This document shows, piece after piece, positions 1 through 64,000 of a stretch of DNA of 64,000 nt. Origin of the DNA: Hemiscyllium ocellatum (Eukaryota); contig NC_083416.1 in the NCBI RefSeq assembly GCF_020745735.1, positions 54,833,131 through 54,897,130 on the forward strand, written 5' to 3'. The notes below the pieces were generated by a model, which was not told the DNA's origin, did not search any database, and saw only the letters and a list, made by a program, of their open reading frames with translations. Both the position numbers and the translations under genes were made by a program. Every line of letters starts with the position of its first letter. Position 1 is the first letter of the stretch.

Positions 1-363
1 GATTCTGTGAGCCCTTGTCTGGTTTAGTATCCTTTGATGTGATGCTGTTATTAGATGCAAATTGAAATTCAGGTACACAATATCTACAGCTTCCTCTCTA
101 TCCTATTTGCTTGTTATTTATTTGAATGACTCAAATAAACTTGTTAAACATAATATCCTCTTCACAAAGTCATGTTGACTCTAGTTGATCGCATTAAAAA
201 TTTTTAAGTATCCTGTTGCAGCCTTCTTCATAATGGATTGTATAATTGTCCTCTGATAGATGTTAGACTGGTGGATCATCTTGAAGCTAATTTTCAGGTT
301 AATCTTCAACATCTCTACACAGGCATTAATATGGTAGGGCAGATTGTCTGATTCTTGTCAATT

Positions 364-578
364 ACAGGCTGACTGCCACATCCATGGGTCCGGTTTCTGC
401 GGTTTCAGTTACCCACAGCCCGAACATATTTCAAGGAATATTCCAGAACCAGGGTCCGGGGGCTGCCAGGAAGGTAAATTTCCCATTTAAATGAATGAGT
501 TCGCGACTATCCACGGTTTCAGACTTCTGCAGTAGGTCTTGGAATGTATCCCGTGTGGGTAGAGGGAGATGACTGCAT
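364..578. mobile_element. Tigger/MER2-like non-autonomous DNA transposon
   Basis: Starts tacag and ends gatgactgca. Internal atccatgggt..gcggtttca and atccacggtttcag..ggtcttggaatgtatccc resemble pogo/Tigger MITE ends. Confidence 0.5.
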
Positions 579-1974
579 TATGCCATTGATAGGAAATGAA
601 ATTCAGGTGGTCCATGCCATCACATTACCACCAGGCAGGGAAATTAACAGGTGCGTCCATTTCTCCCTCATTGTTACTTCTTCCTACAGGTTTTTATAAC
701 CTGTGCTTAGCGTGCATAATCATTGCCTTTCCAGTCACCATTTTTTTTTGTTTTTCCAATTGTCTTAATTGTTGTAATCAACAAAGCAATATGTTATGGT
801 GACTCAGAACTTCATGCCACTGTTTTCTCCTTTTTATAGACTGTTTGCCTGTCAAGTTGCTAAATAATTCTCCAAAGATAACGCAGGAGTGGAGATGTGA
901 CTTTAGGCTATATTGTGCACTCATACCGAGTGGCAGGGGAAACCAAAGGGAAAAACCTGCTGCAAATATGTTATTTCCTTTGAAGGAATGAATGCAAACA
1001 CACTATCCTTTCAAAATAGATCAAAAGAACCCTGAGCATCAAGGAGAGCTGTAAACAGCATCCTCTTCTGGAAAAAGGTTAGATTAACATCAGCCACAAA
1101 ATAAAATCTGCAACCAAGTATGGGTCCTTTACATCTTGTTTAACTGTTGCATGTTACATACTTTCTACATGAAAGAAGTCAGATAATTCTGCAATTTTTC
1201 AGCTGATATTTTATTACATCCCAAAAGTTTTTTGCAAACTCTAATGGGACTTAATTTGAGTGGCCTACTTTATTGAATATCATTATCAAAAAGCTGTTGA
1301 CAGTTTGAGTCTGTCTCCTAAGGGGGAATGAAAGCTTTAGAACTCAAGAAACTATACTTCATTAAGTAATTAAATGAAATCAACCAACTTTCATCCCCAG
1401 TATCTATTTGCTGCTCCAGACTGATCATAGTATTTTTCACATAAAAAGATGTTTTAACCTACAAAGCATATATACACATAAAATATGGTTTATAATTATG
1501 ACATAACTAATTTAAATGGTTATATTTCTTCTTTGAAGAGTCATATGGAAGACATATACTTATTAAAAAAGATTACATGTTAAAATTAGATATCAATACA
1601 GCTCCTTTTATGTTGTGTGTTTGATGTCTGAAGTTGTCCAACTCGGCCTTTGCTCAAATATGTTTCGGTTACGGCTTTGTCCATTTACTTGCAAACATGC
1701 ATCAAAGTTAGGATTTCCAGAAGTCAAATGAAATTTAGAGGAATATGGAAGTGTGGATAATTAATACTGTTAACTCGATATTAAAAAGTTCTTATTTCAG
1801 GAGAAAACTGCTTGATGAGTCGTTACTTTGCAAGATGCTACATGGCAAGTATTTGATCTATTCAATTTGTCTAATCAGTTGGTAGTAACAGTGTTTTGAG
1901 AAACATTAGTTACAGTTGTTGGAAAATATTATATGATCTATGAACAAATCATAAATTTCACCAAACAGTAAACC

Positions 1975-2155
1975 AGAGAACTGAGGATGTCAGAAATCAG
2001 AAACAAAATTAGAAATTGTTGGAAAATCTCAGTTTTTGGTCCAGTGACTCTTCTTTCATTCTGCAAAACTGAAGAAGAGTCACTGGACCTGAAATGTTAA
2101 CTCTGTTTTCTCTCCACAGATGCTGTCAGACTTGCTAATATTTTCCAATAATTTT
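1975..2155. mobile_element. Older hairpin PLE-type insertion with hammerhead motif (2066-2101)
   Basis: ccagtgactcttct / agaagagtcactgg palindrome. CTGAAGA-agagtcactggacct-GAAA-tgtt. Related copies at about 45470-45700 and 57470-57600. Confidence 0.6.
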
Positions 2156-5100
2156 TTTTAATATACATTTCACCGACTTCACTGCGACTAAAAGTTTGCC
2201 AATTTGTCATACTGAATCCTCTCCAGGAAGACTATCAAACAAGGACTACAGAAGCAGTGATTTAACAATCAGATGGTTTAGAAAGAATATATTATGTTAT
2301 TAATATTTTCCTCACCCTGTTGGTCTAACATTTCCATTACGTTTGTAAATGGTCCTCTACTGCCTCTAGTTAAATGGGTGTGGTACTCGGAAATACAAAA
2401 ACTGGCTTGCAATGACAACTCAGTCTGAATTGCAGCTGTCACAGACTACAGTAAATGGCCTTTGATTCCCTTGACCAGAAAGAACAAAATATTAAAATTC
2501 AGTACCCCATGTGTGGATACCTGGTTAGGATGAGATGAAGTTCAACTGGGATTTACTCAATAATTGTATTGAACACTGATAATCACTGTTTGATTTCTCA
2601 ATAGACAATAATTGTATATGCAACTGCATATAGAGAGATTCTAAGGACAACAAAATTATATCTTGCAGAAGAGCTTTCAGTTTTTTCTTGTCTTGTTTGC
2701 CTGAATTGCAAATCATGTATATTTTAACAATTAACTGGGAAGACACAAAAGAATCAAGAATATTAAATTATGAATAATGTCAGAATCAAAAACATTAAAC
2801 CAAGCATTTCAATTGTGATCCTTAAGTCTAATTCTATTCCAAATTCTGCATGTTAATGTTAAAACAACTACTTAACGTAATCAATACAAGCCGAGCATTC
2901 ACTGCTATTAAACACATTATTTCTGAAATTATTTTCATTCATTCTTTCTACTTCTGAGCAGGCTCATACATTTTACATGCTTGATGGTGTTTGCAGTCCA
3001 ATTACAGTTTTATGTGGCAGAATTACATTGAAGAAAACTAATTACAAACCTCTTATGACAATGAAGTTGTCAATTTTGGCAGTATCCCTAATGCAGTCAA
3101 CAAAGAAACTTAAACTCAGTAAAATGAAATCCAATATTTCATTAAGTATAATAATTAAATTGAGGCTTCACTGTGTCACTCATTATGGTTTCTGTATACC
3201 ATTAACTTCTACAAAAATACTTGAAAGGCAAATTTAATTCATATATTCAATTGACTAGAGTAAAATGTCAAAAACAGGTTAGCTAGTTCTGAAGTGGCTG
3301 ACATATAAAAAGATCACTCAAAGAGGTGAACATTTCTTTATGCAATTTCCATACTTTGGGATCAATATTTTCAACTATAACATTGCATATACATATTTTT
3401 TATGGAAATGTCATCTATAAACCACTCCTCAGCACGTTTCCTCTCACAAATGCTTGTTTTGCCAATTTAAAGGCTTTTAATTCCAATTGTCTTCAGGTCC
3501 TATTGCCTTTCTTTTACTTGTTAAGTGGCTGTGCAGTAACAAGGGAATGACTGAAGAAAGCACAAATACAAATAGTGTCATTCAAAGTGATATCAATTCA
3601 GTCTCTGTCTGCATATAAGTACAGGCAGAATAGATTCAGAGTAAAGCATACAATGAAGGTTTTGACATGGAGGTGAGAGAAACGGATGGGGAGAGGCGCT
3701 TGAAGATGTAAAAGGCACCAAAAGAACATGGTAGAGATTAAGTTAAGGCCCACCCTCCACTGTAGCAGCATCAATAGGACAGATGGGGAGAATACAGGGG
3801 CAAACTGCTACTAATTCTAAGCCAAGTTTTAATTAAAGCTAGCATGACAAAACAATTACCCACAATTAGGTCGAGGATACCAAAGGTTTAGTTCTGAGTG
3901 AGCAGGCATCTGGTGAGTCATGCAGAAAAGATCAGTGGTTGATTGTCTGTCGGCAGAGTCCAAGAATTTTGGATTGAATGAGGTGAGGACATTCATGAGA
4001 TTAGCATCCAATGACCAATCTTTCAGGGAAAATCATTAAGAGAAAACAAAAAAACAAAGATCCTAAACTAAATTGTTTATATTTACAAACCAATGTTACA
4101 TTTATTCTCGTAAAATGTAAGCAGAAATTTGAAAGAAAATAAGACTTTGCACAAATGTTCACTAAGTAAATCCTACTTAGGGCAGCCATTAATTCATCTC
4201 ATAAGAAAGATTCAACATACTGTATAGTTTTCTTTGAAATGATAGTTTTTCATCTTATCTGCTCTAGCTGTGACTATGTAGCTATCAGATTGTTGTATTA
4301 AATTTAATTGGTTTCTTGTTACTCTTTAGGGAAGGTAAATGACACATCTGGATGACTTCAGCCCCTTGTTGATGTTGCTAACTTAACTGTAAAGTGTAGT
4401 GGTATGAGAAGCCATTCAGTAGCAAGCAATATTGCAGTAATTCAGTAAGATATATTATAATTTTCTCAGGAGGGAAGATGGTTAGCAAATGGCAGCTTTA
4501 CCTGTGACACCCACATCCTAACAACGAATAGAAGAAATAAATCCCCTCAAAATTAAGAACTGATAAAGGATTTTATTGCCTCATTCTAAACTTTCCCTTT
4601 TTCTTGATTTGTCCTTCCTCTTGTCATTGGCTTGAATTTAAGCAACCTTGCAGATTCACCTTTTTTTACACCATTTCCTGTCTTATTGTTATAAGGTGAC
4701 CTTCATGGGAAGCAAAGATTGGGGAGATGAAATTAAGCTCATCTCAAAGTATTTCAGCAGACAGTGACAAATACCCGGATGTGCGTTGCAGTGCTTAGTC
4801 CGTTAGAAATGAGTCTGCACTGAATATAGATTTCAAGGCACTGTTTAGCAGAACAATGGATTTTATTTTATTTCATTTATGTGTTCGAAATTGCCCTGGT
4901 TGTAAATAATAGAGACATGGTATTAACAGTAGGCTATCTACATCAGAGCTGGAGGCTGAATCTTACCTTTTTGGTGAAGTCATTTTCGTCAAGTTCGAAG
5001 AAAGGCTTCTCTCCACAGGGCCTAGTGCGATCTCTCACTGTGTTGTGCCAAACCTACCTCGTTAAGTACCTAATCCACCCCGAGAATGCCCCTCCAGCTT

Positions 5101-5889
5101 GATTCTAGCCTCAATCCATCACCTGCCACACCTATAATAACTCCCAACTGCCAGAACATTCTAGAATGGACCTGCATCACTGGTCCCACAGCCATCTTTA
5201 AAAGGCTGCTATGTGCTCGGACAAGTACTGTTAGTCCAGAGCTGCCCTGCACAGTAACTGGTATTTGCCCCAATTATGGCAGATAAGGGAAAATTGACAT
5301 CCCACTTTTCGGGCATAGATCTGAAGACCCTGGGGATGGAATACACAGAGGTGTGACAACCACTATCCCATGACCACCAGTTGAGGCTATAACACCAGAC
5401 CATGTCAACCTGATCTGAGGTAGCTGCCCAGGTTAGTGCAGTCTCAGTCATCTGGAGGATTGCACAACAATTAACACAGCAAATAAGATCAATGACTTTC
5501 TCATCTATGAAGGTGCCAATGTTGGACTGGGCTGAACAACACCATAGTCCAACAGGTTTATTGAAAGCTGCAAACTTTTGGAGGCCCCACTCCTTCCTCA
5601 GGCAGATAGTGAGAGATAACACATTGGTCACAGAATTTATAAGTAAAAGATCAAAGGATCATACAATTTACGCAAATGTATTGAACAAATCTAGATGGCT
5701 ATTAAGTCTTTAATCAGTTAGAACGGATGTGCAGAGTTATTTTTGATTAATGTGTAAATACCTGAAGTTTTCTTGGAGCATTGACTTGAAAGCAATTCTG
5801 GATTTACATATTAATCAACTGAAATCTTACTGCCATTCTTATTAGAATGTAGGGATATTTGGGGGGAGGTGTGGTCTGGGTTATCACTT

Positions 5890-7235
5890 CACTGAGCCAG
5901 TGCCCTGTGGTCCCAGCCTCTCTGACGAATGGCAACATCGTTTCCATTTCCAGTCTATCCAGGCCGATCAGTATTCTCTAAATTTTACCAAAACCCCCCA
6001 CCCCAATCCTTCTAAATTCCATTGACTACAGACTCAGAGTCCTCAACTACACCTCATATGACAGGCCCTCATCTCTAAGGTCATTCTTGAAAACTTTCTG
6101 GACCCCCTCCAAGGCCAGCACATCCTTCTTAGATACAAGGCTATAAACTGCTCACAATATTCCAAATGTGGTCTGGCCAGAGTTTTATACAGCGTCAACA
6201 GTACATCTCTGCTCTTTTACTCTAACCCTGTCAAAATGAATGCTAACATTACACTCGCCTTCCTAACTGCTAACTGAACCTGCATGTTAACCGAAAGAGA
6301 ATCCTGAACCAGGATTCCCAAGATCCTTTATGCTTTAGATTTCCAATGCTTTTCCCCATTGAGAAAATAATTTACACCTCTATTCTTCCTACCAAAGTGC
6401 ACAACCTGACGCTTTCCCACATTGTGTTCCATCTGCCACTTCTTTGCCAATTCTCCTTGCCTGGCCAAGTCCTTCCTGCAGCCTGTTCCCTGTGGACCTC
6501 CACTAGTCAGCAGCTGCCATTTTGAAAAATACCTCTTTTTCCCACTCTCTGCCTTCTGCCAGTCAGCCGATCCTCTATCCATACCAGTACCTTGCCCCTA
6601 CAGCATTATTTAGAAGACTCCTGTACAGCCATCTGGAAATCCAAATAGAGCACAACCACTGCCTCTCCTTTGTCTAGCTTGCTTGTTACCACCTGAATGA
6701 ATTCTAACAGATTTGTCAGATATGACTTCCCCTTGATGGAGCCATCCTCTGGACATTCGCTGATTCCAGTAATTCCTGAAGGATCACCACCAATGCTTTT
6801 ACAATCGCCTCAGCTTCTTCAGACTTCTGGATGTGGTCCATCTGGTTATTTATCCACATTTCGACTTTTCAGCTTCCCCACTATCTTCTCCTTAGTGAAA
6901 GCCACTACACTCATCTCTGCCCTGACTCTCTTGAAGTTCTGATACACTGCTGATGTCTTCTACCATGAAAACTGATGCACATACCTATTCAGTTCTTCCA
7001 CCATTTCTTTGTTCCCCATCACTGTTTCTCCAATGTCATTTTCAAGCATCTAATGTCCAGTCTTGGCCTCTCTTTTACCTTCTTTATATCTAAAAAGGTC
7101 TTTTACATTACCAGCTAGCTCATCCTCACATTTCATCTTCTCCCTCTTCCGATTGCTTTTTTATTGTTATCCTCTGGCTTTTAAAGACTTCACAATCTCC
7201 TAGCTTTCACTAATCTTCATCACATTGTGTGCTTC
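5890..7235 (-). mobile_element. Degraded CR1 LINE
   Basis: KWQMEHNVGK..VVHFGRKN..YFLNGE peptide and typical CR1 3' region, with internal deletions. Confidence 0.8.
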
Positions 7236-7544
7236 TGAACAATACAATAACATCAGCTTATAAAGTAAGCAAAGAAATCAATTTACACATTTGATTTATT
7301 AAAATATTCTTTAGAAAAATATGCATCTTAAGATCAAAAATAATACATCTACTCCAAAAATGACAAGGGCCATTAACAGTGCATACAGGAAATATTTTAT
7401 TATTCAATAGCTTGCACTAAACTCCAACATCAACCTATTAAAATGCAATTGTCAAGGATTCAATAAAATGCTCCAAGATTTGAGCTAATTACAAGTACAA
7501 AGACCCATTTCAAATTAAAAATTACAACTATACATTTTATTGCT

Positions 7545-7915
7545 CAGCATCCTGTTCAGTGCTGTGATTACACACCACTGGAGCAAGTGGGACCTGACTC
7601 CAGACTCCCTGGTTTAGAGGTGTGGACACTTACAACTGCACTATATAAGCTCTTCTTTACACCTATGATATTTCCTACTCAGCCTGTTCAGAGATGTTGC
7701 TACACACCTTGGCGGCAGGTGGGAATTGAACCCAGGCATCCTGGTTAAAACTTAATAACACTACCACTGCACCTAAAGAGACCTGAATTAAACCTATATA
7801 TATTTGTCTTATCAACCTGTTCAGAGATGATATTACGCAGCTCTGGAACAGGTGGAATTTGAAACCGGACCTCCTGACCCAGGGGTAGGAATTCTACCAC
7901 TGCACCACAAGACCT
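7545..7915 (-). repeat. Three tandem tRNA-like/SINE units (about 131-bp period)
   Basis: cctgttcag starts at about 7551, 7683 and 7815. The minus strand shows an A box (tggtgcagtggtag) and a B box (gggttcaattccc) in each diverged unit. Confidence 0.65.
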
Positions 7916-8457
7916 GAATTATATGAATTTGGGACAAATCTATCTCACCTGAAGTATTACTTTTTTTTGAAATAATAAGCCCTTTTAACTTAATGTTTTA
8001 AAAATTCTACATCTGCAGCAGGCTTATAGGTGGTTCATTAATATTGCCACACAATTTTATAACTTTGGGTGTTAATGGATTGAATTTGACACCAAATATA
8101 AAGCATGGGGGTATAAATTGGTTCGGCCCAAAAGACAGTTGCAGAGATTACAACACAGCAATAACTCAGGCGTGTTGAGCGGAACGCAGGCAGCATGAGG
8201 CCCGATATTATCTGTAATTTGTTCTGCGTAAGGTTAGCATATGGAACCTTAAATGGAAACGCATTATGGTTGCAGCAGGTGCTTGAGGCATTCTGCAGTT
8301 GTCTCAGACCAATGATTGAATACAGGAAAGATTGAACCAGTTTTAGATATTATGATGGAGATCTAGGTGGAGAAGTGATGAGTTATCCAAGATTATCAGT
8401 GCAGGAAGCATGGGAACAACTAGTTATGCAAGTCAAAGCAGTACTACAAGAAGTTCT

Positions 8458-8608
8458 GATTTGGAAATGCCGGTGTTGGACTGGAGTGTACAAAGTTAAA
8501 AATCACACAACACCAAGTTATAGTCCAACAGGTTCAATCTGAAAGCCAGTGCTTCCAATTAAACCTGTTGGACTATAGCCTGTTGTGCGATTTTTAACTT
8601 TGTGTACA
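8458..8608. mobile_element. Hairpin insertion of a second PLE family terminus
   Basis: gtacaaagttaaaaatcacacaac..agtccaacaggtt and its reverse complement. TSD tacaagaagttc on both sides. Confidence 0.78.
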
Positions 8609-8852
8609 AGAAGTTCAATAACCTCACACCATCAGCTTCAAACAATGCTCAGGATCACCACATCCTTATCACTCAGCTATCAACAATGTCCATCAGGAGT
8701 TGGGTATAACTTGTTTATGACACAATTCACCCTCACTTAGTGCTACAAACCTCAAACCCACATCTCAAAGCTTGCAAACACTGGCAGCTTATCAACAACC
8801 ACTACCATATTATTTGATGATACTCACCGATACTCCACCTTCTCTATTGCAA

Positions 8853-9606
8853 TGATGTGGAGGTGACAGTGTTCGACTGTAATGGACAATGTCAAAAATC
8901 ACACGACACCAGGTTACAATCTGACAGGTCTATTAGAAATCACAAGCTTTTGGAGCAATGCTCTTTCATCAGATGCAGTGAGAGAGGCACACTGACACAA
9001 AGTCTATAGGCAGAGAGATCAAAGGATCAGACAATTGGTGTAAGTGGAGTGAACAAGGCTAAAATAGCTGATGAAGAACTCTGTTAGAAAGGAGTTGCAA
9101 GTTTTGTTGATTAAGATGAAAATTCAGAATCTGTTTCAAGTCACTGCCCCGAGATAATTACAGGTTTTATCAGTGTCTGCCTAAGTTTCCAAACTTCAAT
9201 CAGACAGAGATATAAAAGGTGACATCTCTGGTCAGACATGGAATTGTAGGTGTGCGGCCTCATTCAGAACCTGTCTCGGAGTTTTAAATCAAGCAGATCT
9301 TGTTCTGAAAGCAAGCATTTATAAAATGTCACACTGACTATGATTACAAATTGCTTTTTTGAACAAAATAGAATGTATCTGCAAATAAACAAATATCTTA
9401 GATAAAATGATTCGCCTCATAGATTTGTGCGTGTGTGTGCACTTGAGAGTGTGTCCAATTGTGTGATGTCTTAATCTCTCTGCCGATAAACTCTGTGTCG
9501 GTGTTCCCTCTTTCACTGTACCTGATGAAGGAGCATTGCTCTGAAGGTTTGTGATTTCTAATAAACCTGTTGGATTATAACCTGATGTCATATGATTTTT
9601 GACTTT
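8853..9606. mobile_element. PLE remnant with inverted termini, each carrying a degenerate hammerhead (8941-8975 -, 9519-9553 +)
   Basis: CTGATGA-aggagcattgctct-GAAG on plus and CTGATGA-aagagcattgctcc-AAAA-gctt-gtg on minus. Same family as 8458-8608, about 5500-5860 and about 26205-26290. Confidence 0.68.
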
Positions 9607-10597
9607 CTCTCTAGCAAGTGACACACAACTTGAGGCAGCTGGAACCAACAAAAAAGGGGAAAAGCATACCTGCATATCCTGACCTCCTTGAAAGAGGTCA
9701 TATTAGCAATAATGAGATAATTGCTGGCAACATAGCCATCAGGGGCTATAGATATATAAGATGATTTTTTTCTATGGACTTAATCCTCCCTCTCCCATCT
9801 TGCTTCTTCACTTTCAAGGAATTTTCTGTAACTCCATAAATATAGATAATATTTCTTTCTTCTGTACTATAAATTCTCCTATCGCAACTATAATGGACTG
9901 ACATTTATCTAGCTAATCTTTTCCTTTTTAAATTCCTAAGAAGTGAGGGGTATAGACAGTATGAATAGCCAAGTAATTTTCCCAGGATGGGGGAGTGCAA
10001 AACTAAAGGGCATGGGTTTCAGGTGAGACAGGAAAGATTTAAGAGACTCAAGAGGCAATTTTTTCACAGAGGGTGGTGAGTATATTGAATGAGTTACCAG
10101 AGGAAGTGATAGAGGCAGGTACAATTACAATGTCTAAAAGACATTTGGATAGTTGCATGAACAGGAAAAGTTTAGAGAGATATGGTCCAAATGCAGGTAA
10201 ATGGGACTAGTTCAGTTTAGGAAACCTGGTTGGAATGAATGGGTTGGGCCAAAGGGCTTATTTCCTAATGATATGACGTCATTACCATGTAGAGGCAAAA
10301 GGTCTTTATTTAGAAAGATGTTACATATCAACAGAGAAGTGGTGGACCAAAGGGCCTGTTCCTGTACTGTGCCGTTCTTTATTCTTTATACAGAAACTTT
10401 AAATGCGTGTGAAAAATGTGTCGAATTGTAACAGCTATAAAATCACTCAAGTAACATGACAGCATTCAATCACCCTTTTAAATAATACAGCACAAACAGG
10501 AATAAAGAGGCCTTTTATATCATTCACTACATGCTCAGTTGGAGGTTGAGAGAGTGTAGGCTGGTTGCGAATTTTAAAATGGCAGTACTGGTACAAA

Positions 10598-10822
10598 TCT
10601 TCGAGTAAAAAGTGAGGTCTGCAGATGCTGGAGATCAGAGCCGAAAATGTATTGCTGGTTAAAGCACAGCAAGTCAGGCAGCATCCAAGGAACAGGAAAT
10701 TCGACGTTTCGGGCCAGAGCCCTTCATCAGGAATGATGAAGGGCTCTGGCCCGAAACGTCGAATTTCCTGTTCCTTGGATGCTGCCTGACCTGCTGTGCT
10801 TTAACCAGCAACACATTTTCAG
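10598..10822. mobile_element. Hairpin-shaped insertion of PLE terminal sequence
   Basis: 87-bp inverted arms at 10643-10729 and 10734-10820, with 2 mismatches and a 4-nt loop. 15-bp TSD cagtactggtacaaa at 10583-10597 and 10820-10834. Confidence 0.88.
10699..10734 (-). ncRNA. Minimal hammerhead ribozyme, intact core
   Basis: Minus strand ATTC-CTGATGA-a-GGGC-tctg-GCCC-GAAA-CG-TC-GAAT. Stems I and II are perfect and the triplet is GUC. The mirrored plus-strand copy at 10734-10764 lacks C3 and stem I. Confidence 0.8.
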
Positions 10823-10851
10823 TACTGGTACAAAACCAGCATTACATATTA

Positions 10852-11980
10852 TAAGACCATAAGACATAGGAGTGGAAGTAAGGCCATTCGGCCCACTGAG
10901 TCCACTCCGCCATTCAATCATGGCTGATGGGCATTTCAACTCCACTTACCAGCGTTCTCCTCGTAGCCCTTAATTCCTCGAGACAACAAGAATCTATCAA
11001 TCTCTGCCTTGAAGACATTTAGCGTCCTGGCCTCCACTGCACTCCGTGGCAATGAATTCCACAGGCCCACTACCCTCTGGCTGAAGAAATGTCTCCGCAT
11101 TTCTGTTCTGAATTGACCCCCTCTAATTTAAAGGCTGTGTCCACAGGTCCTAGTCTCCTCACCTAATGGAAAAAATTTCCTAGCGTCCACCCTTTCCAAG
11201 CCATGTATTATCTTGTACGTCTCTATTAAGTCTCCCCATAATCTTCTAAACTCCAATGAATACAATCCCAGGATCCTCAGCCGTTCCTCATATGTTAGAC
11301 CTACCATTCCAGGGATCATCCGCGTGAATCTCCGCTGGACACGTTCTAGTGCCAGTATGTCCTTCCTGAGGTGTGGGGACCAAAACTGGACACAGTACTC
11401 CAAATGGTGCCTAACCAGAGCTTTATAAAGTCTCAGTAGCACATCTCTGCTTTTACATTCCAACCCTCTTGAGATTAGTGACAACATTGCGGCAGAGGGC
11501 GGCACGGTGGCACAGTGGTTAGCACTGCTGCCTCACAGCGCCTGTAGACCCGGGTTCAATTCCCGACTCAGGCGACTGACTGTGTGGAGTTTGCACGTTC
11601 TCCCCGTGTCTGCGTGGGTTTCCTCCGGGTGCTCCGGTTTCCTCCCACAGTCACAAAGATGTGCGGGTCAGGTGAATTGGCCATGCTAAATTGCCCATAG
11701 TATTAGGTAAGGGGTAATGTAGGGGTATGGGTGGGTTACGCTTCGGCGGGTCGGTGTGGACTTGTTGGGCCGAAGGGCCTGTTTCCACACTGTAAGTCTA
11801 ATCTAATCTAATCTAAAAAATTGCATTCGCTTTCTTAATCACGGACTCAACCTGCATGTTTACCTTTAGAGAATCCTCGACTAGCACTCCCAGATCCCTT
11901 TGTACTTTGGCTTTGCTAATTTTCTCACCATTTAGAAAGTAGTCTATGCTTTTATTCTTTTTGCCAAAGTGCAAGACTTG
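10852..11980 (-). mobile_element. CR1 LINE 3' end interrupted by an HE1 SINE
   Basis: LYKALVRHHLEYCVQFWSP..LERVQRRFTRMIPG, with a cataagac tail repeat. Confidence 0.88.
11497..11816 (+). mobile_element. HE1-type tRNA-derived V-SINE (young), inserted in a CR1
   Basis: A box TGGCACAGTGG, B box GGTTCAATTCC, V-domain tgtggagtttgcacgttctccccgtgtctgcgtgggtttcctccggg, and a (TCTAA)n tail. Confidence 0.9.
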
Positions 11981-12881
11981 ATTAACAACATGACCTGTGA
12001 ACTCTGCATACTTCTGGTAGACATGAATGCAGGTGCTAGCTAGCTCCATTGACCGATTGGCATCTGGCGCATCAGTGTGCAGAACACTGTAGATGTCATT
12101 TTAAAACTTTGGCTATGTTTTGAAAACTGTCTCACTGAGCATAATTTTACTTTCATGATGTGCATATTATATCTTTCTCAGAATATACAGGATCTTCAGC
12201 CATGATAATAAGTGACTTGGTCAGAAAGAAAGCATTGTCTAAGTCAACCATCTGCTGCAATCTTTTCCTAGAGAGAATAGATTTTTTTCCCTATGGAGAA
12301 ATCCAAAGCAGTAAACATAGTAAAGAATACAAATAATCCTTCAGCAACATGATCTTCATTTCCAACAGGTTAAATCTTTCCTCAAACAATTAAATGAAGA
12401 AAGACAAGTGCGTTCATAAAGATATAAAACTGTATTACAATACAGTTGTTTCCTTGTTTGTTCACATGCTCATTTTAAATAGTAGTCATTCTTTAAGGGT
12501 GAAGCACAAAATAAAATAATCATGAATGCTTTAAGTCAAAATATCAGAACCAAGGTGGCAAAAAAATTATACATGTTCAAGTATTGGACCATATTCTGTA
12601 GAGGATCAAAAACATATAAACATGGAGTGAGATTGAATGTGGTTTGGAGTTGACTCTAACTGTTCTGTTAGAGGAAGCAGCAATATAATGCCATTAACGC
12701 CATACAACACCACAAATAAAGATATTAAGCTAGAAACTGGCATCTTATGCAACCAAACTGTCAACATTGAACTGTCAGTGAGTTCCAATGACCATAATAC
12801 AAAGAGACAGTTAAGAGAGAGGGTCTTCTTTAGTTTATATTGCAACTTCTATGAAGACCATGACTTGTTTCACCCAGTTGT

Positions 12882-13060
12882 TTATCGCATGACAGAAATG
12901 ATTTTAAAAGGATGTGGAGATAATGTTAGACCAAACTGGCCAGCCATGTTTGGTGCATCAGTGCCTTCAGGAAGTTTGAAGCAGAATGATTGTAGGAGAG
13001 TACTGAAGATCAGGAACAGTTCCATCTTTGCCATCTGCTCTCCCATACAGATCCGTTTGC
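12882..13060 (-). CDS. CYP2U1: CYP2U1 coding exon 5 (179 nt to the stop; absent from the ORF track)
   Basis: tttgattag|GC. Translates as [42 protein letters not shown]. Completes the heme motif FGIGKRICMG across the exon 4/5 junction. TAA at 12882-12884. Confidence 0.96.
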
Positions 13061-13662
13061 CTAATCAAAGAAACAGATCAATGTAGAACATATTCGTATT
13101 CTAAAAGCACAGCATCAATCCTGGTCACATTTGCATTTTAATATGGTTCCATGCAATCTCTATGCTGAACCTTCTCTAATAGCACTGCCTTTTATCAAGT
13201 GTAGCTACTCACTAAACACACTATTAAAAATGTTCTTGACCATTCAAGAGCAAATGAACTTTTAAAGGTGTAACACATTTTATAGTACCAAGCAACTCCA
13301 TTCACACTGAAACTGATTTTTTACAATTGTTGAAATTCAATCTCAGATTTTAATTATTGAAGATTTTTTGGTCTCTCGTTTTTCTCAGGACCGTATTTCT
13401 TTCTAACCCACTGTATCACTCTGACATTGAGTTAAATACTCTAACGTATTTATTAATTCAGCTATTTGTCACAGTAAGGATTCAACAATCTGACTGGCAG
13501 AGGAGATACACCATAATTTGCCTTGCTGTCATAGGTCCCATATCTCCTATAGAGTGCACCATGTTGCGTTGGCTGTCAAATAACTGCATTCTCCAGTGCA
13601 AGAGCTCACAAAGTCTTTGGGCAAGTGCAAATGTAAGGAATGTTTCTTTGCTGGAGCCTACA

Positions 13663-13758
13663 AATCCTGATGAAGGGCTCTGGCCTGAAACGTCGAATTT
13701 CCTGTTGCTTGGATGCTGCCTAACCTGCTGTGCTTTAACCAGCAACAGATTTTCAGCT
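13663..13758 (+). mobile_element. PLE terminal fragment with hammerhead motif (13663-13698) in CYP2U1 intron 4
   Basis: aatc-CTGATGA-agggctctggcct-GAAA-cgtc-gaat. TSD gcctacaaatc at 13656-13666 and 13759-13769. Confidence 0.8.
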
Positions 13759-15020
13759 GCCTACAAATCAAGCCTAATATGTTGTCAAAGGTATTTTATC
13801 ACAGAGTTTCCGGCTGTTCGATTACAACTGAAGTGAAGACTTTAGTAGCAGGAAGACTCAACTCTACTAAAATGAAATGACTTTGGATCATAAAATAATA
13901 CTGCAAATATCCTATGCTCAAATATATTCCCCAGGAGTAACAAAACTATACTCAAGTTAATGTATGGAAAGCTGGGCATGTCCCATGCCCCGATGTATCC
14001 TTACTCTCTATTGCTCGATGAGAAGGGAAAAGCCTCTCAGCCCTAACATTTTGGAACAAAAGAGGACTGAAACCATGGCAATACATAATATTTCCCTTCT
14101 CAATAGAATGACACAGCAATGGAAACAAGAATAGTTATATAACTGATTATGAATAGAGTTCTGTACTGAATTAATGAATTACCAATATGCTGTAGAGCCT
14201 GGTTTCACATTTTTCCTTGATGACTAAATGAAACCCACTATCATCTTAAAGACACACAGCTGTTCATTGAGTACAACAATGTTAGAATGTTCCATTGGGT
14301 TGACAAGTCAATTTATTCCTCGATATTGAATTGTTTTATACTGCATTCCATTAAAAGGGTCTTGAATTCATATCTTAGTGGTATTACTGTTAAGTGCATA
14401 GAATAATCTCGACTTAAATTGTCATTATTTGTTAATAAAAGCTGATGTCAAAGAAAAATGACATTTCATCCCAGCAGAATCAAGTAATTATTACCCACAA
14501 ATCATCGAACACTTCAAAATGCAACTTTAAACTTATTCATTGGCTTAGAGACAGAAAACGGAGACAGTAGTACAATTTACCACAAGCTTGTAGAAAGACA
14601 TGCAGTAGTGTTTCTCAGGAAACAATATTAGAATTCTGCTCTTTTTGATCATTCCCTTGGACATGGATCTGGGTGGCATAATTTCAAAGTTTGCAGATGA
14701 CAAACGGCATGGAAATTTAAGCAAAAGCCATGGCAGACTTCTGTCTCTTTCGGCCTCATTAAGTCTGCATTAAACATCACCTGGTGTAGCTCATTGTGTC
14801 AGGCAGTATGAACTGCAAATGAAGAGAGTACGTTATAAAGGTGCAGGATTCACTGGTCTACTTTTTTCTATTCCTCTTCTTAGCCAACGGAGCAGCAAAC
14901 ACTCACAGGTAATTACAGATGAATTTTCCACCTACCTCCTTAGCTGACAAGTGGCAGTGAATTCAAATTGGAGAAATATAAAATATGTTTAAAGAGGAAT
15001 ATTTTACAAAAAAAACCTAC

Positions 15021-15188
15021 CTATTCCAAATGGCATAAATGCTTCATTTTTCACAATATTTCCATCTGCACTCAAGAAGCGAGAAGGATTAAATTCATCA
15101 GGATGTTCCCACATGCTTGGATCTCTATGCACAGACCACAGATTTGCAACCACCATGCTTCCTTTGGGTATAGTATAATCTTTAAAGT
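15021..15188 (-). CDS. CYP2U1: CYP2U1 coding exon 4 (168 nt; absent from the ORF track)
   Basis: ttttttctag|AC..ATAG|gtaggt. Translates as DFKDYTIPKGSMVVANLWSVHRDPSMWEHPDEFNPSRFLSADGNIVKNEAFMPFGI (PxRF meander). Confidence 0.96.
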
Positions 15189-16811
15189 CTAGAAAAAAAA
15201 ACTTACATCATACACGAGCGAGAGGGATTAGTATCACAACCTTAATCCAACATGCATTTAATATGTTAGCCCCATCTCCATGTCTGATTGTTATTACATA
15301 TACTTATAAATTAAAATTTCTGGTTTCAGTGCATATATATTTTCTGTAATATTTTACAGGGTTTTTAGATTTTATTCTTTTTCCCTACTCCCATTTATCC
15401 TTTGCTACCCTTACTGGCTGTTCTCGTAAATTTGGCTGGGAGATGGTTGCATGCCAATTGATGTGGTTTTCAAGAGTTCAATGAATGCTACAGCTTGCAG
15501 GGTGTAAAGGTACTGGCTCAAACCATTTAATCCATGACTCTCATTAATAGCACTGCAAATAAGCAACCAAGTCATATCTGTCTTTTAAGTCTAATATTAA
15601 CTACGTATAAGTAAAACCTAGTACTATAGAAAAGTTTAACTGTTGGCTGGCAAAGGAAATGTGAAGGCTAAAATATGTTTGCCACCTTCCTTGTACAAGT
15701 GATGCACCCAGAATTTTAAGATTGTAAGAGAATGTGATACAGAGAACACAGATTTTGTACCATTGGCAAAATTAGCAGTTATGGCCCTTGAGCTTATTTG
15801 TAAGGGGATTCAAATAGATCAAAGGGAGCTGTGTGGTAATAGTACATTTTTCTTAGAACTTTGAAGCATATTTGAGGACTTGGGAGAAGGTGATTATTTA
15901 CACAAGAGAAGTGAGTAATGAAGAAGCAGGAAAATGGGAGCAACACAACTGTGCATGATGTATTGGGTGACAGAGCATGAGCCAAAGACATCCATCAATG
16001 TTCCACGTTGATGTACTATACACAGAACAATACAATATCATTTTACGTAATGCAATCTCTAGATAATGATGCACCTGAGGCCTATTGCTAATCATCTACC
16101 TCTATACTGAAACTGTTCTAATTTCTAAACATTTTTAACATTTTGTTCCCATTTTCACCAGCCTAAACAGACAGATCTGTTACCTGGCTGGTAGGTGGGA
16201 GAAACAACTTGACGCCAGTAGGCCATAGCCAATAAACAGTCCTGGCAGTTACAAGTGTTTGTGGAGGGTCTCTGGTCTCAATCATTGTAGTAACATTGTA
16301 TCTTTCTGGAAGACTGAAGGATTTCTCCTAATCCACAGGAAACTATTTTAAAACCTGTCTTGTGGGGTCCTATTTTCTCTCTCAGTATGTCATCTGGCCT
16401 CCAGCTAAACTGGCAGTGATATTAAGATGTAGATTAGATCTAATAAAAAAGAACACTCCTACATTTCAGCAGGAGGGTCTGGCTCACCAGCTTGAAGTCA
16501 TACTGTAAAACGGGAACACAGCAATAAGGCAGCAGGGTTATAGAGGTCGTCACATCCCTAATTTAACCTCTCACCCACCAATTTCTGTAATTGGGGATGG
16601 GATTTAGAATCAGAATCAGACACTGAGACAATCAATAATGTAATCATTTGTATATCTAGTCAAGTTCTGTCAAATTTATAATGTAGAAGCACAGTGTAAA
16701 CATAATGTCTCTATTCAAAATGAAATTTGACCAGGTTTTTCATGAATACCTTTAACTACACATGACTAAATCTTCCTGTTTTAATAACTGTTAATTCAGT
16801 TGTAACCTTAC

Positions 16812-16973
16812 CAACAGTTTCTGATGCCATATGTGGAATGGCAAGTGGGACCACCGTAGTCATGCGCTGAATTTCCATTATCGTTGCTTCTGTGAAAGGC
16901 ATATGAAGTTTGTCTTTGAGGGAAGGAGGTCTTGACTCGCCTATAACTGCGCTGATCTCTTTGTGAACTCTTT
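16812..16973 (-). CDS. CYP2U1: CYP2U1 coding exon 3 (162 nt)
   Basis: tttatag|AA..GTTG|gtaagg. Encodes [36 protein letters not shown] (K-helix ExxR). Confidence 0.97.
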
Positions 16974-17029
16974 CTATAAAAAGAGGAAATACATCTTTAC
17001 AGCCAGCTTGCATTGTAAGTTCTTTAACA

Positions 17030-17805
17030 GCTCCACTATGTTGACAAGGTGCCTTGAGGTAGTGAATGCATTGGTGGTCATCTTCCAAAGTTTTATTGAT
17101 TCTGAAATGATTTTTGCAGAATGGAAACTAGCAAATGCCACATCACTATTTAAGAAAGGAGTAAGAAAGAAACAGAACTGTTTCTTTGAGGATCTTACTA
17201 ACAAAATTGATAAAGGATTGTTGACGGACACAGTGTACTTGGAGTCTCAGAAGGCCCTCAGCAGGTTGATGAGCAAAATTGAAATTTCAGAGATAGGAAG
17301 TAATGTACTGGCATGGATTAAAGATTAACTAACAGACAGAAAACAGAATGGGGATACAACATGGGTTATTCTTGCATTGGCCTGTTCCTGGGATGGTACG
17401 ACTATCCTATAAAGAGACCTTGGGCCTGTCTTCTCCAGAGTTTAGAAGAATGAAAGGTGATCATATTGAAACCTACAATTTACTTAAAGTGATAAGCGAG
17501 ATAGTTCCACTGATTAGCGAGTCTAGAACCAAGGGGATAAAATTTAAAAATAAGGATTTGCCAGTTAGGATAAGGAGAATTCTTTTTTGTTCACAGGGTT
17601 GTGAATCTTTTGAAACTTTCTACCCCAGAGGGCTGGGTCTTTGTGAGTATATTTTGGTGCAAGTTGGTAAATTTTTGATTATGAATGACATAAAGGATTA
17701 TGGGAATCATACGTATATAGGACATTGAAGTGTTCAATCAGCCAGGATCATGCTAAATGGAGGATCAGGCTCGACAGGGTGAATGGCATACTCCTGTTCT
17801 TATAA
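17030..17805 (+). mobile_element. Internally deleted CR1 LINE beside the CYP2U1 exon 3 acceptor
   Basis: [24 protein letters not shown] and FRRMKGDHIETY, followed by a CR1 tail. Confidence 0.78.
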
Positions 17806-18526
17806 TACTTGGCTATACAGAGTGTGGAAGATGCTTTGTTTTCTGTTGCAGTTCGTATGAATGAGAATAGATTGACAGCAATAGTATAATTCATGATCTT
17901 GCCAGGGCAGAATGCCATGTTGATTTAAGAGTACATTCTAGAAAACTTCTGTAATTTTGACAACTAAAATAGCTTGACATCAACTCTGGACTTTAGATAA
18001 GGACAACAAAGATTGTTTCCCTTCATTTGGCGATTGTAGGAAAATTGAGGAAGTTACATTTGTTGTTTAAAAATGTAAGCTTCTGAAACTGTTCATATCA
18101 ATAAATGCAACATTGTTGGGTAAAATTGCTCAACAAATCACTGTAGTTCTGCTGTTATGCTGTGATGGCAGTTCTTTGTGGCTACTGCATCCAATAGTGG
18201 TCTGCTTCAGCATCTTCGACAGCAGGATTCCATCGGTCCAGTTACTGACGGCTTCAGGATAAGGTGGTTTCAGCCCAGCATCCAACAGTCTGGGACTCCT
18301 CTCAGCGACATCTACTGGCCCAGGATTAGCGATGAGGTGGGTCCTTGGAATAGATTCAGCATTCTGCGGAGTCTTGTAGCTCGGCATGGCAGCAGCCAAG
18401 CAAGGCAGCCTCTTTTGACGGCAATTTCGTTGCCTTTCAGCAGCAGTACTGTCTTTTCCTGAACCCAGGAGCCATGAATTGAACTAAAATGGACTTTCTC
18501 TTAAGTTTTTAAAAATGTTTTTTTAC

Positions 18527-18837
18527 ATTAGATTAGACTAGACTTACAGTGTGGAAACAGGCCCTTCGGCCCAACAAGTCCACACCGACCCGCCGAAGCG
18601 CAACCCACCCACACCCCTACATTTACCCCTTACCTAACACTATGGGCAATTTAGCTTGGCCAATTCACCTGACCCGCACATCTTTGTGACTGTGGGAGGA
18701 AACCGGAGCACCCGGAGGAAACCCACGCAGACACGGGGAGAACGTGCAAACTCCACACAGTCAGTCGCCTGAGTCGGAAATTGAACCCGGGTCTACAGGC
18801 GCTGTGAGGCAGCAGTGCTAACCACTGTGCCACCGTG
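18527..18837 (-). mobile_element. HE1-type V-SINE, CYP2U1 intron 2
   Basis: Near-identical reverse complement of 11497-11816. Confidence 0.9.
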
Positions 18838-19071
18838 TTTTCTTTTCTATGCCTTCTGTTATTAATAAAAGTACTGTGGTATGGTGACTTAAACACTTTT
18901 CGCTACATTTTCTTTGTACAAAATACAAGTGACAATAAATTACTATTTTATTCTATCCTATCCAAACACAAGTTTCCAAAGCTTGACAGCTCTCTCTGAT
19001 TTCTTATCAGTCTGCTTCTGAAAGATTGTCCTTCAAATATTTTAGTTAGAAAACTGGGCTTCACAAATCTT

Positions 19072-19198
19072 GGAGGAGAAAGTGAGGTCTGCAGATGCTG
19101 GAGATCAGAGCTGAAAATGTGTTGCTAGAAAAGCGCAGCAGGTCAGACAGCATCCTGCTGCCTCACCTGCTGCGCTTTTCCAGCAACACATTTTCAGC
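19072..19198. mobile_element. Short hairpin PLE insertion lacking the hammerhead, CYP2U1 intron 2
   Basis: Arms agctgaaaatgtgttgct..gcagcagg and cctgctgc..agcaacacattttcagct. TSD gcttcacaaRtcttg. Confidence 0.8.
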
Positions 19199-19998
19199 TT
19201 CACAAGTCTTGTACTTGATTTCTTAGACTGAGAAGACTTCTTGATCTAGGAACATGAGGCAAGTAGTTTGGTTTTACTTGACTGCTAGCCAGAAATCAGA
19301 GTCTATAGCTTGAGAGCTATTTGCAGGTTACTAGGTCAATTAACCTGTTTGACTATGCCATTTCTGTGGTCAAGTCCTAAATTGGGAATCAACCACATAG
19401 TTCTTGGCTCAAAAGAGGGATTACCCGCTGCACCCATAGACAAAAGAAATCCCTGTTTTATTTGGATGGAGGAAATTTGTTGCATTCTTTAGTTTAAGTG
19501 TACTGTTTAGGCGAGAGCTATATATTTCTCAAGCTTTCTTTTCATGGGTTAGGTAAATCTAAACTGGGATTCCTAGAATATCCCAAACATTTGTGTCCTT
19601 GAAAAACATAGTTTTATCCTTCTGGAGTTCCCCATCAATGGATGCTGGTGCCATTTTGGCACTTTTGAGTAAGCCAATAACAAATACTGAGCAGTTAGTC
19701 TTTGGTTTATTCTCTCACTGTTCCTGTCATGAAGAAATACCAAATTTCCATTTTAAGATCTCTGCTTCAGAGTTTGATGACGTGGTGTAGGGCAATTAGT
19801 GAAATGCATTGTAGCATCTTTGGACACTTCAATCCTTCAAACAGAATCATCATACTGGGGGAAAAAAAGTAGGGAAGTTTCTTATATTGAAATGCATTAC
19901 GTTATTACTAGCACGTAATATACAAGATCTTCTGACTCACAGTAATATTGATAAACCCTTTCCAAATGATCTCTCATATGTACAGATGAGTTAATTAC

Positions 19999-20634
19999 CT
20001 TGAATTTCTGGATGAACAGCCATAAACAGAATAGCCCACAACAGTGTGTTGGATGTCGTGTCTGTCCCTGCTACAAAGAGATCCCCAATTATGTAAAATA
20101 AATAATCTTCATTGAAGCTTGTATTTTGCTTTTTATGTCTATGATAGTCAATTTCTTTCAGATAAAAATCAACAAAATCACGTGGGTTTTCAGGGTCCAT
20201 AGTCTTTCGGTGCTGATCGATGATGTCTTTCAGGAACGCAGTTACATCTTTTACTGTTTGGGCAACCTCTTTGAAGGATCCCAAAGGTAAATACTGAAGT
20301 AAAGGAATTACATTGATGAGCATTGCTGAGCTGTTTGATGCTAATTTCATTCCTCGGACAATTAGATTCAGCATGGTTCTAAACTCTTCATCATCATAGT
20401 CAAACCGTTTCCCAAAGCACATTGAGCAAATGATGTTAGACACAGCGTTGTGAATGACATGAGAAGGAGAGAAGGCTGTCCCAATAGCATTGGAAAACTC
20501 TGACTTCACAAACTGCAGTTCCTCTATGATTTTTGGCTCCAGATCAAGTTTCCCAAAACCAAAGTGTCTCAGGGTCGAGAGGGAAAATTTTCTTTGTTGC
20601 TTCCAGACCAAGCCATATGGAGCAAAAACTATTC
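19999..20634 (-). CDS. CYP2U1: CYP2U1 coding exon 2 (636 nt)
   Basis: tttcag|GA..CAAG|gtaatt. Encodes GIVFAPYGLVWKQQRKFS (WxxxR) and the I-helix YLFYIIGDLFVAGTDTT, characteristic of CYP2U1. Confidence 0.97.
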
Positions 20635-22894
20635 CTGAAAATAATTATACAAGTACGTTATTACTCTGAACAGCATTTGCAATCTAAGTGATTACATTAC
20701 CCAAAATATTTTAAACCCAATACTTGTCTACTGCTCACTATCCCTGTGCCATTTCATATTGCTTTAAAACTTAGCGAGTTTTGAGAAGATTTGGGAAGAT
20801 TGCTTTCAAGCTGTTATTTAAAGAGAAAATAGGAAGAGATGTTTTGTGAAGAGGTTTTTCCTTAGAGACATTATGAATAAGATTATTGCCAGCAATTGGT
20901 AACTAATATTCAAGTGACACTTTACATTAAACCAGGGATGTCCTACCTGAAATGGTAAAACAGCTCTTCAAATGAGCACAAAAGCTGACTGAGTCCATTA
21001 AGAATGCTTGCATCACATCTTTATAATAATATCTCATTACATGATTTTACCATTGAATATAATTGCTTACCAGCAGAACTAGAGAAAACATTAACTAATA
21101 ATTTAGGAAGAGCCAATTCACAAGCTGGGAAGATAAATGATTTATAACCTTCCCAACACCATGAATCAAAAAGTGATTTCCATGACTATGCAATGCAACA
21201 GATTTTTCTGGTACACTTACAGCTTCAGATCCATTATAATTCCAGTAATGGGCAAAGATACTGAAAACTGAATAATTCATTATGACTTCCTCCTGGGGAC
21301 TCTCTGACCACAGAAGCTGGTCCTCAGCAAATTCAATTCCGTCCATGTAACACCACAAAGTGATGAGTGTACTAGATACAGCACAGGTCATTAGACCGAG
21401 CCACAGCTTGGATCTAATGTTGGAATATCTTTGCTTTAGAACTTGCTATGCCTCTTGCTAAGCTGTTCCATTGCATTTACACAAGCATTATCCAACAAAG
21501 TGCAAAACTGCCCAGCTATGTAATGTCTGGGGATGTAAATATCATTTAAAAGAAACGCCAATTTAAACTATGAAAATTATTTCTATTAACATTTTAAACA
21601 TTAGCAGGTTATATGCTAAAAATGAAAAATAGCACTGGATAAATTTGCTGGATAAATCAACAATTGTAGTACTGTTTCACATAATATCCTCAAGCATTGC
21701 TAACACCTTTAAAAAAATTCATTTCTCTGCGGCATTTTTGTGATCTATTTTAAATGTTAATTATAAAATATTAATGGCAAGATCAACACTTATCAATTAA
21801 CCATTTACTATTTTATATCCTTGGTTGTGTTCGCAAAAAGCACAATAAATCCAACCCAGCAAACTACCACCTTATCAATCTATAGTCAATCACTAGCCGA
21901 ACACATACCATAAACAAGATGCCTGCAGCAACTCGTTTTGGCACTTTTGACAGCACCTTTCAAAACCTTAAACTTCTGCCTTAGGAGAACAAAGGGGCAG
22001 ATACATTGGAACACCATCACCTGCAAGTTCCCTTCCAAACCGGACATCATTCTCACTGGGAACCATATCACCATCACTTTCCTGACATTGTGTCAAAGTT
22101 TGGAATTCCCTTTCTAACTGCATTGTGGGTATATTACATCAGATGGATTCAATGGTTTAAAAAGGTAGCTCACCAACACCTTCATGAAGGCAATTAGGAA
22201 CTATGACATCAATATCCTATTAAAGAGAATTACCAAGCAAAGTGATGGAAGGGATCATGCTAGTTGCATTTACTACCCTGTAGGATTCTCCAGAACCACT
22301 CATCTCCAAACCTCATTACAGCTTTGACTCAAACTTGAGTCCTGAATGCCAGACGTAACTGTGACTGCCCTTGAAATCAAAGTAGTATCTGCCCAAGTGT
22401 GGTATCAGAGTCTTTGGAAAATTGAGTACAATGGCAAATAGGGGGAAATTTCTCTTCCAGTTAGAATCATATTTAGTATTAAGTAACATGAAAAGAAGAT
22501 TCTTAAAGGAGGCCTACCAGCTCAGTCCCAGAATTCTCAGGACTCAGCATGTTGTTCCACTCCAGTTTTTCAGAAAGAAGCTGTCAGTGGCCATTAGCAT
22601 TAAGAGCTGGATAATATACAGGCTTAGGCAAATTAAATGGCAAATAAGATTCATGCCACACAAGAACCATGAAATGAATATCTCCAACAAGGATTGATTT
22701 TTTTATACATCTATAAGTGTTATCACCCAACGAATGGCTTTCCCAACACCAAATTTTTTGCATATTACTATTGACCATCATCAATAATCAACCATGCAGC
22801 CAATTAGAGGTTTACGTGCAAATCCCATTATGTGCAATGCAAATCATCAAAAATGAGCATGGGGGAAGCGGAGTGGTGGTGGTGGTTAGAGAGA

Positions 22895-23222
22895 GTGGGT
22901 GGAGAATAAATTAAAATGGGATTGGAGGGGGAGACAAAGCACTGCGGTCCCCACTGTACTCACCTCTCTAAGGCCATCGAAAACATTGGTGAACTCTGCA
23001 TGCTCCTTCTCCAATGACACCTGGGCATGTATGTAACTGCAGAAGAGGGGCAGACAATTGCCCCTCCAATATGATCCCCTCCATAGCTCACTCTGCCTGG
23101 ACCTGTTAATAGCTTGCCTGGTCAGGCCCAGCAGCAAACCCATGAGGAGGTCCTCTGATCTGCCTGCATTCCTCCACATCAGATGCCAAAGATCAGGAGC
23201 GTAGGGCTGAAGTGCAACAAAA
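22895..23222 (-). mobile_element. Tx1/L1-type LINE 3' fragment
   Basis: EDLLMGLLLGLTRQAINRSRQ..CLPLFCSYIHAQVSLEKEHA resembles the Tx1 ORF2 C-terminus. Confidence 0.55.
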
Positions 23223-23235
23223 AAAAATTCTCAAA

Positions 23236-25880
23236 TAGACAATAGGTGCAGGAGTAGGCCATTCTGCCCTTCAAGCCAGCATCACCATTCATTATGATCA
23301 TGGCTGATCATCCTCAATCAGTATCCTGTTCCTGCCTTATCCCCGTAACCCTTGATTCTCCTATCTTTAAGAGCTCTATCCAACTCTTTCTTGAAAGTAT
23401 CCAGAGACTTGGCCTCCACAGCCTTCTGGGACAGAGCATTTCATACACCCACCACTCTCTGGGTGAAGAAGTTTCTCCTCAACTCTGTTCTAAGTGGCCT
23501 ACGCCTTAATTTTAAACTGTGTCCTCTGGTTCGGGACTCACCCATCAGCAGAAACATGCTTCCTGCCTCCAGAGTGTCCAATCCTTTAATAATCTTATAC
23601 GTCACAAGCAGATCCCATCCTCAGCCTTCAAAACTCAAGTGTATACAAGCCCAGTCGCTTCAATCTTTCAGCTTAAGATAGCCCCACCATTCCAGGAACT
23701 GACCTCGTGAACCTACGCTGCTCTCCCTCAATAGCCAGAATGCCTTTCCTCAAATTTGGATGCCAACGGCACACAATATTCCAGGTGCGGTCTCACCAGG
23801 GTCCCGTACAGCTGCAGAAGGACCTCTTTGCTTCTATACTCAATTCCTCTTGTTATGAAGGCCAGCATGCTATTAGCTTTCTTCACTGCTTGCTGTACCT
23901 GCATGCTTGCTTTCACTGACTGATGTACAAGAACACCTAGATCCTGTTGTAGTGCCCCTTTACCTAATGTGACTCAATTTAGGTAGTAATCTGCCTTCCT
24001 GTTCTTGCCACCAAAGTGGATAACCACACATTTATCCACATTAAACTGCATCTGCTATGCATCCGTCCACTCACCTAGCCTGTCCAGGTCACCCTGTATT
24101 CTCCTAACATCCTCCTCACATTTCACCCTGCCACCCAGCTTTGTGTCATCAGCAAATTTACTAATATTACTTTTAATACCTTCATCTATATCATTAATGT
24201 ACATTGTAAAAAGCTGCGGTCCCAGCAGTGATCCCTGTGGCATACCACTGGTCACCGCCTGCCATTCCGAATGGGAGCCGTTTATCACTACTCTTTGTTT
24301 CCTGTCAGCCAACCAATTTTCAATCCATGTCAGTATTTTGCCCCTAATACCATGTGCCCTAATTTTGCTCACTAACCTCCTATATGGGACTTTATCAAAG
24401 GCTTTCTGAAAGTCCAGGTATACTACATCCACTGGATCTCCCTTGTCCATCTTCAGAGTTACATCCTCAAAAAATTCCAGAAGATTAGTTAAGTATGATT
24501 TCCCCTTCATAAATCCATGCTGACTCTGACCTATCCTGTTACTGCTATCCAGGTGTGTCATAATTTCGTCCTTTATAATTGACTCCAGCATTTTTCCCAC
24601 CACTGTGGTAAGACTAACTGGTCTATAATTCTCTGTTTTCTCTCTCCCTCCTTTCTTAAAAGGTGGGACAACATTAGCCACCCTCCAATCCGGAGGAACT
24701 GATCCTGAATCTATAGAACATTGGAATATGATTACCAATGCATCCACGATTTCTACAGTCATCTCCTTCAGTACTCTGGGATGCAGACCATTGGGTCCCA
24801 GGGATTTATCAACCTTCAGACCTAACAGTCTCTCCATCACCATTTCCTGCCTAATATAAATTCCCTTCAGTTCAGGTCCTTCAGCCACTATTACATCTGG
24901 GAGATTGCTCGTGTCTTCCCCAGTGAAGACAGATCTAAAGTACCAATTCAACTCTTCTGCCATTTCTTTGTTCCCCATAATAAATTCACCCGTTTCTGTC
25001 TTCAAGGGCCCAATTTTAGTCTTAACCATTTATTTTCTTTTCACATACCTAAAAACGCCTTTACTATCCTCCTTTATATTTTTGGCCAGTTCACCTTCGT
25101 ACCTTATTTTTTCTTTGCGTATTTCCTTTTTAGTTATCCTCTGTTGTTCTTTAAAAGCTTCCCAGTCCTCCAATTTCCCACTCATCTTTGCTATGTTATA
25201 CTTTTTCCCTTTTGTCTTTATATGGTCCTTAACTTCCCTCGTCAGCCATGGCCACTCCTGCCTCCCCTTAGGATTTTTCTTCCTTTTTGGAACGAACTGA
25301 TCCTGCATCTTCTGCATTATACCCAGAAATACCTGCCATTGTTGTTCCATTGCCGTTCCTGCTAGGGTATTGCACCATTGAACTTTGGCCAGCTCCTCCC
25401 TCATAGCTCCATAGTTCCCCTTATTCAATTGAAATATTGTCACTTCTGATTGTACCCTCTCCCTTTCAAACTGCAGATTATAGCTTATTGTATTGTGGTC
25501 ACTATCTTCTAATGGCTCCTTTACTTTGAGGTCCCTGATCAAATCCGGTTCGTTGCACAACACCAGATCCAGAATTGCTTTCTCCCTGGTAGGCTCCAGC
25601 ACAAGCTGTTCTAAGAATCCATCTTGGAGGCACTCCACAAACTCCCTTTCTTGGGGTCCAGTACCATCCTGATTCTCCCAGTCTACCTGCATGTTGAAAT
25701 CCCCCATAACAATTGTAGTAATATCTTTGCGACAGGCCAATTTTAGTTCCTTATTCAACTTACACACTACATCCAGGCTACTGTTTGGAGCTTGTAGATA
25801 ACTCCCATTAGGGTCTTTCTACCCTTAGAATTTCTCAGCTCTATCCATACTGACTCTACGTCCCCTGATTCTAGGTCCCT
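23236..25880 (-). mobile_element. CR1-clade LINE, long ORF2 (endonuclease C-part + RT) to the 3' tail, frameshifted
   Basis: ORFs 25030-25767 (MGDFN, ILDLV, SDHN), 24055-25029 (NYRPVSLT, QHGF, YLDFQKAFD, PQGSLLGP, FADD) and 23728-23916 (LVRPHLEYC). Confidence 0.93.
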
Positions 25881-26339
25881 TCTGGAGATAAGGAGACACC
25901 TCTTCAGCCAAAGAGTGAATCTATGGAATTCACTGCCACAGAAGGCTGTGAAGTTTAGGTCATTAAGTATATTTAAGACAGAGATAGATAGATTCTTCAT
26001 TGTCAAGGGGATCAAGGATTATAGGAAGAAAGCTAGAGAATGAAATTGAGAAACTTATCAGCCATGATTGAATGGCAGAGTAGACTTGATGGGCTGAATG
26101 GTCTAATTTCTATTCCTATGTCTTATGGGCTTTGAAACTTGAAGCCAGAAACTTCCAATTGTTCAGTGCATCGAACTAAAATGTGCACCTTAACTATGAA
26201 AACTAACTACTGAAGGAGCAGCACTCCGAAAGCTAGTGCTTCCAAATAAACCTGTTGGAATGTAACCTGGTGTTGTGTGATTTTTAATTGAAGGTCCCAA
26301 TGCTTGGCTTAAGACTATACTTAAAGAAACTATCAAACA

Positions 26340-28125
26340 GCATTGGCAGCAAGTGACAGAGGGAGCTAGGAGATCTCACAGATCAGATCTCAGCTCTGCA
26401 ATCCTGCCAAATCCACTTGTGAATGGTGGAGGACGATTAAACAACTCAATGGAAGAGGAGGCTGCAGAAATATCCCCATCCTCAGTGATAGAAGAGTCCA
26501 GCACATCAAGCTTTCACAGCAATCTTCAGCTAGAAGTGCCAAGTGGATGATGCATCTTGGCCTCCTCCACTGGTCCCCAGCATCACAGATACCAATCTTC
26601 AGCGAACTTGGCAACTTGGTAACAAGAAACTGCTGGAGACACTGGATACTGCAAAGGCTATGGGCTCTGAAAACACTCCAGCAATATTACTAAAGCCTTG
26701 AGCTTCAGAACTTGTTACTCCCCTAACCAACTGTTCCAGTAAAGTTATATCATTGGTATCTACCCGACAATGTTGATACTTAGACATCTATTTCCTGTAC
26801 ATAAAAAGCAGGACAAATCCAATCTGGCCAATTACTGCTCCAGCACTCTCGATCATCAGTTAAGAGGTGGAAGGTGTCATCAACACTGCTATCAAGCAGC
26901 ACTTGCTCAGCACTTACCTGCTCAGTTTTGGTTCTGTCAAGGCCACAGCTCCTGACCTTATTACAGCCTTGGTTCAAACATAGACAAAAGAGTTGAATTC
27001 CAGAGGTGAGGTGAGAGTGAGAGCCCTTGACATCAAGGTTGCATTCAACCAAGTGTAGCATCAAGGAGCCCCAGCAAAACTGAAATCAATGGATATCAGG
27101 GGCAAACTTTCTGGTCGTTCGAGTCATAAGTGACATTTAGGAAGACGGACGTGCTTGTTGGAGGTCAGTTATCTCAGCTCCAAGACATTGCAACAGGAAG
27201 TTCCTCAGGGTAGTGTCCTAGGCCCAACCATCTTCAGTTGCTTCATCAATGACCTTCCCACCAACATAAGGACAGGATGCAGACGTTTGCCAATTATTGC
27301 ACAATGTTCAGCACCATTCACGACTCCTCAGATACTAAAGCAGTCCTTGTTCACATGGAATGAGATCTGGACAATATCCAGGCTTGGGCTGACAAGTGAC
27401 AAGTAACATTAGCGCCACACACATGCCAGGCTATGACCATCACCAATAAGAGACAATCTAACCACCGCCACTTGACATTCAGTAGTGTTATGATCACTGA
27501 ACTCCCCACTATCAACATCCTGGAGATTATCATTACCAGAAGCTCAACTGAACTCGCCACATCAACACAGTGGCTACAAGAGCAAGTCAGAGGTGAGGAA
27601 TATTGCAATGTGTAACTCACCTCCTGACTCCTCAAAGATTGCCCAGCCTCCACAAGGCACAAGTCAGGGTGTGATGGAATACTTCACACTTGCCTAGAAG
27701 TGTGCAGCCCCAACAACACTCAAGAAGCTTGACACCATCCAGGACAAAGCAGCTACATCCAAAAGCATCCACTCCCTTCAGCACCGATGCTCAGTAGCAG
27801 CAGTGTGTACTAACTACAAGAAGCACTGCAGAAATTCACCAAAGCACCATGACCACTTCCATCTAGAAGGACATGGCAGAAGATATATGGGAACCTTCAA
27901 GATCCCCTCCAAGCCACTCACCATCCTGACTTGGAAATAAGTCACTGTTCCTTCATTGTCACCAGGTGAAAATCCTGGAATTTCCTTCTTCATGGCATTG
28001 TGCATCAACCCATACACGGACTACAGCGGGTCAAGAAGGCAGCTTACCACCACCTTCAAGGGCAACTAGGGACAGGCAATAAATACTGGCCAGCTAGTGA
28101 TACCCACAACACACAAATGAATAAA
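26340..28125 (+). mobile_element. CR1-clade LINE, second family (RT to 3' tail)
   Basis: PVHKKQDKSNLANY and VPQGSVLGPTIFSCFINDL. Tail ttcaagggcaactagggacaggcaataaatactggcc. Other copies at about 21870-22200, 35470-36350, 36850-37720, 39390-40520 and 57620-57900. Confidence 0.85.
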
Positions 28126-28285
28126 AAGAACTGGGCAAAGTATCAGTCAGGTTTTCAGGGTGTAAAGCAATGTTACAGACAATCCTGTAAAGGAACTGCT
28201 AGAGGCTGCCTACCTCTTTTATTCTTTTGTTGTGCAACAAGGAACAATTCATCCCAACTCTCCATTATACTCATATATATACCTC

Positions 28286-28550
28286 ATTCCTGATGAAGGG
28301 CTACAGCACGAAATGTCGATTTTCCTGCTCTTTGGACACTGCCTGACCTGCTGTGCTTTTCAAGCAACACACTCTCAACTCTGATGTCCAGTATCTGCAG
28401 ACCTCACTGTCTCCATATATACTACCAGCCTATATTCAAATATAGGCTGAAGAAGTCCTGAAGAAGGGCTTATGCCCGAAACGTCGAATCTCCTGTTCCT
28501 TGGATGCTGCCTGACCTGCTGCGCTTTTCCAGCAACACATTTTTAAGCTA
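28286..28550 (+). mobile_element. Two adjacent PLE terminal fragments, each with a hammerhead motif (28286-28321, 28454-28489)
   Basis: attc-CTGATGA-agggctacagcac-GAAA-tgtc and agtc-CTGAAGA-agggcttatgccc-GAAA-cgtc-gaat, each followed by the family tail ctgcctgacctgctg. Confidence 0.78.
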
Positions 28551-29064
28551 TATTCAAATTTATATTAAATGAAAGGTCACCAAGTTAAAACAAAAAGTTT
28601 ATTTTTCTCTCTATAGAAGTTGCCTGACCTACTTCCATCATTTTCTGCTTATGTTTCAACAGTTCCAACATTTACTGTGTACTATCTATAGAAATATAGT
28701 CCTGAATATAAAGTACAGGTCTTCTGCTCTCTGTCATAATGCTCTGTGCAACATCTATTAATGAATACAGAAAGGCTGTTATGCTCAAACAATAGATGAC
28801 AACTCCAACTATGCAGCACCCTCATAATACTGCCGAAATTGTCAAACAAAATTACATTATCAAGTTCCATGCTGGCTATCCAAGTACTTCTTGGATTTAG
28901 CAGGAATCTCAATCTGCTGAAGGAAATAGACTTTTTGTTAGGATTGCAAATTAGAACATAGTTTATGAATTAATACTTCATTGTGTAGCACAGTCTATTT
29001 AAGATGTACCACTACAGGACAAAACAACTCTACAATCAACACAATATTACACTATTTCAAACAC

Positions 29065-31520
29065 TTAAGACCATAAGAGCTAGGAGCATAATTAGGCCAT
29101 TCAGCCTGCTGAATATGCTGTGCCATTTGATCATTGCTGAAACATTTCTTAATCCCATCCTCCTGCCTTCTACTTGTCATCCTTGATCTCCTTACAAATC
29201 AAGAACCTTTCTATCTCTCTATTAAAGACAATTTATGTCTTGGCCTCCATAGCCCTCTGTGGCAATGAGTTTCACAGATGCGCCACCCTCTGCCTGAAGA
29301 CATTTCTCCTCATCTCAGTTCTGAAGGGTCATTCTTCACTCTGAGGTTATGCCCTCTGGTCCTAGCCTCTACTAGTGGAAACATCTCCACTTCTACTCTA
29401 TCCAGGCTTTTCAGTATTCCACAAGTTCCAATGAGATTCCACCTCCCCCACCAGTTATCCTCCTACACTCTCCTGAGTACGTATGCAGACTCCTCAACCA
29501 CTTCTCATATGAAAAGCTCTTCCTCCCCAGGATCATTCCTGTCAATTCCCTGAGGACCTCTTCCCTGGCCACACATCCTTGGGTAGATTTGGGGCACAAA
29601 ACTGTTCACAATATTCCAAAAACCTCAGCAATATATTCTTGCTCTTGCATTCTAGCCCTCTTAAAGTGAATGCTAACATTGTGTTTGCCTTCCTAACTGC
29701 TAACTTTAAGTGAATTCTGAAGTAGGACTATGTCTATTTAGTGCTTCAAATTTCTGAAGCCTTTCCCCGTTTAGAAAATACTGTACACTTCTATTTTTCC
29801 TACCAGCACAACCTCACACTTTCTCATATTGTATTCCATCGGCCTGTCCAAGTCCTTCTGCAGCCTCGACACTATGTTCCCTTCACCTATCTTTGTGTCA
29901 TCTACAAACTAAACAGCAATGCCATCAATTCCTTTGTCCAAATTGTTAACGTATAACTTGAATATTTGAGGTCCCAAATCTGACCCCTGCAGATGTCCAC
30001 TTAATCACTAGTTGCCATTCAGAAACAGACTCCTTTAACCCCAATCTCTGCCTTCTGCCAGTCAGCCAATCCTCTCCCCATGCCAGTACCTTGCCCTTAA
30101 CACTATGTGCTCTTATAAGAGCTATAAGCCTATGTAGCACCTTGTCAAAGGTCTTCTGGAAATCCAAACAGATCACTCCCCTGGCTCTACCTTTTCTAAC
30201 TTATTCAAAGAATTACCTCCTCAAAGAATTTGAACAGATTTGTCAGCAATGACCTCCCCTTGATGAAGCCAAGTTGACTCTGTCCTATTTTACCATGTGC
30301 TTCCAAGTGCTCCACAATCTCATCTTTAATAATGGACTTTAAAATCTTACCACCGATTGAAGTTGGACTAACCAGACTATAATTTCTCACCTCTGCTCCC
30401 TTCCTTCTTAAACAGGGTTGTTATATTAGTCATCTTCCAATCGGATGGGACCCTCCGTGCCTCCAGTCATTCCTGAAAGATCACCACCAATGCCTCCACA
30501 ATCTCCTCAGCTTCTTCAGAGCCCTAGGATGTAGCCATAGAGATGTATATCATGGAAACAGATCCTTTGGTCTAACCTGATATCCTAAATTAATCTAATC
30601 GCATTTGCCAGCAGTTGGCCCATATCTCTCCAAACGTTTGCTATTCATATACTCATCAAGGTGCCTTTTAAATGTTCTAATTGTACCAGCCTCCATCACT
30701 TCCTCTGACAGCTTATTCCATACACGCATCACCCACTATGTGAAAACATTGCCCCTTAGATGCCTCTTAAATCTTTCCTCTCTCACCCTAAATCTATGTC
30801 CTCCAGTTCTGGAAATAATTTGTCTATTTACCTATCCATGCCCCTTATGATTTTATAAACATCCAAAGAGTCACTCCTCAGCTCTGACATGCCTCAGAAA
30901 GCAGCCTCAGCCTATCCAGCCTCTCACTATAGCTCAAACACTCCAACCTTGGCCCATCCAGTCCAGGTGATTTATCCGCCTTCAGCTTCCCCAGCACCTT
31001 CTCCTTAATGATAGCCACTACTCTCCTCTCTGCCCTCCCAACTCTCTCAAAATTCTGGTATGCTACTGGTGTCTTCCTTTGTGAAGACTGATGCAAAACA
31101 TCTTTTCAGTTCCTCTGTCATTTCTTTGCTCCCCACTGCGACCTCCACCCTCATTTTTCAGAGTCCACTCTGGCCTCTCTCTTTTACCTTTATATATCAA
31201 AACAAACTTTTGCAGTCTTCTTATATTACTAGCTAGCTTACCCAATATTTTTTCAACACCCACTACCGCTGCCCCTGCCCCCGTTGCTCTCTGCTGGTAA
31301 AATGCTTCCCAATCCTCTGGCTTCCCACTGCTCTTTACTACATTGTACTCATCAGCCTTGGTTGCCTCATCCTCCCCTTAGTACATTTCTTCTTCCTTGG
31401 GATGACTTTCTGCTGTACTTCTCGAATTACTCCCAGTCACTCCTGCTGCTCCACTATTCTATATTTTTCCCTGCTCCCCTTCCAATCTGCCAGCTTCTCC
31501 CTCATCTTTGCAGTTACCTT
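29065..31520 (-). mobile_element. Degraded CR1 LINE with a nested CR1 3' end (about 30535-30950)
   Basis: CLDFQKTFDKV, KILKSIIKDEI..SQLGF and KSPGLDG peptides. Confidence 0.8.
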
Positions 31521-32843
31521 ACTCAATCGTATCACACCTTTGCACCATCTCTATATCTTCACCCTCTCCCAAATGTTCATTTTATTTAAGTTACAACACA
31601 GGGAAATAAGGCACCTTGTACTCTTTTACCGAACCATGGAAAGAGAGTTAGCCTTTACAGAAGCCATGCTCAGCAATCAGGCTAAGCAGTAACAAGACTT
31701 GTGACTGCTGTGTCTATGTATGAAGCAATAGTTCCAGATATGACTAAAATCTGCCCCCACAGTACTCTCTTCAAACGATTATTACATCAAGTCATTACAG
31801 AATTTAATTTCACAAGAAATTGATTCTAATCTGCTCTGTAAATTACCCTGTGATTTTATACAATGCTACTTTTTCAATTTTGATTTTTCAGGAAACCACC
31901 AATAGTTTTGCAGCAGGTGGTGGTTGAGGGCAAATGCTTTCCTCTTCAGGTTTGTAAGGACGCTAATGGAATTTTTTTTCTTTCTCTACACTTTAGGATT
32001 TTTGGTTATAGGAAGGGGCCTTTTCTATGCTTTTTTACCTTATGTTGTCTCTTCATCTCCAAGTTTCACTGTTCTATGCTATCTAGTTAAAGTGTATAGT
32101 AGTTCATGCTCCAATTATTTGATGATCATTTCAGAATTGGCAGGTAGCTGTGGAATTCTACACTTCTAGAATTTCTATTTTCATTTCAGACTTCTTGTGT
32201 GATACAAATAGAGGTGCATGAATGCCACTAAGTTTTACATCTTTCCAATTACTGCCTTTCCTAGTTAGGAAGTCCTTGACATTTCACTGAGTACCAGCCT
32301 ATGATTGCAAAGTCAAAATAAAAATCTCACCTTGCAGAGAAGATGATCAAGTCTTACAACATGCCAATGAATATTTCTCATTCAGTTTCCTTCATTGTTT
32401 TTAACTCATTTTGAATTTCTCTCGTGCTTCACTTTCTTACTTTAAGATTTCCTTAAGAGCTAATAATCAAAACGCATGCAGTATAAAAATAATTGCATAA
32501 TTATCTGGGGAGATCCTATTCAGTTGGCAATGAAGATGTCAATTCATAAAACATTAATCTATTATCTGTATTTTGTAATGATATAATAAAACTTTTAAAA
32601 TTACATGGCTATGGGGTGAAATTTTCAATTTTTTTGGAAACTTAACTATACAGAAAGTAAAATCATGCAGATTTAAAAATGCCATTGTTCATCAAATGTA
32701 ACTTTGTTAACAAGTCATTAGAGGAAAATGGACCATTGTCTGTTTCATCAAATTTCAGCTCTTTAGATCATGCCCATTGAAAAATATTTTGTAAGATTTC
32801 ATTGTATTTACTTTATTCACAGGTGATATGAGGTGTTCAATAT

Positions 32844-33123
32844 AGGGCGGCACAGTGGTTAACACTGCTGCCTCACAGCACCAGAGAACTGGGTTCAATT
32901 CCCATCTCAGGCAACTGTCTGTGTGGAGTTTGTACATTCTCTCTGTGTGGGTTTCCTCCAGGTGCTCTGGTTTCCTCTCTCAGTCCAAGAATGTGCAGGT
33001 TAGGTGAATTGGCCATGCTAAAATTGCCTGTAGTGTTAGGGGAATGGGTGGGTTGCCCTTCAGAGGGTCAGTGTGGACTTGTTGGGCTGAAGGCCTGCTT
33101 CCACACTGTAAGTAATCTAATCT
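32844..33123 (+). mobile_element. HE1-type V-SINE (older), CYP2U1 intron 1
   Basis: Same head, V-domain and taatctaatct tail, with CpG decay and deletions. Confidence 0.85.
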
Positions 33124-34052
33124 CCACATCATGTGTGTACTTTGACAGGTACTCAATTTTCATGCATTTCTGTTCAGCAATTTCAGATTACTTTCAATGT
33201 CACTGTGTATTTTTCATAGCTGAAGTTGTAAATAATTCTGCCATTAACAGCTCCTTCATATCCATCTTTTGTTTCTTTACTTATCACATAGCATGATCTT
33301 TACTCTGCACCATCATTCACATATCAGTTAGTCTCCATCTTTGCCTTTTTGATCCTTCTGCATTGTTCTTTTCTTTGTCCCTCACTCCTTTTCCTGTCTC
33401 ATCACAGCTTGTTTTTTCCTGTTCTGAAAAATGGACTTTACTTTTCTCTCAACTAATGCTCCAGGTTTTATTTAAACTTATTTCCAGGTTTTCTGCACAT
33501 AATGCACATTTTAATATTTAATCAATAAGAGCTCCCACTCCTGTTAACTCGCTGCTCTCCCACCATAACCAACGGTCCTGTCTATCTCCTCAAATAGGAG
33601 TTCCTTGGTTGCGCTCTCAGTCATGTAAGTCTCATCATCATGGTTTGGGCTGGTCAGACCATTGTAATTGCATCTGGTTAGCTAATAGTGATGCCAATAG
33701 TGTGGGTTCAATTTGCTCACCAGCTGAGGTTGCCATGAAGGCCTCAATTTCTCAACCTCTTCCCTTGCCTGAGGGATGGTGGTCTTCAGGTTAAATCACC
33801 ACCAGACATCTCTTTCTAATGACAGGGCAGCCCTACAGTCAGGTAAGACTACAGCAACTTGCATCACATCAAATTTCCTTGTGGGTAAGTTTTTTTTCCA
33901 AACTCATTTTTTTAAAATTGCAGATATATTGAATTCAAATATCATTGCGGATGGGAACTCATATTCCTAGATCCAAATCTCTGGAATCACTAGTCCAGTG
34001 ACATTACTACAATGCCACCATCTGCCCAATCGATGCCCTCTGTATCTCTAAC

Positions 34053-34527
34053 CTTTACGCTTGGTTATGATGGTGATTAGAGGGATGGTGGGTCTATCGG
34101 AGAAGACCTCGGCGTTATGCTGCAGTGCATCTCTGACCATTTGGAAGCCATTGAGGATTATCATGAGCCGTCTGCCCAGGTACAGTCTGCAAATTTCTCC
34201 ATAGGTCTTGCCGAGGGCGGTGAGGTACAGATGCGGTGGGAGCTGGCTCCGGGAGCCCTGTCTCCGAGCCAAAGAGAGCAGCAAGCCGATCAGCGGCCAG
34301 CAGGTTGGTCCAGGAGGGAGCTTGCACCGCTGCCGGACCCTGCGCTTCAGGAGGTACCGGCTCAGCAAGAGAACAGCAAGCCCCAGGAGGACAGGCGTCA
34401 TGTACTGACCGGCCGCGGGGATCTGGCCGAGTCCCGGACACTGACCGGCCCCGGGGGTCTGGCCGAGTCCCGGACACTGACCGGCCGCGGGAGAATTAAC
34501 AGCTTCATGACGCGGACCCGCCGCCAT
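34053..34527 (-). CDS. CYP2U1: Cytochrome P450 2U1, coding exon 1 (475 nt)
   Basis: ATG at 34527 in a strong Kozak context (AAAATGG). Encodes MAAGPRHE..., a hydrophobic anchor VLLGLAVLLL, basic KRRVRQR, hinge LPPGPTCWPLIG and FSDRP. Ends AAAG|gttag (phase 1). CpG-rich. Confidence 0.93.
34404..34492. repeat. 36-bp coding tandem repeat (about 2.5 units) in CYP2U1 exon 1
   Basis: Units actgaccggccgcggggatctggccgagtcccggac start at 34404, 34440 and 34476 (partial). Encodes PAAGQCPGLGQT-PGAGQCPGLGQI-PAAGQ. Confidence 0.92.
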
Positions 34528-34586
34528 TTTGTCCCCGTCGCCAGGCAGGGCCCGTGACGTCAGTGGTACACTGAGGTCAAAGGGCA
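34521..34586. promoter_or_regulatory. CYP2U1 proximal promoter motifs: YY1, CRE, DR1
   Basis: CCGCCATTTT (YY1 consensus) at 34521-34530 overlaps the ATG. Perfect CRE TGACGTCA at 34555-34562. AGGTCA-A-AGGGCA (DR1) at 34574-34586. All lie at the edge of the CpG-rich exon. Function is untested. Confidence 0.55.
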
Positions 34587-37500
34587 AGGATGTCTTTGCT
34601 CTTTCAGAGTGTCACAGTCACAGGGGGTTCAATTGGGATCATCATTGACGGTCAAACAACTAACAATCGCTAAAGTGAAATAACTTAGATTACATTTGTA
34701 ATGGAGTACAGCTCTGAAGGGGATGCAGGAGCAGAGTATCTGGGTCTACAAGTCTACAGATGATAGTATCCCCTGCTTTATTAATAGAGTACAAGAACAA
34801 GGAGGTGACGTTGAAAGTTGTGCCAGTTATTTGTTAGATCTCAGCTGGAATATTGTGGGCACTACATGGTTAAAAAAAAATGCAGATACATTGGAGGGAG
34901 TGCAGTAACGTAGTTCCAAGTGTGAAAAACTTAAGATATGAGAATACCTGTAGTTTGAAGAAGTTGAAACTGTTCTATCTGGAGAAAAGAAGGTTGATTG
35001 GAGATATGATTCAGTATTAAAATCATGAATGGACTGGACAGAATAGATGGGGTGAATCTATTACTGCTTGGAAAACAAAAATGAAGGGGAGAGATTTAAG
35101 ACGATTTGGAAATACAACAAAAATGATGTGAGAAAAACTTTTTTCACACACTGACTTCATAGGTTATAGATTTTGTTTTGATAAATTATCAAATTATCTT
35201 GCCATTCTACTATTCTTCCATTGAAGAGGACAATTCATATCTATGCCAGAGGATTTGCAAAAAAGAATGTCCTCTCTGGACCATTGTCACAGATAATAAC
35301 TGTCGGTAGATATAGATACCATCATATGATAGCTGGTGGAAACTAATTTGCTCAACTTTCAATTATTGAAGGCTTGGAAACCTTTTTATCTGAAGAGCCT
35401 TGTTTTAATATTTTATCTAAAAGAAAGCTATTGGGACCCACAAATCAAAAACTGAATATTTCTAATCCTTTCTTTCGTTTATTGTTGGAATGTGTGCATG
35501 GGCTAGGCCAGCATTTATTACCCATTCCTAATTGTCCTGGAAAAGGTGGTGGTGAGTTGCCTTCTTGAACCGCTATAGTCCTTGGGTATAGGACATCCAT
35601 AGTGCTGCTAGGAAGGGAGTTCCAGGATTTTGACATAACAATAGTGAAGTAATGGCGGTATAGTTCCATATCAGGATGCTGTGTCACTTTCAACAGAACT
35701 TAAGTCCTGATGTTCCCATGCATCTTCAAGGTGGTAGAGTTCTAAAGATGCTAGTGGAGGAATCTTGATGAGTTACTGCAGTGCATCTCGTACACACTGC
35801 TGCCCCAAAGCATTAATATTGAAGAGTCAGTATTGAAAGTGATGTGTGGAGGTACTAATTGAGTAGAATGCTTCAACATGGATGGTGTTGAGCTTACTGA
35901 GTGTTGTTGAAACGTCACTCATACAGGCAAGTGGAGAATATTTCAACACACTCCTACTTTGTACTTTCTAGATAGTCATTGTGGAAAAAGGAGATGAGAC
36001 ACTTGGTCCAGAATTCCTAATGTCTAACTGACTGTTGTAGCACAGTATTTATAGGCCTGTTCCAATTCAGTTAATGGTGAAAGATAACCCCCAGGGTTTT
36101 GATAGTGGGAACATTCAGTGATAATAATGCCATTTATTGTCAAGCTTGGTAGTTTAGGTTCTCTCTGATTGGAAGTAGTTATTGCTTGACACCTCTACCG
36201 CACCAATGTTACATGCCACTTATAATCAGAGTCTAGGTATTATCTATGTCTTGCTGCATATGGACATGGATTGCTTCAGTATCTGGGGGTGTCACAAATG
36301 GTGCTGAACTGTGTGCAAATTGTGCAATCATTAGTGATCATCCCCACTTCTTAAAAGCCTGTTCTCCGTCACCAAACAGGAAGTAATCAACCTTCTTCGT
36401 TCTTTATCAATGTTTGTCTTCTCTTTGTCTCCCTCTCCAAGGCTTTCTTAGTTTTTTTTTATTAACCATGCCTCCTATTACACAGGTGCTTACAGGGATC
36501 TTGCTAGTACTAGCCTCAACGATGCAAAAAGTTCACTTAGTACAGAGTTGAGATCTGAATTTCGCTTTTTGTACCCAAGCACCTTTAACCCTTACAATCT
36601 AAGATCTAAATTCCACCCCCTCCTACACACACGTGCGCGCGCACACACACGCAGCAATGAAGGGGAAATCATTAAAGCAGCTGAAGACTTGGGTCTCAGA
36701 CACTAACCTGAGAAATTGCAGCAGTGTTGTCCTTGAACTGAGATGATTGACCTCCAACAAACACAATAGCCTTGCTTTGTACTTAGTATGACTTCGATGA
36801 GCAGATTCCCCCCTGATTCCCATAGACTCCAGTTTTGCTAGGGTTCCTTGATACTATACTCAGTCAAATATTGACTTGATGTCAAGGACAGTTAATCTCA
36901 TGTCACCTCTGAACTTAAACTCTTTTGTCTGTTTTGGATTAAGACTAATGAGGTCATGAAGTGAGTGGCTCTGGTGGAACCCAAATAGAGTGATAGTGAG
37001 TAGATTATTCCTTTGCAAGTGCAACTTTATAGCTATGCTAGCACCCATTTTCATTACTTGCTGCTGAATGAGAAGACTGATACAGTGGTAATTGGATGGA
37101 TTTGATTAGTCATTTTTGTGTACAGGTTATACCTGGGCAATTATCCACATAGTCAGCTAAATACTAGGTATTTAACTGTACTGAAACAGCTCAGCAAGGA
37201 ACATGGCTAGTTCTGGATCACGAGTCAACAGTACTATAATCTGAATGTGCTTGTGGCTTTTGCTGTATCCAATACGATCAGCCATTTCTTAATAACACAT
37301 AGATGAATCAAATTAACTGAAGATTAGCACTTGTGTTGCTGTGGATCTTAGGAGGAGCTGAGATGGATCAATTCTGACTGAAAATTGTTGCAAATGCTTC
37401 AGCCTTATCTTTTGCATTTATGTGCCGGGCTCCCCATTAGTTGACAATGGGGACATTTGTGAAGTCTCCATCTCTACTCAGTTCTTCAATTGTCCACCAC

Positions 37501-39496
37501 CATTCACAACAGGATCTGGTAGGATTCAGAACATAGATCTGATCCACTGATTGTGAGATTGTTTAACCATATCTATTGCAGGTTACATCCACTGTTTGTA
37601 AGGCAAGTAGTCCTGTGTTGTTGGTTCACTAAGTTGACACCTCATTTTTAGATTTGCTATGTGCTGCTCCTGTCATGCCTTTCTGCACTCTTCATTGAAC
37701 AAAAAGTTAGTGATAATGTAGAATGGACCACAATGTAGTCTATCCAGTTTTAATCCTTTCTCCTGTCTTTGTAGATGTTTAGAAGCTGAATGGCTTGCTA
37801 TACCATTTTGAGGACATTTAAGAGTCAACCACATTGCTGAGATGTCTGGGAGTCACATGTAGTGCAGATCAGGTAAGGCTGGTAGATTCCTCATCCTAAG
37901 GGGCACTATTGAAACCAATGTGGTTTTACAACAATCAAAACGGTTGCTATTAATTAGTTTTTAATTCAAAATGTTATTAGATTGAAATGTCATCATTTGC
38001 CATGGTAGAATTCAAATCCCATTAATCATTTAATGAGTATATTAGTATTTACTAGTCCACTGACATTACCATTACACCTTACCTTCTTCGAGACAATATA
38101 AGCTATACTGTCAAATTCTAGTAAAGGAATAATTTCAATTCACAAAAATTATCAAAGTTATGTAAAAGTTTAAATTTTAATTTTGAGCTTTCACATTTTT
38201 GACATTATTTTCCATAATTTTTGTTTTTCTTCAACTTCCCAGTTTTTGCATGTTCTATTTTTATGTTCAAATTACAGGAATTATGTTTGAAAAGAAAATG
38301 TAAGAATGACGAATCACTAATTTAATCAGAAACAACACATTTCTTTTGAGTAATAAGAAATCTTATATGAAAAGCCAAAATAATATTTTTTCTTTGTTTT
38401 TATAACGGATTATGTAATAAATTGAACTTTTATTATAATTTTGAAAGTAAAATGATCTTTAAAATCATTTTAAATTTAAGTTGTGCTGATCTAAGAGGAT
38501 TGTTTCAGTTGTTCATTCTCATTGTTAAAAAAAACTTCTAATAGTATGCTCTGAATAATTTACTACCTCAGCTATGTCTGAAACAAAAATGATCATGATC
38601 ATAAACTCTATTCCTCAAATCTAAAGCATTCATCACTTGCATAGGTTTATTTAGAACACATTGATGTGTTTTGTTAAAATAATTATCTGAAATCATAAAG
38701 TGCAGCAAATTGATTTCGTGGAGATTCACCTGTTCTGGTCTGCTGTGGAGATTCCTTGAAGAGAGACTGTAATGTTTGTCTTTTTAATTTTGCTTCTTGT
38801 TTTTCTGACCTAAAGTTATACAGTGTATAGCTGTAATATTAAGTTTTTTTCTTCATTTCTCTTCTGTAACTAAGGATTGCATGTTGTAAACATTGTTACA
38901 TTCTAACTAATCTTGTAACTGATGAAGCTGTAGCTAGGTACCTTTTTACCTAGGGTGATGCAGATGCTGGAGACCAGAGTTGAAAAATGTGGTGCTGGAA
39001 AAACACAGCAGGCCAGACAGCATCCGAGGAGCAGGAGAATCTTCAGGATATTTGATCAACCAGCACACTCCTGGTCCCAAAGGTGACGGTTAATAAAAAC
39101 TCTGCTGTATATCTAATATTTCATTGTGGTCTTTAAATCAGCTTTGGTCTCCAATTGGTCAGAATGATGAGGCTGTAATATGTTTATATTACTGAACAGG
39201 CATTTGGGAGAGTGGTGTTAAGTGCATGCTCGCCCTCCCTCAAAATTCCTGAACACTCTTTCCCTGCCACTTATTTCTTTGGCTGTCAAGGAGTCTTTCT
39301 CTATTACCTTTATCTCTGTTAGTGCAATGTCAATCAGTTTTACAAAATCTCAGGGGTTTCTGCATTATAACCTTTAAATTTCTCCTCTGATTGCACAATG
39401 TCCAGCATCATTTGCAACGCCTCAGATTTTAAAGCATTCAATGTTCAAATGCAACAAGATCTGGACAATATCTCGGTTTGGGCTGATATGCATCAA

Positions 39497-39757
39497 AAAG
39501 TGTTGTGCTGGAAAAGCACAGCCAGTCAGGCAGCATCCAAGGGGCAGGACAGTCGATGTTTTGAGCATAAACTCTTCATCAGGAATGGGTCCTATGAAGA
39601 GCTTATGCCTGAAACGCGACCACTCTTGATGAAGAGCTTATGCTTGAAACATCGACTCTCCTACTCCTCGGATGCTGCTTGACCAATTGTGCTTTTCCAG
39701 CACCACATTTTTTGACTCTGATCTCCAGTGTCTGCAGTCTTCACTTTCTCCTCCTTA
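39497..39757. mobile_element. Hairpin PLE insertion with three degenerate hammerhead motifs, nested in a CR1 LINE
   Basis: Inverted arms gctggaaaagcaca...tgtgcttttccagc. Motifs at about 39551-39586 (-), 39590-39620 (+) and 39624-39657 (+). gggctgata/aggctgata flanks both sides. Confidence 0.72.
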
Positions 39758-40544
39758 GGCTGATAACATTGGCGCCACACAAATGCCAGACAATGACCAT
39801 CACCAATAACAGACATTCTAATCACCGCCTCTTGACATTCAATGGCATTACCATCACTGAAAACCCCATTATCAACATCCTGAGGTTTGTCATTGACCAG
39901 AAACTCAAATGGACTCACCATATAAACACAATGGTTACAATAGCAGGTCAGAGGCTAGGAATACTGTGGCAAGTAATTCACCTCCTAACTCCTCAAAGTC
40001 TGTCCACCCTCTACAAGGCACAAGGCAGGAGTGTGCTGGAATACTCCCCACTTGCCTGAATAAGTGCAGCACCAACAACACTCAAGAAGCTTGATACAAT
40101 CCAGGATAAAGTAATCCTCTTGATTGGCACTACATCCATAAGTATCCACTCCCTCCATCATCGATGCTCAGTGTATACTATCTATAAGATACGCTGTAGA
40201 AATTCCCCAAAGATCTTCAGACAGTACCTTCCAAACACACGATCACTTCCATCTAGAGGGACAAAGGCAGGGGATATATGGGAACACCACCACCTTCAAG
40301 ATCCCCTCCGAGCCACTTCACCATCCCAACTTGAAAGTACATCGCTGTTCCTTCACTTTTGAATGTCAAAATCCTGGAATTCCCTCCGTTATGGCATTGT
40401 CAACTCACAACAGGTGGACTGCAGCAGTTCAAGAAGGCAGCTCACCACCACCATGTCAAGGGCAACTAGGAGGGGGCAATGAATGCTGGCCAGCCAGCAA
40501 CGGCCACATCCCACAAACTAATAAATAAAACAAAAATAATCTCA

Positions 40545-42075
40545 CGGAGTCATAGAGTCCTACAGCATGGACACAGGTTCTTTGGTCCAAACTGGTCCGT
40601 GCCAACCACAATTTCCACCCACTCTAACCCCATTTCCCTACACTTGGCCCATATCCTTCTAAACCTTTCCTATCCATGTATTTTTCCAAATGCTTTTTAA
40701 ATGTTGTTAATGTACCTGCCTCAACCACTTCTGCTGGCAGATTATTCCATGTACTTACCACCCCGTGTGTGAAAAGGTTGCCCCTCAGTTTCCCTTTTAT
40801 TCTTTCCCTCTAACCTTAAACCGGTGCCCTTTAGTCCCTCGATTCCCCAACCCTGGGAAAAAAGACTGAATGCATTCTTCCTATCCATGTCTCTCATGAT
40901 CGTACCCTTCTAGAAGATCCCCCCCTCAGTCTCCTACGCTCTAAAGAAAAAACTCCTAACTTGTCCAACCTTTTCCAGTAACTCAGACAGTTGAGTCCGC
41001 CAACATCCTTGTAAATTTCTTCTGCATTCTTTCCAGTTTAATAACATCCTTACTATAGCAAGGTGACCAAAGCTGGACACAATACTCCAAGTGCTGCCTC
41101 ATCAATGTCCTGTACAACAGCAACATAACTTCCCAACTTCTATATTCAGTGCCCTGACTGATGAAGGCCACTGTGCCAAAAGCCTTCTTCACTGTCGTGT
41201 CTATCTGTGACTTCACTTTTAGAGAACTGTGAACCTGAACTCCAAGATCGGTCTGTTCCACTACACTCCTTAAGGCCCTACCATTCATCATGAAACTCCT
41301 ACCTTGATTTGACTTGCCAAAACACAAGGCCTCACACTTATCTATATTAAACTCCATTTGCCATTACTTGGCTCACTTTCCCAGCTGATCAAGGTCCTGT
41401 TGCAATTTCTGATAATCTTCCTCAATGTCCACAATACCTCCTATTTTAGTGTCATCTGCAAACTTACTAATCATGCTTTGTATAATTCTCAGCTAAATCA
41501 TTGATATAGATAACAAACAGCAATGGATCCAGCACTGACCCCTGAGACAGTCCACTAATCACAGGCCTCCAGTCTGACAAGCATCCTTCCACCATAATCC
41601 TCTGCTTCCTGCCATTAAGTCAATTGTGATCCAATTTGTCAGCTACCCCGGATTCCATGTAATCTCACCTTCCAGAGCAGCCTACCTTGTGGAACTTTAC
41701 TGAAAGGCTTTAGTGAAATCCATACAGACTATGTCTACTGCTTTGCTCCCATCAACTTTCCTGGTCACTTCAAAGAACTCTAACAGTCTTGCAAGGCATG
41801 ATCTCCCACACACAAAGCCATGCTAACTACTCCTAATCAAACTGTCTTTCCAAATGCATGTATATTTTATCTCTCAGAATCTTCTCAAGTAACCTGCCTA
41901 CCACAAATTTTAGGCTGACTGGTCTATAGTTTTCTTTGCAGCCCTTTGAATAAGGGCACAACATTCGCTATCTCCCAGTTTTCCAAGACCTCACCCATGG
42001 CTAATGATGACACAAAAATATCAGCCAGGGCTGCCGCAATTTCTTCTCCAGCCCTATGCAGTGTTCTTGGATGTA
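40545..42075 (-). mobile_element. CR1 LINE 3' half
   Basis: MEFNIDKCE..DLGVQVH..HLEYCVQLWSP and WEIANVVPLFK. Confidence 0.85.
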
Positions 42076-43853
42076 GTGTAGGATTTTGCGCATTTAAATT
42101 ACTGAAAGAAATCAAACAAACCAAATGAAATGGAATAATTCTGAACATGAATGTGCATTCATGCATTTTAATGCATTTATGTTTTCCTTAACTATGTAGA
42201 AAACTGACATTTTTAAAAACCCAATACCTATTCTCAATGAAGAATAATCTTCCTGATGATTCTGTGACAAAAACAAACTTCAAGAAATCTTTATTGTTCT
42301 TGGATTAGAAAACTGGAAGCTTCTGCATTGAATTTCCTGGACTTACTGGGTAAATGATGGGACAATGATTTTTCTACTTGCTCATGTGATCCTGCTGAAA
42401 TTTGGCAATAATCTTCTTTTGCAGAGAGCTGGAGCAATTTAGAGTTGCTTTCTGACTGGTTCACCACTACAGGAAGAGACAAACTGAATTAAGCTGCAAT
42501 TTTAGAAAATGTATATATGGGATGTGGGCATCACTGGCTGGACTAACATTTATTGTCCATCCCCAGAAGGCAATTAATAGTCAACCACATTGCTGTGGGT
42601 CTGGAGTCCCATATAGGCCAGACCAGGAAGGATGGCAACTTTTCTTCCCCAAAGGACATTAGTGAACCAGTTGAGTTATTCCTGACAATCAACGATGGTT
42701 TCATGGTCATCATTAGCCTCATATTTCCAAATTACTGTTGAATTCAAATTCCACATCTGCTATGATGAGATTCAAATTCAGGTCCCCAGAATGTTAACTG
42801 GATCTCTGGATTAATAATCTAGTGATAATATCATTAAGCTATGAGAGACCAGAAGCAAAAGAGAGAAAAATAGCTGGATCCAGAATATCAGAAACAATCC
42901 TAGTGAACATCCCCAATTCTGACTTTATGATGGAGGGAAGGTCATTGATGAAGTTGGTTAGGTTAGGACACCAACCTAAGGAATTCCAGCAGAGATGTCC
43001 TGAAGCTGAGATAACTGACCTCCAACAACTACTTTCATCTTCATACGTTTAGGTATGGCTCCAATCACTAGAGAGTTTGCTCCCTGATACCTATTGATTC
43101 CAGTTCTGCTATGGCTCCTTGATGCCGCACTCATTCGAATGCAGCCTTGATGTCAAGGACTGTCACTCTCACCTCACCTCTAGAATTCAGCACTTTTGTC
43201 CATGTTTGAACCAAGGCTGTAATGAGGTCAGAAACTGAGTGGCCCTGGTGGAACCCAACTGGGCGTCACTGAGCAGGTTATTACTGAACAGGTGCTGCTT
43301 GATAGCACTGCTGATGATAGCTTCCATCACTTTACTGATGATCGAGAGTAGTCTGATGGGCCAGGTTGGTTTTGTCCTGCTTTTAATGTACAGAACATAC
43401 CTGGGCAATTTTCCACATTGCCGGGTAAATATCAGTGTTGTACCTGTGTGAAAACAACTTGGCTAGGGGAGCGGCAAACTCTGGAGCTCCAGCTTTAGTG
43501 TTATCAGGGCCTGTAGTCTTTGCAGTATCCAGTGTCTCAACAGTTGTTTGATTCCACATGGAGTGAATCGAGTTGGTTGAAGACTGGTATCTATAATGCT
43601 CAGGACCACTGGGGGAAGCCAAGATGGATCATCCACTCTACGCTTCTGGCTGAAGATTGCTGTGAAAGCTTCAGCTTTATCTTTTGCACTGATGTACTGT
43701 GCTCTGGCATCATTGAGGATGGGAATATTTCTGGAGCATCTGCCTCCAGTGATTTGTTTAATTGTCCACCATCATTCATAAATGGATGTGGCAGAACTGC
43801 AGAGTTGAGATCTGATCCGTTAATTGTAGGATTGCTTAAGTCTGATTATTACT

Positions 43854-44119
43854 CAAGGTTTGTGTGAAGATTCCTAGAGGCATGGCATTCATCCACAAAC
43901 TCCATCAACAAACATATCGACCTGGACCCAATATACCAACCACTACAGTGGACAGCTGAAACTGATACCCGGAAGCGGCAAGGACAGACCACTATAAATA
44001 CCGGAAGAAACATCAAAGAAGCACTTCACAGGAGGCTCCAGAGCACTGATGATGTCTCCTAGCCAGGGGACGAAACGTTTGCAACAAAAACTTCCAGCTC
44101 GGCGAACAGAACCACAACA
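43854..44119 (+). mobile_element. 3' terminal fragment of the same Penelope family, nested in a CR1 LINE
   Basis: Matches 61020-61267. 13-bp TSD tctgattattact at 43841-43853 and 44120-44132. Short inverted terminus caaggtttgtgtgaagatt at the left end. Confidence 0.88.
44043..44082 (+). ncRNA. Minimal type I hammerhead ribozyme (PLE-associated), intact core
   Basis: GCA-CTGATGA-t-GTCTCCT-agcc-AGGGGAC-GAAA-CG-TT-TGC. Stem I GCA/TGC, 7-bp stem II, palindromic ACGT stem III, GUU cleavage triplet. Confidence 0.78.
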
Positions 44120-45984
44120 TCTGATTATTACTTTCTGCTTACGTTGCTTGCATGCAAGTAGACCTGTTTGTAGCTTCACCAGGTTGACACCTCATTTTCA
44201 TGTATGCCTGGTGCTGCTCCTGGTATGCCTTCCTGTACTCACAATTGAACCAGGTTTGATCCCCTGGCTTGATGGTATTGGTTGAGCAGGGCTGTGAGGT
44301 TTCAGATTGTGCTGGAGTATAATTCTGCTGTGTTTTCAAACCCATAGTGTGTCATGGATACCCAGTCTTGGGTTGCTAGATCTGTTTGAACTCTGACCCT
44401 TTTAGAAAAATGCTAGTGCCACACAACACAGTGAAGGTTATTCTCAATCTGAAAGCCAGAATTCATCTCCACAAGGACTGTGAGGTGGTCGCTCTTACTG
44501 ACACTGTCATTGGTGGATGTATCTGCAGCTGGCAGATTGGTAAGGATGAGATCATGTATGTTTTTCCCTCTTGTTGATTCTGTCACCACCTGCCACTGCC
44601 TAGCAGCTATGTTCTTTAGGACCCGATCAGTTCAATCAGTAGTACTGCTGCCGAGCCACTCTTGGTGGTGGATGTTGAAATCCCCTATCCAGAGTACATT
44701 TTGTACCCTTACCATCCTCAGTGTTTTCTCTAAGAATTGTTCAACATGGAGGAGTATCAACTCATCAGCTGATGGAGAACAGTATGTGGTGAAGGGCAAG
44801 GGGTCAAGGTTGACGACTCTCAGGGCCCTCTCAACTGTATACCACTGTGCCAGCACTTCTGCTGGATCTGTCCTGGTGGGACAGGACATATCCAGGGATG
44901 GTGACGGTGGTGTCTGGAACATTGTCTGTCAGGTATGATTCTGTGTGTATGACTATGTCAGGCTGTTGCAGTAGCCCGCAGATGTTAGTAAGGAGGACCT
45001 TGCAGGGTTGACAAGGCTGTTTCTGCCATTGATTTTTCCAGTACTTGCCAGATGATCTGTCTGATTTCATTTCTTTGAGGCTTCGTGGTGATTGGGACAA
45101 CTGAATAGCTTGTTAGGCCATTTCAGAGGTCAATTGAGAGTCAACTGTAGGCCAAACCAGGTGAGATTGGCAAATTTCCTTTGCTGAAGGACATGAGTGA
45201 ACCAGATGGGTTTTCCTGACAATCGACAATGATTTCATGGTCATCATTAGATTTTTAATTCCAGATTTTTAATTGAATTCAAATTCTACCACCTGCTGTA
45301 GCAGAATTCAAACCCAGGTCCCCAGAACACTAGCTGAGTTTCTGAATCAATAGTCCAGCAGTAATGCAACTAGGCCATTGTCTTCCCTTCCTCTTACTGC
45401 CCAAATAGTCCATGAAAAAAATTCTACAATCATGTGATGAGTATGAGCCCATTAATGGTTAACAGAACAAAAGATGAAACTAAAATAGATATTGAGGAGA
45501 AACTCAGCAGGTCTGGCAGTACCTGTGGGAAGAAAGCAGAGTTAATGTTTTGAATCGAGTGACACTCCACCAGAACACTTCTCATGAAGAGTCACTGAAT
45601 AGAAATATTAACTCTACTTTCGTTCCACAGATAATGCCATATCTGTTGAGTTTCTCCAGCAAAATCTGTCTTTGTTTCAGAACTCTAGCATCCAAGTTCT
45701 TTATTTCATAAAAGCTTAAACTAAGAATAGAAACTGTCAGTATTTTCCTTTGTTTAATTTAAAGTGCAAGTGAATCTCCTGAGGCAATAAGTAATGACCT
45801 GTTGGTAACATTTATGACCTATATATATTATATGAGTATGGCCTGCCACTTGGAAGCCCAAGACTGGAGCTTATTCAGATCCTGGTGTCAGTTGTCATTG
45901 GATCTTCAATTCACAAAACATTTTGTGAATAGAAACATACACCATAGAATTGTAAAATACAACTCCTAATTGTGTGATAGAGGA

Positions 45985-47280
45985 AGTCATAGAGTCATAG
46001 AGATGTACAGTATGGAAACAGTCCAACCTGTCCATGCTGACCAGATATCCTAACCCAATCTAGTCCCACCTGCCAGCACTTGGCCCATATCCCTCCAAAC
46101 CCTTCCTAATCATATACCCATCCAAATGCCTCTTAAATGTTGCAATTATACCAGCCTCCACCACTTCCTCTGGCAGCTCATTCCATGCATGTACCACCTT
46201 CTGCGTGAAAAAGTTGCCCCTTAGCTCTCTTTTATATCTTTCCCCTCTCACCCTAAACCTATGTCCTCTAGTTCTGGACTCCATGACTCCAGGGAAAAAA
46301 CTTTGACTATTTATCCTATCCATGCCCCTCATAATTTTGTAAACCTCTGTCACCCCTCAGCCTCTGACGCTCCAGGGAAAACAGCTCCAGCCTGTTCAGC
46401 CTCACCTCCAACCCTGGCAACATCCTTGTAAATCTTTTCTGAACCCTTTCAAGTTTCACAACATCTTTCCCATAGGAAGGAGACCAGAATTGCATGCAAT
46501 ATTCCAACAGTGGCCTAACCAATGTCCTGTATAGCCGCAACATGACCTCCCAACTCCTGTAATCAATACTCTGACCAATAAAGGAAACCATACCAAACGC
46601 CTTCTTCACTATCCTATCTACCTGCGACTCCACTTTCAAGAAACTAATAACCTGCACTCCAAGGTCTCTTTGTTCAGCAACACTCCCTAGGAGCTTACCA
46701 TTAAGTGTATAAGTCCTGCTAAGATTTGCTTTCTCAAAATGCAGCACCTCACATTTATCTGAATTAAACTCCATCTGCCACTTCTCAGCCCATTGGCCCA
46801 TCTGGTCAGGATCCTGTTGTAATCTGAGGTAACCCTCTTCGCTGTCCACTATACCTCCAATTTTGGTGTCATCTGCCAACTTACTAACTGTATCTCTTAT
46901 GCTCGCATCCAAATCATTTATGTAAATGACAAAAAGTAGAGGCCCCAGCACCGATCCTTGTGGCACTCCACTGATCACAGGCCTCCAGTCTGAAAAATAA
47001 CCCTCCACCACTACCCCTGGCTTCTACCTTTGAGCCAGTTCTGTATCCAAATGGCTAGTTCTCCCTGTATTCCATGAGATCTAAACTTGCTAATCAATCT
47101 CCCAAGGGGAACCTTGTCAAATGCCTTACTGAAGTCCATACTGATCACATCTATCGCTCTGCCCCTTTAATCCTCTTTATTACTTCCTCAGAAAACTCAA
47201 TCAAGTTTGTGAGACATGATTTCCAAAGCACAAAGCCATGTTGACTATCCCTAATCAGTCCTTGCCTTTCCAAATATATT
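45985..47280 (-). mobile_element. CR1 LINE 3' half
   Basis: GVPQGSVLGPLLFVIYINDL..LADDTK..LEYCMQFWSP, with a (gtcataga)n tail. Confidence 0.9.
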
Positions 47281-48360
47281 ATTGAAGGAATCTGCTGAAA
47301 ATTAACAAACCAAATTATTACTGATTGTTGTGTCAGAATTCTGGCTAGAAAACATTTGTTTGCGAGCAACTGAGGTGTACATCTGGTTCTCATGTAGTGC
47401 CCTCAATGGTCAACTAGCCTTCCCCTTCCAACGTTCATTATATGGGCCTGCTTGCAAAGGATGAAGCCATTTTGATTGGCGGCTGCCTTTGAAGACTGCA
47501 GCATATGTTATTCCTTTTAGAAACAGGAAGAGGTGAAAATGGAAAATCAATGAACTTCCAATCAGTGACACAGTATTCTGTTGATTAAGTACAAAAGATG
47601 TCACCACTATTCAGTGAAATTTTTAAAAATATAAGTAATTAAGGAATTGTATTTTCAGATCAATGTAATCTAAGAAATAATAACTTTGTCACTCATATTG
47701 TTTCATGAGTGATTGGGGAAAGAACCATTCAAAATTGAATTCTGGTTATGTGGTTCTTGCACTGTCAGCCTGAGGTTCTAAGTAACGAGTACAGTAACCA
47801 TATTGTAGATGGTGTTGTCTGCTTGGATGATATTGATCAATCGCTGGAGACTGAGAACAGGTTTTATAATCATTTCATTTGTGCAACACAAGCAGAAACC
47901 TGCCTCAGTGCCAAAACTGAATCATAACTCTGGAGCATACACAAAGGTTGAGTGCCTTATACCTCACACGTTGCATTAGCCAAATTCCAACCTTCCTTTG
48001 TCCAAAGAAACACATGTCCATCTATGTTATAGGTTAATTTCATTAAGGTCTCTTGTGTATGCTCCAGAGTAACCAGTTCTAGAATAGTAAAAATTTGCTT
48101 TGATTAATCCTGTCCTCTGAATTAAATGATTTTGCTTTTAAGCTCATTATGTGTAGTTTTGGCAGTAAATTGGGACTATTGTATGACATGGAAGAATGTC
48201 TGAAAACATGTTTGACATTTGGAATATATATAATTTTCTTTGTATGGGTAATTATTGTGTATTTTGCTTTTTGATTTCCATTCAGAACATCTGAGTAAGA
48301 GGTGAAAATTTATGGATGCAGTCCAATTCTGATCTGCTCTTGTCTGTGATACCATAGGAC

Positions 48361-48482
48361 TCAGCATGCAGGGAAAGGCCACATTTATAATTGAGGGACA
48401 ACTACCTGTACCTTTACTAAAACAGAAGATTTGAAACCACCATATATGGGATATGATTATGTGGGGAAACTGACTGAAGAAT
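48361..48482 (-). pseudogene. Decayed terminal exon of a sphingomyelin synthase (probable SGMS2 relic)
   Basis: T-tract plus cag|ATT acceptor. Reads ILQSVSPHNH / SHIWWFQIFCF / KVQVVVPQL*MWPFP across two frameshifts and a TAA. Compare the SGMS terminal exon as recalled: SRAWWFPIFYFFEKNVQG (SGMS2) and VQGIVPRSYHWPFP (SGMS1). Confidence 0.7.
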
Positions 48483-49369
48483 CTGTTCACAAAAAAAAAT
48501 GCATTCAAAGGATTATTTATTTTGAAAAAAGGAACTCTGTCAAACCTATAACTTATTCATAACTACCAACTGTTCAAAACCCAAATGGTTCAGCTGAAAA
48601 CTGTAATCAAGACCAGCTGATTAGAACAATTAAGGTCACATAGGGACTATTTTCTGTTATTGATGGTATTTTTTGGCAACAGAACATCTGCTGCTGAGTC
48701 CAAAGGTTGACCACAATGTAGAGGGAATGTAGAGTTCTGGTGGCAGTCTATAGATACCAGTAGATGAGCCACAGGTGTGAAAAGGAGCCAACTACAGCCA
48801 AAATCCATCCTGTAGTTGGGGTTTCCTTTCCTGCTGTTGCTTCTAACAATTGAGGTTTTCTTTCAATTTTAAATTTTGAGCAGGATTCCAAGAATGCTTC
48901 CATTTTCATGCACTCTTACAACTGCCTTTCTGCCTAAACAGTGCAAGGACTCTCTAGAGTCTGTCCAATAGGCCCTTTCATTGGGCTTCCCAAATTAGGG
49001 ATCAGACATGGTTGTGTTGGAGCCTACCCTCATGTTAAATTGCAACGAGCAGATGCCTTGACGACAAGTTTGAGAAAATTCAAATGTGAACAAATTGAAG
49101 TCAATTCAATAGCTGAAGTAATTGAAGCAGTTCCACTTTGATGAGCTTGGTAGAGGTTTCACGCTTGTTTATGACTGCAATTAATCACTAAACAATCATT
49201 TGACAGCTCATGCTGTGATTGACTGAATGATCTGCCAAACATACATAAAAGTAGGAAGGCAGTATGAATAGGGGAACAAAGTTAGTAATGAGTTACATTA
49301 TAAAACCTTTTAAGCATTTGACTTTGCAACATGTTATTAAAACAATAGCCAGGTTATAACTGTGATAGC

Positions 49370-49640
49370 TGTGATTCAGCTGAGCCAATTACAGTTTCAT
49401 TTTTGAATCAGAGAATTGAGTTCAAAGCCCAGTTCAGAGATTTAAAAACAAAAGATGAGTTTGACACTCCAATACAGTATTGGTGGAATATTATACCATT
49501 GGAGGAGTAACCTTTAGGATCTTCTGTTAGTCTGTCTGTCTGGCCTATCAGATGAACATAAAAGACTATATGACACTAGTTGAATGACTTGCTGGGAACT
49601 TCACCCCAATATCCTGGCCAATGTTATACTTTTATAATCA
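49370..49640 (+). mobile_element. Old DeuSINE/AmnSINE-like element
   Basis: tgacactccaatacagtattggtggaat..ttggaggagtaaccttt..taaaagactatatgacact..tcctggccaa resembles the Deu domain as recalled. Highly diverged. Confidence 0.4.
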
Positions 49641-51232
49641 TGTTAACAAATTCAAATTTGTGAACACTAATTGGGAGGCATAGTTAATGTAAAGGAAAAC
49701 CATAGCAACATACAATAAGACACTGATAAAGCTTCAGAATATTCATGTAGTGGCAAATAACTTGCAATGTAGAAAACAGTGCAGTGATGCATTTTCGTAC
49801 GAATAATGAGCTGTTTGTTGGCGGGAAGGCAATTGATAAATTAGCAAGACGTGCTTTCCAATGCCCTCCTGCCCACCCCAAGCTATTGTTAGTCTTAGAG
49901 GCAGAGGATGAGGCTTAAGGAATGGGGAGAGGACGCCCAACAGGTAATCTGCTCAAACTTTAGGTGGAAACTGTGGACATATCCCTCAAAGACCCTCTTT
50001 CATATCTTCCCCTCTACCAACCCACAACAGTTGTTATTTCCCCCTCAGCCTCTCCACCACGATCCCTAAAGATCCTTTCCCCACCCCTCAGAAACTCACC
50101 TTCACTCCCTGACATGAGAACCCTCCCTCCCCAGCCATTCAGCAACACCTACCTAGTCCTGTTGTAGTAGATCTCTGAGATTAAACTTCTGCACTCTCCC
50201 CAAAACAGAGGCAGAAGCCTCACATGCTCCATGAAGCATTAAATGGCTATGGGACAGTAGTTTCAGAGACAATTTGAAAACTCCATTACCCATTAAACAC
50301 AGACCAAGAATTCTGAGGGGTGACCCCATAGAGGACTTTAAGATTTCACGAGGGTTTTCTGAGGGGAAGATGTAGAAAATTGTTTCCACTTGTCAAAGTG
50401 TCCAAAACCAGAAGACCCAACCATACCAAAACCATAAATAGCTGCTAAAAATCGAAGAGGCAATTTGAAAGAAGTTTCTTTACCTGAAGAGAAGAAGGAA
50501 TGTAGAATGCACAACCAGATGGGATATTTGAGGCAAATAGCATAAATGCATTTTGAAAGCAGCCAGATGAGGAAGAAAGGATTAGCAGGATGTTCCGATG
50601 GATTTGGTAACACAGGGTTGATGGAGGTGTGTTTGAGTAACATGTAAAGGTGGTTATGATTATGAAAGTTGCACATATGATGTTCTTTGGTTCTGTGTAT
50701 CTTCAAAACAGCTTGTATGGTATTCCTGGAAAAATGTCAGCCTCTATGAGCAGTCAGTCAGAGGTGATCAGGGTAAAAAGTTAATAAGAACTTCTGTGGC
50801 ATCAGACTGTACGCTAAGAATCCGTTCTGCATTGAACGTTATCATAGGAGAAGTAACTTAGTTTTGCCATTTGAGGATAACTAAATTTATAGTTTGTAAT
50901 TACCAAAACTATGTACTTTCTTTTATCTGATTAATACTAAATAAATCTGTCTGTGAATTTATAGTCTGGACCACAGTCTAATGAGTGAAAATCCATCCAC
51001 CTATCAAGGTTAATAATTACAGGGATGTAAGAACTGGTTACTGAATGGCCAGCTATATGGAACTCAATGAGACCTTTTAACATTAAAACTCAGAGGAACT
51101 GGAGAAAATTGTAGTCTTCCCAATTTGGAAAGTAATCCGTTAAAGTATATCATCCACTCATTCGAAATCATGTGGAAGTAAGTAAGAAGGAGAACTGAGA
51201 AAGCAAACCAATTAATTAGTTACTTAGTTTAC

Positions 51233-51295
51233 TTGATGATTGACCCAGGTATGATGTCATCATAAGAGTCCTGTTGTAAAGAAATACACCAGCAC
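51233..51295 (-). pseudogene. Decayed 3' part of the penultimate sphingomyelin synthase exon
   Basis: Reads VLVYFFTTGLL**HHTWVNHQ|gtaaac, against SGMS VVAYYITTRLFWWYHTMANQQ. Both Trp codons are TGA (51257-51262). The phase-0 donor falls at the expected boundary. Confidence 0.7.
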
Positions 51296-51597
51296 ATATC
51301 AGAACTCCATTCTAACATGGTCCATTGCCTATGTATCTTAAGGCTGCATTATGGGAAGACCATTGTTGTTGCAATGTCTGTTCAAAATTGCCAAGTGATA
51401 GGACAGAATCATGTAGAACTACAGATATATCAGTGAAAATGATCTTATAGAGAAAAACCATCTGACCTGTGGTTAACAAACAAATTGAAACAATCAATTT
51501 GTCGCTTCTACTGAATAATTGTATACATAACTCAACAGATTATCAGCAATGAATAAATGGATGTGTTGGAAAATGGTCAATTTTAACCAGTTGTAGT

Positions 51598-51968
51598 TGT
51601 ATTCTTTCATGGGATGTAGGTGTAACCAGGCATTTGTTGCCCATCCCTAATTGTCCTTGCACTGAGCAGCTTGTTAGGCCATTTCAGAGGGTAGTTAAAA
51701 ATCAATGACATTGCTATGAGCCTGTCATCCTAAGTAGGCCATACCCAAGTAGGGTGGAAGATTTCATTCCCTAAAATATATTAGTGAACCAGCTGGAGTT
51801 TTTACAACAATTAATAACCTCATGGTTATCATTACCTTCAGGCGAGTTTTTAATTCCAATTTTAAATAACTGAATTCCACTAGTTGCCAGGATGGAATTT
51901 GAACTGATGTCCCAAAACAATTAACTTGGGCTTTTGAATTACAAGTCCAGTGACACTACCACTCCCCC
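51598..51968 (-). mobile_element. tRNA-headed SINE sharing head and tail with the second CR1 family
   Basis: Same ctggttcactaat..agggaa..tctgaaatggcctaacaagc core as 45100-45390, and the LINE tail aattagggatgggcaacaaatgc. A second copy lies at about 42510-42845. Confidence 0.7.
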
Positions 51969-52139
51969 AGTTAACCAATTTTGCCAAATCTTTCTCTTTG
52001 CTAATTGTAGGACATGCTGCCATTGTGTCCCACTTGCAGTAATTGATTTTACTTAGGCTTCCAGCCATCTCAAGGATTCTCCCATGTAGTGTGTTACTGT
52101 ATGGATGATCACAGTGTTGGTGCCATTGACATCATCTTC

Positions 52140-55100
52140 AGCTTGCTGGATGATTAATGGACTTGGATCTGTCACACTAACCAATTTGGTGACCATAGTT
52201 CTGTACATTTTCAGATACTCATGAATAAGGAGAAGAACAGACCCTAGATGGTGTTAAACTGGGGAAGGCCAACTATAACTGTATTCGGCAAAAATTGGAG
52301 AATGTGGAGTGGGAGCAGTTATTTCAGGGAGTCTGATGTAGGAGTCTTTTGAAGACCTGTTTATTAAAGTGCAGGACAGGCATGTTCCTACGAAAATGAA
52401 GGACAGGGATGACAGGGAAAATGATCAGATTAGTCAAAAAAAAAGGAAGCATACCTAATGTCTAGGCAAATAAAAACAAAGTCCTTACAGAATATATAGA
52501 AAAAATGAAGGGCCACAAATGGGGAGGGCTAAAAGAGGCTATGAAATGTCCTTGGTCAGCAGTGTTAAGGAGAATCCTAAGGCATTTTATTCATATATTA
52601 GGAGCAAAAGGGTAGGTAGGGAAAAAATAGGCCCATTCAAGGATAAAGGAAGGAAGTTATAGAACATAGAACATTACAGTGCAGTACAGGCCCTTTGGCC
52701 CTCGATGTTGCGCCTACCAGTCATACCAATCTGAAGCCCATATAACCTACACTATTCCATGTACGTCCATATGCTTGTCCAATGACGACTTAAATGCACT
52801 TAAAGTCGGTGAATCTACTACTGTTGCAGGCAAAGCATTCCATACCCTCACTACTCTCTAAGTAAAGATACCAGCTCTGACATCTGTCCTATATTTATAT
52901 CCCTCAATTTAAAGCTATGCCACCTTGTGCTCGTCGTCACCATACTTGGCAAAAGGCTCTCCTTGTCCACCCTATCTAACCCTCTGATTATCTTATATGT
53001 CTCTATTAAGTCACTTCTCAACCTTCTTCTCTCTAACGAAAAAAGCCTCAAGTCCCTTAGCCTTTCCTCATAAGACATTCCCTCTATACCAGGCAACATC
53101 CTAGTAAATCTCCTCTGCACCCTTTCCAAAGCTTCCACATCCTTCTTATAATGTGGTGACCAGAACTGTACACAATACTCCAAGTGCGGCCGCACCAGAG
53201 TTTTGTACAGCTGTAGCATAACCTCATGGTTCTAGAACGCAATCACCAAGATCTCTCTGCTCATCCCTTGCATGAATACAAACTAAATATGTAACAGCTT
53301 CTAGGAACCCTCATGGCACATCTGGGATTAATTTACGAAATTCTTCTACACTTGCTTGCTGCTCCTCGCTGCACTGGGAGCTGTCTTTGTCATGCTGTAA
53401 CAAGGACACTGTGCTCAGGGCCAAGCATCCAGTTGATGGACTGGATAAGGCTGCATCTTGGGCTGTTTGCTTGCAGTGATGATTTTTCTCTGAGCTTACC
53501 TAGATGCATGCAGCATCCCTGCCTTGCATTGCTTTGCCTTGCCTTTTTGAGCTTTCTCTCCTTGGCTAGAGATACTAGGCTCACAGTATTGCTGTCATGC
53601 CTTGCTGTCTAATGCAGACACAAGGCCAGGGAGCTTCTCGTGGTTGTCAGCAGGCCTCAGTGAAGACAAGGAGGTTAGCCTTCACTCAGGGATCTTGGCT
53701 CAGTATGTTAACAGCAGCCTCCAAACCTGGCCCTTGAGCTTAAGCACAGTCATTCAGCAGCTCAGAGTGCTCAGAGTAGGTATTCTCTTCACATAAAGGT
53801 GATGCGTGGAGCCAGAGGAAATAGGTGAGACCCTTAATGAGTACTTAGCAGCAGTATTCACCAATGAAGGGGATGGATACCTTTGGTCAGGTCCACATAA
53901 CGATGGAGGAAGTGTTGGGTGTTTTGAAATGTATTAAGGTAGATAGGTCCGCAGGGCTAGATGGGAGCTGTCCCAGGATACTGTGAGAGGCAAAGGAGGA
54001 AACATTTAGACCTTAAATGATATCTTTGCATCCTCTTTGGCCTCAGGTGAGATTCCAGAGGACTGGAGATTGGCCAAAGTTGTTCCTTTGTATAAGAAAG
54101 GAAACAGAGGTAATCCTGATGCTGGAGAAGATACTGAGAGATAGGATTTGTTAACATTTGAAAGTGAATGTACTTGTTAGTGACAGGCAGCGTGGGTTTG
54201 TGCGGGGAAGGTCATGTCTCACCAACATGGTTGAGTTTTTTGATGAGGTGGCAAGAATGATTGATGAGGGAAAGGCAATAGATGTTGTCTACATGGAAAT
54301 TTAGTAAAGCATTTGTTAAGGTACCTCATGGCAGTTTGCAGATTTGGGCAGAGAAATGGGAGGTGCAGTTTAATCTGGACAAATACAAAGTGATGTATAT
54401 TGGAAGATCAATTTCGGCTGTGAATTATACAATAAATGGCAGAACCCTCCAGAGCACTGACGTACAGCGGGATCTGGGCACACAGATTCACAGATCCTTG
54501 AAAGTGGCAACACCGGGTAAGGTGGTCAATAAGGCAGACAGTACACTTGCCTTCATCAGCTGGGGAGTAGCATATAAAAATTGTTAAGTTATGATACAAT
54601 TGCATACGACTTCAGTTAGGCCACATTTTGAATATTGTGTGTAGTTCTGGTCACCACACTACCAGAAAGATATGGATGCTTTGGAGACTGTGCAGAGAAG
54701 GTTTACCGAAATGTTGCTTGGTCTGGAGGGTTTTAATCATGAGGTGAGGTTGGATGAACTTTGCTTGCTTTGACTCGAAAAATGGAGCTGGGAGGGTGAC
54801 CTGATAGAGGCTTACAAAATTGAGAGGTATAGTTCGGGTGGATAGTCAGAGGCTTTTTCGCAGGGTGGAAAGGTCAATGACAAGAGGGGCAGGTTCTAGG
54901 TGAGAGGGGAAAAGTTTAGGGGAGAAGTGCAGGGAAAGTTTTTCACCCAGAGAGTAGTGGGTGCCTGGAATACACTGCCAGTTGAAGTTGTGAAAGCAGA
55001 TATATTAGCAACTTTGAAGGGCATATGTTGATGGACACATGAATGGGAAGCGAGTAGAGGATAGAAACCATGTATGGGCAATAAGTTGCAACGCGAAATA

Positions 55101-55150
55101 AAGGATTAGGAATCAGGACAGTCTTAATGGGCTGTAGGGCCTGTTCCCAT
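52140..55150 (+). mobile_element. Degraded CR1 LINE interrupted at about 52660-53800 by an inverted CR1 3' end plus unrelated sequence
   Basis: The host CR1 reads ...ggataaaggaaggaagttat and resumes gcgtggagccagaggaaatagg. The insert contains LVRPHLEYCVQFWSP on minus (52851-53219). Confidence 0.8.
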
Positions 55151-58100
55151 GCTTTATTGTATTTTATTACCTGTATCTTGAATGGCTTTCTCAGGAAGTG
55201 AGTCAGTATTTCAGGTTTTCTTTCTGCCTTGGCCTTTATTCATCTCAATCAATACCTTTCTCACTTCTCTTCCTGTTTAAACCACCTGCAATTAATTGAA
55301 TCAGTAATCCCCATTCTTTGCAAAATGGAAGCTTGCAGAGCACGTTCCTTAAGCAAGGTGATGATTTTCTAGTTCTCAAAGGCAGTATAAGATGCTCTCT
55401 TTCATGAATCAGTACACATTATTTTGCGGTGATTATTATATTGAAATCAGTGGAGGTTTGATCAGTATTTATAGAGAAAAGTGGTGCCATAATTGGTCAC
55501 AGTGTCGACATGTCATAAAGGAGCAGCATATAGATGGGAAATAGAGGGAGGCAAGGATAGGTCTTTGGGGACCACCAGATCTAATGGTTTGGGGAAGAGA
55601 AGCCATTTTAAGTGATACTCTGTTTACAGTCAGATAGCTAAGAGTAAAACTACCTGACAGCAGCTACACCCAGTCGGATGAGCACGGAGCATTGGTGAGG
55701 GTGGTGGGGACAAGTGCACAGAGACTGCAAAGATTGAGAAAACTGTGAAGGGATAGATTACTTTTGTCACTATATATAGGATCAAATTTGTGACTTAGTT
55801 AAGAGCAGTTTTGGTATTGCAGGAGAATTAGAAGTTTGACTGGAGAGATCCAAACATAGGGCTGAATGTTTTGGGGGTGGGGCAAGGAGGAGGTCACTGC
55901 TCATCCCCTCAGCTCCAGAGGAAGCCAAGGTGGATCATCCACTCAGCACATGGCTGAAGATTGCTACTTTTTTTTCCCTGACAGGTAAGGTGAAGTGTGT
56001 ATTTACATTAGACTTACATGAACATATAACTCAACTTTGATGGTAAAAAGAGCATTGTATAAAGTGCTACATTTCTAACATGTTGCCAGAATGCAAGGCT
56101 ATCTCACAGAGTTTAAAACTGGAAAATTACCCATCATGACTAAATAATTAACAAAGCACTAGCAAAATTAGAGACAACTAGTTTTTATTTCTCAGGAGAT
56201 TTGTGAAAATGCTGTTGAGTTATCCATTCAAATCACTAATTGCGATGTGAAGCAAATCCTTTTGAATCAGAACTGGATCAAAACCCGATGAGAACTAGGA
56301 CTAGGGTTTACAAGGATAAGTGCAAATTGGTTAATTAATGCAATGTGCAACAATTCCTAAGATGTTGAATTCTTGGAAATATATGTCATAAAAGGCAATT
56401 GATCTAGATGCACAAATTTGTGGAAATCTTTCAAAAAAGCATATGAGTCTACAATTGAAAGAATTCTTTACGTTCGACTGAGGGAGCTGGCGTAATGATC
56501 CTGCATATGTTTCTCATTCTCATGTTGAAATTTAGGAAGAATATTGTTGTGGCAAAGCTGAACTCAGTCAGTTCTCTGGATTTTTATAGAAAGGGGGTGG
56601 AAAGGTAATTTTACTTTTAGTATATGAATCCTTTTGATACAAAATAATAGGCATTAAGGACTTGCATTGCAATGGAATGTTATGTTAAGACGATCTGTTC
56701 CACATCTGCTTCTAAAACCATATCAGGTGGCATGGCATGGAGTGTATAGATAATTGCTAACATGTATAACTGTACACACCCTGAGTCTCTGCCATTGTGA
56801 GAAGGCAATGGAAGAATGGCCAGGAGCTAAACATATCCCACAAGCAGAAAGGAGAATACAACAAGAGAGTTGAAAGAGGCTGAAAGCAGATGTGATATGT
56901 GCAGGCCCACAAAACGCTGAAGGTGAAAATACTTTAAAACAAAAGGAAGTTTTATTCTCAATAAGAAATACAAATAAACTATAGAGCAAAAAAGATGATT
57001 TGTGCGACAATTGGACAATTGAAAATTTCGTGGCTTTTCCTATTTGTAACAAAATAGCAAACCATTGTGAGGTTTGCTCTCAAATTCAAACACTAAGAAC
57101 TAAAAAGATGACAATGACAATGATAATATGCTCAATGTCCATGTTTGTACCACACGCTCAGTGGCAGTACTATGTACTATTGAAAACAATAACTCAATAT
57201 CAAGTTCAGCAACTTTAGGGCTTGAGGCACCTTCTCCAATATCCTCACCCCAACCTCATACACCAGACCTTGTTATCACATGGTCTGCTAATACACATAA
57301 CCCACTTTTAGCCAGTAATTGTCCCCATTAGCAGCCATTCATTCTCCTAGGCTGAATGTTATCCACTCTTTTGTCCAACTTTTCTTCTCTCTCTTTGAGC
57401 TCTATCTCCACCTCTCATTTACTCCTTAACCACCCCCCTATAACCTATATAAAACATCTTTTCCCAGCTACCATCATTCCAAAGAAGATTCTCTGCACCT
57501 GAAACATTAACTCTGATTTCTCTCCACAAATGCTGCCAGACAAGAGCTTTTCGAGCAATTTCAGTTTTTGTTTTGTGATTTCCAGCTTCTGCACTTCTAT
57601 TGGGTTTTTTATTCATGCATCATTTGCAAGATGCACTGAAGAAATTCACCAAAGATCCTTAGACAGTACCTTCCAAACCCATGACTGCTTCCATCTAGAA
57701 GGACAAAGCCAGCAGATACATGAAATCACCGCTGTTTCAAGTTTCCTCCCAAGCCACTCCCGATTCTGACTTGGAAATATATCGCTGTTCCTTCACTGGC
57801 TAGGTCAACATCCTGGAATACCTCCCCAATGGCACTTTCACAAGGACGTGCAGTAGATGCTGGCCCAGCCATCGATGTCCATGTCCCATGATTGAATAAA
57901 ACAACACACCTTAGCTGACTGCCAGTGAATATATTCCTTTTAACATATGCAGAATGTAAGCATAAATTGCTGGAGGGCATAAAGATACAATTGTTAAAAG
58001 TCACAGAACAAGGTTTATAAGCAAAAAGAATACACAATAAAGTATAGCAGGGTACTTGTTCCAAAGTCGAAAGGAAACACGGACCAAACTAAGTCTGGGA

Positions 58101-58899
58101 GAATTTCCAAGTTCTTCTGGTCGTTATAAAGGCTTTGCTGTACTTGGAGTGCCATCAAGTGGCAATATTGTGCAAATGACTAATTTGAAAATTAGATTAC
58201 ACTTGCTAAAAATGAATGAAATCCATTTTCTAACTTTCAAAACATGTTCCGATGGAGAACCTCATGCTTAGACATTGAAAATCCATTGGCTGAAAAGGAA
58301 ACAAATGAAGGTTTGAATAAAATTATTTTCTTGGTAAATTGCAATGTGTACCTTTTGAGGGAAATCTGCATTCCCTTTACTTTCATGAATTGTCAATACC
58401 CATTTTTAGCAAGCTGTATTTGCATTGAACATACAAAAGCACAAATGCTGCCCTCAGCAACTCATTTTCTTGTTTATTATCATTTTAAAAACAGCGCCTT
58501 CCCAATTTCCTAAGAGACTGCTGAGTGTTAACTTGAAAATCCAACTTTCTGAACTAAGCCAAAGGAGTACTTCACAATTAGCCCAGTGTCCTTTAGATCA
58601 TGAGCAGGTAAGAGATATGACCATTAAGTGTATTCATGCAAAATGTTACAACATGAACATCAGTGAACAGTAAGGTAGAGTTGAACTGTGTTATCCCCTC
58701 TCAGTCAAATAGGAACCAACATTTCACTATGAAATCACACAAATGGGGATTGGCAAAGTTATTTCACTACTCACGATGTAAAACAAGGGGAGGCCTAAAC
58801 TTTCCGTGTGGAGTGTAAAGGAGCCCCTTTTGGCCTCAAATTAGGAAGTAAAACAACTTGCCTGGAAGACAGGGGGATGTAAAATCAGACACACTAGTA

Positions 58900-59075
58900 A
58901 GCCAAAATTAGAGTGGTGCTGGAAAAGCAAAGCAGCATTGAAGGGGGCGGGGGGGGGCATGAATATCGACGTTCATCAGGAATGGGCTGTTGCCCGAAAT
59001 GTCAATATTCCTGCTCCTTGGATGTTGCCTGACCGGCTGTGCTTTTTCAGTACCACTGTAATCTTGACTCTAATC
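58900..59075. mobile_element. Degenerate hairpin PLE terminus
   Basis: gtggtgctggaaaagca...tgctttttcagtaccac arms, with partial hammerhead pieces (ttcatcaggaat; gggctgttgcccgaaatgtc). Confidence 0.6.
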
Positions 59076-59170
59076 TCCTTAACAGGTGTAGGTCAATGGA
59101 AAATTCTTACAACATATTTCCTTTAATAAATATTGTTGTGGTTCTGTTCGCCGAGCTGGGAATTTGTGTT

Positions 59171-59210
59171 GCAGACATTTCGTCCCCTGTCTAGGTGACA
59201 TCCTCAGTGC
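59171..59210 (-). ncRNA. Minimal hammerhead ribozyme in the inverted Penelope terminus
   Basis: Minus strand GCA-CTGAGGA-t-GTCACCT-agac-AGGGGAC-GAAA-TG-TC-TGC. Core intact, GUC triplet. Confidence 0.72.
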
Positions 59211-61191
59211 TTGGGAGCCTCCTGTGAAGCGCTTCAGTGTTGTTTCCTCTGGCATTTATAGTGGTTTGTCTCTGCCGCTTCCGGATGTCAGTTCCAGCTG
59301 TCCGCTGCAGTGGCCGATTAATTGGGTCCAAGTCGATGTGTTTGTTTATAGAAAATGTGGATGAGTGCCATGCCTCTAGAAATTCCCTGGTTGTTCTCTG
59401 TTTGGCTTGTCCTATAATAGTAGTGTTGTCCCACACAAACACACAACCTCAACACCAAGGAGAGGGAAGCACTAAAAACACTAAGAAATGATAAGAACAT
59501 AATCATACTACCAGCAGACAAAGGCAGAATGATGGTCATCCTGGACAAAGCAGAGTACATCCAGAAAGCGCAACAACTACTTGCAGATACCAACACCTAC
59601 CAAAAGAGGGAGTTTGACCCCACCCACAGCTTACCAATAGGATAAACAACACACTGAGGAACCTGCAAAAAAACGGACAGATAACCAGGTTTGATCTACT
59701 GAGAATGAAAACTGAAAGCAACATCACCCCCAGATTCTATGGACTACCTAAAGTGCACAAACAAGACATTCCACTCAGACCCATAGTATCACTACCAGGG
59801 ACACCATCATACAAACTGGCTAAAGAACTACAGCAAAAACTGAAACACCTGATCAGCGGATCCAGACACTCTATACAGTCATCACAGGAATTCTTGGACA
59901 TCATCGGAAATATACACATCGACAAGGAAGAAACTATGTCTCATTCGATGTAACGGCACTGTTCACCTCTATCGACAAAACCCTAGCCAGAGAATCAATA
60001 GCCAACCTTCTGGACATACAGAACAGACAATAAGACAGGGAACCTATCAACAAAGACTGCATACTCAAACTATTGGACCTGTGCTTCACACTTCACATTC
60101 AATAACCAAATATATGAACAAATCAACGGCACACCATGGGCTCACCCATCTCTGGACTCACAGCTGAAGCTGTAATGCAAAGATTAGAACAAACAGTCTT
60201 ACCGCAAATTCAACCTAAACTCTGTGTCAGATATGTGGATGACACCTTTGTAATCATTAAAAACACAGAAATAGAAAACACACACTGGATCATCAACACC
60301 ACACTCACAGGAATCCGATTCACGAGAGAGGAAGAAAAGGACAACCAACTCCCATTCCTCGACATGATGATACAGAGAACACTGAACAGAGAATTCACCA
60401 CAAAGGTGTACAGGAAAGCCACACACACAGATCAAGTCCTGAACTATGAAAGCAACTACCCCAACACACACAAAAGAAGTTGCATCAAGACACTGTTCAT
60501 AAGGGCCACAACACACTGCAGTACACCAGAACTGCAAAAAGAGGAAGAAGAACACCTATACAAGGTATTCACCAAAAACGGATACCCGCGCAATTTCATC
60601 AACAGATGCCTTAGGGAAAGACAACGGAATGAGGACATGCCACAACCCAAAGGACTAGCCACGTTACCATACATCAAGAACATTTCTGAACTGACAGCCA
60701 GACTACTGCGACCACTAGGATTCATAACAGCACACAAACCAACAGCCACTCTCAAACAACAACCTCTCAGACAAGGGACCCGATACCCAGCAAGAGCAAA
60801 ACCAATGAAGTGTACAAAACCCTATGCAAGGACTGCACAAAACACTACATAGGACAAACAAGAAGACAGCTAACGATTCGTATCCATGAACACCAACTAG
60901 CCACGAAACAACACGACCAGTTATCCTTAGTAGCCACACACACAGATGACAAGCAACATGAGTTTGACTGGGACAACACTACTATTATAGGACAAGCCAA
61001 ACAGAGAACAGCCAGGGAATTCCTAGAGGCATGGCACTCATCCACAGAGTGTATAAACAAACACATCGACCTGGACCCAATATACCGGCCACTGCAGCGG
61101 ACAGCTGGAACTGACAACCGGAAGTGGCAGAGACAAACCACTATAAATGCCGGAGGAAATAACACAGAAGCGCTTCACAGGAGGCTCCCAA

Positions 61192-61231
61192 GCACTGAGG
61201 ATGTCACTTAGACAGGGAACAAAATGTCTGC
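61192..61231 (+). ncRNA. Degenerate hammerhead motif (GAAA changed to AAAA)
   Basis: GCA-CTGAGGA-tgtcacttagacagggaac-AAAA-tgtc-TGC. The catalytic G12 is lost. Confidence 0.6.
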
Positions 61232-61959
61232 AACACAAATTCCCAGCTCAGCGAACAGAACCACAACAACGAGCACCCGAGCTACAAATCTTCTCACAAA
61301 CTTTGATTTTATAAATATTTTCCTTTGCATATCAAAGTGTTGCTGTACATACAGGATTGCTTAGTTGATTGACAGGCAAATAGCCTTCCAACACTTACCT
61401 GTTTCAATTTGGTGCATCAAAATATTTTTTACTAGAAAGTGATTTTTAATCACTACTTTATTCTTTTACCAAGGATAATAAAACTTGAACCTTTTGATTT
61501 CCTTGCTGTCTGTGATGCAAAACCTAGCTACTATTTCAGCATGAGTATTTTTCTTTTGAAATTTCTGCATATATTTCTTGTTGCTAATGCACTTTTGTTT
61601 TGTTTTCATTTCGCTCATTTTGTGATATGCGCAGGTTAGTAGTTGGTGAATTACAGTAATCCAGCAAGAACATTATTTACAGCAAGAGTGAATCTTGAAT
61701 TTTCTTCATTATCATTGTAGTGCCCTGTAATTCACAGTAAAAGTAATACGTCATTAAAGTGGCAGGACAGCAAATTTCAATAACTAGTTGTTTTGATACA
61801 TAGAGTCTTTTGCAATAGAGCGATGGGGCTTAGCATAGGACCTTGCAGATGTTAAATAGTTACTCCCCTCAATTTATCAGATACTATGCAATAAAGTTTT
61901 CTATAAACTGAGGTTAATATTAGAAAAAATATTTCTCAAGGAACAAAAAGATATTTTGT

Positions 61960-64000
61960 GGCATTGCTTACGGGAAGTCATGTGGATCAGATGATGGAGA
62001 AGGTTGAGAACAGCCAGACACCGCATGGAAAGAGTCTATGACGAGGGATAGGCACTTGATAGGGCAAAGGTGCAGTCGGTGTGATGGGTTGAAGTGTGTC
62101 TATTTTAATGCAAGAAGTATCAGGAATAAGGGTGATAAACTCAGAGCATGGATCTGTACTTGGAACTATGGTGTTGTGGCCATTACGGAGACTTGGATAT
62201 CACAGGGGCAGGAATGGTTACTGGATGTTCCAGGGTTTAAATGTTTCAAAAGGAATGGAGGTAGAGGTAAAAGAGGTGGAAGAGTGGCACGACTAATCAG
62301 GGATAGTATCATAGCTGCAGAAAGGGAAATCATCGAGGAAGGTTTGTCTACAGAGTCAGTATATGTGAAAGTCAGGAAAAGAGTAGTCACTTTATTGGGA
62401 GTTTTATACAGGCCTCCAATATCAACAGAGACACAGAGGAGTGGATTGGGACGCAAATTTTGGAAAGGGGCAGAAGTAACAGGGTTGTTCCCATAGGTGA
62501 CTTTAATTTCCCTAATATTGGTTGGAAACTACTTATTCAAATAGCTTGGATGGAGCAGTTTTTGTCAGGTTGACTAAGACGGGAGGCCATATTGGATTCG
62601 GTGCTTGGCAACCAACCATGCTAGGTATCAGATCTTTCAATGGAAGGGCATTCGGTGATAGTGATCATAACTCCCTGACCTTTACTGTACTCATGGAGAG
62701 GGATAGGGGCAAACAGTATGGGAAAATTGGGGGAGGAGGAATTACAATGCTATTAGGCAGGAACTGAGGCACCTAAATTGGGAACAGATGTTCTGAGGGA
62801 AATGGCGCGACAGAAATGTGGAGGCGATTTAGGAAGCACTTGCTGATAGTGCTGGACAGGTTTGTGCCACTGAGGCAAAGAAGGGATGGTAGGTTGAAAG
62901 AATCTTGGGTGACAAGGGATGTGGAACATCTAGTCAAGAGGAAGAAGGAAGCTTACTTAAGGTTAAGGGCACAAGGATCAGACAGGGCTTTAGACTGTTA
63001 CAAGGAATCCAGGAAGGAACTGAAGAATGGACTTAGGAGAGCTAGAAGGGGATCTGAAAAATCTTTAGCAGGTGGTGTTAAGGAAAATTCTACAGTTATG
63101 TGAAGAACAAGACAATAGCCAGAGTGAGGGTAGTGCCAATCAAAGACAGTGGAAGGAACTTGTGCTTGGAGTCAGAGAAAGTAGGGGAGGTCCTTAATGA
63201 ATACTTTGTTTCAATATTCATTTCTGAGAGGGACTTTGTTGAGGACAGCGTGAAACAGCCTGATATGCTAGAACAGGTTGATGCTCAGAGGAGGATGAGC
63301 TGAAAAATTTGAAAAACATAAGGATAGATAAATCCTTTGGGCCAGACAGAATATACTCTAGGTTACTACAGGAAGCAAGGGAAGAGATTGCTGCACTTAT
63401 GTGAAGATCTTTGCATTCTCACTGTCCACTGGAGGAATGCTAGATGATTGGAGGGTGGCAAATTTTATTCTCTTGTTCAAGAATGGGAATAGGGATGACT
63501 CTGGGAATTAAAGATCAGTTGGTCTTACGGCAAAGTATTGGAGAGGATTCCAAGAGACAGGATTTATGATTATTTGGAAAAGCATAGTTTGTTTAGAGAT
63601 AGTCAGCATGGCTCTGTGAGGGGCAGGTCATGCCAAACCTTATTGAATTCTTTGAGGATGTGACAAAACATATTGATGAAGGTAGAACAGTGGATGTGGT
63701 TTACATGGATTTTAGAAGGACGTTTGATAAGTTTCCCCATGGCAGGCTCATTCAGAAAGTAAGGAGACATGGGATACAGGGAAATTTGGATGTCTGGATA
63801 CATAATTGACATGTCCATAGGAAACACAGGGTGGTGGCAGATGGAAAGCATTCAGCCTGGAGCTCAGTAACCAGTAGTGTTCCACAGGGTTCTGTTCTAG
63901 GACCTCTGCTCTTTGTGATTTTTATAAATGACTTGGATGAAGAAGTGGAAGGATGGGTTAGTACGATTACTGATAACACATCAGGTAGGTGAAGTTGTGG
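61960..64000 (+). mobile_element. CR1 LINE ORF2 from the endonuclease start, running off the window
   Basis: LKCVYFNARSIRNK..AITETW..GVLYRPP and GDSDHNSL, with RT motifs near 63600-63980. Many frameshifts. Confidence 0.88.

What the first reader, a model, noticed from the sequence alone, without database searches (positions are those of the whole stretch)
48361..52095. Probable SGMS2 (sphingomyelin synthase 2) pseudogene at its syntenic position upstream of CYP2U1
Seen in sequence: two minus-strand relic exons in the right order and splice phase, neither recognisable as such from the ORF track. 51233-51295 reads VLVYFFTTGLL**HHTWVNHQ|gt, with both Trp codons changed to TGA. 48361-48482 reads ag|ILQSVSPHNH/SHIWWFQIFCF/KVQVVVPQL*MWPFP, with two frameshifts and a stop. 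A weaker third relic at about 51990-52095 (RILEMAGSLS..., then tactgcaagtgggacacaatgg resembling the YSGHT catalytic motif, then SKE) lies further upstream. Established: human has SGMS2 directly upstream of CYP2U1 on the same strand, and SGMS2 variants cause bone fragility and mineralisation disorders. Inference: this is an old unitary gene loss or a dead tandem duplicate. Loss of a bone-mineralisation-linked enzyme in a cartilaginous fish would be notable.
Basis: partly seen in the sequence, partly recalled or inferred. Interest (0 to 1): 0.85.

Follow-up and report, generated by a model that had tools for sequence, protein, structure and literature searches.

The report
Decayed sphingomyelin synthase exons beside CYP2U1
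Upstream of an intact CYP2U1 gene in this shark sequence lie the broken remains of the last two coding exons of a sphingomyelin synthase gene, exactly where bony vertebrates keep SGMS2, but whether the shark has lost SGMS2 altogether could not be settled from this window.

Summary
They are the 3' end of a sphingomyelin synthase (SGMS) gene.

- **Last exon (48370-48482, minus).** It scores 70 against a mammalian SGMS1 last exon in a frameshift-aware alignment. The next best place in the window scores 44, giving about 4.5e-4 expected per window.
- **Penultimate exon (51233-51295, minus).** Its last 21 codons end on a GT. Against five family members that GT scores 31-44; the best of the other 6,806 GT sites scores 14-22.
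- **Intron.** The 2.75-kb gap sits at the family's last intron position in phase 0, so this is not a processed copy.
- **Lesions.** TGA-TGA replaces Trp-Trp, and the last exon has two frameshifts and one stop. The catalytic part of the penultimate exon is gone.
- **Third relic (about 52 kb).** Not supported.
- **Exons 1-4.** No trace in the window.

The window matches Hemiscyllium ocellatum CYP2U1. In a bird, SGMS2, CYP2U1 and HADH lie on one strand, so the position argues for SGMS2. The sequence itself cannot separate SGMS1 from SGMS2 (AU p about 0.5 each). I could not distinguish a unitary loss from a dead partial duplicate below an intact gene.

The parts
51233..51295 (-). Relic of the 3' 21 codons of the penultimate coding exon of an SGMS gene. 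It corresponds to ...VVAYYITTRLFWWYHTMANQQ of SGMS1. TGA TGA at 51262-51257 stands in place of the Trp-Trp pair.
   Evidence: Translation. In the donor-anchored ungapped test it ranks 1 of 6,807 GT sites for five family queries. Traceback alignment.
51231..51232 (-). GT donor (gtaaac) directly after the last codon of the penultimate-exon relic, phase 0.
   Evidence: The teleost SGMS2 gene has its last intron at the same position and phase (...ANTH|gt ... ag|ALRQ, L004).
48483..51230 (-). Former last intron of the gene, about 2.75 kb. It ends with a T9 tract and cag.
   Evidence: The presence of this intron excludes a processed (retrocopied) pseudogene.
48370..48482 (-). Relic of the last coding exon. 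It corresponds to VLKEASQMNLLARVWWYRPFQYFERNVQGIVPRSYHWPFP of SGMS1. It has two frameshifts (near 48452 and 48416) and an in-frame TAA at 48387-48385.
   Evidence: Frameshift-aware score 70 against a next best of 44, E about 4.5e-4 per window. For most of the family C-terminal segments tested it is the best place in the window on either strand. It matches no other sequence in the window or in L001-L003.
48361..48369 (-). Two codons and a TGA after WPFP. The reading ends here, well short of the normal C-terminal tail.
51296..51400 (-). Place where the 5' 34 codons of the penultimate exon should lie, including the catalytic H-Y-T-x-D motif. Nothing is recognisable and a TGA lies two codons before the relic.
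   Evidence: acceptor-anchored test at background. The exon is 55 codons long in the teleost gene.
51990..52095 (-). It is not supported as an SGMS exon.
   Evidence: No SGMS hit in the PDB. Alignment scores of 25-32 are background. The neighbouring stretch 51597-51955 is a dispersed repeat.
12885..34527 (-). Intact CYP2U1 with five coding exons, at about 34527-34051, 20635-20000, 16974-16816, 15186-15016 and 13064-12885. It is the downstream neighbour that defines the synteny.
   Evidence: tblastn. Zero mismatches to Hemiscyllium ocellatum CYP2U1, P0349.

Best explanation
This is the decayed 3' end of a multi-exon sphingomyelin synthase gene, lying 13.8 kb upstream of CYP2U1 on the same strand in an epaulette-shark (Hemiscyllium) genome. 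Only the last coding exon and the last 21 codons of the penultimate exon can still be read. They are separated by the original phase-0 intron.

The sequence cannot encode an enzyme. It carries three stops and two frameshifts, and the stretch that should hold the catalytic His/Asp motif is gone.

The most likely history is this. The locus is what remains of the shark's SGMS2 orthologue. It lost function long ago and has drifted neutrally, while transposable elements filled the surrounding DNA.

Shown: family identity, gene structure, lesions and position. Inferred: orthology to SGMS2 (from position only), and that no intact copy exists.
For: - **Last exon.** Score 70 against a background of at most 44-49 over the window and six other loci.
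- **Penultimate exon.** Rank 1 of 6,807 GT sites by a wide margin with SGMS1, two teleost SGMS2 and two invertebrate queries.
- **Arrangement.** The two relics lie on one strand in the right order 2.75 kb apart. Their GT and AG fall at the family's last intron position in phase 0.
- **PDB.** Human SMSr is the top hit of 177,635 PDB sequences and is collinear over both relics.
- **Synteny.** A bird locus has SGMS2 (PAP2_C, 365 aa), then 9 kb, then CYP2U1, then HADH, all on one strand.
- **Age.** The relic's end branch is 1.72 changes per site against a median of 0.32, as expected for long neutral decay.
- **Uniqueness.** The relic exons have no other copy in the window or in L001-L003, so they are not part of a repeat.
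Against: - The readable codons do not group with SGMS2. AU tests accept SGMS1 or SGMS2 equally (p 0.52 and 0.50), and the flanks of the last exon score better with SGMS1.
- Exons 1-4 were not found in the 12.7 kb upstream that the window holds. The gene's 5' part is therefore either beyond the window or erased.
- Nothing shows that the genome lacks an intact SGMS2 further upstream.
- HADH is not in the window, so synteny rests on CYP2U1 alone.
- Shared lesions in other sharks could not be examined. The 10-kb flanks obtainable for Rhincodon, Stegostoma, Heptranchias, Amblyraja and Pristis do not reach the relic's position or show nothing.
Confidence: 0.6

Rival explanations
1. This is a dead partial tandem duplicate. 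An intact SGMS2 lies further upstream, beyond 64 kb, and these two exons are a duplicated 3' end that never functioned or was made redundant.
For: Only 3' exons are seen, and no trace of exons 1-4 lies in the 12.7 kb upstream. Duplication of this gene block may occur elsewhere: the gecko Paroedura has extra SGMS2-like and CYP2U1-like genes, though I did not check that they are linked. Nothing in the window excludes an intact copy upstream.
Against: Shark introns are long, so missing upstream exons are expected in either case. The relic sits at a distance from CYP2U1 (13.8 kb) that is proportionate to the bird's 9 kb, as the true last exon would. No second copy of the exons is seen in the window.
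Confidence: 0.27
2. This is a relic of an SGMS1-derived copy (a segmental duplicate of SGMS1) that happened to land upstream of CYP2U1.
For: Mammalian SGMS1 gives the best scores for both relics. The relic has WPFP and VQVVVP; mammalian SGMS1 has WPFP and catshark SGMS1 has VQVIVP.
Against: Invertebrate members also carry WPFP or WP(L/F)PWP, so these are probably ancestral states. The core WWFQIFCF is closer to the SGMS2 motif WWFPIFYF. The SGMS1 clade (support 92/85) does not contain the relic in the free tree. Landing by chance at exactly the SGMS2 position and on its strand is unlikely.
Confidence: 0.06
3. This is a chance resemblance in non-coding DNA.
For: Plain tblastn gives only E 4.8 for the best ungapped piece. 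Pfam finds nothing. The PDB hit has E 0.43 on a read-through whose frames were chosen with SGMS in mind.
Against: Two independent tests that use the window itself as the null place both relics first by wide margins. They also lie on the right strand, in the right order and with the right splice phase, next to the right neighbour.
Confidence: 0.03
4. This is a functional gene misread because of assembly or sequencing errors, or because of recoding.
For: Lesions in a single assembly are unverified.
Against: There are five separate lesions in 63 codons. The catalytic H-Y-T-x-D stretch is lost. The terminal branch is very long at the amino-acid level. No Sec or frameshift signal was looked for, and none is expected at Trp codons.
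Confidence: 0.01

Closest known systems
SGMS2 (sphingomyelin synthase 2, phosphatidylcholine:ceramide cholinephosphotransferase 2) of bony vertebrates
   Same: The relic sits directly upstream of CYP2U1 on the same strand, as bird SGMS2 does. The last intron position and phase match. The core WWF-IF-F and LS- resemble the tetrapod SGMS2 motif WWFPIFYFF.
   Different: The relic is not an open gene. It lacks the Cys-rich C-terminal tail. The start and end of the last exon look more like SGMS1 or the ancestral state. Clade membership is unresolved.
SGMS1 (sphingomyelin synthase 1)
   Same: It gives the highest alignment scores for both relics, and it shares HT-.N.Q at the exon end and WPFP. As an old paralogue (from my own knowledge) it has the same exon structure.
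   Different: From my own knowledge, SGMS1 lies at another locus in vertebrates. The free tree places the relic outside the SGMS1 clade, which includes the catshark sequence.
Unitary pseudogenes in general
   Same: It is a decayed, intron-bearing relic at the ancestral position, with stops and frameshifts and an intact neighbour gene.
   Different: The defining point, that no functional copy remains in the genome, was not testable here.

Membership tests
Sphingomyelin synthase family (PAP2_C, PF14360) | Sequence similarity to family members beyond chance | tested here: met
   ranked first in the window by wide margins; SMSr is the top PDB hit. It holds for the C-terminal 59 codons only.
Sphingomyelin synthase family (PAP2_C, PF14360) | Catalytic motifs: S-G-H-T and H-Y-T-x-D (the His/His/Asp triad) | tested here: not met
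   No Pfam hit. No relic of the exon with SGHT. The H-Y-T-x-D part of the penultimate exon is unrecognisable. The locus descends from the family but is not an enzyme gene.
Sphingomyelin synthase family (PAP2_C, PF14360) | Conserved position and phase of the last intron | tested here: met
   The relic reads ...NHQ|gt...cag|ILQ. The croaker SGMS2 gene reads ...NTH|gt...cag|ALR, both phase 0.
SGMS2 orthologue | Lies upstream of CYP2U1 on the same strand | tested here: met
   The bird locus L001 has SGMS2, CYP2U1 and HADH in that order. In the window the relic is 13.8 kb upstream of CYP2U1 exon 1.
SGMS2 orthologue | Groups with SGMS2 rather than SGMS1 in a tree | tested here: inconclusive
   Weak basal placement (75/0). 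AU p is 0.52 with SGMS1 and 0.50 with SGMS2.
Unitary pseudogene (true gene loss) | Disabling lesions | tested here: met
   Three stops, two frameshifts and a missing exon part.
Unitary pseudogene (true gene loss) | No intact copy elsewhere in the genome | not testable with these tools
   Only the 64-kb window is available. Earlier notes on this genome hold nothing on SGMS, CYP2U1 or PAPSS1.
Unitary pseudogene (true gene loss) | Lesions shared with related species, which would date the loss | tested here: inconclusive
   No gene is called within 10 kb upstream of CYP2U1 in eight chondrichthyan assemblies (seven species): Chiloscyllium punctatum and C. plagiosum, Cetorhinus, Rhincodon, Stegostoma, Heptranchias, Amblyraja and Pristis. 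In the five species with DNA no SGMS-like exon is found, and in Rhincodon the flank demonstrably stops short of the relic's position.
Processed pseudogene | Lacks introns | tested here: not met
   A 2.75-kb intron with GT...AG lies at the ancestral position.

The most novel reading that the evidence does not exclude
This locus would then be its only remaining trace, and sharks would make sphingomyelin with SGMS1 alone.
Probability: 0.4. Interest if true: 0.65.

Novelty: new member of a known kind. Interest (0 to 1): 0.45.

Why it matters
If the relic is all that remains of SGMS2, sharks would be vertebrates that naturally lack this enzyme. It supplies plasma-membrane sphingomyelin and has been tied to bone mineralisation in humans. 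That would give a natural knockout for asking what SGMS2 adds beyond SGMS1. It would also add a candidate to the list of skeleton-related genes missing in cartilaginous fishes. I found no paper that treats SGMS2 in cartilaginous fishes. If an intact copy lies upstream, this is an ordinary dead duplicate.

Tried and rejected
- **Pfam.** A scan of the read-through and of the ORFs found nothing.
- **Plain tblastn.** The bird SGMS2 last exon put the relic only fifth in the window. A lenient frameshift-aware alignment gave it only a narrow lead, 61 against 59. Stricter penalties and other family members were needed.
- **Third relic.** No support.
- **Exons 1-4.** Whole-protein and splice-anchored scans stayed at background. 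Recurrent weak peaks near 56.8 kb were low-quality alignments.
- **Relatives' loci.** I tried to reach the orthologous relic, or an intact SGMS2, through CYP2U1 loci of relatives. For Chiloscyllium punctatum, C. plagiosum and Cetorhinus no DNA was available. For Rhincodon, Stegostoma, Heptranchias, Amblyraja and Pristis, 10 kb upstream shows no called gene and no SGMS-like exon. In Rhincodon the flank reaches only to about window 38.3 kb.
- **Logan contig L008.** This 923-bp contig carries an SGMS2 last exon 83% identical to the bird's. It comes from an unknown organism and does not align to the window.
- **HADH.** Not found in window 1-12.9 kb.
- **Tree and AU tests.** They could not assign the paralogue.
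- **Earlier scan notes.** Nothing relevant.

Full report
**What is in the sequence**

On the minus strand, 51295-51233 translates to VLVYFFTTGLL**HHTWVNHQ and is followed at once by gtaaac. The two stops are TGA TGA.

At 48482 an exon-like stretch begins after a T9 tract and cag. It reads ILQSVSPHNH, then in a second frame SHIWWFQIFCF, then in a third frame KVQVVVPQL, a TAA, and MWPFP.

**The neighbourhood**

The window carries an intact five-exon CYP2U1 on the minus strand between 34527 and 12885. Its exons have no mismatch to Hemiscyllium ocellatum CYP2U1 and are 93% identical to Chiloscyllium. The window is therefore from an epaulette shark or a very close relative.

The relic's last exon lies 13.8 kb upstream of CYP2U1 on the same strand.

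To check the claimed synteny I fetched a bird CYP2U1 locus (Tympanuchus, L001). A 365-aa gene with the PAP2_C domain ends 9 kb upstream of CYP2U1, and a 3-hydroxyacyl-CoA dehydrogenase gene follows, all on one strand. Its last exon reads TLKVSSQTNFLSRAWWYPIFYFFEKNVQGSVPCSFSWPISWPP....

**Is the resemblance more than chance?**

The first signals were weak.
- Pfam found nothing.
- Plain tblastn ranked the best ungapped piece fifth in the window.
Its E-value was only 0.43, and the frames had been chosen with SGMS in mind.

I therefore collected family members with a search seeded by the bird exon and named them through their clusters. I then wrote a frameshift-aware local aligner, using the window itself and other shark loci as the null.
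- **Last exon.** With the last exon of mammalian SGMS1, the relic at 48370 scores 70 and the next best 1-kb block on either strand scores 44. Adding the skate and sevengill loci, a Gumbel fit gives P 3.5e-6 per block, or 4.5e-4 expected per window.
- **Wider null.** In loci of whale shark, zebra shark and sawfish, taken whole, that query reaches at most 49.
- **Other family members.** For most family C-terminal segments tested, vertebrate and invertebrate, the relic is the best place in the window on either strand.
- **Penultimate exon.** It is not significant in a free local alignment (44, about two expected per window). It is striking in a test that asks for an ungapped match of the exon's last 21 residues directly before a GT. 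Among 6,807 GT sites on both strands, the one at 51232 scores 44, 40, 39, 36 and 31 for five family members, and the runners-up score 14-22. For SGMS1 the mean is -23 with SD 9.5.

**Gene structure**

In the croaker SGMS2 gene (L004) the last intron falls after ...YHTMANTH and before ALRQ..., in phase 0. The penultimate exon there is 55 codons long.

The relic has its GT after ...HHTWVNHQ and its AG before ILQS..., at the same position and phase. The copy is therefore intron-bearing and not a retrocopy.

Only the last 21 of the 55 penultimate-exon codons survive. A TGA lies two codons before them. The part that should hold the catalytic H-Y-T-x-D motif cannot be found in any frame.

**What is not there**

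The stretch beside it, 51597-51955, is a dispersed repeat with copies elsewhere in the window and in the sevengill shark.

Scans for exons 1-4 found nothing above background up to 64 kb, both with whole proteins and with splice-anchored tests. Either those exons lie beyond the window or they have been erased.

**Which paralogue?**

The readable codons are a mosaic.
- The core WWFQIFCF and the preceding Ser look like the tetrapod SGMS2 motif WWFPIFYFF.
- The exon ends (HT..N.Q, VLKE-like start, WPFP) look like SGMS1, and also like invertebrate members, so they are probably ancestral states.

In a maximum-likelihood tree the relic has a very long end branch (1.72 against a median of 0.32). It sits weakly (75/0) at the base of the SGMS2 side and outside the SGMS1 clade. 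AU tests accept either SGMS1 or SGMS2 membership, with p 0.52 and 0.50. The SGMS2 label therefore rests on position.

**Loss or duplicate?**

I could not see beyond the window.
- No gene is called within 10 kb upstream of CYP2U1 in eight chondrichthyan assemblies.
- Where DNA was available, no SGMS-like exon lies in that flank.
- In the whale shark the flank ends at the equivalent of window position 38.3 kb, short of the relic.
- The library search found no paper that treats SGMS2 in cartilaginous fishes.
- Earlier notes on this genome are silent.

**Verdict**

An SGMS-family pseudogene fragment is firmly present. My estimates are about 0.6 that it is the remnant of the shark's SGMS2 orthologue, about 0.27 that it is a dead partial duplicate below an intact gene, and the rest for an SGMS1-derived copy, chance or error. 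The biological claim that would make this notable, loss of SGMS2 in sharks, is untested.

Noticed in passing
window 59191-61211 (+), with a partial second copy at 59191-59442 (-): These ORFs look to me like a Penelope-like retroelement. A reverse-transcriptase-like ORF (60136-60852...YVDDTF...) is followed by an ORF with a motif resembling a GIY-YIG endonuclease (60810-61211...KHYIGQTRRQL...). The tail is repeated nearby. This was recognised by eye in the ORF list and was not searched.
   Followed up: no
window 24055-25767 (-); 46060-47011 (-); 52851-53219 (-); 11128-11505 (-); 40983-41357 (-); 54282-54587 (+): There are many fragments of LINE-type reverse-transcriptase ORFs. The conserved tail ...LEYCVQFWSP...LERVQRRFTRM... 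recurs. They fill the CYP2U1 introns and the space between CYP2U1 and the relic, which may explain the long intergenic distance.
   Followed up: no
window about 34380-34500 (-), CYP2U1 exon 1: The N-terminus of the shark CYP2U1, before the membrane anchor, holds a short tandem duplication (AGQCPGLGQTPG AGQCPGLGQIPA). The salamander protein lacks it.
   Followed up: no
P0274 / P0315 (Paroedura picta) and P0114 / P0120 / P0146: The gecko Paroedura picta has a divergent extra SGMS2-like gene. Its catalytic stretch reads HAYNLVD instead of H-(Y/F)-(S/T)-x-D. The species also has extra CYP2U1-like genes, which hints at a duplicated SGMS2-CYP2U1 block in that lineage.
   Followed up: no
L004 / L005 (Larimichthys crocea): The croaker gene annotated SGMS2 (P0262, 2 kb long) is not next to CYP2U1. 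Its called neighbour, about 3 kb away on the opposite strand, is a TIG/IQ-domain gene. At least this teleost copy has left the ancestral neighbourhood.
   Followed up: partly
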